A stretch of 64,000 nucleotides of DNA from Phoronis australis (GCA_002633005.1 NMRA01000148.1:558001-622000), one strand, 5' to 3'. Counted from the stretch's first letter, positions 1 to 64,000 are shown. The notes: generated by a model from the letters alone, not told the origin. Translations and numbers: made by a program.

Positions 1-165
1 CTGTGTGATTTGTGTTTTGTGCAACTTAAGCTTGACATGTGCATACACTTTCAGTGAGGTGTTCAAAATAAATTAAATTAAATACTGGCCTCTGCTATGT
101 CCATTCATGCATTTGGAGCTCTACCCTGTTGACGTGATTTGATGTGATTTGCTACTTGTTTTCAG

Positions 166-3100
166 ATCTGCGACTTCGGCCTGGCACGTGTTGATGAGCC
201 GGACGAGTCCGTCCACATGACACAAGAGGTCGTGACACAATACTATCGCGCCCCCGAGCTGCTGATGGGTACCAACCACTACACGGCCGCCATCGACATC
301 TGGTCAGTGGGCTGCATCTTCGCCGAACTGCTCAGTCGTCGTATCATCTTCCAGGCACAAACGCCGATACAACAGGTAATGACGACGGTGATGAACATGT
401 TGATTATGACATGTATGACGTCGACGATGACAATGTTGTCAATGGTTATTGTAACGATGAAGAGGTTAATGAAGATGATGATGACAGTGGTGATGTTGTT
501 AATGAGATTGGTGGTTATATATATATATACATATACATATACATATACATACATGTCCAGGTGGTGGCGATGATGATGATGACTGCTGTGATAAGTAGGA
601 TGATGGTGGGAATAGTGATGGGGTTGAAATAACAGTGACAAGACTTTGGCTTGGATGTACATATACATCCGTAGCATACATCATCATTTGAGCATTAAAT
701 AATATAATTGCGTATTCAATTTCTTTACTGAATTGTTGGTCATTAAAACGTTTATCACCGATCCAATCTCTCTCTGTCGGTAGCTATTTCAGTTTTGGCT
801 ATCGGGCTGAATATTATTTTCAATGACAAACTATGTGGTTTATGTCTGCAATTGAAAAATTTTGCTCGGTAAGTCTTGAGTTGTTTGTTATGCCTGTGAA
901 TTACCGTAACCGAGAAATGACGGTCATCGATCTGATCCCACTTGTCTCTCTTTACCTCTAGCTGGACCTCATCACTGATCTGCTGGGCACACCCACCCTC
1001 GATGACATGCGCACAGTGTGTGCTGGTGCTCGTAATCACATGCTGCGCCAACCAGTCAAGGCGTCGGCCATGTCCAGTTTATACCAGATCTCCAGCCAGG
1101 CCACTCACGAGGCCGTCCACCTCCTCTGTCGCATGCTCGTTTTTGACCCGGTAAGTATTAAAGGTGGGCTCACATGCCGTTACCAATAAACTCATTTAGT
1201 GTTACGTAGGACTTTATTGACAAGTCTGTTTTTAGCCAAGTAACACAACTATAGTAAAACAAGACAAAAGTATATATTTTGTGGAAACAGAAAGCCTATA
1301 GGATTTCATTGTTAACTTTTCACCCATCTGTTTAATATTTATTGGGTCATGTGACCATGTTTTTAGTAAAATTTGGATAGGAAGAAAGGTACAACGATAG
1401 CATAACAATGGTATCAATAACATGACTGAATTTCATAAATTAAATGATCATGATGAAATCTCAAAAAGACTGTTATGGTTGTCTAAATAATCATTTTGTT
1501 TTCATTTTATGCAACTTCCGAGTTTTTTAGCAAATCATAAAAGCCCTCTTTTTTGAATACCCCCATGCAAGAATAGAACATATTGTAGACAATCAGCATT
1601 TTGGAGAACAGTGTAATCATAGTATGTAAAAAGTCATTGTGAATCCGATCTGCCATTTCTGAGATATTGTGTTCTGAAATTTGGACATTTTTTATTGGTT
1701 TTACATAACTTTAAAGGTAATGTCCCTTCATTTTCACCAGTTTATAACAGAGGATGAGTAATAATTCTAAAGGCATCACCAGTATTGGAACGTATTGTAG
1801 ATTTCATGACGTTAGTTGTTTTTACTGTTATTATTACAGTCTAAAAGTCCTGTAAATCGCCATGCATTGAAGGGAAGTCTTTGAAGGCTTTATCGGTTCA
1901 TCTGACATTTTATTATTAAATCCTACGAGCTGAGAACTATTCTATTTGTAATGGGATCTTGTAATTTGTTCAGACAGCTCTATTTTGGCAAATATCGTAA
2001 TGGATGTTTTCCATTCCAATACCGTTTGCAGAGCAAGCGTATCAGTGCCACCGACGCCCTGGCTCACCCGTACTTAGACGAGGGTCGACTCCGATATCAT
2101 TCCTGCATGTGTCGCTGCTGCCACAACACGGCGGCCGGCCGACAGTTCACGCACGACTTTGAGCCAGTCTGTCCGCAGCCGTTCAGCTACAGCTTCGAAG
2201 ACGAACTGACCGGCGTGCGCGGTGCTAAGGGACGCAAAGGTGAGGGAAAGAGATTTACAGGTGTTGACTAGTAAAATTGATAGGATGATGCTTTTCTTAC
2301 TTTATTGTTGAGCTGTGTCATGCAGGGAAAGGGGGCAGCACTGGGATAAAAATGTGAATGCGTTTTGGAAGCACGTATTATGTATTTGGGTACAATTAAG
2401 CCTTGCCTCTTTTGAACAAAAATAGTCCCCACAGTTGTCCATTTTTATTTTTGAGGGTTTCTGAAAGTCCACGATTTTTTTAAATTTGTGGTAGTAGTTC
2501 TGATGCGGAAAACTGGAAACCATTAAGTTGATGCTGCTTGTGCTATATGAGAAATTTAGGATATAAAATTTCACTTCTGCTAAGTTGACGAAATTTCAAT
2601 CAATCATCAAGGGAAAAATGAGATGCTGCGAGCACTGTTGTCTGCTATGCTGGTCGCAAATCAATGATGCTCTTTACTTAGTATTTTTTTTTGATTTAGA
2701 CATGGGATTGCTCATGTTCCGAAGCCAACACTATTTATTTTCGTGGTGTCTACAAACTGGTCAATTCAAGATGATTATCTGTTCAGTTGTGTTCTCTGTT
2801 CTTTCAGAAAAAATGCACAAGTTCATCCTTGAGCAGCAACGACGTGATCGTGTACCACTATGTATTAACCCTAACTCGGTGGCCTTCAAGTCATTTGTAA
2901 GGTGAGCTGGGTCGCGGTGAGTGGCTTTAAACCCGTCTTGTCTCGACCATAATGCTTCATGTTACCATCAATTACACATATATTCTAATGTAGTTAGTCA
3001 TCTCAGTATTAGTCACCTGTCCTTGTTCCTTAGTCAATTGTTGGGTTTAGGATGTGGTACATAGTTTTGACTGAATACCATATAAAGGCAATGATTTGCT

Positions 3101-3217
3101 TGTACTGTAAAAATTGTAATGCAAACGTCTGCAGTGAGGTCTTACTGATTTCCCATTTCCTTTTTTAGCGTGGCTCACCCATCGGAATTACCTCCGTCGC
3201 CCCATGCCTGGGAGTAG
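166..3217 (+). CDS. NLK: Nemo-like kinase, 3' part (5 coding exons; the 5' end lies upstream of the window)
   Basis: Exons 166-375, 962-1150, 2032-2239, 2808-2901 and 3169-3217 have GT-AG ends and compatible phases. They translate to [35 protein letters not shown]...[19 protein letters not shown]...[32 protein letters not shown]. The TQE activation loop and this C-terminus are characteristic of NLK. Confidence 0.96.
376..625. repeat. Low-complexity (GAT/ATG)n tract with a (TA)n/(TACATA)n microsatellite in an NLK intron
   Basis: gatgatgatgac... runs and tatatatatatacatatacatatacatataca at about 517-553. These explain the spurious Met-, Asp- and His-rich ORFs. Confidence 0.85.
1341..1700 (+). 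repeat. Dispersed repeat (non-autonomous DNA element family)
   Basis: attgggtcatgtgaccatg...aaaggtaca...atcaataa recurs at about 26904-27080 (+) and about 39480-39845 (-). Boundaries are approximate. Confidence 0.6.
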
Positions 3218-4441
3218 ATAGGGCGTAGCATCATGCGTCTGGCGTGTGTGTACGAAGGGAACGAGACCGGGGGCCATCTTGGGACTATCATTCCTCTCCA
3301 TGGTGCTCTTTATGCAATAATCGTTAAAGCCGTCTGCTCTGCTCGCTTGCCTCTAACTTGGCGACTATGGTGACGGCATTAGTTGGCGTGGATGTGTGTT
3401 TACGCGCGACCGAGTATATTCATTATTTATGCGTTAACGCGTTAATCTTAATTTATTGCCAGACTCTTTATACATCGGCGGGGAAAGCAATCTTTTTTAT
3501 GCGAGAGTTGTGAACCATTTGGGTTTTATTTCTTAATTATTGGACGCCAATTGTGGCAGCGATCTTCCAGTTTGTCTTTGCCAAGCCTTGGATATTACGA
3601 ACTTAAACCAAAGGTAGTATTAATAAGTGTGCTCTCTAGTATCTCGGCATTTTGTTATGACCAGAGATGAGGATACATTGCTTACACCAGGACTATTGTC
3701 GCCATAATGGCGTAGTGTCAAAGGTTCTGCGATGAGCGGGTTGGTCGGGACCAGTAGTTTTCATGTGCAAGTCCAAATGGTGTTATGTGCAAATCAAAGT
3801 GTTATGTCACGTTTTGTGTTGTGACGGATTGTTGGTGAAGAGAAGGTCAAAGGAAATGACATGTGCGACAAGTTCGCCGAGCTGAAAGTCAAAAGTTGTG
3901 ACCTTTTGACGAGGTCTCAAGCTCCACGTTACATCTCAATGCAACTCGTAGTGGTTTTGGTGTAATACTACTTAGCGAATGCTAGTTGTAATTTGTGTGT
4001 ACATAATTATAACTTATGATGTTTTATTATTGTGATCTCTGTGTGCAAATTTGATACTTCATTGTAATCTTAGTAGGGTTATTGATCCTAAGATTTTAGA
4101 TATTTTAATGTGTGCTCTTTTGTTGTCCAATAATCAAAAGGGCTAGTGTCCAGTGGTACGAAGTTTGCACGGGAGGTTTTGTGTTGCTGAAATTGCAGTT
4201 GCTCTCAATGTTTTATTGGGTCAACAGTATAGTGGGAGTTGAACAACATGGGTAAAATGTGTGGAGAATTCGTTAAATCATTGGCTAGCAGAACTACCAA
4301 ATTCGTGTCAGTCAAGTGGTGTTCACATGTAACATAACATTTAGTTTACTGGTGGATTTAGAGTGTTAGCTTTATATGGTATTCACGTCTCATTCATTTG
4401 CCTCTCAGATTCAAGCCTGGCTTTGCTTAGTTAGTTGTGGA

Positions 4442-4620
4442 GCCCGTATAGCTCAGTGGTTAGTATGATGGATTCTCAACCAAAAGGTCATGGGTTCAAT
4501 CATAGGTTGCTGCAGTTTGTGGTAGAGTGTTTATGCATAGCCCTTAACCTGTGTTGCTTGAGTCGACAAGGCTGTAGACGAAGACTGACAATTACAGGGA
4601 AATAACCTGCCATGTCCTTT
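4442..4620 (+). mobile_element. tRNA-derived SINE fragment
   Basis: gcccgtaTAGCTCAGTGGttag...gGGTTCAATCa gives A and B boxes at tRNA spacing. The acceptor stem is broken and a SINE-like body follows. Confidence 0.7.
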
Positions 4621-5269
4621 GAGAGCTAAAAATCTCGTCTACATATGCTTCAAAAACTGGAATTAACAACAGGTTCAGTGAGTTGGATGCCTTGGGACGG
4701 ATGTACTTATCTTGCTAGGGCTATAGTCTGAGAGGATACACACCAATTAACTAGTGTAACTTTGTGTTTCTTTTTGCCACTGCTTGCCTCAGGTATCAGT
4801 GTATGTTTTCACCCTTTTGCCTATCAATTGTTGCCTTCAGGGAGCCAGTCATGGATGTTGGGGGACACTAGTTTCTTTTGCAAAGCACGTCGTAGTATTA
4901 CTGTTTTATGCACCAGCAAAGTAGCTAGTAACTTTAAGTGGATTCTAGGTTAGATACTTAAACTACTAACTTTATAGTAATGTGTTTGTGGTGTGCATGA
5001 TGTGTGAGTCAACAGCTTAATATTACTTTTTGATGTATTTTTGTGTAGACAATTTTTATACTGCAACATGTTTTTTACGAACATTTGAAGTCCCATTTGA
5101 CCAAAGTATGCGTCTGTATTCCACATATTGTATGTGTGGGGACCTAGGGTTTCTGCGTCTAGGCGCTTAGTAGGTTGCTTGTTTCGGTTTGCTTTTGGTG
5201 TTTTAGAACATATCAGACATAAGAAGCTCAGAAGCAGAATTTGTAACATTCTAACCTCCATGAGTCCCA

Positions 5270-5540
5270 TTTAAGTTCACTGACAACTGGCAATTTCACT
5301 GCAGTTAAAATTCTTCAGTTTGGGACAAAAATAATTGCTAAAATTGGCATTTTTCGGAGGCATACCTCATTACTGCAAATGCTCAAATTTTTACCAAACG
5401 TTTAGTAACAGCTATGCTGGATAGAGCAGGCTAAAAGTGAAGTATAATTTCCTGAAGTTGTATTTGTTGTGAAATTCGATGAAATAAAATTTCACTTGTC
5501 CGTCATGTTTCCCAAACTGTTGGTATTTTTACTGTGACTG
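5270..5540 (+). repeat. Dispersed repeat with a second, inverted copy at about 12560-12860
   Basis: aaaattcttcagttt...caaaaataattgctaaaat is shared with the reverse complement of about 12760-12800. Boundaries are approximate. Confidence 0.55.
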
Positions 5541-6951
5541 TTTAAAGTCTCAGATGGATCCTAGCTCATTTATTGACCAACAGAACAGGACTAGCCTTTG
5601 TCTTTTTTATGCGTAAATCCATTTGTGTCCTCTGTTATTGTTTAAGATCTGATTACCATATTATCCACTAAAGCACACATGTACATTTGTGAACATATTG
5701 ATCATATTTTGGGCCCTGGAATTTGCATGGATCCAAGATCTTAACCAGGGGGACGAAAATAAGATGGAGCCTGAGAATTCTTCTTTACAGGANTGCCCAG
5801 TGCTGATTTTGGATAATATGGTATTTTAAATCTCTGCCAGCCATGTCAAGGTGCATTTGATCATGACAAAATTCTGTTGTGTAAAAGTTGTAATGATAGC
5901 TGCTCAGTGTTATAAGTTATGGAGTCGTTACTACTAGGGTCGTCGTTGTCTCTCTGGAGAGTCCAGGTTTTGGCTGCTCAAAATGTGTCAATACATGCAG
6001 GTAAAGCAAAGCGAATACATGGAGACACCTAGGTTACTTCTCAATCAGTATCAGAATGTAAACTGTGTACATTGCTCACTACTTTTTCACACGGTTAAAT
6101 CAGTTGAAGGAAACGAATATATAATAGTGCGACTACAAAAAGGTTTTATAGATCCATTGAGTATTTTAAGAGTATGATACAGGGAACATCATTTACAGTA
6201 TTGTACGAGACTTTTTTACATTACAGGGCAAAGTGATATCTAAAACCATAGATGAGGCACTGTTTCTGCTAATGTTGGGAGTTCTGTAATTAGTGTATGT
6301 ACATAACTTGATCTCTGAAGGGCCAGAAGTTGGCATGTGGCTACTAAAAATATAGTGAGTAACATGCCACCACACTGTCCCGACCATTGTTTATAATTCA
6401 ATTGGAAAGTTGGATTTATAACTTAGCATTTTTGTGTTGGTGTTGGACTGAGCACTTCAGGTGACAACTATGATGGTCTAATCTCGAGGGTTTAACAGAC
6501 ATATCAAGATTGTATGTAAATGAAGTGCCTTGGGTGCTCTCAAATATGGACTGAAGAAATTCAAAAATAGCAACCCTTCCATACCATTTTCGAATATGCG
6601 CAAGAGTATTTTAATAATTTTTGTCAATTGTCTTGCTCATTCAGAATGTCTGTGAAGCATTTGAGATTGCGCTGGTCACGAGTAGACGTCACCTAGTAGG
6701 TGTATAGTACGTTGTTGTCTGCTAGACATTGATCTGGGTAATCTGTAGATGTCCACCTCTTTAATTATTCTTGGAAAAGAGTGAAAAAATAAAAAGAATG
6801 CAAATGATGAACTGGGTTTATTTATTTCGTTATTGGGTGTAACAATTGTATTTACAAATCAATTAAAATTTATTTACCCTGAAAAATTGTAAGGCACGAT
6901 TCATCACCAAGTCTTAGACAACAAATATTTTTGGACAATGATTGCTTTTCG

Positions 6952-9900
6952 TTAGTAGTTAGGGTCATCTATTGGGGTCATGACCTCTTCAAACAAATCC
7001 TTTTCAAATTTTGACAACTGTTTTATGAACCCTCTATTTGGTCGGACCGACCAAAAACAAGTTTTCACATGACCATATGCTTTCTGAAATAAAAGAAAAC
7101 AATAATTATGCTTCAACGCAACTTTAAATCGTGAAAAACATTTCCTGCCATCATTGGGAATGGGGCTTAAGATCCACATTCCAGATTTTGACTGGTAAAA
7201 CTGACTTGCCATTTTATTGGTGCTCTACCAGAAATCCAACAATTATTTTGAAAATTTCTTAGTCTACCATTTTCACCTTGCCAAAAGTATGTAAGTGGAA
7301 ATATATGTCAAGTCGCTTGGTGGTTGGGTGTTGATGTAAAGTAAAGGAACATCGTTCATGCTCAAATTGGAACTGCAGATGCCCAGTATCCCATTTACAA
7401 AAAAGCTACTTTGAAAAACATCCTGAGGATTTGACGGGTTTTCGTAAACTGCTAATAGTGACCAATAAGTCGAGAGACTCCCGCCTAAATCTAAAGGGTT
7501 GCTAAGCGTGCTATACTCTGTATACAAACCTGCAATGTCCACTTGTTAGCATGCATGAGATAAGCTATCACAACTGTTGCACAGCGACTGATACCAAGAC
7601 TGGAGAAAACCAGTACACATTGATCGTTACCCATGTGAGTATCTGAAAAAACCAAATAGTAACGCCATAGTTACAGCACAAGGATATGGAAATTCTTCAT
7701 TTACTTCGCACAACAAAATGCCCAGTTTGTCACTTATCTTTTTTAAAACCAAGGCAAACAATAAAAACTATCAAATGTTGTTTTATGGCATCTACACGCT
7801 ATAAAACAAGTTAGTAACAGACAAAAATTTTCTTATTGCAATGAGAAATTTTGACAAAATCAACTTTCACTTATCATCCCCATAGTATGCTAAACACAGT
7901 TCAAGCAAAATGACCCAGAATTTCCCGTCATGACCACTGTGCAAAAATCAAATTCACTGCCAGAGAAGTCTTCCCTCATGGCTGAGACTGAAGGGGAATC
8001 GACAGGAAAGTTAGTAAGGTAGCTGAATAAAGCCATTCTGTTCTATGTTCCCCTAATTGCCATTACCTGTAATTTTTGCTATTAATAGAATTAGTTGACA
8101 TGCCAGGGAATTGTTGAGAAACTACTTTTGTGTTGTACTACAGTTGAAGAATTGGAGAGGTTCAAGTAGCAACTTGGCAACTGGTCATGTGGGACCTGAT
8201 AGCAGTGGCCTCTACGGGATGAGGAGACACTTTATAACTTTGGTTTAAAACACATTCCATGTAATCACATACACTGTAAAAGGCTCTTTTCACAAAGTCA
8301 AACTTTTCCCCTATACCACCTGCTGCGAAGACAAAGTAACATCTGCTTTAGCTAGGGGGCGATATGAGTCACCGTTCCCATGTGACCAACCCCCATTGCT
8401 TCCGGAAAGTCTCCCATTACATTTGTAAAAAATTCATGAAATGTTTCACATTTTACATGAGATTTACCAAATCTAATCTATCGATCTACTGTACAGAAAG
8501 GTCAAACAGACATAACAAGATGATGTTCATCATGTAATGTACTGCAACCAGTTCAGTTATTTCATTCAAACATGACTAAATGTTGAAAGAAACATACCAA
8601 AAATTGTGTAAAGACAACAGGATTAGAAACAATTAGCAAAAACTCTCAGATTACAATAAATTTACCAACAGCAACATTTTGGTTAAGTGGTTACATTCAT
8701 CTCTAATGTCAATTCACAGAAGAAACTCAATTGACCAACAACTGAACACAGTGTATTTTGGCAAACACCTTTTCATTTCAAAAAAATTTGAAGACATATC
8801 GTTGATGCGTATTAATTATTCAAGCACCCGGCCTTCCAAGTTCTATAAGCATTTCCTTTCTTTACGCAGTTCACACTGATAACATTCACAATGCAAAATG
8901 GCAATGAGGCAATCTAAGGGACTTAAGAAACTGTACAATGGACACGCTATCGTCAAAGACTGGAATATACTATTATCCGCCCATGTTGTACAGACAATTA
9001 ATAAATGTGACAGTTATCCCTGGACAGTTTGTGGAACTTTTTTGGTGATTTACTCAGATGCAATGATCAGAGTTTCAGATGTATGCACAAAATTCAACAG
9101 TCCTGACTAGGTTTCTGGCTACTTGGGACGGACTATTATAACAAAATTGTGTGGACCTCACAAAATCCGCGTCTTCAACAAACTGAAAACAATGTAAATT
9201 ACTGGCAAGTCATTGTTACCTATGAGACCACATGTTGATTGGAAGTGTGAGTAGATATCCTCATCTCCTTTGTCTTCGACAGGTACTTGTAATGTATTGG
9301 GCCTATCCCTACAACAGACATTGACCTTATCCATTAGGTGAAATAGTTAAATGCTGGTCAAAGAGACATGAGTCATCCTGAGACAGGTTATGTAAAGTTA
9401 TCTTCTAATGAGTCCACTTGAGCCATATCAACATTAGACTGGTGACAGATTCATGTTTTTGTGAGCAGGCTGGAGGAATCAGATTTTAAGTCAAGCTCAA
9501 CTTGTAACTTCATTATTTCTGGACCAATTTTGATGCTTCAAAAACGAATTCTGGGTGTTTTTGCAATAAATGTAGATACACCCACCAACAGAAACACAAA
9601 AAAGTAAAAACTATGTTTTTGCATAGTCAGGCAAGAAAGGAATTCAACACTGGACGTGAAGCTAAATCTCCCACAAAAAATGGGTGAAGTTGAAATGTGC
9701 GCAACGTCAAAGTAACTCTTGAAGCTACATGCATTGGGTTGGTTTTCAATTTTGCCATACTAACAATGACTGAAATGTGCAACTACACTGGCAGATTTAG
9801 GATGCCATGAAAGCGGTATCTGAAAAAGATGTGCTGTTACCATATCCTTGGTTGGGTATGGGCCACACCTTGTTCCCCGAAATCTGACTATACAAGTGCA

Positions 9901-12900
9901 GGAATTCTCTGCTTGTTGACATGTACAAAACCAATTGGTTTGAGTGAATTATATGCACATACAATCCTAAACAAAATCTAGATCTTCGAAATACATTATT
10001 CTTTGTTGACAACAAAACTAATACAAAAAGTGCACTAAAAGCACTGGAATGACAAACCTTGGAACCAGGGTCCAATCTCTGAATTCAAATTCAACCGAGA
10101 CTCAGACTCAAAATTCAATCATATTGCATGATTTGAGTACAAATTTTTAAAGTTTACTAAAAACCTGTTGTGCATTTGGCCAATTTTCTTAAAGCATAGA
10201 GATTAGAGCCTGCAGATTAATCCCTGACCACACTGGGTTTTATTTCATCAATTAGAATGCAACAAACTCAACATTGCAAACACCTTGTCAGATTTCAACC
10301 CCACCATTTGAATGAAGGACAAAAACTAACATAATTGGTTTTGGTCTGCACACAACTCATTTTGAAACTAGTGCCTCATTGTTTAAACAATACAAAAGGA
10401 TCCCAACCCATTTCAGCTGGTGACATGTGGTACTGTGGCATGTGATACTGAGGCATGTGATACTGAGGCATGTGATACTGTGGCATGTGATACTGAGGCA
10501 TCAGATACAGTGGCATGTGATACTGAGGCATGTGATACTGAGGCATGAGATACTGTGGCATGTGATACTGAGGCAGTGACACAGAGGCATGTGATACTGA
10601 GGCAGTGATACTGTGGCATTTGATACCGAGGCATTTGATATCGAGGCATGTGATACCGAGGCATGTGATACCCAGGCATGTGCTGCTGTGGCATGTGATA
10701 CTGAGGCAATGATACTGTGGCATGTGATACTGATGCAAATGATACTGTAGCATGTGATGCTGAGGCATGATATACTGTGGCATGTGATACTGAGGTAGTG
10801 ATACTGAGGCATGTGATACTGTGGCATGTGATACTGTGGCATACGATACTGTGGTATGTGATACAGAGGAATGTGATACTGTGGCCTGTGATATTGAGGC
10901 AGGTGATACTGAGGCAGTGATACTGTGGCATGTGACACTGTGCCATGTGATACTGTGGCATGTGAGATTGTGGCATGTGATACTGAGGAATGTGATACTG
11001 TGGCATATGATACTATGGCATGTGATACTGAGGCAGTGATAATGAGGCATGTGATACTGTGACATGTGATACTGAGGCATGTGATACTGTGGCATGTGAT
11101 ACTGTGGCATTTGATACTGTGGCATGTGATACTGGGGAAACATAAGGATATCGAACTATGTTAGGTCCTGTCAAGTGACTTCTTCTTTTTGAAAATATGG
11201 AAAAGTAGAAAAAAATACTGCAACACCCATCAATTTTGATTCAAAAAATGCACAACTGAACCAATCACCCCCATTTTCTTTGGCCAGCCAAAGTATACAC
11301 TTATCTATGAAGCAACGTACAATTCATCTTTTTCTGTAGTGCAGTTAATGCGGGCCTTTATCTTCAAATCCTTTTCTATGTAGGCCGCAGTGCCCTGTCT
11401 CCAGTTACCCAGATACAACTTGCCTGGAATTATTTCTGTTGGGTAGGTTTTTAATTCATCCAGTTCCTTTAAATGAGAAAACACATCTGATGGTAAAAAT
11501 AGTAGTGGCACTGTAATGATTATGGCAATGGTTAATAATAGTATTATACTGACAATATGATACAGTATGGAGAAAATAAAAATAATAGCAGCAATGAAAA
11601 AAACAGAAAAAGCATTAAAGTGAAACTTGCACATTAACTCCTTATCTCTGCGGTTGCTGGGCCAAATTAGTTAGAAACAGAACACATGGCGATGATGTGA
11701 ATATGGGGTAGGTTGAAAATTGCCAAATGTTTTTATGAATGAGTTTGTGGCAAAAATGATCTGCTGCAAATCACTAAACCGTGTTCAGTAAGTATTATGA
11801 TGTGGTGCCCAGGAATAACACTGCATGATGCCGGCTACGAGAGCCCGCGAAGTACATCATTAGTAATGAAGATTTTTTTTGTTTTCCTCATTTACAAGTT
11901 GTCAGTGAATACACAACTGCACTTTGTTTAGTATAGATTGTGTTGAAATAGGATTGCCATTCAGTTCCTGCTATCATTAGCACAGTAATCTTTAAGTACC
12001 AAAATCGACCTTTTTTCGTTTTTCAAAGACTTCTAGTTTCATAATATTGCCTGGAAGTACCTATGGTACAGAGCTGGAAAAGCATATATTAAGCCTTACA
12101 TATCTTTTACAGAGAATGATAAAACAAAATTTCACTTGTCTGCCATACTGCACCATAAATTGGTGAGATTTCATTGTAGTACAAATGTGCGGACCGAAGT
12201 AAGATATTTCATGGCAAGTATCAAATTAAAAGCAACTTTTACCCTAGGCATAAACATGATCTTCTGTGTTCGTAGAAACGGATAAAGTGCGGAGAAGTCT
12301 TCGTAACCACCCTTTAAGATCCTCACTGGATTCCTACTTCCTAACTCAGACATTACCCTGGCACAGTGGAAAGCAGGCCCTGGAATTAAGTCATCATCAA
12401 CAGTCATTTTAAATATAGTAAACAATAAACAAATAATTATAGCAGACATAATACAGCACATGGGACTCATTATTAAATCCTACTGAATGTGTCACAATGA
12501 AGATTCTGTTGTCGATATGTTGAAAACTATAGAATTACCCAATTAGGGACAGTGGAAAATATGGCAAAAATTCCTCAAATTAATAAAAACACATTATGGT
12601 GGACAGATGAAATTTCAAATTAGTTGAATTCCTCAACAAAAATCTGTTTTCAGGAAAATTCACTTTGCTTTTAGCATGGCTTGTATGGTGTAGCTATAAC
12701 AAACAACATTTGCTACAGTCTTGAGTGTGAAAGCCTCAGTCTGAAAAACAGTAACATGGAGATTTTAGCAATTATTTTTGTTGTAAACTGAAGAATTTTT
12801 ACTATGATGATTTTATACAAGGTCAGAATCAGTAACAAATTTTAGAAATATGCAATATAGCATTCCCGAATTCAAGAATTACAAGAAAAACTACAAATTT

Positions 12901-15448
12901 ACCCTTGTCCAAAATTTTGAACTTAATTGTAGATCGGTTACAAATTTTTCAATTTTGTGGTCAATAATCAACTTCTGCAAGACTTCCAAACTACAACTGT
13001 CAACATTCAACGCAAAATTCATGAGGAAATGAACATGTCATATGCCTTTGATTAACATCTCCTTCTCACGTTGCAGTGCTGAAAACTAAACCTTTCTGCT
13101 AAATGTCAGTAGAGATTCAACAGTATTAAGAAACAAAATCTTAATCAAGGAGTGGTAAAGCTGAGTAGCTTACAACAAAAACATGGACATTAACTGCAAA
13201 AAAATCCATTGATTGACTGCCTGCACAAACACAGTGATAATGGTAATTACCAGTTTCTTCCAAGCTACATGTATTTCCATCGTATACAATAACATTCTGT
13301 TTGCACTCCAGCTCAGCATCATAAGGTATCATGAATTCTCCATTTTCATTCTGAAATCCATAATTAATACCACTAATAACATGGAAAACTCAAAGTGCCT
13401 TCTAAGCAAAATACACAGAAAGTAAATAAACCACCCACATGGAAGGATTAGTGGAATTGGGCAAGGGAAAGGGGTGGACTTGGTGGTGAAATTTTTCTCC
13501 ATACATGACTGCATACAAAATTAGCAATAAGAATCCAAAATCCGCACGATAGCATATTGTTCTATGGCGGTCATAAGGCAAGACTGCACGAGAATTAAGG
13601 CAATCAAAACATAATATTATCAACAAGCTTTTAGTATTTCCAATGAAACACATACCCTTTTATTTATTTGTTGAGACATTCATAACACTTTCAAAGGTCA
13701 AGGTCATTTTCAATTCACCACCTCACCTTAGGGGCCTTTTTAGCAGTGACAACATGACTTTCTCCATACTCGTGTTTTAACCTTGAATCTGAAAACAAAA
13801 GATAGTTTGACAATGACAAAACCAAACAGACAACCAGTATCTTAGGTCGTGTGGGATTCTCACAGTTCAGCGTAGTAATTAGGCAGGCTAACATAGGAGA
13901 CAAAAGTGGTCCAAACACAGCAAGCCCAGTCTATAGACTGCCATGCAGAGCTTGAGAAAGTTTAACTTTAAAAATTACAGTCATAGCAGGGTAATTGACA
14001 TTGAAAATTCCCAATTCAGAAGTTGTCAAAACCTTTCTCACAAACATACTGAAGGCTTAAGACAGCTCCTAAAAAAGTCACAAAGTTTTATGCATGATAA
14101 AAATCTAATAGGGGATGACAGAGGACTTGTCATAATTAACCCATGAAAAAGCTTCATGGCGGCTTTTTTCATGTTTAAAGAAATATGACAGAATTTTCTC
14201 CTTCCCCTGGTTGCCTACAGGGTCATGAGAAGAAAAAGAAAAAAATATTGAAAATCTGACCAACAAAATGAATGGATTGTGTTGCGAAAACAAATCAACA
14301 GAAAGTGCTTTTTCATACATAAATTCTCACAAATTGGGTCTCTTTTCATTATACTAACCCATGTGTTATTTTTGGGCTAACTCTTTAAAAGGTTGTGTGT
14401 CCTAATTTACCAGTGCCACACCCTCATCAAAAATAGACTGACAACTCATTACATGATGAACATCAAGAGATAAAATCAAAGAGATACTGAGGCTTGGTCT
14501 AACCATACATACTCTACTAAAGTCTAAGATCTAACCAGGTGCACAAATCTGGACACCCAGTCCAAGAATTAGTCCTGAAATTATTTTTATTTTAAAGCCA
14601 CAATAAACTTGCCTTCTGTCACAAAAACTAAATTTTGAGTACTTAATATCCTTACCTAACTGGTCTCAAATTACTCCATAGTCAAAACAGGTGTGATTCT
14701 TGGGCTTGGAAAGAACTTACAACTCGTATTTAGATTGAGATCAGGCACTAAGTGTGAATTTATCGGGCAATCGAGCATGGTGGTCAGTCTTTAGCCAGCT
14801 AGCTAGCTGTATGAAGACTATTGTCAAATTAGTACAGTTTTGCACCAACGCAAGGTAGTCTTAAAAATCAACAAACTGCAATACAAAACTTACTTTTCAT
14901 CTGCAGTAAGTCGCAAGTTGACACCAAATTTATAAAAGTAAGTAGAATAAACCAAAATTCAGTTTCTTTGACAGAATGGATGTTGCGACAGTTTTAAATG
15001 TCTTAAAATTACCAGTCAGTTTACAACTGTCGTGAATTTTCAGTTCCAGGTGTGACGAACCATTGTATTCAACTTCTCTAAATTGTTTACACTGGCGGAT
15101 CTAGGATATCATAAGGGGTAGAGGCACATAGTGCCAAATGGCGGAAAATTTTGTTTTTGCCTCTGAAAACATTTCTGATTGCTGAAGTACAATCAAATGC
15201 TAATTTAATATGGTTAATTAACATACTCAATATTTCCTCATGTGGAAATTACCTCTTGGATGAACAGTTTGAACGGTCGACTCACACGACGGAGGCCTGT
15301 CCCCGCCGTCATGTGCCTGATAATCCTGTTTTTAACAAAACTTACCCAGCAATAGCAAGAAGTTAGGATCGCTTAGTTTAGGATAGGTTCCACCTTGATT
15401 AAGTAAATTGTACAAATCTGTAGGTTCTATCAGAGATATTCCTGCCAT
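6952..15448 (-). CDS. STYXL1: Serine/threonine/tyrosine-interacting-like protein 1 (MK-STYX pseudophosphatase), 8 coding exons, 293 aa
   Basis: Exons 15346-15448, 13727-13788, 13251-13350, 12243-12379, 11321-11466, 9220-9308, 7530-7642 and 6952-7083 total 882 nt with consistent phases. The N-terminus MAGISLIEPTDLYNLLNQ...DPNFLLLLDSR..EYGESHVVTA is a rhodanese/CH2 domain (includes GGYEDFSALYPFLRTQK). It is followed by a DUSP domain with the inactive signature VLVFSSLGISR and RPNRGFIKQL. Confidence 0.95.
10422..11133. repeat. Minisatellite with a 15-bp unit GGCATGTGATACTG(T/A) and shorter variants, in STYXL1 intron 5
   Basis: About 700 bp of tandem tgtggcatgtgatac / tgaggcatgtgatac units read directly from the sequence. 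Confidence 0.95.
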
Positions 15449-16261
15449 TTCACTGAAACACAATCTCTTGAATGGGCCAAGTAAGCATGCCAGCTACAAA
15501 CAGGTGCTTTCTTGGCACACTATTTCAAATTATAAACATTGAACCGAATAGCACCGGACGTAAACAAAAGTAGTTACGCTGCAAAATATAATTTAAGCGT
15601 GTAATTAAAACGTATGCATACTAAACAGATGCAGTACTGTTAATCAACTACTCCAAATACGACTTGGTAAGTACACATATGCAAAATGTCGCGTACAACT
15701 GTGCAATTTCTGAATTAATGACTTCGAAAGTAGTTCTTACGTCGTCAAGAACATTTGAGTCCTCCGTTGGTAATCGGGTGTCAACGGAAAACTTCGGTAA
15801 GAAACGTATGGTTGACAAAAGTTTGCAAATTCAAAAGCTCTACATGGGCTTTTTGTGGCTCTGCAATCTTCAAAATCTTAGTCCGTACATCCAAGACTAA
15901 CATCATTTTTCTACGAGATATGGTCCCAACCAATTTAAATAAAACGTGACCATGAAAATTAACTTTTTTTCTTGATGCACTTCGCTTTTTGACCATATCT
16001 TCCAACTTTATGCAAGTGGTCTTTGGTGGTGCCATGAGACACGAAATAACTTACTCGTGAGGAGTATTTTGTTAAAACTGTGCACAGTTTTAGTATTTCA
16101 TGACAATAAATAATGTCTAAGCAGCTCAAAACAACCATTATGTGTGTAAATTTCGTCTTCTTATTAATTTTAAAGAACAACAGTTAAACGATTTTTGCAA
16201 TATTGACTTTAAAGTTTTACCATAATGTTACACCGACTAAAGTGGGTTCATTTTTACAAAC
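15449..16261. promoter_or_regulatory. Probable bidirectional promoter region between STYXL1 and MVD
   Basis: Divergent start codons lie at 15448 (-) and 16262 (+), with 813 bp between them. Transcription start sites cannot be read from the sequence. Confidence 0.55.
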
Positions 16262-19200
16262 ATGGCTGATAAACAGACGACATTTTCCGCACCGGTGAAA
16301 AACAGCTTGTTTTCTGTTACATGCTGTGCCCCTGTGAACATTGCTGTGATAAAGTATTGTGAGTTTTCTACAATATAGCTTCATGTATGCGTTTAATTGT
16401 ATTTTCCAGGAATAAGTTTCAATTTCTTTCTTGTTGAACACCTGTTCTGGAAAAATCCACATGCTGACGGCGGGTATCGAACACGAGAGTTCAAACCGTT
16501 CGGTCAAGAGGCAATTGCCACTTGGCAAGAGATTTAGGGGTGCTCTATATGATGGTATGGCATAATAAGAACTAGAAATTCACAACATTTGTCGATCATG
16601 TGGAGCACCTGCTTTTTGAGGAGGAGGGGGTGTAGTATACTGGGGAACCCAATGTTCGTCCGCCTAAGCATAAAACCGACTTGCTGTTGTACTCACCGAA
16701 TTATTCCACTTCAAAGTTAAGATCTGAATAGGATTCAATTTAACTCTCACAGATATACCGCATTCATCGATTCGGAAGTTTTCTTTAATTTGTGCCGAGT
16801 TATTTCAAATGTGCACTGCCTTCGGCAGCCATTTTATTGTGAAACCTAAGTTCGTCATATGCTGCCCCCTTTTGTAAAAACTGAGAAACATGCAGAAAAA
16901 GGCCAACGAAGTAATGAAAATTGCAACAGCCTGTTTTTATTGACATAAACTCGATTTGAAGCTTTGATGTTGAGCTCTGCACTGTGGTTTCCAATAAAAG
17001 CCAATTGGTCAACATTTCAATGCAGTTTAATGGTGAACGTGAGGCAAAAATGTTAAGAACCCAGCGTATCGCATTTGTCTGCGGATTTTTCCTTTGGCCT
17101 TCTAGATCCTACTAGTGCCTGGGAAAAACAGATACATTGCATAAACAAACCCTGGATCATGTTTTGTGTCCCGTCGGAAGAAAATTTAAATTCGAAAACA
17201 TCTTCTGAAAACGCACAAAAAAGTGTATTAGTAAAATCTACTGATTTTTAAGTGGTTTTAAAAAACAATCGGTAAACTCACCGATTTTTGTCTCATTACT
17301 TTGATACGTGTCTCTTCCGATAAGTTAGTACCTAACGTGCAGACGAGAACTCCAAATTGGAACGCTAAGTCCCGCGTGGTTGCGCTGCACGCGAAACAAG
17401 ATGGCGGACGAACTTTGGAGCCTGACGAAAATAGGTAACCGGACGATACCGTCAGAGGCCCTAAAGTCGTGAGTGCCCTAAAGTGGTGAACGATCTTATT
17501 TCCTCTTCTGCGCGGTCCTGCGACATCTGGCGTTGAAGTTTCCAGCGTTCATCTGCTTACGAACGTCAAACGAATACCCGGACGTGTTCGTATTCACAAT
17601 ATGATAACAAACAGTGAGTGAGTGGCTTCTTTTTTCAAATGTATCTTTAAAACGGCATATTTCACTAATCCACTTTTTTGAGCATTTTCGGGATATTTTT
17701 TGGAAAATATTCATTCTTCAGATTTATTCAAACACGAGCTCCAGAGGTAGCTTGAACAATGTATCAAAATGTCCCAGGGTCGATAAAGTTTTGTAAGGCC
17801 AAAGCAATAAAATACAGAGAGATAATTGATGCTGGGTCCTTAGCGTTTTACGTGAACAACCTCATTGAAAACGTCTGTGCACATCAAAGTTGAGTGCACA
17901 ACATATAACAATTTATTTCAATTGCAACTGAATTAATAAAAAATGTAATGCATTTTTATGTCATCTAGAGTAACTGTACGCACTGTAGTTGACTTGTGAG
18001 GTCTTACTTCGTGTATTTCCGTCTAACCGAAACGGTCACGACTTTAGGGCCTCATTCAAAATGGCCGCCGATATCAGCGACCGTTTCAAAACTCGGCTTA
18101 CGGAGACAAACAAGGATTAAGATTGTCAAAACACGTATATTTGTGAAGGCTGATATATGTCCATGACATCACATGAGCAGTTGCTAACGGACATTGAGTA
18201 GTATGACAATCGGCACTTAGTATGCTTATATTCACGACTTTAGGTCACCGGTGTATAATAGCCGAGATTACCCGACCCGGGGATCGAACCCGCGACCCCC
18301 ATAAAACCGGCAAGCGTGCTAACCATTCAGCTAATAGGCAATTGCCCGTTAGCGAGTAGCTAACAGAGGCTCATATAATTCACCGGAAGCACATCTACAA
18401 CATTCCCCCCTTTCCTACGGAACGGGCACGCGACAGGAAGGTGAACACCAGGATGTCTCGCATACAGGTCATCAACGTCTCTTGGTACCTTTACCACCAC
18501 AACACAGGTGAGCACAAGGTCGTCTCTCATACAGGTCCTTGACTCCTGGAACCTTCTACGCGCGCCGTCCCGAGGTCCGTGGGTACTAGTTGGCAGTGCT
18601 TCATCGGTAGATCATCCGTTTGCCGACTACGCCATTTGTAGTAATAGCCGAGATTACCCGACCCGGGGATCGAACCCGCGACCCCCATAAAACCGGCAAG
18701 CGTGCTAACCATTCAGCTAATAGGCAATTGCCCGTTCGCGAGTAGCTAACAGAGGCTCATATAATTCACCGGAAGCACATCTACAACAGGGGCGAGTAAC
18801 TCCATCTCTGGCCTGCATTTCGAGTTTTGTGTGTGTCCCTCTTGACTTGTGGGCTCCGACCATTGTTGGGAGTCAGTGTGGAAAATCCACATGCCGACAG
18901 CGGGTATCAAACATGTGCCACCAGTGTTCAAGTTGAGCATCCCGCTCCAAACCATTCGGCCAAGAAGAAACTGCCCCCGGCCCCATGGCTAGTGATTTAG
19001 AGAGGCCATCCAATGGTATTGAAAATTCACTGCATGATGAACACCAGCCGGAATGATACATTGCACTGGTTAGATATAGCTGCCCCTGATTTAGAGAACC
19101 AGTTTCATCCAATTTTACAAATGTCTCACAGTTTCAACTTTAGACAAAAGAAAGTGGTTTCCAAGATCAGATAACAACCTAGCCTATTGTGAAGTGTTCT

Positions 19201-22200
19201 TGCGATCTCCTGTAAGAGCCAGCTCACTAGTCATGAACCAATTATCATGTTATCATGTCCCTTAGTCAACAAAACTGAAACAATGATGAATGTTTATCAC
19301 TTTTCTTCAGACAAAAACCCTAATCCCAAAAATGAAAAGAAATACATTAGTTGTGTTTTCTGATAAAATATTTATATTGTATGTTTTAGGGGGCAAAAGA
19401 GATGAGAAGTTAATTCTACCAATAAATGGCTCTGTCAGTGCTACACTGTGTGAGAATGAGGTAAGTTGTGTTTTCATTATTTTACTCACTGCATGTATTT
19501 AGCACTCATAAACTTTGACACAAGGTCCGAGCACCAGTGCCTCTATCTGAAAGACATTGTAGTTCATAAGGTCTTTCACACTGGCTCCGGAGCTTTGGTG
19601 ATAGTGAATTTTCGGTCAGTTGGAACACTTAACTTTGGTCTTGGATTGAAGTTAACAGCGAAAGTTTACTCCGGAGACTTACAGAGGTGGATTTAACAAC
19701 GAAGCATCGACGCTTCGCTACAATGGGAAGTTTTAACTTCAATGCCACTGAAGTTATCAGCAGGGGTCGCTGGCTTGCCAACAGGGGTTGGTCACTGGTT
19801 GTTAAAGTTTTGTTCTAATACACCGTATATCATTTTGGCAGTGTTTCAGTGTATTCACCTGTATTCTTCACGTCACCAAAAAATCACTGAATTTAACGCA
19901 AAATGAGTTCCTGCCATACTGATGCCATACCACCTTAGTTCAGATCAGCTGTTGTTCAAGATGGCGACGTTGTCATTTTTGCCAGCGGCAAGATAGTCAA
20001 ACAATATAATAACTCAAATAATGTAATAACAGAGTAAAAAAACATAACGCTAGCGTCTGACTGGTATGTTCATGTATGCAAAGGGTAGTGTAATATTAGC
20101 ACTACCTTGTGTAATTAAAGGGAGCGGACCAGGGAAAGTGATATAGGACATAGGCCACATGAATCATATCTATGGTAATAGCCATTTTTGGATATAATGG
20201 CAGCATGGTGAAATACGTCTTGTTGTTAGATGTCAATAACATAGTCTGTGAACGGCGTTCAGCATAATGTGGATTTAATGCATTTTTTAAAATTCTTTGT
20301 GACCTTCATACAGCTACATTGCCACTGTTATACGGTGAGATAGTCAAATGAGTCACGCAAAACTGTTCAATGTCTCAGTCCATCTGTGAATGGGATGAAA
20401 TTGTGCTTTGTCCTTGTATCAGGAGTTGGGCTCCAACAATGCTTAAGAGTTATATATAGCATATTTCCTATTTCCATTTCTGCTTTCTTTATCAGTGTCC
20501 ACTTTTTATGTTCACTCTCAAATAGCCCTTGATGGAAACGGCATTTTACGGATCCATTTTCTAGTTTTTAATCATTTAATATATATTTACAAATTCAGTT
20601 GCAAGCCAAGACTACTGCAGCTGCCAGCAAAGAGTTCAAAAGCGACAGAATGTGGCTCAACGGAAAGTGAGTACAAATCAACAATATTTTTAACCTTAAT
20701 TGCAAATCTTCCAAGTTCCTCATTCATTAACCCAAATGTCAGGAGTCTTTCTTTTAGCTTAAATGTTTGTTTAGTCTGAGCTAATATAGGTAATTAATAG
20801 CTTAATCAACAGTCACATGTTTGATAAGTTTCTTTACTTATTATTTAATGCTACTTTGGTTATAGGGAACAAAACATGGATAGCGAAAGACTACAGAATG
20901 TTTTGCGAGAAAGTAAGTCGATGTAAAATCTTTTCATTTGTCCTATGTAAAGTTGACGTATTCTTGCATTATTTTAATGTTCTATGGAATTAGTGAAATT
21001 GCTGTTAGCAAACAATATTCAGCAGCTGATGAAAAAATGGTGACTAAAACCTGAGGGGCTGTGTGCTCATCATGGGTAGGGGCCAGGGTGCCACAGCACA
21101 TTCAACATGCAGACCAACGCAACTTGTGCAACATGGAAAATGGATACCTGAGACAATAGCAATAACGTCTATGGTTGCCACCACTTGTGCATTTCTCCTT
21201 CCTTCCTTTTTACTAGGTCTCCTGACTGAGGTGGTGCCTGGAAGTATCTCAGATATTCTTTCCAAGATGATGTACAATAATTCTCCACTTATTTAGCATG
21301 ACTGCCTCATTTCACACACCCTCATCAAAAATATCAATGCAAATCCCTGTCTTTAATGTAGTAATACACACATCTTTAACTGAGTATGTAGGGTCTGAAC
21401 ATTGTGTATTCACCACTTGCGTAAATAACCCATTTATATGAGATATCTCATACTGAGTGTTTTATGGTTGATGTGGTAAAGTACTCTTAATTACTGTTAA
21501 TTGGATTGCATTAGCAACCTGTACGCTGCATTTTTTTGAATTCACTCATGTAGATTTGGCGATGCGTGGTTACTCAGTTAATTTCACATATCTGGTAACT
21601 ATGAAGTCTATATATTCAGTTTTTTTGGCACATCTCAACTATCATTCAATTTCTGGGAAATATGTGGAGAATTACCATATATGAATGCCAAAATACCCTC
21701 CCGAGGTGATACCTGGTAGGGCACACTACCGAAGTTGTTGGTGTCATGTCCTTACAAACATTTTACGAAAGAACCTCATGTCAAGGTAACAAAACAAGTA
21801 AAGTATTCTCAGCATTAGGTTTAAGGAAGAGACGGGTTGTTTTAGCTCAAGATTCCCATTTTGGAGACCTAGGCAAACAATTCAGCTTGGCGCATATGGT
21901 GTTTTTTTGTAGTGTATTGCAAAAGCATTCAGATTAAATGACCTGAAATTCTCCCACCATGATGGCTGGGCATAAGTCAAATTTATCATCAGAATAGCCA
22001 GCCAAGAATGAAACAGAATCAATTGGAAAGTTGGTAGGGTGGCTAAGTCATTTTGTAATTAGAATTTTGCCAATCTATTACTTATTACCAGTCATTTTGG
22101 GTAATAACAGAATTAGAAGTCATGACGGGAAATGGTGTTTTGTATAATTATCTTTGGCAAGCAAAGTCCCTCTTCTGGGTCTTTGAAGTGGATGGAAGCA

Positions 22201-25200
22201 ACAGAGTGAATGACAACCTGGTTAATAGCTGAAAATTAATTTCCAGGGGTGGGTTTAGATTTAAATAATGAGTATGTCTGAATGAAGCTGCATGACTAAG
22301 TTAAGTGTTTTTTACATTTCTTGTTATCAGGACATTTGCTTCGTGTTGTAGTATTTCAAAATAATATACATGGACATAAATGAACATCGGTAAAAAAAGC
22401 GTCCTTGTTAAACTGTTATCTTAGGAAAGTTATTTTAACCAAATCCAGCTAACTAGTGAAAATGCAGTCGTTTCAGATATTATTTCTGATTTGCGCACTA
22501 TTCTTTGTGTATTTTAGTCAAACGGCGTGTTAGAAAGAGAAAATCGGGAGACAGCAATGCGTCAGACCTTTTGAACTACCACGTACACATCTGTTCTGAG
22601 AACAACTTCCCCACTGCTGCTGGTCTTGCATCTTCAGCTGCTGGATATGCCTGTCTGGGTACGTCTGGCCTTTTCAAATTGGCTGTGAATGTAATGGACG
22701 CCCAGCTGCTGGCAATGTTCTTTTTAGCTGTGGCATTTGATTTTCCTCTCCTGAGGATGACTTCCTAAGACATTTTTACAAAATGATAATTGTGGATAAT
22801 CCTTGTGTTTCAAGCAGTGGTACAACTTGCAGAGTGGAGAAATGAAAATTGAACAAGCAGGCTGAGATTGCGTCGTGCTGCTGCCATGTTTGGTGTCAAA
22901 TGGACCAAACAAATCGTGATACCGAAGAGTGTCACCAGTTTAGGATGCAATATGGTAGACAAGTGATTTTTTTTCAATTCTTCGTAAAGGATAAAGAGCA
23001 CCTATTTAGTACTTAGGTTCTACACCGTAGCTGTGACTTTTATGAAATTGTGGAGCTATAAATTCTCATGTTATTGTTGTCGAGAAATTTTGCTATATTT
23101 GCTCTTTCTATTTCAGGTAAAAATTGTAAAGTGTATTTATTTGTTCATTTGTATATTTGTTTAATATTTTAGTGTATACCTTGGCAAAGCTCTTCGGGGT
23201 TTCAGGTGACATCACAGAAATTGCCAGGTAAACAATTTTGCATCAATGATAGCAAAGTATTTTAATAGTATTTCGTTCTTGATAAACATACTGCTTATAA
23301 TAGCATTGTCCTTTACCTGGAATCTAATTATCATCATCGTGATCACCACCACCACCAAAAATGCAGCTTTTTGGTTTCAAGTAGTATTTTAAATGTTGGT
23401 AGTTTTTTGTAGTGTTACTGTTTGGAAAGTAACCTCTCACACACACATAGTATTATTAGATGTCGAATGGTATTGGGTAAACTGCTCCATTTACAGAAAT
23501 TATGGTAAATTCTCATAAATTGTGGACAAAAATTGTAGCCAAAGTTGTGCGCTTTTAATTTTTCAAGGTTTTCCAACATCGTTGTGAATGTCAAAATATC
23601 GGCTAGTGATAGCTATCAGAACATGAATGTGAAAAAACATTAATTTGGAGCTACAGATCTTTTGTTGAAAATGAACTCCTATACTTTCTATCTTTCACAG
23701 GCAAGGCTCAGGCAGCGCGTGCCGCAGTTTACACGGAGGGTTTGTGGAGTGGGTGATGGGGGATAAGGAAGATGGCAGTGACTCGCTTGGTCGACAAGTG
23801 GTCGACCACACCCACTGGCCAGAAATGAGGATCCTCATACTTGTTGTAAGTGCACTCTTTGCTAGGTAATAGTCTCTTCCAATGTTTTGCATTTTTAAAA
23901 CCAGATATCTCCAATGACTAATTGACATCAAACTTGTTCTCAAAATTAGATGCCCCCTGTAATTGTCTGTTTCCCTCTCAACTTTGTTTTTGCAATAGCA
24001 GGAGTAGTCGATCTCTCTTCAATTCAGTTAGTTTCAAACAACAGTCGTCTTATATTCAACAATATTTTAAAACTTTGTTTGCTTCTAATTTTTTAAAATG
24101 CTCACTGTTTAACGCCCACCTCCTAGATTTAAGTTCCTTAGAATTACCTATGTCTTCAACTGCAACCAGAAGGAATTTGAGTTCTATGACATCCTATTTG
24201 GTTACCTTTGACACACACAAAAGACATTACCTTATGTTTTATTTGACCATTGCAACCTCCTGGGAGTTGGTAGTTCAGATTGACACCTACCATGACTTCA
24301 CAAAGTTATCAACTTAACGCCTAACCCCTGATTTTTAGCTTCTGGGTTCAAACAGCCTTGGTGTTAACTTGGGACAGTTAGCTGACAATTCAGTAATACT
24401 TAAAGTATATGTAGACCACTTTCTTATGTTAAAACATTAACTTTCTACACAGGTGCATTTGCTGTTCCAAAGCAATGGCATCGCGTCTACAAATTGCCTG
24501 GAATTCCCTTTGGCCGCCTATTACGTTAATGGAGGAGGCAGTGCGGCCTAGTAGGATAAATGTGGGCTTCCTTTACTCAAGGTTGCTACCTTGCTGGTTG
24601 GAGCCCCACAGGGGTACACTGCTAAGCCCTTTAGTCTGGTCTCTAGCTCCTCAGCTCGTTTCTGAGAGGCAGTGTGTCCTGGTGTGATAAGTGTCCACTT
24701 CCTTTACTCATGGTCGTGGGTTCGAGCCCCACTGGGGCACAACTGCTAAACCTTAGCTCCTTAGCTCGTTTTAAATGTATAATTATGGTGCACAAAAATG
24801 GTTCCAGGTGATCAGTGCAATGGGTCCACCTGAGCAGCCTGTGCAAGTCTAGTACAATGTGTACCAGACTGCCTGTGCAAGTCTAATACAATGTGTACCA
24901 GACTGCCTGCGCAAGTCTAATACAATGTGTATCAGACTGCCTGCGATTATTTTGTATATTGCATTGCCGAGTGAAACTAACCTGCCATTACAAGCAACTT
25001 AATGGGCGCGGTGTGAAGCAATAATGACCAAGCCAAGAAAATATTTCTAATCTTGAGTAAAGAACAAAATGAAATCAATTTTACAATAATATGTGCCATA
25101 AATCAACTGTTGTTTTTTGGCAAAAGGCTCGGGTTTCTTATCCCTATATTAACTTTGTCTCACAGGTTAGTGACCAGAAGAAACAGGTGGGCAGTACATC

Positions 25201-28200
25201 AGGTATGCAGACCAGTGTACTGACCAGTCAGCTGCTAGACTACAGGGCCAGGCACGTAGTGCCTGACAGGATTACCAAGATGAACGAGGCCATTCGCGCT
25301 AGGGATTTCACCACATTTGCTGAAATCACCATGAAGGTGAAGAGTTGTATTATTGTGTCTACAGATTACGCTAGTTCTAGTAAACAGTATGATGGTCACA
25401 AGAAATGATATTTTGTCAAAATTTCTGAACGAAAATAAAGATTAAGAAATTTCTTTCAATAACTGACTAGGTTTGAATTGTGGCGATAGCTGGTAAAGTT
25501 AACATTATGTATAGTGAAACAGCTTTTGAAAAATAAAAAAAATAAATTTTGGCAGTTAATTACCGAATTCATTATCAGCGCATAATTATACATATACTAA
25601 AACTCATAGCAATGATGAGTAGAGAATGCTGTATAGTGTTGCCATTGTTGTTGATTTTTTTGTCTTGTACTTTTCGTGTAAGATAAGTTGCTCCAAAATT
25701 TGCAGCAGTTGAAAATGGAGTTAAAGGAATTGGAATTCTTGAAAGTCCTTTAAAAATGAACATGACAATTTTGGAAATAATGTCTTTGAAATCAAGTGAT
25801 ACTTTAATGTAGTAATAACAATGTATTTTGTTTATTGCAAGAACTCCCAGTTATTAAACTGAAAACAGGCTTACAGCAGAGGTTGGTGAAGGTCAAGATA
25901 ATTATGCATTTCAAGGCTTGGAATTTTCCAATTTTGAGAGGATTTTCTCTTTTTGGTTTCAATTTCCTCTTTTGATTTCCAGTTTCCCCTTTTTCATCTT
26001 ATCATCATTATTTTGACTTTATTTATGTAAAAATGTTAATTTCACTTTAATGTTACAACACAAAAAAAGTATTTCTATCACACAAGCCTATTTATTTGTG
26101 GAACAGTATATCACCTGGGAAATTTTCCTCTTTTGTTATTGTTCATTCCAAGCCCTGGCATTTATAGTTGTTCTTGTCTGAATGTGTTTTGTGTTTCTAG
26201 GACAGCAATCAATTGCATGCCACCTGCCTTGACACATATCCACCAGTCTTCTACATGAATGATACTTCTCGGAAGATCATTCAATTCGTTCATGGCTTCA
26301 ATAGTTTCTGCGGAGAAACCAAGGTACATTGTTGTTCTTTTATTGTCAGTGATTCTTTGACGAATGTTTTTTATCTATGATTGTCAGGGGTAATGGTCTA
26401 ACCATTATCAGCTGGGTGACCAGTGTCACTAACCTTACATTGGGTATGACTAATAGAAAAGGCATCACAATTATTTACTGTGAATAGGTTAAATAACACG
26501 GTTCTTAATAATTAGTGGGATAGGTGATTTAAATTTATCCAAGAAATGCTGTACACAGATATGCACTGTGATGGTGTGTACTAGAGGTACAGATTTCAGT
26601 CTTGAGTGCTGGTCACTCAAATATTTACTGACTTGTTGTCGTGTAGGTTGCCTACACATTTGACGCTGGCCCAAATGCCTGTCTGTACCTACTAGAGAAA
26701 GATGTGCCCACTGTCCTGGGGTTGGTGCAGCATTACTTTAAGCCGCCGTCCACCAACGGGGGACAGTTTCTGAGAGGAATGACGAGCGATATACAGCAGC
26801 CAGAGCAGGTACGGTAAAGATGGAAGTCAGCTATTCCACTGACTCTTCTTTAGTACAAAGCCTGTAGAATTTGATAAGTGCACTTTTTATTAGTATGTCA
26901 TTAATTGGGTCATGTGACCATGTCTCTTTTCCAAGAAATGAAAGGTACATGGATACCAAAACAATAGCATCAATAATGACAGTCTCAAAAATGCCATTTC
27001 AGTTTTCTAATTATTGTGATTTCATTTTTGTTTTACACAGCTTTTGAGTTTTTCATGAAAATCATAAAAAGTCCTAATTTTTATTATTTCTTTAGACCAA
27101 GCTCATAAAATTCTACAGTCACAATATGACCTTGAACTTTTATGTGCGACATCTATAGAGAATTTTGCCGCGTGATGCAATAAGTGTTGGATTTTTTTAG
27201 CTGGCAAGCACAAATCCTCACAAAATGCAAGCAAGGTGGTGAGTTAAGTGCTTAGCTTATTACCTTCAGTAGGCAATGAAAAGTAATTATTGCATCACCT
27301 GACAATGATGAATCACTTGTTGGCTCACTGTAACCATATAGTTTACAGGTCAGTGACTTGAGATAAAGTTCACTTGAGGCAGACAGTTGAGCTTGAAACT
27401 CTCCCTCTGCATCAGCCCTAGCGGGAAGTGAAAAAAACAAACACGGTAGTAAGTTACCTTGTATTTTAATCTGTTACAGAACCTTCTCAAAGCCATACCT
27501 CTAGAACAGACTGAAGGTGTCAAGTACATAATTCACACCAAGGTAAACATTGAATCGCCTTTTGAGTGTGATAACAACCAACTGTTGTACACGTACGATG
27601 GTTTAAAGTAACTATAAACTTGCATCTCATCAAAGAAACTAACTTTTGATTTGGATTACGTACCGCTACAAAATTGGTCTTGATCCTCACTCAGGTGAGA
27701 AGTGACTTCTGGGCTTGCAAGGAATTGACTACTAATAAGACAATGAGTGGCCTAAATTGGAAGTGTGTTTTTGTAATGGAAGACGGGTTTATTGCCACTT
27801 GAATGGATTGAAAGTTAAATGTCACTTATATGTGCCGTTTCAGTAATGCGACTACTAGTGTGGAACATCGTGTCACCCATCGTGTCACCCAATGACAACT
27901 GTTGAATCTTTCTATGGTTATACTGAAACTAACAAGTTTGTAGGACAGTGTTATTTTTGGCTTAATAAACTGTTTCATTATTTTGTATTACTTTGAAGTT
28001 GACCATCTTTGTCCTGCTGAAGCTGCCTTAAATATAATTTTAAATCACATATGATAGTTTATGTTCATGGTCGTATTTTCAATCTGGGTTAACTTTGGGT
28101 TCTAGTTTCAGTTTCAAAGTGCCGATGAAACATGAGTGTATGGCATGCATTATGTTTATCAAGTCCAGGTGAAACAATGATTTCCCCCCCAAATACCCAA

Positions 28201-28817
28201 TTCAAAATTGAAGCGTCAAAGACTGCTTTTCTCCTCTCATGAAATTGCCAGATTCTTAAAACTAGTTTTCAATGAAGAGGCAGTAGATGCCCCATCCATG
28301 GCAAACATTTTATAACATTAAGCAAATGTTAAACTACTCGCATCCTTAAAAATCGACAGAAGGTAAATCCTTGGATGTGGTATAAGAACTGAGTAGTTTC
28401 ATTTTGCAGACGTCTAGATGAGACTTTTTGGTGATCAAACAAAGGTTTTATTAAACGAAACCAAGAATAAGCATTGTGAAACTTGCAGAAGTCGAATCTA
28501 ACGGAAACGAGATTTTATTCAACTGAGTAAGGCCAAGTCCGAGTTGTCCAAAGGGCCGAGCGCACGAGTTAGCACAAACGTACAGCAGAACTTTGTCCAA
28601 GTTGAGGGAAAATCCAAGTTGTGCAGTTATCTGACTTGTGCAAGCTTTACTGTAGTAAAACTGCTGGCAGTTCGTGAAAACACCGAATTTCAGAGAAATG
28701 CAGTCGTGCTTAAAAACACTGTTGTAAAGGTTTCTTTATGTTTTGCAGGTAGGTGCTGGTCCGCGTCAGCTTGAGGATTCAGAGAGCTTATTGGGAGACA
28801 ACGGGCTACCAAAGTGA
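16262..28817 (+). CDS. MVD: Diphosphomevalonate decarboxylase, 12 coding exons, 403 aa
   Basis: Exons 16262-16358, 19390-19460, 20599-20666, 20866-20912, 22518-22658, 23173-23227, 23701-23845, 25166-25336, 26201-26323, 26647-26808, 27480-27542 and 28749-28817 total 1212 nt. Motifs include [25 protein letters not shown], the GHMP motif [40 protein letters not shown] and [11 protein letters not shown]. Confidence 0.96.
16443..16560 (-). mobile_element. Degenerate solo LTR of the tRNA-bearing TRIM family
   Basis: The minus strand reads ggcaattgcctcttgaccgaacggtttgaa...gtgttcgatacccgccgtcagcatgtggatttttcc, which aligns by eye with the copies at 18877-19067, 40785-40880 and 41419-41865. Confidence 0.6.
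17447..18251. mobile_element. Non-autonomous DNA transposon-like element with repeated CTAAAGTCGTGA terminal motifs
   Basis: The left end taccgtcagaggccctaaagtcgtgagtgccctaaagtggtgaa has inverted counterparts cacgactttagggcctc (about 18037) and ttcacgactttaggtcacc (about 18231). No coding capacity is visible. Confidence 0.55.
18252..18788 (-). mobile_element. Complete TRIM (miniature LTR retrotransposon) with a tRNA-derived Pol III promoter in each LTR (Helenus-like)
   Basis: Two TG...CA LTRs (18637-18788 and 18252-18402) differ by one substitution and one 1-nt indel. The PBS TGGCGTAGTCGGCA (18634-18621) starts 2 nt after the 5' LTR. The PPT AGGAAAGGGGGGAA (18416-18403) abuts the 3' LTR. The interior is 234 bp and non-coding. 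Each LTR holds A box TAGCTGAATGG and B box GGTTCGATCCC. Confidence 0.92.
18860..19067 (-). mobile_element. Older LTR plus PBS-like remnant of a related tRNA-bearing TRIM
   Basis: The minus strand reads ...cattccgg...cctctctaaatcactagcca...ggcagtttcttcttggccgaatggtttgga...gtttgatacccgctgtcggcatgtggattttccaca, then ctgactcccaacaatgg (PBS-like). Confidence 0.6.
24535..24771 (+). mobile_element. Dimeric tRNA-derived SINE-like head (two diverged tandem units)
   Basis: gaggcagtg...cttcctttactca...ggtt(c/g)gagccccac...ctgctaa...tagctcct(c/t)agctcgttt occurs twice, at about 24535-24662 and 24666-24771. The second copy has B box GGTTCGAGCCC. Confidence 0.65.
24837..24945. repeat. 34-bp tandem repeat, about 3.2 copies
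   Basis: gcctgtgcaagtcta(g/a)tacaatgtgtaccagact starts at 24837, 24871 and 24905, with a partial copy at 24939. Confidence 0.92.
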
Positions 28818-29432
28818 TCTAGTAGTTTGTGAATAATATTCTAGAACACTGAAGTTTTTAACATTACTCTTTACAGTAGGGGAACTGATGCGGAGATTAT
28901 CGCTCAAGCAATCGAGACAAATTGAATATTTATTTTGTGCTTCATGTTGTTGTCAGTCAGAAGTGTTAAAGTCCCATGCAGTGCCATTTATGAAAACAAT
29001 TCCTTTGGTTTATGTTTTGGGGTGGAACCTTTGATTTTTTAACATGATTTAGTATTCCTAATTACATGTAATGAAAACCGTGAATGGAATATAGTAAACT
29101 GATTGCTTACACAGGAAAATTCACCACCGCCAACTAGATTTATTTCACTCTGAAGTTTGCATTTTTGGTTTGACCTAATTAGCACTGCATGGGTGTGTAA
29201 TAATTTTCAATATAACTTCAATCTACTGAAATAAGATGTAATAGTAGATGGCAATGATGTCATGTTTGATGAAAGTTTACTTGCAAAATAACCATAGACG
29301 AATTCTGTTTCATCTTCATCAACTCTGCCCATCTTGCACGACCATATTTAAGATCCGCTCAAGCGTGTCACTTACATGCCTCAATACAATTCAGAGCTGT
29401 ATTTTGGCAAACAAATCGTGAAAAATGCTCCG

Positions 29433-29682
29433 TTACGAGGTCTCAATTTCAAAACTGAAGTCAAGGTCTCCATTTTTTGGCGTGAATGTTACTGAGAACG
29501 TAACTGCACCGTCTTTCATCAACATCCTTGGTCTCTTGAACAGGTGCACACCCTGTTTCGTATACATGTCCCATACAATAGTCTGACCAGGTTTTACTGG
29601 CTGCAATGGTCCTGTGAGGATGGTCTGCTCCTTATCTAAACAGTATTCCATCCACACTGCCACTCCATTACACATGCTGGAG
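29433..29682 (-). CDS. PRMT7: Second copy of the PRMT7 last coding exon (allelic or duplicated)
   Basis: Same exon as 31762-32011 with 3 amino-acid differences ([19 protein letters not shown] versus [19 protein letters not shown]). Acceptor and stop are intact. Confidence 0.75.
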
Positions 29683-30912
29683 CTGGAAAAGAAAACTATC
29701 ATTAGAAGTGAAAACGTAAACAGCGTGCAGAAGACTAAATGAATACCTTTAATTTGTTGGAAATTGAGAATTTATTAAAATTTTACGAATTGTTATAGTG
29801 TTTGAATAAACGTTTAGTATTTTGATAATGTAGTAATTGTTGAAAATGCTGTTGAATTGACAAATTGTTGAAAGCAAAATGGTGAAACTATGAATAAAAG
29901 TAGCGGATATCATCACATGTCTATTTTTGCTACACTTCACTCCAAGCTTTAAGCAAGAGTGTAAAAAATGAAAACATTTTTACATCTACTGATGTGTTAT
30001 TTACAATGTCACAGCTTCTTTACCAACATTTAGCGTCTTTAAAAATTCACTGTAGTCCAAAGTCTCAATGATATTATTTTCAAACAATTTACTGAACACA
30101 AAATGATTGAAAGATTCGAACTCAAACTCCAGCTTGCATAGTTTTGATAGTTTTTGTTCTAAATTATGAACTTGAGGTATCTGATATTATCCTTGAGTGC
30201 ACTATAATTCATGCAGAACAGTAAATACAGAAGTTTATAAATTATTACTCCAATCTTAAAGCTACTNTAGTTTCAGTTTCAAAGTGCCGATGAAACATGA
30301 GTGTATGGCATGCATTATGTTTATCAAGTCCATGTGAAACAATGATTCCCCCCCAATACCCAATTCAAAATTGAAGCGTCAAAGACTGCATTTCTCCTCT
30401 CATGTAATTGCCAGATTCTTAAAACTAGTTTTCAATGAAGAGGCAGGAGATGCCCCATCCATGGCAAACATTTTATAACATTAAGCAAATGTTAAACTAC
30501 TCACATCCTTAAAAATCGGCAGAAGAAGGTAATCCTTTGATGTGGTATAAGAACTGAGTAGTTTCATCTTGCAGACATCTAGGTGACACTTTTTGGTGAT
30601 CAAATAAAGATTTTATTAAACGAAACCAAGAATAAACATTGTGAAACTTGCAGAAGTCGAATCTAACAGGAATGAGAGTTTATTCAACTGAGTAAGGCCA
30701 AGTCCAAGTTGTCCAAAGGGCCGAGTGCACGAGTTAGCACAAACAGTACAGCAGAACTTTGTCCAAGTTGAGGGAAAGTCCAACTTGTGCGGTTATCTGA
30801 CTTGTGCAAGCTCTACTCTAGTAAAACTGTTGGCAGTTAGTGAAAACACTGAATTTCAGAGTAATGTAGTTGTGCTTAAAAACACTGTTGTAAAGGTTTC
30901 TTTGTTTTGCAG

Positions 30913-30996
30913 GTTGGTGCTGGTCCACGTCAGCTTGAGGATTCAGAGAGCTTATTGGGAGACAACGGGCTACCAAAGTCATCTAGCAGTTTATGA
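30913..30996 (+). CDS. MVD: Second copy of the MVD last coding exon, with a 5-aa longer C-terminus
   Basis: ttttgcag|GTT GGT GCT GGT CCA CGT...CCA AAG TCA TCT AGC AGT TTA TGA translates to [27 protein letters not shown]. Confidence 0.75.
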   Translation, partial: VGAGPRQLEDSESLLGDNGLPKSSSSL

Positions 30997-31761
30997 ATAA
31001 TATTCTAGAACACTGTGGCAATATCCTGAAGTTTTTAACATTACTTTTTACAGTAAGGGAACTGATGTGGAGATTATGAGATTTTGGCATGTTTGATTTT
31101 TTGTATTAAAATGATTAGTATTAATCGAGTAATTATTGAATTATTTGTATAAGCATTATTTTGAATATTGACTGAAATCATGTAACCATCAGAAGGAAGT
31201 CGATGTCTAAATTTTCAAGTTTGAAATGCTCAAACAATCGAGACAAATTGAATATTTATTTTGTGCTTCATGTTCTTGTCAGTCAGAAGTCTTAAAGTCC
31301 CATGCAGTGCCATTTATGAAAACCATTCCTTTGGTTTATGTTTTGGGGTGGAACCTTTGATTTTTTAACACAATGAGTTAGGATTCCTAATTACATGAAA
31401 TGAAAACCGTGAACGGAATATAGTAAACTGATTGCTTTCACAGGAAAATTCACCACCGTCAACTAGATTTATTTCACTCTGAAGTTTGCAGTTTTGGTTT
31501 GACCTAATTAGCCCTGCATGGGTGTGTAATAATTTTCAATATAACTTCAATCTACAGAAATAAGATGTAATAGTAGATGGCTATGATGTCATTTTTGATG
31601 AAAGTTTACTTGCAAAATAACCATGGACGAATTATGTTTCGTCTTCATCAACTCTGCCCATCTTGCACTACCATATTTAAGATCCGCTCAAGAGTGTCAC
31701 TTTCATGCCTCAATACACTTCAGAGCTGTATTTTGGCAAACAAATCGTGAAAAATGCTCCG

Positions 31762-34700
31762 TTACGAGGTTTCAATTTCAAAACTGAAGTCAAGGTCTCC
31801 ATTTTTTGGCATGAATGTTACTGAGAATGTAACTGCACTGTCTTTCATCAACGTCCTTGGTCTCTTGAACAGGTGCACACCCTGTTTCGTATACATGTCC
31901 CATACAATAGTCTGACCAGGTTTTACTGGCTGCAATGGTCCTGTGAGGATGGTCTGCTCCTTATCTAAACAGTATTCCATCCACACTGCCACTCCATTAC
32001 ACATGCTGGAGCTGGAAAAGAAAACTATCATTAGAAGTGAAAACGTAAACAGCGTGCAGAAGACTAAATGAATACCTTTAATTTGTTGGAAATTGAGAAT
32101 TTATTAAAATTTTACGAATTGTTATAGTGTTTGAATAAACGTTTAGTATTTTGATAATGTAGTAATTGTTGAAAATGCTGTTGAATTGACAAATTGTTGA
32201 AAGCAAAATGGTGAAACTATGAATAAAAGTAGCGGATATCATCACATGTCTATTTTTGCTACACTTCACTCCAAGCTTTAAGCAAGAGTGTAAAAAATGA
32301 AAACATTTTTACATCTACTGATGTGTTATTTACAATGTCACAGCTTCTTTACCAACATTTAGCGTCTTTAAAAATTCACTGTAGTCCAAAGTCTCAATGA
32401 TATTATTTTCAAACAATTTACTGAACACAAAATGATTGAAAGATTCGAACTCAAACTCCAGCTTGCATAGTTTTGATAGTTTTTGTTCTAAATTATGAAC
32501 TTGAGGTATCTGATATTATCCTTGAGTGCACTATAATTCATGCAGAACAGTAAATACAGAAGTTTATAAATTATTACTCCAATCTTAAAGCTACTAATTT
32601 TAGTTTGAATTAAAAATCTTAAGCTGGAGTTTAAGAGATTGAATTTTTGACCCCACATGTTGCAAGCCAACCGAGTGCAATGGTAACGAATGTGGGGACC
32701 CCCGCATTGGTAAGGTAAAACAGCAGGTAAGAAAGCGTGTCTTAGTGCCGCAAGGGAAACGATTTGAACTTGGCAATGTTGAAACACCTTAGTGTCACTT
32801 AACAATCATTTGAGATGGCAAACAAGAGGATGCTAGACAGAAACAATTCTTGATTTCAACAAGGTGTCCGAGACCACGTCTATGAAAACTAAGAACTCCT
32901 CCCTTAGCAAGAACACCAGCATAGGTGACACAATTTTCGGTTGATCTTCAATCCCCAGTAGGAGTCACGTGGCTAAAACATCAGAAATACTACAATGAAT
33001 TTCTAGATTTTTTTTTACAGTTTGTACATCAACTGATTTGAACTCACTGTTGTATGGGTATCCTGCCTGTGTTAGTGTCTCTACTACATGATGTGACTAG
33101 CTTTGTGAAGTCAAACTCCATCAAGGTCACTGCCTCACTCAGAGCAGTGCCTGGGTACTCCCACAGTGGTTGTGGCTCTATTATGGCATCAGCTTTGTCT
33201 GAGCTTGCCTGGAATTTCAAAGCCAAGGAAAACTGTTTCCATTACTATATACCAACAGGAAGGTACAAGTGACAAAGTGAAGATAATTCTGTACAAAATT
33301 ATTTCAATTGGGCTTCGCTCAACTTCGATTTGGTTTTACTAATCTACTTGCCAGTACATTTAAAGGAGCAATTTAACTTGAAAAGTTTAGCAAGCTAGTG
33401 ATCTTCCATAAAAACAGAATAAGATTTTATTTTATGCATTTGTGAAGATGTTCCACAAAACATCCACAAGCTGAGATAAATATTTAGGGGAAAGATGCCC
33501 ATCCAATAACCACATGGCAAGAAAACATGTGAATTTATTGATGAGAGTGAAGAAGGCGGAGAGAGAAGACGACAACAACTAGAAGAGGAGGGGTGGCGGC
33601 ATGTTCGCTCCACAATGCCAAAAGCATAACTTGCCCCAAGTCACGATGTGCATTCCGCAAACTTTTAGTAAATAACAAAACATGGGAGACATTTTCAAAT
33701 TAATAAATCAATGGGAAGATGGCCTTTACCTCAATGAGATTGTCAAATACACTAAGATCAAATCCTTCACAATTGCCAACTGGAGCTCTGATCTTCCACA
33801 AGTCTTTGAAGTCCACCACGGCTGCCTTCAAAACTGCACACTTTGGTAGAATGTTGACATCTTCCGCTAACAAGTTTGACAGTTCTGTTCTGACATACCA
33901 AAAGTATAAATTGTGCCAAGGTAATAGTGTAGTGTTGAAGAAAGGCTCTGACAGAAGCAAATTTACCTGAAAAATAAATTGTGTAATCAAATCTACAATC
34001 AGAAAAATTTACAATGGAAAGGACATAACTGGAATTATGGTCAAAAAATGTATTTTGGGGATTATTGTTGAGTAGGGTAACCTTCTTAAAGGTATTAACT
34101 TGATTAGAGCTACAAAACAGGAACATCCGTCAATCGCTTCCAGTCATTCGGTAGTATTAATTGATGTAAAGGCCAGTGAGTTTATCAGCTAATGCGGTTA
34201 TAATTCTCAGCTAATTACAGCATTGGCATTTAGCTCCACTAGCAAAGGATTAGATAGCAATCATGAGATCATATCCATCTTTGGACTGATTTTAACATGT
34301 TGCCAATAATGTCACTTTAACTGCAATACAACTCATGGGACACATTGATCAGAAATTACAAAATATTTTCCTTCTTTCATTGCTGACAACATTCCCAACT
34401 TTACTCAGAATAGTTTTTCAGCATCAAGACATTGTAAAAACCTAATTAAATAGAACAACAGTAATTCAACTTGCACTTGTCGGAAAAAGGGCATTGTTAT
34501 ACCCAAAGTATTCAGTTTCACCAACTTAATGAACAACTTTTTCAACTATTAGTTGCATAGTATTAGTACGCATGACAAAAAGTTTGTATTGCCTTTAAAT
34601 AGAATTGCACTATAAAGCTTCATACTTCTACCAAAATATTCCGACTGCTACAAAATTAAAGAAATACCAACCCTTTCACCATGAAAGTGTGTGGAAGTAA

Positions 34701-37700
34701 GTTTATCTGTGTCTGTGTCGATAACTGTAACTTTATCTTTTAAACCATTGCTTTCAATGTAAGCGTCTAACATTCGTCCAGCCACTGGCAGTTTCTCAAC
34801 TGTGTAAACCTTTAAAAACAGCACTTATGACCATCAATTTCAATACCAAGAACATATTTTTGTCACTTGAAGTAAATAAAGAAGACAAATGTTAGTGTGT
34901 ATAATGTCAAACCGAACAAGAATCAGAAAAAAAAAATTGCAAAACAATAAAAATTGATATTTATAATCAAGGAAAATGCCTACTTACTCTAATTATGCAT
35001 TAAAGTGATTTTGATTACAGGCATTTTGTCATTTTTTGTACGAGATTAGAATCATGCGATGTCCTAATGTTTTAAAATGAGGGATACAACACCATCAAAT
35101 TTCGGTTACTGCCAAGAAACATTAAAAAAAATTAATCACTAGCAAGGCATAACCTAACGTCTTCTGCATTTGGGTTCAACCAAACTTGACGCAACTCAGC
35201 AGATGCCGTCATTACCCACATTAAAACAAACTAGGGGAAATTCGTGTCTATGTTGTCTTGTAAAATAAAGCAACTGCATGAAACTCTGAAGTCCCTTAAA
35301 GTAAAATATATTAACAGCAATAACAAATCAAGTTCTTTTTTGTGATAACCCTTGAAAAAACTCAAGCAACAATGTGCATTAATACATACATGCCGAGCAC
35401 CAAGCCTTGCCACCACCAGGGGGAGTAACGATCCATCACCCATGCAGAGACACCTAGTGTCTGGTGTGACCACACTGGTGAGTGCCTCTACATAAGCAGC
35501 ATTTCTGGTCATATCATTGACCATACCCAGTCGTGACCTACTGTAGGCTAGATGAAGTGGTGAAGAACTCTGTGTGAATGGTGATTCGCTGAAACACCAA
35601 AATTTGCTTCAGTTCAGTAAGTCTATAAGATGAGTTTATGAACACTCTCAAACTTGTTAAATTGACTAGTTCATTACTTCACACAAAGAATGACTAATTC
35701 CAACTATAGGAAAACTCGCACAAGTCAAATACAACAGGACATAAAGACGTTTTTAAAAGCCAAATCCAACTTAAGGGTCAAGAGCACAAGTTGGAATAAG
35801 CCAATTGCAGAACTTTGCCCAAATAATCGTACATGTGTGGTTTCTGTGACCCAGTACTGTGAAGGGCACAGCATGCACACAGCAGGACATCTCTGGCCCA
35901 TTTTTGGAAGGGTAAAGCTTGGGGGCTGTTTACAAAATTATTGCACTTTTGCTGACCCCCTCCTTGAAAGTGTAGGAAAATGTCAATATTTTCCTAGGTG
36001 AAACAGTGGAGATAAAAAGACAAGTTATTTTTGCCTGTCTGTTGAGAGTACAATTGTTTCCCTGTTTTCTTGCATATCCGTTTGATGATAAAAACATTTG
36101 CTAGTTGAAAGACTCGTCCATTGTGTACTCCTGGAATAATTGTGAACAATCCCTTACATTTGGGATATGAACAAATTTCAACACTGCATTACCTATTGCC
36201 AACTTACATTACTTCCCTGCTTACGTTGAATCTGAGACTATATTCATCATAGTTGCCATGCAAAAAAAACTTCTGTCCAGTTGACACAGTCATGGGGTGG
36301 GATGGGTAGTAGATGGCTTGCATCCAATGATCGCGCCACTGAAACAATCAAACCAAAAGTAAGGATACCTCAGAATATTAAGTACACAGGAAAAATAATC
36401 ATAAAAATAATATTCCACTTGGCACTAATTGTAAGGCCTAAGATTTTCTACTGTCACTCTAAAGATCTACTTTTGATTGGTTTGCAATTATTTCCTTGAT
36501 GCAGAAGGCAAATTACACTGACGTAATATGTAGGGTCACACTTCAGCACAGGTGTTTTCAACCCATTAAAACATATATTTTTAAAATCACTGATGGTCAC
36601 AGAAACATATTGAGTGCATGAAACCAAATGATCCACAGAGGTTTGTGAGTGTATGGCCATGTTTTCTCTAAAGCAATGTGAGTTTTCATGACTATTGCCA
36701 ATTTTCCATAAAGTTGAAAATATTCACATGAATTCAGTAAATTCTGTTAAGTCATTCTAACCATGAGCTAAGCCTGCTTATGATTGCCGTTTTAGGCTTT
36801 TTAGAACATTCTGTAAAACAGTTTGAAGTCTTCGTTTTTGAAAGAAGAGTTACCGGGCCATGGATGCAAAATATCACCCAAGTTTGCACTCCTTCTAATT
36901 GAGGCACACCAACCTTACCTGCATATTGTCTGGTTCTGGATGTGCCCACCGGGGGGCGCAGCTTAACATAATGTCACCCATAGTGTCCATCTGCAGGTCC
37001 CACCACATAAAGATGCCGTGACACTGGCCAGTAGCTGTGGCAACCACCTGGCAACGAGTCTCCTCGGAGAACTCTATCTTTGTCTTGCCACTGTAGTCAA
37101 AGCTACAAATGTACAAAAAATGACTTGTCATAACAAGTGAAGAAACATTTCGAAGTATGTAAAAAAATTCATAGAAACAGAGGCTAATGAAATACATTGA
37201 AATTTTCACCAGCCAAGCCAAGTCGTACAGGAATAATCAATCAGCTTCAATAACAGGCTCGATGTCTAAGGATGTCTAACAAATTCACTGATTAACACTA
37301 TAAACTAATCTTCATCAAAATACAGCATGACAATCAACTCAACTAAACCATCAAAACAAACCTAAATATTTTCACAGGCTCTGAGATCTTCCTAAACTGG
37401 TCTTGTCTTAGCTGGTCAAGTTGAAGGTCATGCACAGTCACCATGTTGTCGTATCTGTCCAGCTCTGCGGGGGGCGTGATGTCATCGTGACCAGACACTG
37501 TGATTGGATGCAGCTTGTTCCACCGCCACACTAGGTCAGCCTCCACGATCTGCACGTACATGTTGGCCCTAGATGGCACCACAATGCAGTCATCCTAGAA
37601 CAATGCTTTCAATTAACGATAACTAACATAGACTAAGTTTTGAGTAGAATAACAGGCAAAGTTCTAGTAAAGCAGATAGAGTAACACACAGCAGCATGTA

Positions 37701-40700
37701 ACAGGAACAGGAACTAAAAATAAAAAAATTGGGAACATTCAACGTACAATTCTTCAATGATGTGAGAGCATGATGGTGTGTACTGCATGATCCAAATTCT
37801 GATTCAGGACCCAACTGCATAAAAGTTATACACTGCATCATAGCAACAATGACATCACATTATCACGCGCCACGTTGTTATTGTTGAACAATGCACCTGA
37901 CGTCACGCAACAATCAAACTTATCCAGCGAATAATTTTGAAGTTTTATGCAACCCAGACCACGCGTGCAATACGGGCAGTCTAGACAAGAATGAACAGTT
38001 TAGATATCACAAATTAAATCTTTGCATTGGCACAGATGTTGACATAAGAGTTTGAATATTAAGGACAAAAATAAAGCAATTATTTGAAGCCACAACTTAC
38101 TGTGAGCAAGAATTTGTGTGCATGGTGGAATGTACCAATACCTCCCTCACCAATCAACTCTGTGTCAAACACCTCAGTGACCAATATGTTGGCTTTCTCA
38201 GGCATGTCACCGTCTACAACAACAACAATGCCTAACAATGGACAACTTTCAACTTTTCAAACTTTGTAAATAGTGGGACAAAATCACCAACTTGTTGCAT
38301 AACCTTGCATACCGTCTATAGTCCTGCACGTGGAAAACCAGCATGAGGTCTTCTAAACTGCAGTACCATATGTTAATCCATGACATCGAAGGAAGTGGAA
38401 CAAAAATCCGCCTTGCTTCATATCTCACAAAAAGTCAATTGCCTGATTTTGGATGATGGAACATCTGTTTAAATTTAACTACATCACGTCTCTACATTTA
38501 TTCTAGTTTTTCCACAATTTCTAAGTTAAAGAATAATAGACTAAGAGCTTAACACACCAGATCCCACTGTCATTTCTGTTGATCGTTTTGGCACCAAGCA
38601 TATCTTGTCCTGGAATCCATTCTTCCTCATCACTTCAGCAGCACACTTGGCCATTGGGGCAAAAGCCTGAAAGACAAAAACACAGCATGATAATATCGTA
38701 AACATTTGTGGACAAAATTATCGTTTATACGCTAGCGTTTTCGTGTCTGAGGCATAATTTTATCGTGCTAGAAGCTAAGATCATAGTGTACACGTGTCCA
38801 TGAGCTGAAATTAATTAAAGTGGCATTCATAGACTTTAAGACTTTCAAGATAATATATTTTCACTTGTATACTTTTTGATGATAGGCCTGTAACTGAACT
38901 TAGATGTCTAAAATAAATAGAAATTATGCAAATGAGAGATATATTACTAAGCCACAGGTGGTCACTTATCCCAAAGAGTGTGGTAAACCCAGAACCAGTT
39001 ACATACCTCACAAGCTGTGATGCTGTCAGCACCACACCTGGCTGCCATCATTGATAACAAGCCAGTTCCAGTGCCTATATCCAGGACATTGGCAGGTTTA
39101 CCAAAGCTGTGTTGCAGGTGGATTGCTTCACGCAGGGCTGAGAAGTACTTCTGGTTCTGGAGGTACAAAGAAAGCATTTCAAGCGAGGAAACACGTGGAC
39201 TTCACATGCATACGAGGGTACAAAGAAAGCATTTCAAGCGAGGAAACACGTGGACTTCACATGCATACGAGACATGATAAATATATATCAGTTGAATAAT
39301 TACTGTGTCAACTTAAACTGACACAGAAAAATGCCCGTCAATTTAAAATTTTTATCCAGCAAATATTTCAGGCTGAAGCATTTACACTCAGAGCTAAAGT
39401 GACTCATGTTGGCAATCAAAAAGAGTACAAAATATTAACTAAACCAATTTCTAAAAAGGAAAGTCACCTCTTTAAATTAAGTTATGCAGGACACCAGAAA
39501 AATGTCCAAATTTGACTAACTTTGGAACGTCGTATCTCAGAAATGGCTCTTCAGATTCATAAGAAAATTTCAGGTACTATGCTTTAGACAGTGTTCTCCA
39601 AAATTCTGTTAGAGATTGTTATCAAATGTTCTACTTTCATGCGAGTTAATAACAAAAATAGTACTCATGTGATTTTCAAGAAAAAAGTGCCAAGTTGCAT
39701 ATTTTATAAAACTGTTGAGATTTCATCTTGAACATTTATTTTAAATGAAATTAGGTCGTGTTATTGATTCCATCACTTTAATATCAGTGTATCTTTATTT
39801 TTGTTAAATTTTACTGAACAAGATGTGATCACATGACCCAATGCACGAAAGCAAGATAAAAAGTCAAAAATAAAATTCTACTTAAGTTTTCTTTCAGAAT
39901 ATATATACTTTCATCCAGTTGAAAATTTATAGTATTGTAGATATTCGACTAAAGATTGAATACTTGTCAACAAGGCCCATACATAACACTAAGTTGTTTT
40001 ATCAACATTTGAACAGTTGGATACTGTGTTTTTTTGTATCATAATGTAAAACATTTTTCTTTTCAAAACATAGAGAAGGATCATCCTCCATTACGATGGT
40101 ATTAAACACGTTGAAGATGAAGGCTTGACTTACACGTTCTGTATCGTGAAGCATATCCGCATAAGCTGCCCTATAAATAGAAATTTTAGATTGAAAATTG
40201 AAATTAACAATACATACTCGATCCTTAGATATTTCCAAGCCCTGGTGCAGAGTCTAATACAGGAGAACTGAACTTGAACTCTTGCCATTGCACTGAAATG
40301 AGTACATTTTTGGGACACCTGTACATGTATTCATAAAGTTTTTTTCCTCAGATTTTCTGTGGAACATAGACTAATGCACGACATGGACAAATTCAACTTT
40401 ACCTCGAAGTCTAACCTCAGGTTGCCTCATGGGTCATTCCTATGGGGCGCATCTCCCTCAACCCTTACATTACCCACTGATGTGACCTAAGGTTAACTTC
40501 TAGTTAAGTTGTAGTAGAGCGGAGGGTGGACCAATTGCACTCACAGAAAGGTAAAAAGTATTGGTGGGTCTGTCTCCCAATCCTGGCATTTTGATAATTT
40601 CAAAATTAGCTTGCATCCCTGCAGCTGGTCATTACCAGTCTCACCCCTCCTCCAGTCGTCGCCAATCCATATGTCCACCAGTCAATGCCAAGTTTTCACC

Positions 40701-42191
40701 CCTTAATCTACAAATTATAGGAAGTGGGGAGATGTGTACCTTTTCATGAATCAGTGAATGGGTACATTTTACCGCCAGAAAATTATCAGGCAATTGACCC
40801 TTGGCTGAACAGTTTGGATGCTCAACTCTCATGTCAGTAGCCCACATTGGACACCCAATGGTGCCATGTAGATTTTTCAATATATTAATCAACAGGGGGT
40901 GTTGTAGAGTGAAAAGTACAGGATAAAAGTAGCTGTATGAAGACTATGTAACTTTGCATCGAGGCTAGACAAAAGCACCTCTTCAGATGTGCTGATGTTG
41001 CAGCCCAAATCGATATGGCATGGGTTGGTGAGCCAAACTGATGCCTGAGCCAAACTGATGCTTGAGTCAAACTTAAGCTACCGTAAGTTCCCAAATTACT
41101 GCCAATGATTTATATGTTTTCTTAACAGTTATCAGAACTGAGATTGACAACAATATGGTGTGGTGCATATTTTCGCAGGACACTTCTCCACGAGATTAAT
41201 CCATACGTGAGCATTCATTGTCATCAATTTTGGGTTCTGATCAATATCAAAAAAATCTATAGACCACTTGCAGTAACTTGGGAACTTACGGTCACTTCAG
41301 TTTGGCGCAGGCATCAGTTTGGCTAACCAACCATGCTAAATTGAAGTGCACCAAATCAGTGTGGCGCAGGGATCAGTTTAGGTAGCCAATACTCAGCTCT
41401 TACAGGTTGGTTTACCGATGTTGTGACATGTGACTTCCGGGTATTACCTACAGCCAGATAAAGCCTCTCTAAGTCGTTTGCCAACCAGCAATTGCCTCTT
41501 AGCTCAACAGTTTAGATGCTCGGCTCTCACACGTGCAACCTGGGTTCATGTCTCGGAGTTAATGACATTTTCTTCATTGGCATTCAACAAGGGTACAGAA
41601 CCCACGACCAGACAGGATGTCAGCACTCCTCTAGGGTCAGTCCAGAGTCACGCTTCATCAACTGCAGAGAAAACCCAGACCGGAGACATGGCCAACCTGG
41701 GGGAAGGGGGGGCAGGTGGCACGCTTGATCTATAGAAGTAAGAGGAGGGTTGTGACACATGACTTCCAGGAGCGACATACAGCCAGATAAAGACTCTCTA
41801 AGTGGCTGGTCAAGCGGCAATTGCCTCTTGGCTGAACGGTTTCGATGCTCGGCTCTCACACCAGTGCTGGAGTCACTGACTACACTACACTCTACACTAC
41901 AGTATATGCTGCAAAAGCAGCAAGGCATTTGAAATGAAGTGTTCCTGAATGCCTCAACAATTTCAATGACTTTTGAATGGCTCTAATCATTAGAGTAAAT
42001 CCTAAACACCTCAGGACTTTTGAAAAGGATATTGAAAATATGATTTCTGATTTGGTAATCACAGAAAATTATGCCAAAAGGCAAAATAACAATCACCTAG
42101 CAATTTCTTGGTGATAATCATAATTCTCATCCTCAATAACCCATTCATATTTGCCTGTTACTGGGCAGACACGTGATGAGAATACACTCAT
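31762..42191 (-). CDS. PRMT7: Protein arginine N-methyltransferase 7, 13 coding exons, 678 aa
   Basis: Exons 42097-42191, 40134-40170, 39007-39156, 38558-38666, 38101-38213, 37362-37594, 36919-37102, 36208-36338, 35390-35588, 34672-34809, 33730-33966, 33048-33208 and 31762-32011 total 2037 nt. Motifs include [33 protein letters not shown], the double-E loop [12 protein letters not shown] and WRDHWMQ. A second degenerate PRMT module follows ([21 protein letters not shown]). Confidence 0.96.
39162..39271. repeat. Perfect 55-bp tandem duplication next to the PRMT7 exon 3 acceptor
   Basis: ggtacaaagaaagcatttcaagcgaggaaacacgtggacttcacatgcatacgag occurs at 39162 and 39217. Confidence 0.92.
40785..40880 (+). 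mobile_element. Degenerate LTR fragment of the tRNA-bearing TRIM family
   Basis: ggcaattgacccttggctgaacagtttggatgctcaact...catgtagatttttc matches the family by eye. Confidence 0.55.
41018..41336. mobile_element. MITE-like element with about 70-85 bp imperfect terminal inverted repeats
   Basis: gcatgggttggtgagccaaactgatgcctg...accgtaagttcccaaattactgc is inverted relative to gcagtaacttgggaacttacggt...caggcatcagtttggctaaccaaccatgc. Confidence 0.8.
41419..41865 (+). mobile_element. Older two-LTR TRIM of the tRNA-bearing family (3' LTR truncated)
   Basis: LTR1 spans 41419-41576 (tgttgtgacatgtgacttccgg...gcaattgcctcttagctcaacag...gggttcatgtc...ttca). A PBS-like tggcattcaacaaggg follows at 41578, then the purine tract agaagtaagaggaggg (41734-41749), then LTR2 from about 41750 (ttgtgacacatgacttcc...ggcaattgcctcttggctgaacgg). 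Confidence 0.75.
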
Positions 42192-42605
42192 CTCAGTGAG
42201 ACTTCTCGTAATCAGTAAAGGTATGAATTGCTTAATACAGAACTGAGTCAGACTCATGTGAGCATGGAGGCTGACATGTTTTCCCAGAGCTCCGCACATA
42301 CGAAACTGATTAAAGGAAAGAATGTTGAACTTCATATACAATATTGTGAACTTTTGTGTAAATAATGCCTTATTATAGTACTTAAGTTAGTTTTGTCTAA
42401 ATATATGGTTTATAATTGATTTATAATGGGAAATTTTGACTTATATCACCGTAAGCATATATACGAAACTGCTTTAAACAAGGCTTGCTAGCCAAAATTA
42501 CGAAATGCGGAAGTTCCCGATAACAACCGCCAGATGTCAGAAAACTCCCCTGATAACTGATAAACGATGTTTTGAATTCGTTTGTGAACCTGTCATATTG
42601 CCAAG
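42192..42605. promoter_or_regulatory. Probable bidirectional promoter between PRMT7 and IST1
   Basis: Divergent ATGs at 42191 (-) and 42606 (+) have only 414 bp between them. An ETS-type CGGAAGT lies at about 42508. Confidence 0.65.
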
Positions 42606-45600
42606 ATGTTCGGCCAAAAGCGAGCGAATTATTTAAAGTTAAAAACTAACCTGAGAGTAGTTATTCACCGATTGAAGCTGTTGGAAAAGAAGAAAAGTAA
42701 GTTTCTGATTGACGTGGTTACAGAGTCAGAGTCGGAGAGTTGTTATTGTAACCGTGCGTTATGGCGTTATGCGTTTACTTTACCGCTCTACTCACATACT
42801 ACTGAATCGTCGATTCAGCATAAAATCTACTGAACAGCAACAAAATAAATTACTGATAGTTTCATTGTTGTCATCCTTCTAAAACAATTTAAAGTAGATG
42901 TTAGTACCGGATTCATCACTAGTATAGTAGTATACACAGCATTCTGTTTTGTATCACAAATCACATTACTAAAGGGCGTGACACACTATTGTCACAGCGT
43001 ATCAGTGCTGGTCCTTAAGCGCCGGGTAAAATCCAGTTAAAAAGATTGTCATTTTATTTAAGACTTTAAAAGAACAACTCTGACCGCACAATTCACTGTT
43101 TTACTGGTGAGTGTTGATATTGATATAGTAATATTGTATATAAATGTTGATTAAAACATGTCTTTTCAAGATAAATGTTGTAACTGGTCTTGCTCATTTA
43201 CTCACTTAATGAGGCCGCGATCAGCAATAAGTAAGCACTGACAGTCTGCAGAACTGACATGGGTTTTAAATAAGTACCTGTTTAGAATAAACGCCAGGTC
43301 AAAAATAAGCGCTCAGGCACTAGTACGTGACACAATGCTACCTATGCTGGTGTTGACTGCCAGTAAATGCGCAGCACCAAGTCGGACCTAGATACAGACT
43401 GTAAATTTTTCTTTGTGTTATACTGCATACAGGATGTACATAGAGCTGTTCAGAAGTTTCAAGACTCGGAATGATTGCCTATATGAACTAAATAGGCAAA
43501 ATGACAAACAAATGATGTTTCATATATCTTCTGCCTATCTTATGTGCGATACAAACAGGCTAGTCTATTTAGAAAATTTCTAAATAAGGAAGACAATACA
43601 GTCAGAAATGTGACTGTTTTAGTCATAATAACTGTGAAGCATAGATATTATGGTAGTTGACTGTATATCAGTGTGTGCAATGGTGAACAAAAAAGAGTGC
43701 TGGGAATGCTTAACAGTAGATCAGATTCTTGATATCTGTATGTGAAAACCACTGTTGTTTGTAGCAAGTAAAAATGACAGGCTATTTCTTGGTAGCAACA
43801 AACAGCTTGTATTGCATATTTGAAAATTTAATAATNNNNNNNNNNNNNNNNNNNNNNNNNNNNNNNNNNNNNNNNNNNNNNNNNNNNNNNNNNNNNNNNN
43901 NNNNNNNNNNNNNNNNNNNNNNNNNNNNNNNNNNNNNNNNNNNNNNNNNNNNNNNNNNNNNNNNNNNNNNNNNNNNNNNNNNNNNNNNNNNNNNNNNNNN
44001 NNNNNNNNNNNNNNNNNNNNNNNNNNNNNNNNNNNNNNNNNNNNNNNTACCCCCCCCCCAAAATTGGTTTTAAATTCATTGTTGCAATGTACTCCATTGT
44101 ATTTTGTTATCATTAAGTTGGTTACCTGTTTTTTATTCAGGAACCATAGGTCTCTAAGATACAGGACTCTGTTCGTCAAATGTGTAGTATTGTGCACTTC
44201 AATGTGGTGCTTCTTCAAAGTTATTCCACTGTTTTTGAATTACTACTTTCCATTTACACTTCAAGTCTAACTGAATATAAGAAAACTGTTGTGATTCTGT
44301 CTGCTTAGTCCTGAAAAACTATTTAAATAATGCATGTTAAAAATATTTAGCTATGCAATTGAGATTAAGTATCGTTTTATTGTTTTTCAGCTGAAAAGGC
44401 ATTGAAGGATAGGAAAGAAATTGCTGACTACTTACAAGCAGGAAAAGTCGACAGAGCTAGAATAAGGGTAACTAACTTAACGACTTATTTCCGTATTCAG
44501 TGTTTTGTCATTTTCATTGCTAGAGAAACTGGAAATATTTATTACCTTTGCTGGTTTTTGTTTCAAGCAAGACAGTTTTTTTGTCTAAGATGGTCACGTT
44601 TACCTTGAGAAAAACAGCTGAAATTGATTCTTCTGTGTCAACAATTTTAGAGTCATTTGTCAAATGCTATGCCACCTTGTATGTAATTTCTTTAATTTTC
44701 CTTAATGATGTTTTAGGCTCACTTGTCTGTGCACAGTATGTGTATTGTAGGTATAACTGCCACAAGAAACTTGGTATCTGTAATTATCCAGACATTGATG
44801 TGGTTGGCAAATCAGCTCTTCACAAAAGTTTTCAACGAACTATCAATCATTTTATCCATCTCCTCTCATAAAATTTTCATCAATTTCGGACAAAAATAAG
44901 CAAAAGGTGCCCTCCTTTCAATCTTCAAGGGTTTCTAACATTGTTGGTAATAGTCACTGTTTCTCAAAATATTGTCTGTTAACAGATATGTTTTAGAACT
45001 TTAAAATCATAGAATTTATTTAATGAATCTTATCTTTTATAAAAAATTTAAAAGTTTTTTTTATCGGCTTTATTGTGTCCCAAATTTGTGAGATTTTACC
45101 AAATTTGTTCTGTTCAAATTACACTGTCACCTCCTAGTGGCATTTTAATGACACATGCCTCAGTAGATACAAGGTTACATCTGCTTCCTTTGAAATTGGC
45201 AGGTTCTAGTTGTTGTGACACTAATATTGAATTGTTCTGACATTTTAAAACTTATTTATATCAGGATCAAAAGTTTTTTTAGTAAAAATATCACTCGAGG
45301 ATTAGTGGTTTATTATTGATGAGAATTGTTGTTTATTCAACTACAATGCATACAGTTTTTTTTGAAGTATGACTATTTGCATACTTCAGTACATAAATGT
45401 TTGAAAGTTCCTTTTTATATGAAGTAATATTACACACAAGTAATATGTCTCAGGCAGTGAGTGTACTTTCGCCCAACTTGTTTATCGACATTTTTCAACT
45501 CTGCTTGTAGTGCACAGGCTGTGGCTTAGCAGTAACATGTGCGCTTGCAAGTTCTGAGACCCAAGTTCAAATCCCTCGCAAGCCAAGTTTGGAATTTCCC

Positions 45601-48600
45601 GCCGAATAGATATGTCATTCTGTGACTTAAACAAAAAGGTTATTAAATGGTCATATGTTTAGAAAAATCACAAAAAGTGGTGGATAATTAGTATTATTAA
45701 TTATGCACTGTTATAAAATAGTTTTAAATTGGATACTTTTGCAATTAAAACATTTTATTTACCTATCTAGATGTAAAAAATGATTCCCAGTTTGTGTCAT
45801 TTCCTTAAAATATTAGAAAGAGAATTTTATATTCAAAGAGGAATTTTATTAAATGGCAATTTAGATGAATACCATGCAACCTGGAGAAACTGGTTAACAA
45901 TAACTTTTGCCTGACAACATCCTACTAAAAGTGGGTGGGTATGTTGAGGGGTGGGTGGGTGTGTGTGTGCATGTGTGTATGTTAAGATTTTTTGTCTTAC
46001 ATGTCTTTGTATTTCTGTTCTGTATACCAATAAAAAAAATTAAAAAAAAGAAATAAAAATATGCACTGTTATTATTATTGTTGTCGTTATTGTTGAAGGT
46101 GGAACACATTGTAAGAGAAGACTACTTGGTCGAAGCCATGGAAATCCTGGAGATGTTCTGTGATCTGCTGCTGGCCAGGTTTGGCCTCGTAGAGAAGGTC
46201 AAGTAAGTATTACACACTCTTGCAGGGGTGACTTTTTAATTTGAAGTTTTCTCCCATGAATAACACATTAAGCTGGTTTTCAGCATCTGGGACCCCTGTA
46301 TGTAACTATTGCCTGAATGACTGAAATTGGATGAGATAACCTTTAATGACCTTTTTCGGATTCGTTTGCTAATTTTGTTCCAACATTTGGTTTTCTGTTC
46401 TCAGGGAGATGGATCCTAGTTTGGAAAAAGCCATAGCAACACTTATATGGGCAGCTCCTCGACTAGCATCTGATGTGCCTGAGTTCAATGTGGTGAGTTT
46501 GTTGTTCAAATGTAACTGGTTGACTGTGCCCAGATCTTTGTGAAATTAGGTTATGTTTCAAATTAGCCATTACTCATTCATTCTATCACGTGCTCAAATA
46601 TGAATAAATGTGACACATGTTATCAATACTTGTAGATTGCCTATAACCTCGTCGCTAAGTATGGAAAGGAGTTCGGGGAAGAGTGTAAAACAAACAAACT
46701 GGAATTGGCTGACGAGACAGTCGTGCACCGAATGAGCATTTATTCGCCCCCTAAAGAGTTGATTGAGAACTACATGGTTGCTATAGCACAGACCTACAAA
46801 GTGGACTTTACTCCAGATCCAACTTGCTACAGAGTAAGACATCAACAAAGCTTTTTGTGAAGTTAAGGGTCACAGTCCTTTACATTATTTCCTGCTGAAA
46901 GAATTTTGTGGATATTTTTTGTATTGTTTTTAACTTGACTCTCAGTTGTGTTTCTTTGCAATTTAATCTGGTCTTTCAATCTGTTTAATAAAACTGTAGG
47001 AGTTTCTAGTTGAATGAATTGCCGTAGATTGTCTCAAGCAACTTTTCATGTTTTCAAGGTTGTCTTATCTGCAGTTGCCATAAGTAAACAATCTGGGGCC
47101 TGTTCCAAGAAACTGACTTAGTTCATTTTTGACTTAAGTTTAAGATTTGTCTTAATTTCCAATCTTTGAAACTTCCAAATTCGGTAAGTAAGTCAAAATT
47201 AAGACAAAACTTATGTCAAACACTTAAGTCAAGCTTAAGATCTATTTCTTGAATTGGTTTTGAGACAAATTCAACTTTCACTTTAAAATTTACAAAAATT
47301 TAAGATTTGTCTTAGCTAAGTCAGTTTTGTTGCCAGTTGTCTATTTCTAATCCCCCACAGTTCTTTTATAGGTGGGCGATTAGCAACCTGGCTGGGACTA
47401 ATTAAAAATACCTGTACTACATCCAAAACAAGATTGCTGTTGTTTAAAGTCACTTTTTTACTAAAATAGTTCAAGTGGTCATATTCATAAGTTATCAAAA
47501 ATTGTTTTGTCTTTTTATTTGGCATTTCTTCTTTTTTCTTGAGCAAAGCAAATCATGCTTCTCACATCCTTGGAATGATATCAAAACATTATTGACAAAG
47601 TTGAGTAGGTATTAATATAAAGACAAAAGAGTATCAATTGTCATTAGATTTTTTTTTTGGTTAAAATACTGACTAAAACTGTAATTTGTATACTACTAAT
47701 TATTTTGTGTTGTTTGTTCAACTTTTACTCTTCTGATTGTGTGTTAGGCACAGTGTTCAACTACGCATTTGCTTCCATTGACAGGAACTGAATGAACTTG
47801 AAAACACCGGGGTACTTATTGACTTTGGTAACCAAGGTGACGGAACAGGAAAAGGTGGTGGCCATGGTGGCACCGGTGGTACTGGTGGGNGCTGTAGGGT
47901 CAACAGAAGAGAAGACATTGGACCCTAATCAAAATAACAGGGTAAGGAAATCTGAGGTTTTGGTGTAACTTTAGAACATTTGTATAAATGACAGAAAGGC
48001 ATCGATCCAACACAATAGTTTTTGCAGACAAAGTTTTGATCAAAAATAGATTATGCCTACAATAATTTACATCACTTTTTCTATTTATGTTTCTGTGTGT
48101 CAAATTGAACGCGTGACTTGACTTCTATTTTTCCAGTTTAATTGCCATTTTTTTCTTATTGCCATAGTGTCTGTTTGTCATCTCAAGTCAGACATTGCTA
48201 GAGTTGTCACGAAGACTTTATGAAAAGGAAATAAAAATTTGACATGATAAAATGTTGATATATTTTGCTAGAACATATTCACATGTTTATCAGGTCATGG
48301 TAGATCATCTAAGGTGTGAAAAAAGTCTTATTTTAACAATAGAAACACATGGTAATGTCTTTGGGACAACTCATGCAACATCCAACTCCTGATGACAAGC
48401 AAACAGTGCAACCATATGAAAAACTGCAGATTGAAGGTGAAATATCAGTCTTGTGTTCAATGGGACTTGTATTGGGGTTGCTGCCAATTCATACTAATCT
48501 CTGATTACTTTTTGTTAGACAGCTTAATATATACTCACTCGTAGCCTCTATACAATCTCCTTTCTTCAGGTGTGCAGTTATGAAGCAAAACACAAAGAGA

Positions 48601-51600
48601 CATAATGCACAAACACGTTAGAATAGTTGCTATATTTCGAGACAACATGTCTCATCATCAGGCAATAGGTGAAATGAACATGGAGGAAGTGAAATAGTGA
48701 AATAAATGGTAACAGCGGGTACGGGGGCATACAAGCAGAGAGTGAATGTATCACGCGGTAGGGAGCCCGCAAGCCTAACGGAGCAGAGCCTGCATATGGT
48801 ACACACCTGTGAGCTGCTCATTCAGCACAGGCTTTTTGTGGCTGATCAATAGAGACTCCAAAATCTTTAACCAAAATGTGTCATTTTCTACATAACAAAT
48901 GGTGGTATTGTCTACTATTTCTTTCCTAGTTTTTGCCATGTTGGTGTAAAAAGGTGATCTTGAATGTACCCGCCTTGCAAATGCATGGACAACCAGCGGG
49001 AGATGGAACATACGGTGTGCTCAATGCAATGCTGTTCAGGAGAATGTCAATGAATGCCTGCTACCGAACTGCACTAGTCTCTGTATATTTCTTACTATGT
49101 TGTATTTTTAGTAGACATGTTGACATGATAGGATAGTGCAGCGCTACTTTCTACCCACACCTAGGCAAATTATCACAAAGTCAGTAGTTATGTTATAGAT
49201 ATTATGGGGTTAGGTAATTAAGTTGTTTCTGCAGTGTAGCCTTTGAGGGAACATGTCGGGTAACATTTAGAATTTTATTGTCAATTTATATATATGAAGT
49301 CAATGAGTTCAAGCTGTGCCAAAATTCTAATCGCTTGTGCGGTGAGGTGTTATTGCCATTTTATATTTTCCATTTTCTTTGTTTATTAGGTATTCTATTG
49401 CTTGTGTGACTTTCTTATGTCATGTCCGAATTCACATCATGACTTTTGTGGACCTTTGCAGAATCTACCAAATCCAAGTGCTCCATTTGAAATTCCCGAC
49501 TTACCCACAGTTCCTGGCAATACTCAGCCCATGCCATTCAATTATCCATCGCCCCAGCAACTATTAAATCCTGGTGGACACAGCCAGACCACACCGTATC
49601 CTCCACAGGCACCAACTGGCACTGTGGGATTCAACCAAGGCAATCTGTACCCTGCCACACCAGGAGTACCTCCACCAGGCATGAGCTCCACACCTCCCGT
49701 TGGAGGGTATCCACCAGGACCTCCAGTATATAATGGTGCAGGACCTCAGGTAGATGAAAACGACTTGTTAAAAATTTGAATGACATATTAATTCTTTTCT
49801 GTTACAAAGCTGAAGGCATAGTTTATTTTCATTGCTTAATTACTTCCAATTGCCTTCATTTGATGTGGTAAGATAATGCAAATAGTAGGAAGATCATTTT
49901 TATGTGACAGGCTTTCATGAAGTTTGGTAAATAAGTTTCTATTAAGAAATTGGCAATACCTTTCTTTATGCAAACAGATTTGACGTATTGTGCACCACCT
50001 AATGATCATTTTTATTATTTACGCATATGCCTGTATCTGCCAAACCACTCAAAGGATCGTTATGAAAATGGGCAGTTATATTCCTGTTGAGAAGACCACA
50101 TTTGTCATTGATTTTTGGACTGGTCAGACTATTGCTGCATCCCCTAGTGGCACTTTTTGTGTGTGTGTTTGCGACTGTATATCTTTAACCCCTCTCAGGA
50201 TCTTTGTGAAATTTTGGCAAATGCTTTTTTATATAAATATGTGGGCGCATTATTATTATGCCGTCATCTCCGTCCGTCTGTCCGGGCAGCGTCCATCCGG
50301 CATCCGTCCGGCATCCGCTGCTCTATCTTCAAAACCATGTATGCTCATCAGGTTGTGCTCATATGTGTTCCTTTCATGGATGGGACAGCATGAGCGAACT
50401 TTTGGACAGATCCGACTACCGGTGTGACCCCCAGTGGCAATTTTAGTTTTTTACGTTTACCTCTGTATATTCAAAGGTCCTCGAGATATTTTCATAAAAT
50501 TTGGCATACAGGCATCTATTAGTGAGATGACTCTATCCTTCCGTTTTCTGACGGATTTGACGTAGTTTGCGCCACCTAGTGGCCATTTTTACTGTTTTCG
50601 AGTCTGTTTTTTGACGTCCAACCCTTTATCAACCAAACTGCTCTATGGATGATTGTGAAAATTGGGCATATATCTTCGTACTGGGAAGAGGATAGCTGAC
50701 TATTTTGGACAGCACTGACTACTGTGGCACCTCCTAGTGGCGTTTTGTTTTCTCTGTGTCTGTGGCTGTATCTCCTAAATGCTCTGCAGGATCTTTATGA
50801 AATTTCGCAAGTGTATTTGCATGGAGGTGAGAGCGGATGACAGCCATGTTTAGATGGATCCAGCTACCAATGTGCCCCCTGGTGGCAATTTAATTTTTTC
50901 CATTTTCCTCTGTATCTTTGGAAGTCCTTGGTGGATTTTTATCAAATTTAGCAATTAGGTTTCTGTTAATTAGGCGATGGCACCTTCTGTTTTTAGATGA
51001 ATTTGACATAGTGTACTCCACCTAGTGGACGTTTTTTCTTATGTTTGAGTCTGTTTTAGGCATCCATCTCCCTATCGGCCAAACCACTCTAAGTATTGTT
51101 TTAAAAATTGTTAGATGTGTTTCTACTGGGAGGAGCGTAGTTGACAATTTTTGGACAGTTTGACAATTGTGGCACCCCCTAGTGGAAGTTTGCTTTTTTC
51201 ACATCTGCAGTCAATTCTTCCGGCATGATTTTCATGCAAATGTATTTCTATGAACGTGACAACAGATGACAAAGTTTTGACATATGTGACTACCACTGTG
51301 CCCCTAGTACCAGTTTTAAATTTTTTACGGTTTTGGGAGGTATGTTCCTATTCAGTACAGCATTGCTGACTTGCTATGCACCCCTTAGAAGCTATTTTAA
51401 GTTTACTTGCATTGCTCAATTTAGTGGGAATGTTTAAAATAGTAATTATGCCTTGTGTCTGAGTTTTGTGCGATACACACGGTGGCGTTGCTCTCATTTT
51501 GAATGTGATCCTATTCAGAAATGCAGACCAGTTTTATTTGTTTGTTGAAAATGTTTCCTATGTTAGACAATTTATACACTGTATGATTAGTATTTCCACC

Positions 51601-52445
51601 TTCTTTGTTTCAGAATTTGCGACCACCACAACCACCAAGTTACGATGCCACAATGAGTGCACAGGTTAATGGTATGTAGACGTCTGCTCATTAAATATTA
51701 AATAGACATTTGCTTCAGATAATTGCCTTCAAATTCAAACTCACTGCATAGGTTTTCAAACTTGACAAGGTGGAATTTAAACTCGCTTCCTCACAGAGCC
51801 AAAACAGGTTGTGCAGACTACTGGTGTCTCATACCATGATACCAAGCAGATCATTCGTGTTCTCAGCATGTTAAATTTGGTGTCAAAAGCCGACTAGCTG
51901 TGACGGCCATGGCCAGAACTGGACTGTTAATATAAGCGCCAGTGAATGTGTAAATTCCTGTTTGGTAGCAGAAACCAAGTGTCATCATGTCGATCACCAT
52001 TTTAAGACTAGTTAGTTAAGAGTTTATTGGGCCATTTTGTGATTGTATTGTTGTTCATGCATATCAAGCTTGAGGATATTAAGTTTTACGAATGCATCTG
52101 GTGAACGTAATATGCAATTACAAAGAATTTATAATAAATCATGGAATGAAGTTTCAGTCGAATTGGCGAAAGTATTTTGTTTTCAACAAAATGAATAAGT
52201 ATGGAGTACACTGGTTGTTATGTGAGATCCTTTTATCATTATTACTTAGTACTGTGATATCAGTTTAAGTACTGAATGAATTGTGTAACATTTTAGATCC
52301 AGTTGACTTAGGAGGGATCATTCCGCAGCTACCATCAGTTCCAGGAAGTTTGCCAGGGGGCGCTGGCAGTAACTCTGCTGGGGGTGATGATGTAGACTTT
52401 GATGATCTCACAAGACGGTTCGATGAACTCAAGAGGAAGAAGTAA
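42606..52445 (+). CDS. IST1: IST1 homolog (ESCRT-III-associated factor), 9 coding exons
   Basis: Exons are 42606-42696, 44391-44467, 46099-46202, 46405-46492, 46636-46833, 47785-47941 (N at 47890), 49462-49749, 51614-51671 and 52297-52445. Motifs include KLKTNLRVVIHRLKLLEKKKTE, RARIRVEHIVREDYLVEAMEILEMFCDLLLARFG, LIWAAPRL and KYGKEF, a Pro-rich linker, MIM2-like PQLPSVP and MIM1 DFDDLTRRFDELKRKK*. Confidence 0.95.
43836..44047. other. Assembly gap (N run) in IST1 intron 1
   Basis: Run of n characters. Confidence 0.99.
45517..45590 (+). mobile_element. tRNA-derived SINE head fragment
   Basis: ggctgTGGCTTAGCAGtaac...aGTTCAAATCCc gives A and B boxes at tRNA spacing but no intact cloverleaf. 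Confidence 0.5.
47095..47330. mobile_element. MITE-like element with internal TAAGTCAA/TTGACTTA repeats
   Basis: It starts ggggcctgttccaagaaactgacttag and ends ctaagtcagttt. The start resembles the element at 63213. Confidence 0.45.
49990..51500 (+). mobile_element. Helentron-associated (HINE/pearl-like) element with an internal tandem array of about 145-158 bp units
   Basis: The head gtgggcgcattattattatgcc plus a (GTCC)n microsatellite lies at 50241-50320. Units ending in cc(c)tagtgg recur near 50431, 50577, 50735, 50879, 51023 and 51180. The family assignment comes from architecture only. Confidence 0.65.
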
Positions 52446-52612
52446 ACGATGGAAACTTAAAATATTTTTAAGTGAGGTTGAGGGTTGCTTTTGAAGCTCC
52501 ACAAATGTACAACTTCAAACTGAGACAAAACAACTATGAGATGATTTAACGTGTAAAAAATATGACCTTGAAGTGTTAGCTCACATTACTTGAGAAGTTA
52601 TATTTGTTCTTT

Positions 52613-53535
52613 NCTTTACGAAATTGTGTAAGTATATTTATATGATGTTAGCAACGGAAGATGACGACTTTTGGACGGATCCGACTACCGGTGTGTCCCT
52701 AGTGGCAATTTTAGTTTTCTACGCTCACCTTTGTATCTTCAAAAGTCCTGAACGGATTTTCATGAAATTTGGTATGTAGGCACCTATTAGTGAGATGACG
52801 CTATCCTCCCGTTTTCGGATGGATTCGACCTAGTTTGCGACACCCAGTGGCCATTTTTACTGTTTTTGAGTCTGTTTTTTGGCGTCCACCCCTCTATCAA
52901 CCAAACCGCTATAAGTATGATTGTGAAAATTGGCATGTACTTACTATGAAGAGGACAGTTGATGCTGAATTTCCCATGACTTTGATTACTGTGGCGCCTC
53001 CTAGTGGAATTTTTTTTGCGCCCATGACTGTTTCTCCCAAACCGTTTGCAGGATCTTTAGTAAATTTAGCAAGTGTATTTATGTGATGTTGACAACGAAC
53101 GATGACGACTTTAGGATGATTCTGACTACCGGTATGCCTCTAGTGGCAATTTTACATTGACCTCTGTATTTTCATAGGTTTTCAGGTGCATACTTTGTGT
53201 TACTTCGTGACTATGAAGGAAAAGTTCCAAGTAGAAATTTGTTTCTGGCATTCTAATGCTGTGCTAATCTCGTATGTTGGTAAACTTGTTTTTAATTCCA
53301 TGTTTCTGTGGTGCTTTAAGCAACTGATGTATAGGATGTGCTTGTATTATGAAGATCACTCACATTTTGCCCCTAGCCTATTGAGACAATGACCATGCCT
53401 TTCCATTTTGCAAAGTACAACATACTACATATATGCCCTCTACTGGCCACTTTATGGTACCAATAAACAACCCTAGAAGGATACCACATACAGTGCAATT
53501 GTGGGCGCATTTCATTGTTCTTCGTTGCTCTTGTT
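52613..53535 (+). mobile_element. Second copy of the same HINE-like array, downstream of the IST1 stop
   Basis: gatccgactaccggtgtg...ctagtggcaattttagtttt closely matches 50408-50460. It ends gtgggcgcatttcattgttcttcgttgctcttgtt and begins right after the N at 52612. Confidence 0.65.
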
Positions 53536-55193
53536 TATATTTTATCAACTGGATATCTACTATCCACCAATTTGTTCTTTAACTGTTGTGACTGGTTATA
53601 GGTAATTTTTATATTGTAGTTTATTTGATTCACTGAAAAACTTGCATTGAGTCATTTGATGTTCACACAGTTGTTAACAAAAACCTATTGATCTGGATTT
53701 CTTTTGTGGGGTATTTGTGACTGGAATCAATGTACTTGTGGGTGGAATCAATGACCATTGTTAACAATGTAAGGTTGTTATTCTACAAATATGTACTTTT
53801 GTAAATCAAACATTTTTAAACATAATGCAATTTCTGTCCCGAAGTTTTCATTCAAGTTCTTGAAGAAAAGGGTTCTGGCTGTATCTCAATGTGTCAAATT
53901 TAAATGTTGTGAATAGCAACATACAGAAGATTTCTCTGTTACATAATGATCTTATTATAAATAAATTCATGATAACTTTGATACATTGAGGTTTATTAAG
54001 ATCTCTCATTTTTATTTGTCACAAATTTACTGTCACATGTGTAATAGATATGAAATGAAAATCAAAAATATTAGGCAACAGACCTCCGATAGCTCTGATA
54101 GTAGGCCATCTCACTGCACCCCATAAATAAACAACATTAAACTATGCTGTAGCAACAAAAGTATATCAACAAAAAAGAAATAAATAACACTGCAAATATA
54201 AAGTACTGCATAAACATGTGAATTAAAAAATAGTCAAATAAGACAATGTAATCTGGACGAGAACAGGCAATGAATCTATCACATCAAACAAAATGTAAAA
54301 ATATTGCACTGAAAGGTTAATAAAACACAAACTAACAATCAAATAATGCTAGATATTTTCTATTACTATATTGTATAACTTGCGTTTGACTCAATAAAAC
54401 TTTGCAGTGATGTGTGGTAGAGTTGCAGTGGCCATACTTTCTTCAAAAATGATTTATTGAAAACAATACTCGAACGAAATGTCCTTCATAGCATGGGCGC
54501 ACCCGGTGGGAGGGGGGCTCAAATGAGCCCCCCAATTTGGAAAATTGGGCAAAAAGGTCTGCCTCAGTGAAACAGAAAATCCGAGTAAATGAGACAAAAG
54601 TGCACAAAGTCAACGGGAAGTTGGTGCGGATGCACGCTTTTTTTTTAGTCCTCGATTTTTTTCAGTAAAAGGTCCGCATATCGAAGAATTTGATCCCCCC
54701 TTTATTTTAAGCTGGGTGAGTGCGTGCATAGAGATGTAGAACATTGTGATCACAAGTACACACAACCACGAAAATCGGTAAAACGGAATTTGGTAAAAAT
54801 GGAAAGAAATCTTTGTTCTGACTTTTAAAGCTGAATATCAACTCGCTTAGCTCACTAAAAGCGAAAATCCAATTAAAACTTCTACTCTGATAAAATCTGT
54901 CTCTTGATAGGACTTAATTTTCTATCCAGTTCATATCACAGTAAATGCATGCATGCACCATTAGGAATGGCCAACCCCAATAAACTTCGTGAAACATTTT
55001 GCTGATGTTTTTGATGCCCTAGTTGGAAAGGAAATAAAATCTTGTCATGTTAGGGAATATGAAATGACATTTCATGAGCGTAAAACATAATTTAATTTTT
55101 ATTTTTAGCCAGCTACATGGGTTGAAACGCAGCTTTAACTAAGCCAGCCGTAGGAAAGTGGACGGACTGGAGATGTTTGCATAAATAAAGACT

Positions 55194-58100
55194 TTAGTCA
55201 TTACAACCCCCTTGGCTACAGATGTTGTCCAAAGCATGTTTGGCTTCCTTGACCCCATTGGCTGCAGCGTGCTGGATCAAGTTGTGTGCTTCTCTGTAAA
55301 ATGCAACATCATGCAACAAAGAAGCATTGAGATACAATGGGTCATCAAGATGAATATCATGCACACGCAAGAATGACTAGTCACCAATTCTTCTAAGTTC
55401 AGTAACAAAGTCTGCTTTTCTGATCAATTATTCACAACAATTAATAGTATGCATTAGGCAAAATATTGAAACTCAAAATGTGCATGAGACAGTTGTGCCG
55501 CCAGTCCGGTTATGTAAGATTACGCTCTGATAATGGGCTCAAGCTATATCAGCTACGTTAACACTTGCCTTAAGCAGGCCATCGGTTTTGGAACAGTGTC
55601 TGACTGGAATTACTCACCACTCAGCAATACATGTACTATGAAACTGGTCACACCAAAATACTGTAACTTCATTATTTGCGGGCCAATTTTTGTGCTCCAC
55701 AAATGAAATTTGAAGATTTTCCATAATTAAGACAAATATGCACAAACTTATCAACACAGAAGATCAAAAACAACCCGAAAAAATGTTTCAGTACAACCAG
55801 GCAGCTGTGCGGTTCATAACCGGAGTCAACAAACCAAAACGCTCAGCATGCTACCCTCTCACTAGCACTGGGTATAACTAAAGAAAATCGATATGCAAGT
55901 GAGATCAAAGAAAACCTTACTGGCTATGGGCAATGGAGAGGTTTCTACGCCTAATGAATTTTAAGTTACAAAATCCAGCATACTGTACAGTCCATGTTAT
56001 GTATAGAAGTCTGGCCAATGGTCAGTTTCATGAAAGTGACTAAAGACAGAAATTTTGTTTTACTCTGCACTCCATCTTCACATATAAAGCTGAAAAAGGG
56101 TTTAGTTTGGCAAAAAAAAATATGAGCGCATCACAGTCTAAAAGTAGAAGTCATCCCAGTAAGTATCTGTTATGTACATATTCTCAGAGACTCGGAACTT
56201 TAACAAAGAGCAATTTTTAGAAATAGTTGTATGGAGTGTAATATCAAATTTCTGACTTAAAGGAGAAAGCAACCTTTTTTCATGTCATTTTTATTAAAAA
56301 TACAGTTGATTATGCCAGATATATTTTTCAGTTAATTAAGGCTTCCTTTATTTCAATTTATTAGTCATGCCCTATTCCGGAAGTGACGTTTCAGGGGTTT
56401 AGAATTTCTCGCCATTTTGTTTCTGTGTTTGAGTTTACTTTGAGGATCGGTTCTGCTGTAGTCTTGGAGAAAAACTTAACTTTACCGAAGTCCATCAGTG
56501 TTCTCGCCGACTGAAAGGTGTTTTCAGTGCAAAGGGTGCCATTGAACATGCTAAAGTGGACCTCAGCAATCCCATGGACAGCGGAACAACTGTCTCACTT
56601 GCCTGAGTGTCCCGCGATTCACTTCCACAGGATGGTAACCTGAGCACCCACACAGCTTACATCTTGCCGTGTGATCCCCTTGCCACACAAATGGCACCTT
56701 GTAAATAGCTCCAATACTGTAGTAAAGTCCACAATATACTTTTCAAAGTTTGGCTCAACGGCCTGTTCACTGAACGACGAACTGTCCTCCTCACTGGGTC
56801 ACGGACTGGGCCTGTATTCACTCCCAATCCTCAACGTCACCGCAGGGTTGCTTACATTCTGATGGCGAACAGAACTATCTGGGCTGTGTGAAATTTTGGG
56901 GTCTAATGGAGCTCAGCACACATTGGTACCTAGATGTATATTAGCGATAGTCTCCATACAGCTAGCTGGCTGGCTAGGGTGCAGTAGCTGAAGGGCCTCA
57001 AATTACTGTAGAGAGCACTGTCGGGAATCAACAACAATGGTATGGCACCCTTCTTCAGGCGCTATTTTGCAGGAACCTTCATCAGTTCCGCATATATATC
57101 TCTTTCGCAATCCGCCGGCAGAAAATGCTTGCCACACACTTGGTAATTCTCCACTGCTTTGTACGTTGCGTGTGTAACACCGCGTTCTTCACACAAATGA
57201 GACAAGTAAAAACGACAGAGTGCGTCATCTGTTGGAAAGCGATGTAATGGCATATCCAAAGTGCGCGTGTGATGATACCGATTACATCCCGGTACACGGC
57301 ATGTTGACTGACTCATAAACTAACACAAACAATGACCGAACTCATCACAGCTGAGGTAAAACAATTACTGACTGGACAGCTCACACAGTCAGACTATATG
57401 AAAACAAAATGGGAGGAAACTCTAAACTTCATAAATGTCGCTTCTGGAATAGAACATGACTAATTAATTAAATAAGGGAAGCCGTAATTAACTAAAAAAT
57501 ATGAACAGACACCAGACCTCACCAAATTACCCACTCTTGATGGACTTCAAGAAAAAAATTCATTATTGGCATGGTACACTGAAGAAAAATTAGAAAATTT
57601 AGAGCAATTGATTAGCCTGTACAACCTCATTAAGTTAAATTGGTTAAAATTTACAACATTTTAATAATATGGTCAACCTTTGAAACAAGAAAAATTGGCA
57701 ATTTCACTAAATTTTTGTTTGGAATTGAGAGATTATGGTAACCTGGTTTTACCAAAGAATATAACTGCATTATTTTCTAGTACTGGGGTATGCATAACCG
57801 TAAGTGACTATACTTTTGCGGATACTCAGAGTCCTATCTGTTCTTCCAAAGCACTGAATTCCGGGTGGTGGCTTATACCAGCATCATATCCACACAATCT
57901 CAAAAGTAATAAACACATGTTGTTATGTTAAACTTATCAGACACCTATTGGTCACTATTACAAACAACTCTTAACCTAATGTTAAGTTACTCACCCTTTC
58001 TGTAGTCCAGAGGGCAGACCTCTGAGATGACCGATGGCTAAATTGTAACCGGCATGAGGGTGACCTTGGTCTGAGGCTTTCCTGCACAAGAAACACAGCC

Positions 58101-61100
58101 AGTTTAATATGACAAACAATTACTGTTAAGCAGTTTATCCACTTGCATTTTTGCTTAACGCTTTGTACAAAACTGGTTCTCAAAATTCGGGCACATCATA
58201 TCCAACCATTACCATTTTACTTTTGTAGGAAACAGTGCAATAAAATGGGTATCAGACACACTGTTTATGGTAATTTCTCACCTATTTAACACATGATATG
58301 GTGCAACAGCCAAATTTCATCTTTTGCCAAATTTTTCAACAAACACAAAGACGAAAAAATTTTTGCTTAAGCTTGGTTTGTACTATGTAGATGTCATAAA
58401 ACAACAGTAAATTATTGGCACCGAGCCAGCCACTCCCTGAAAAAATAAAAAAGTGTCAATTTTGGAATTTACTTTGTGTGAAATAATTGAGGAATTACAA
58501 NGTTCCCAGCCATTGCGGATATCACGGCCTTCCTCGCCGACCCATAAAAGTAGGTAGTTAACCTTCACACTGTCAGTTTTTTCCGCAAGGGGTCCGTTGA
58601 AAATAAGTTCACACGTTTGTTTGAACTTTCTAAAACGATCTGGCAGGTTTTGCGCCTTCCAATCGATTGTAGGAATGGGTACACCTGTTAAGTCACTCAT
58701 GTCGGGGTTCGTTTACCTGACACCATGAAACACTTTGTGTTGTAAGTTAAGACAAAGAACATCGTGGTTGACTCTCTATTCGTGTGCAATGATAATAACT
58801 ATATTACATGTGGTCCGTAATACTAGACTTAGGTACGCGTATACAACAACATTAGGTCAATTCCAAAACAAAATTCGTTTTTTATGACAGAAGATGGGTA
58901 CATATCCACTTTAGAATTATCATATGTCTGAACTCGTAGCAGACCAAAATCCAGCAAAATTTCTCTTATTAAACTTCACATACTTGAACCATTCCATTGC
59001 CTTTGGGTGGTCCTTTTCAACACCGACACCTGAAAATGAAAACATGAATCAAGATGTGTTACAAAGCAGAACTTGGTAAATCTTAAACACTGCAACAATT
59101 CAATCAATCAACCTTGGAAAAATGGGAAAATTGAAATGTTAACGTCTTATGTGAGAATTTGAAGACAGATTACACAACTTATCGCTCTATACGATCATAA
59201 ACTACAATAGCCATTTTCCCATATAACACGGAATAATTACCAAATGCCATGTCACTAGGTGGCGATGAGAGTAGTTAACGGATTGCATTCAGCATTGTTT
59301 AATGGGGATTTAAATAGTGAGATTTCCATGTGCTTTCTATAAATTGCCATCATGCGGTTAAATTACCACTATTGCGGTGGAATGATCAAACGATTTACAC
59401 CGTCAACAAAGTTCAATGTCCGAAATGTTGGACATGAAAGAAATTGCTTTTTATCCCAGTCAACTCAGCCCGTCTTGTCAGTACTTCAAATTAACTCAAG
59501 CAGCAGTTGCATGCTGAACATTTGGAATTACATGAAATTAAATCATGTGTGTATTTATGATACTTACCATGTAGATATCTCATGCCAACTTGGTGCTGTG
59601 CTGATTTGAACCCCAAATGTGCGTATCCATGGGTAACATTGAAATGAAGGTGGTCAAAATAGTAGTAAGCATAGTATGCAAAGCATCCCACAAACACGAG
59701 GACGCCGACCTAAAATAAATTCAGTTAAAAAGATTAAGATAAAATTAGGGTTCACATACCCAAAAATTATTGAAATCACAAAATGAAAGAAATACAGTAT
59801 ACAGTCAGAATATAATCTAATTGATCAAGTCAAATTGTAAGAGAGATACTCCTTCTTTCCATCCACTATATTCTTCAGCGACAGCCTACTCTACAGTTTT
59901 TCATCACCACGCCTTGAATGTTCATCAGAAAAATATTGCACTTTTCTCTCACGCAATAGAATGCTTTCGAAATGTTTTTAATAATCTGCACCATTTGTTA
60001 TTTCATAATAATTCAGTTATTGCTCCCCCATTATTAATAACTTTATAAAATATGCCATACTGGTAGCCAGGTAGGTCGTGGGTCTCAGACTTAGAAGTGA
60101 TTCAACAATAAGTTACTCCTACTGAATAACACCAGAGGAAGTAAATAATTGTCAAATCACATTTAATCAGGGACCCACATATCTGACTATTACTGAAGAC
60201 TTGGATCAAGTGGTGTTCCTACAGGTCCCCCGTCTGTGCTAGCACCTCTTAGCATGGATGGCAGACAGGTGACCTCCCATAACCCTCTATACGTTTCTGT
60301 TTATCTTGAGCATGCTGACTGTAATGACGTTAAGTCTTCAATTTCGTTGAGGGAATGAAGGACAATTAAAAACGTTGATTACGGGAGTATTAATTCCATT
60401 TGGAAGAACTTAAATATTTCAACTGCCTCTAAGTCTAAAGGTGTCCATCTACACTTGAAAGGTACAAAAAGCTTGATTAGGATCTATCGTCATCAACTTG
60501 TAGCCTGTACTTGAATGATCAACACGTGACAACAGAAACTGTACACAGCTGTTTTCAAGCAATTCCGCAAATTTCTATTAAAAATAATGCATTTATTTAC
60601 TTCACCTTCCAGTTGACAGCATAAACATTAATTAGTTGATGATACTGGCCGTGTGTGACGTCAGGTAGACAAGAACTGTTCAAGTTGTCAGCAGTGGGAA
60701 AGGGGAATTAGTTAGTGGGATTGCATGGAGAACAGCACTTAATCAAAACCAATGATTTGCAATATATAAGACCAAGGAAAGTTAACACAAAAATGGATAA
60801 TACTAACTCAGCAGCAACAGCATAACAATGGCAATGGAAAATCAATATCTGAGTTCTGTATAATGTATTATTCATTCTCAGCCAATTGACGACGTGGCTT
60901 GTCCACCTTGGCCAGGAGCAAATGACGCACGAGATATGCAAAACAAGAAAAATATACACGAAAAGAAAATGAATTTTCCATTTTACATTTGCTTGCAAAC
61001 CTGCTGTAAATAGAGAAGAGTTAAGAGTTAGTAGCGGTTAAACTTCCGCATGTTGCTGCTGCCGTTCACAACCGAGGAAAATTGAATGAAACACAATGCC

Positions 61101-61638
61101 ATGGAAAAGGGTGCCTGAGTGAGAGNGTTAACACAAAAATGAATAATACTAACTCAGCAGCAACAGCATAACAATGGCAATGGAAAATCAATATCTGAGT
61201 TCTGTATAATGTATTATTCATTCTCAGCCAATTGACGACGTGGCTTGTCCACCTTGGCCAGGAGCAAATGACGCACGAGATATGCAAAACAAGAAAAATA
61301 TACACGAAAAGAAAATGAATTTTCCATTTTATATTTGCTTGCAAACCTGCTGTAAATAGAGAAGAGTTAAGAGTTAGCAGCGGTTAAATTTCCGCATGTT
61401 GCTGCTGCCGTTCACAACCGAGGAAAATTGAATGAAACACAATGCCATGGAAAAGGGTGCCTGAGTGAGAGACATATTTTCCTTAAAAATGAGAACGCAC
61501 CTCCAGCATAGTAACCCACCAAGGGTCAGGTTTTCGCTTTCTTGCCAGATAAACTTTCCCGCCATAAGGTAGGTCTGGATTCCATTCCCCAGGCGGTGGT
61601 TCATAACGAGTACGTTTTCTGACTTCACTCTCGGCCAT
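55194..61638 (-). CDS. Uncharacterised 170-aa single-pass membrane protein with Sel1-like repeats, 5 coding exons
   Basis: Exons 61501-61638, 59568-59709, 58984-59029, 57995-58081 and 55194-55293 total 513 nt with GT-AG ends and consistent phases. Translation: MAESEVRKRTRYEPPPGEWNPDLPYGGKVYLARKRKPDPWWVTMLEVGVLVFVGCFAYYAYYYFDHLHFNVTHGYAHLGFKSAQHQVGMRYLHGVGVEKDHPKAMEWFKKASDQGHPHAGYNLAIGHLRGLPSGLQKGEAHNLIQHAAANGVKEAKHALDNICSQGGCND*. Confidence 0.88.
56261..57502 (-). mobile_element. Decayed, internally deleted Kolobok-type DNA transposon
   Basis: It begins TTAA|AGG at 56257-56263 and has about 100-bp imperfect inverted repeats at 56321-56422 and 57400-57502. It contains a THAP ORF and a stop-interrupted KYIVDFTTVLELFTRCHLCG...VTILWK*IAGHSGK* zinc-finger segment. 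Confidence 0.75.
57030..57316 (-). pseudogene. THAP DNA-binding domain remnant of a transposase
   Basis: MSQSTCRVPGC...LHRFP...VCGKHF...AK*RLKKGAIP has the C2CH THAP signature. An in-frame TAG at 57062-57064 falls before the AVP-like box. Confidence 0.8.
58502..58851 (-). mobile_element. Gypsy-type LTR retrotransposon 5' stub: short LTR, tRNA-Leu-type PBS and gag start, cut by an N
   Basis: The LTR runs about 58851/58845-58726 (TG...TTTCA) and the PBS TGGTGTCAGG is at 58725-58716. An ATG at 58700 opens MSDLTGVPIPTIDWKAQNLPDRFRKFKQTCELIFNGPL...KVNYLLLWVGEEGRDI, a gag-like N-terminus that stays open until the N at 58501. Confidence 0.85.
60781..61471. repeat. 345-bp tandem duplication joined at a single N (61126); probable assembly artefact
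   Basis: 60781-61125 and 61127-61471 are near-identical (gttaacacaaaaatg...gtgcctgagtgagag) apart from a few SNPs. Confidence 0.92.
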
Positions 61639-63212
61639 TTTTCGATTTGTTTACTGGTGTACCCAAGTAATACACGGTTTATTTACAGTGACATCTGGTG
61701 GCAATTGAAATGAAGAAAGTTTCGGACCTTTCCACACAATGAAGCTATACATTTATTTATCTCATTGTTTTTACGTAGCTTGTAGACGGGACACGTTCAT
61801 GAATTCGCATGTAAAACAAAGTTATTAAGAATTCTGAAGTCTTCCCCAATCAACTAAAAAACAACATAAAAACAACCACTGTTTTTGAATGTTGGCGGAA
61901 GACATTTCACCCCACCCCCTTGGCATGGAACCAGATGTCCTTTCATTAAAATTTTTAAATTGTACCTTTTACACATATTTCTATAAGAATCAATGCACTT
62001 TTACACCACAGCCACAGCAAAGTGGTCATCAGGCTGCAATCCCTCATGTGTCCAAGACCAACAAGTTTATCGTTAGATGGTGCGAGGTGTGATTGAGCAT
62101 GATCGTATCTGGTCATAAACAGCCCTAATTCACAAATGTTAAGTTTTGAGAAAATAACCTCCACAATGATTTTCAGTAAGAAATTTATCCCAGTTGGGTC
62201 TTCCAATTTTTAAATATCAGTGAACTAACTGTTAACTAAAATCACAATTTCAATAGCACCCAAGACTTTGACTACCAGATTTTTTCTGCTTAGTTTAGGG
62301 ATCTCCAAATATAAAAGATTCAATAGACAGTGCAAATCTGGGTTTCAGAAAGTTGCAGGAAAGCATGTTGTATCAGTTGACTATCTTGTGTTCTGCTTTT
62401 CCAATCAAGGTGCCTGGTTGTTCAATGTCAACTTGGCAATTATGCATGATGTCGCAGTGCCAATAACACATATCTTGGCTTGCACATAAGCTGATGCAGG
62501 GGAAGGTTAAGGAGGACCAGACCCCCTTTTTCCCTTGATTTTCATGATGTCAAATGTAGAATTTTCAAATTGCTGACTTGGATCCCCTAGTTTTCAAAAA
62601 ATCCTTGATCTGACGCCTCCTTTTAAAAATCCTGGATCCGCCCCTGTTGTGCAACGTATTTGTAGCATTTCAGGGACTTGCTGTTACAATTATTGGACTT
62701 GAGTGTTTCATTTTATTTCCTCTAGAAGATGAGATATGACCACTCTCAAAATATAGCCATTTTTGACAGAAAAAAAGAAAACACTTTTTGCTCCATGTTT
62801 GTCTTGGCTTTTAGAGAATAAACGCAACATATCACAAATTCAGCCAAGAGATACTGAGCCAGTAAACAGTGTCACATTAAAGTCTATCAATTTCTCACAT
62901 GTCAAAAAAATTAGCAAGTAAATTTTAGAGCTTTGGTGACAATAACAAACAAGTTTTTTTTCAGCTGCATTACATAATGATGTATTCCAGGTCACGTTCG
63001 ATGCAAGAAATGATATTACATTTATAAGTCTTCTATCAAGACATTTACTCCAGAAATTCACATTTCTACTTTAAAAACCTGTACATCTTGATTGATAGTC
63101 AAATTGTTGCCACAAAATTAATTACAGCATTCCCATACTTTTCTTACAATACGACATAACATAACCATCAATGGCTGAAGCACCATTAGACCAACAAGAA
63201 GAAAAACACCAT

Positions 63213-63611
63213 GGGTCTGTTTCACAAAAGTGACTCACGACTTCAGACATCTGGTCTTAATCGCCCAATTCATAATTGATGAAATAATATTTAGAAAAGT
63301 AATTAGGTGCAGTGCATCACAACCTAGAAGTAACTTATAGAAATCGTCTCAAAAACTAGCAGTTATTTGTTATGCAGTATATCCGGAGACTGCACTATTA
63401 CTCAAGTGAGACTGCACTATTACTCAAGTGAGACTGCACTATTACTCAAGTGAGACTGCACTATTACTCAAGTGAGACTGCACTATTACTCAAGTGAGAT
63501 TTAATTACTTTTCAGAAATGGTGTGTGGAGAGTAAGACCAAATTTCTGACTTAAGTCAGAGACCGCTAACATCTTTGCTTATGTCTTGAGACAATTCTCA
63601 TGAAACAAACC
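63213..63611. mobile_element. MITE-like element carrying an internal minisatellite
   Basis: gggtctgtttcacaaaa ... ctcatgaaacaaacc forms imperfect TIRs. The inner segment caaatttctgacttaa is shared with 56245-56260. Confidence 0.5.
63386..63499. repeat. 22-bp perfect tandem repeat, 5 copies
   Basis: gagactgcactattactcaagt starts at 63386, 63408, 63430, 63452 and 63474. Confidence 0.95.
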
Positions 63612-64000
63612 TCACGAAGCTTCTTTAAACAAACTTATCCAAGACTTGAAATTCACTCGTTGGCACCAATGAAGAGTCATTCACCTTCACGTGGGCATTT
63701 ATGGGATAAAGGCCCCTCTCATGTGACCAACTGAATGTGCGCTTGCATTCACACAAGTGAACTGTGGATTCCGAATACCGCCACCTTATAAATTTCCATC
63801 TTATTGCACAAAGTCCAAATATGACAAACTCAACGGAATAAAATGAGTGAATAATGTTTACCATTTCACAAAATGTAATCTTAGACTCCATTTTAATCAC
63901 AACCTTAAAATTGCATCATAAAATTACAAATGTGATGATAGGACTCAATGAAAATTATTTCATCTAGGTGACAAAAGAGGGCATGGTTCTCAAAAGACCA

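What the first reader, a model, noticed from the sequence alone, without database searches (positions are those of the whole stretch)
18252..18788. Young, complete miniature LTR retrotransposon whose LTRs each contain a tRNA-derived Pol III promoter
Seen (minus strand): two 151/152-bp TG...CA direct repeats differing at only two positions. PBS TGGCGTAGTCGGCA lies 2 nt after the 5' LTR and PPT AGGAAAGGGGGGAA touches the 3' LTR. The 234-bp interior has no coding capacity. Each LTR carries a GGCAATTGCC palindrome, A box TAGCTGAATGG (18719-18709), B box GGTTCGATCCC (18676-18666) and a residual T-arm. Known: the PBS is complementary to the 3' end of animal tRNA-Ser (...TGCCGACTACG-CCA). TRIMs with small-RNA promoters in the LTR are a rare class (plant Cassandra with 5S; Helenus with tRNA-like LTRs). 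Inference: a recently active SINE/LTR hybrid, transcribed by Pol III and mobilised in trans by an autonomous Ser-primed LTR element, possibly an uncatalogued family in this lineage. Caveat: no TSD is visible (ccgg versus gggg).
Basis: partly seen in the sequence, partly recalled or inferred. Interest (0 to 1): 0.85.

Follow-up and report, generated by a model that had tools for sequence, protein, structure and literature searches.

The report
Helenus mini-retrotransposon with conserved palindrome hairpin
A real, fairly young, gene-less jumping element with a tRNA-like promoter sequence in both end repeats, a new family of the Helenus kind described in 2024, whose repeats carry a palindromic hairpin also seen by eye in most fish and many clam-type relatives and predicted to pair the two ends of its RNA.

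Summary
A 1,618-bp TA-duplicating insertion (16638-18255) splits the 3' LTR five bases before its end. The last five bases lie at 16631-16635, followed by CCCC, which matches CCCC before the 5' LTR. So the 'missing' 4-bp TSD is present, both LTRs are 152 bp, and they differ at one site. Reads show a high-copy family with sharp LTR ends. TG..CA LTRs, A/B boxes, a tRNA-Ser PBS, a PPT and a 4-bp TSD match animal Helenus (Kojima 2024). This family is not among the published consensus sequences, and the host is a lophotrochozoan unlike the listed species. New point: a palindrome that sits in a hairpin with the A box. By eye it also occurs in 18 of 18 vertebrate, 33 of 51 bivalve and 3 of 3 nemertean Helenus LTRs, with changing sequence but kept symmetry; the paper does not mention it. 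Folding predicts a 26-33-bp duplex between the RNA ends. Pol III transcription, the helper element and current activity are not shown. Verdict: new member of a known kind, with one testable new lead.

The parts
18789..18792 (-). Target-site duplication, 5' copy (CCCC)
   Evidence: junction covered by a 418-nt contig with 0 differences (table 8)
18637..18788 (-). 5' LTR, 152 bp, TG..CA
   Evidence: loose ends with diverse flanks at 18637
18716..18750 (-). Inverted-repeat module in the LTR: arm A (18750-18745), arm B (18739-18734), central palindrome (18732-18723), then the 5' half of the A box, which can pair with arm B
   Evidence: the 3' LTR copy (LTR positions 31-95) folds at -26.3 kcal/mol, z -3.4, 3 of 500 shuffles as good
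18709..18719 (-). tRNA-type A box (TRGCY..YGG as defined in PMC10886601)
18689..18692 (-). Only run of four T on the sense strand of the LTR, in the place of the anticodon loop; candidate leaky Pol III terminator (inferred)
18664..18678 (-). B box (18676-18666) in a 4-bp residual T-arm; begins 43 nt after the A box start
   Evidence: not called a tRNA by ARAGORN or Rfam
18621..18634 (-). Primer-binding site, 14 nt, tRNA-Ser type
   Evidence: equals the first 14 nt of an antisense template for human tRNA-Ser(UGA) in PMC3299991; same PBS behind TACA on Gypsy-order elements
18403..18636 (-). Non-coding interior, 234 bp, with a 32-bp duplication (18439-18470 / 18506-18537, 84%)
   Evidence: fold not better than shuffles (z -0.7)
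18403..18416 (-). Polypurine tract abutting the 3' LTR
18256..18402 (-). 3' LTR, first 147 bp (palindrome 18346-18337, A box 18333-18323, B box 18290-18280)
16638..18255 (.). 1,618-bp high-copy non-coding insertion in the 3' LTR end, TA duplicated, imperfect terminal inverted repeats beginning TAC; likely a non-autonomous DNA transposon, superfamily not established
   Evidence: depth 20,000-130,000 against 45 in the flanks; 3 of 3 ORFs tested have no Pfam hit
16631..16635 (-). Last five bases of the 3' LTR (ending CA), displaced by the insertion
16627..16630 (-). Target-site duplication, 3' copy (CCCC)
41419..41861 (+). Older relative with two LTRs (41419-41576 and 41748 to about 41861, 83% alike), decayed Lys-like PBS, PPT, same LTR head and palindrome; 3' end and TSD not found
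   Evidence: (alignment z 11.7 against shuffles)

Best explanation
A full-length, non-coding miniature LTR retrotransposon (TRIM) of the Helenus kind, with a 4-bp target duplication and a 3' LTR split by a later insertion, that is likely transcribed by RNA polymerase III from the tRNA-like boxes in its 5' LTR and likely copied and integrated by the proteins of a tRNA-Ser-primed Gypsy element. Shown: LTRs, PBS, PPT, TSD, A/B boxes, high copy number with sharp LTR ends, nested insertion. Inferred cycle: Pol III would start at or just before the palindrome, 12-14 nt ahead of the A box. It would read through the single T4 of the 5' LTR in part of the transcripts and stop at the same T4 in the 3' LTR or further on, giving a repeat R of about 40 nt or more. 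tRNA-Ser would prime at the PBS, the PPT would prime the second strand, and a Gypsy integrase would make the 4-bp duplication. Predicted: if the RNA starts at LTR position 58 or earlier, its 5' end pairs with the U3-palindrome part of the 3' LTR over 26-33 bp. That would hold the ends together for the first strand transfer, as CYC5/CYC3 pairing joins the ends of Ty1 RNA; the same palindrome could instead join two RNAs for packaging. LTRs appear to outnumber interiors several-fold, so most copies are likely solo LTRs. The insertion lies in U5 of the 3' LTR, outside the predicted RNA.
For: Anatomy and TSD. Family: in DNA run X1 summed contig depth is 12,000-29,000 over the interior and up to 189,000 over an LTR bin, against 43-55 in the unique flank (a rough hint, not a copy number). 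30-36 contigs run into unrelated flanks at exactly 18402 and 18637 (agreement 0.38-0.39). A 416-nt LTR-interior-LTR contig with 6 differences occurs in a second sample and study (X3), and LTR-PPT and PBS-LTR junction pieces occur in organism B (X6). Helenus criteria and the 4-bp TSD and Gypsy link of animal families: PMC10886601, whole text read. Same PBS two nt behind TACA on 4 distinct RT-bearing elements among 10 metagenome loci, 3 of them with protease-RT order. A-B spacing of 43 nt is that of an intron-less tRNA (recalled). Shared pre-A-box module with published animal Helenus (by eye). End pairing: (29 expected bp; 2 of 60 controls with the LTR segment shuffled alike in both copies reach it). 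Ty1 analogy: passages of PMC4974528.
Against: No Pol III start seen: in 3 RNA runs no cluster of read ends lies at the palindrome; reads come from both strands, are mostly 90-95% alike (other loci), and the unique flank 18820-19060 has next to no cover. These long-RNA libraries could not show a start well. There is no T run behind the B box, unlike many Helenus LTRs; the only T4 lies between the boxes and would cut some transcripts short. No autonomous partner was found in this host (no genome held). The covariation test on the 8 copies in the window is not significant (score 0.143 against 0.154 shuffled, 328 of 500; 79% of cells paired against 31-56% when slid), and the older copies fold little or no better than shuffles (z 0.0, -0.4, -1.9). 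Any hairpin can pair with a second copy of itself, so the end-pairing prediction is not independent of the hairpin, and it vanishes for starts at position 60 or later.
Confidence: 0.8

Rival explanations
1. An ordinary Pol II-driven TRIM whose LTR carries a dead SINE or tRNA fragment as a passenger.
For: No Pol III start seen; T4 between the boxes; an ETS-like motif (recalled) is shared near the LTR start by this family and the older one at 41419. Kojima states that Pol III function of Helenus is not validated.
Against: A and B boxes and their spacing are the best-kept parts across divergent local relatives and across published families; no TATA box or poly(A) signal is evident by eye in the 152-bp LTR.
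Confidence: 0.13
2. The pre-A-box palindrome works as DNA (a dyad protein site or duplicated A-box half site that helps TFIIIB/TFIIIC), or arose several times, and is not an RNA pairing signal inherited from one ancestor.
For: Window-only covariation is not significant; the arms are copies of the A-box half site; 18 of 51 bivalve and 3 of 3 Lingula LTRs lack the module yet spread (by eye).
Against: The centre changes sequence while keeping symmetry even among close fish homologs, which fits a protein site poorly. By eye most imperfect pairs are G-T on the sense strand. The sense strand folds better than the antisense (z -3.4 against -1.5).
Confidence: 0.35
3. Two adjacent SINE copies or a tandem duplication that mimic an LTR element.
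For: Several decayed tRNA-headed repeats with the same palindrome lie nearby.
Against: TG..CA ends, PBS and PPT at the exact junctions, a 4-bp TSD around the whole unit, no tails, sharp ends in many other copies, and the same layout in another sample.
Confidence: 0.02

Closest known systems
Animal Helenus (TRIMp3), Kojima 2024, PMC10886601 (whole main text read; supplement parts 1, 5, 6, 7, 10, 11 of 11 read, whole file searched by motif)
   Same: Under 1 kb, two TG..CA LTRs each with tRNA-like A and B boxes, PBS for a tRNA 3' end, PPT, 4-bp TSD, no coding, no functional tRNA, solo LTRs likely in excess.
   Different: No listed family has this PBS or these motifs (0 hits for the PBS and palindrome); the listed Ser-primed families use other PBS sequences. 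The host is outside the listed species. The only T4 lies between the boxes, not behind the B box.
Helenus-2_MyGa / -2_MoPh / -2_LimFor (mussels) and Helenus-1_BaPl, -4_ArIr, -1_LiLo, LTR2_Lch, LTR-11_DR
   Same: The mussel trio is Ser-primed with long interiors (226-268 bp; here 234) and LTRs of 141-156 bp. All named families show, by eye, the same order: small hairpin, palindrome, 2-3 nt, A box.
   Different: Little linear sequence likeness by eye outside the boxes; a different palindrome centre; no alignment could be run.
Cassandra (plants) and Ajax (nemerteans)
   Same: TRIMs with a Pol III promoter in the LTR; Cassandra RNA is predicted to fold with its two LTRs paired (passages of PMC7215508).
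   Different: 5S-derived rather than tRNA-derived; 5-bp TSD for Ajax; Cassandra is the only one with tested Pol III transcription (per PMC10886601).
Ty1 CYC5/CYC3 cyclisation and PAL sequences
   Same: End-to-end RNA pairing needed for reverse transcription, and palindromes proposed for dimer formation (passages of PMC4974528).
   Different: Autonomous Pol II element; the signals lie outside a tRNA-like unit; here the pairing is only predicted.

Membership tests
Helenus (TRIMp3) | Non-coding TRIM under 1000 bp with two LTRs | tested here: met
   538 bp without the insertion; LTRs 152/152, 1 difference; no long ORF
Helenus (TRIMp3) | [quoted passage not shown] | tested here: met
Helenus (TRIMp3) | PBS complementary to a tRNA 3' end, and PPT | tested here: met
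   14-nt match to a human tRNA-Ser(UGA) antisense template; host tRNAs were not available; PPT
Helenus (animal) | 4-bp TSD | tested here: met
   CCCC at 18789-18792 and 16627-16630; one insertion only, other copies' TSDs not readable
Helenus (TRIMp3) | Interspersed multi-copy family | tested here: met
   depth and loose ends
Helenus (TRIMp3) | Does not encode a functional tRNA | tested here: met
   0 ARAGORN genes, no Rfam tRNA match to E 1, acceptor stem not formed
Helenus (animal) | PBS shared with an autonomous Gypsy of the same host | tested here: inconclusive
   same PBS on Gypsy-order elements of other sources; no host genome held
TRIMp3 | Transcription by RNA polymerase III | not testable with these tools
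   long-RNA reads show family RNA on both strands but no start; untested for all Helenus
A catalogued Helenus family (Data S1) | Sequence identity to a listed consensus | tested here: not met
   motif searches of the whole supplement and reading of all 76 non-insect animal LTRs; Repbase and Dfam themselves not searchable
SINE2 | Single unit with tRNA head and A-rich or simple-repeat tail, no LTR/PBS/PPT | tested here: not met
Retrozyme | Hammerhead ribozyme in the repeats | tested here: not met
   no Rfam match in the element to E 1

The most novel reading that the evidence does not exclude
Most animal Helenus elements of fishes, coelacanth, bivalves, nemerteans and this host form one ancient lineage, defined by an overlooked cis-element: a palindrome at the Pol III start inside a hairpin with the A box, whose sequence changes while its symmetry is kept. 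It pairs the 5' end of the RNA with the 3' LTR (or with a second RNA) and so lets a short Pol III transcript complete LTR reverse transcription. This would replace the published idea of separate origins in each clade and give the first mechanism for how tRNA-promoter TRIMs replicate.
Probability: 0.35. Interest if true: 0.7.

Novelty: new member of a known kind. Interest (0 to 1): 0.5.

Why it matters
The kind is known, so the element alone adds one family and one more host lineage. It matters more as a test case. No Helenus has been shown to use Pol III, and how a Pol III RNA gets the terminal repeat needed for strand transfer is open. This family is abundant, fairly young, and has a single T4 and a sharp predicted switch: ends pair if the start is at LTR position 58 or earlier, not if it is at 60 or later. 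One RACE and one structure-probing experiment would decide that. The shared palindrome can be tested in zebrafish with LTR-11_DR (5,575 LTRs) and bears on whether animal Helenus arose once.

Tried and rejected
No whole genome is held, so copies, TSDs and helpers could not be counted directly. ARAGORN and Rfam found no tRNA or ribozyme. The interior fold is not better than shuffles. A degenerate palindrome-A-box pattern found 0 metagenome contigs. The PBS pattern found 10 loci, none like the element beyond the junction searched for; L005 looks unrelated. Covariation on 8 window copies: not significant. No empty-site allele among the 15 of 60 joints shown; that is no evidence of fixation. No RNA holder on record was listed; X3 is only guessed to be RNA. 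The slight excess of one strand over the interior (8 of 9 bin-by-run values) was not used, since strandedness is unspecified. The small-share marine metagenome X7 holds short pieces and was not used for habitat. The original Cassandra paper was not held; Cassandra facts come from PMC10886601 and passages of PMC7215508. biv-TRIM (passages of PMC6934838) has no canonical PBS and is a different element. The idea that the decayed repeats at 18864-19034 and 16432-16587 are the two LTRs of an older host element stays open: spacing fits (about 115 bp), but no PPT or TSD was seen. The repeats at 24535-24752 do not align to the LTR better than shuffles (z 1.0 and 2.1). Searches for print on the palindrome: 0 hits for palindrom/hairpin/inverted in the Helenus paper (its figures are not held), 0 papers for Helenus+palindrom+retrotransposon, only that paper as a relevant hit for TRIMp3 and LTR-11_DR. 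No alignment with the published consensus sequences was run, so that comparison is by eye. Supplement parts 2-4, 8 and 9 (fungal and most wasp families, Fig. S1) were searched by motif but not read.

Full report
OBSERVATION. On the minus strand the 5' LTR runs 18788-18637, followed by two nt, a 14-nt PBS (18634-18621), the rest of a 234-bp interior, a PPT (18416-18403) and the 3' LTR from 18402. No tRNA gene is called in the window and Rfam gives no match in the element to E 1.

THE 3' END AND THE TSD. Reads laid on 17600-19400 showed that the right flank is itself a high-copy repeat, with reads leaving it at 18257. If that repeat had inserted at the TA seven bases before the LTR end, the last five LTR bases and a copy of the left flank should lie at its far side. 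They do: the predicted 11-mer occurs once in the window, at 16637 (expected 0.017). So the 3' LTR is 18402-18256 plus 16635-16631, the insertion is 18255-16638 (1,618 bp, TA duplicated), and CCCC flanks the whole unit. Both LTRs are 152 bp and differ at one site. A contig with 1 difference covers 16300-16660 and one with 0 differences covers 18762-19179, so both junctions exist in the reads of organism A.

A FAMILY, NOT A SINGLE LOCUS. In DNA run X1 summed contig depth is 43-55 in unique flanks, 12,000-29,000 over the interior and up to 189,000 in an LTR bin. The tool warns that this is no copy number; I take it only as a hint of hundreds of interiors and several times more LTRs. 30-36 contigs leave into unrelated flanks at exactly 18402 and 18637. 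A second sample holds a 416-nt LTR-interior-LTR contig with 6 differences, and organism B holds junction pieces with 7 and 13 differences.

AGE. One change in 152 bp says young. Yet this copy differs from nearly all depth at 3 interior sites and 1 LTR site, and it has since received an insertion that differs from its own family's majority at 23 or more listed sites (tables cut; some may be subfamily differences). No empty allele appeared among the 15 of 60 joints shown. 'Recently active family' is fair; 'active now' is not shown.

PRIMER AND HELPER. The PBS equals the first 14 nt of an antisense template for human tRNA-Ser(UGA) (passage of PMC3299991); host tRNAs were not available. A scan for this PBS behind TACA gave 10 metagenome loci, which collapse to 6 distinct sequences by their flanks. 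Of 8 ORFs scanned from 5 loci, four elements carry RT, three with protease before RT and no integrase between them, which is the Gypsy order; L009 gave only a zinc knuckle. None is like the element beyond the junction. This shows that the PBS is in use by Gypsy-like elements, not which one helps here.

HOST. A neighbouring PRMT7 gene is at best 56% identical to Lingula among 121 proteins. In a quick IQ-TREE tree of 50 rows (49 chosen from the 121; SH-aLRT only, careful search unfinished) it falls outside molluscs (99), the main annelid clade (99), the two nemerteans (97), deuterostomes and arthropods, in an unresolved group with Lingula, nemerteans, Owenia and Priapulus. I infer a lophotrochozoan that is not among Kojima's listed species; a phoronid or non-lingulid brachiopod is a guess.

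COMPARISON WITH WHAT IS KNOWN. Kojima 2024 (PMC10886601; whole main text read) defines Helenus as TRIMs with tRNA-like LTRs. Animal families have 4-bp TSDs and PBSs shared with Gypsy, and Pol III function is stated to be unvalidated. Every structural criterion that I could test is met. The family is not in Data S1: 0 hits for the PBS, palindrome, LTR start and interior motifs (five hits for a generic B-box motif and five for the 8-nt LTR start are in other families), and no match among the 76 non-insect animal LTRs read. Repbase and Dfam could not be searched. Earlier notes of this scan report Helenus-like elements in at least 13 other genomes (unchecked), none by place or sequence for this one.

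THE PALINDROME MODULE. Here the 10-bp palindrome ends 3 nt before the A box. It is the centre of a longer hairpin in which an upstream inverted copy of the A-box half site pairs with the A box itself; a third arm lies further upstream. The 3' LTR segment folds at z -3.4 (3 of 500 shuffles), its antisense at -1.5, and the 5' LTR, whose one change breaks an arm, at -1.9. Reading Data S1 by eye, a palindrome (arms of 4 bp or more, G-T allowed, centre 0-1 nt; one case with 3 nt) lies 2-3 nt before the A box in 18 of 18 vertebrate, 33 of 51 bivalve and 3 of 3 nemertean LTRs, and in 0 of 3 Lingula, 0 of 1 ctenophore and 0 of 11 wasp LTRs seen. Most of those without it keep a tRNA acceptor strand there. 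The centre differs between families, also among close fish homologs, while symmetry stays. The paper's text has no word on it (figures not held), nor did searches find it noted elsewhere. Against: this tally is by eye and not a statistical test. On the 8 copies in this window covariation is not significant (328 of 500 shuffles reach it), and older copies fold little or no better than shuffles.

MECHANISM. Inferred: Pol III starts at or just before the palindrome (12-14 nt ahead of the A box, a recalled typical distance). The only T4 of the sense strand lies between the boxes, so full-length RNA needs read-through in the 5' LTR and could end at the same T4 in the 3' LTR. Folding that RNA predicts a 26-33-bp duplex between its 5' end and the 3' LTR for starts at LTR positions 48-58, and a local 3' hairpin instead for starts at 60 or later; 2 of 60 controls reach the 29 bp seen for start 56. 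End pairing is required for Ty1 reverse transcription and palindromes are proposed to join Ty1 dimers (passages of PMC4974528), and Cassandra RNA is predicted to pair its LTRs (passages of PMC7215508). I therefore favour end pairing for strand transfer, with dimer formation and a DNA-level role as rivals. Three RNA runs show family RNA on both strands, mostly 90-95% alike, with no start at the palindrome and next to no cover of the unique flank; such libraries cannot settle the question.

VERDICT. Real element, corrected boundaries, TSD recovered; a new family of animal Helenus in a host lineage that seems unlisted. The kind is known and turns up often, so interest is moderate (0.5). The conserved palindrome hairpin is the lead worth following: 0.35 that it marks one ancient lineage and an RNA pairing step, worth 0.7 if true.

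Noticed in passing
window 16638-18255: High-copy 1.6-kb non-coding insertion with TA duplication. It looks like two related halves of about 800 bp in inverted orientation (17047-17849 is a 60% palindrome), each bounded by its own subterminal motif, with depth peaks at 16603-16800 and 17310-17511. Also present in organism B. Superfamily unknown.
   Followed up: partly
window 41419-41861 (+): Second, older two-LTR element with the same LTR head and palindrome but a Lys-like PBS: the lineage appears to have diversified and changed primer in this host.
   Followed up: partly
window 16432-16587 (-), 18864-19034 (-), 15224-15300 (+), 40772-40860 (+): Further decayed tRNA-headed repeats with the palindrome; the first two flank the young element and may be the LTRs of an older element that it landed in.
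   Followed up: partly
window 19064-19111: A 48-bp piece of another high-copy repeat with sharp ends.
   Followed up: no
window 18775-18769 (-) and 41433-41440 (+): An ETS-like motif (label recalled) near the LTR start is kept between the young and the older family.
   Followed up: no
window 28103-32609: Tandem duplication of about 2.2 kb (92-97%) that repeats the last matched exon of the PRMT7 gene (29445-29696 and 31774-32025); real or an assembly artefact.
   Followed up: no
window 148-2900, 22490-26817, 29445-42212: Host genes: a protein kinase (nemo-like by recall), diphosphomevalonate decarboxylase and PRMT7. The element lies upstream of the first decarboxylase exon that I identified.
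   Followed up: partly
window 24535-24752 (+): Two decayed tRNA-headed repeats in tandem (75% alike), of another family.
   Followed up: no
window 10424-11134, 60781-61471, 63386-63499: 15-bp minisatellite (48 copies), a 346-bp tandem duplication (98%) and a 22-bp perfect array.
   Followed up: no
L001, L004, L006, L007: Four distinct Gypsy-like elements with the same tRNA-Ser PBS, two with PNMA-like gag; none from this host as far as known.
   Followed up: partly
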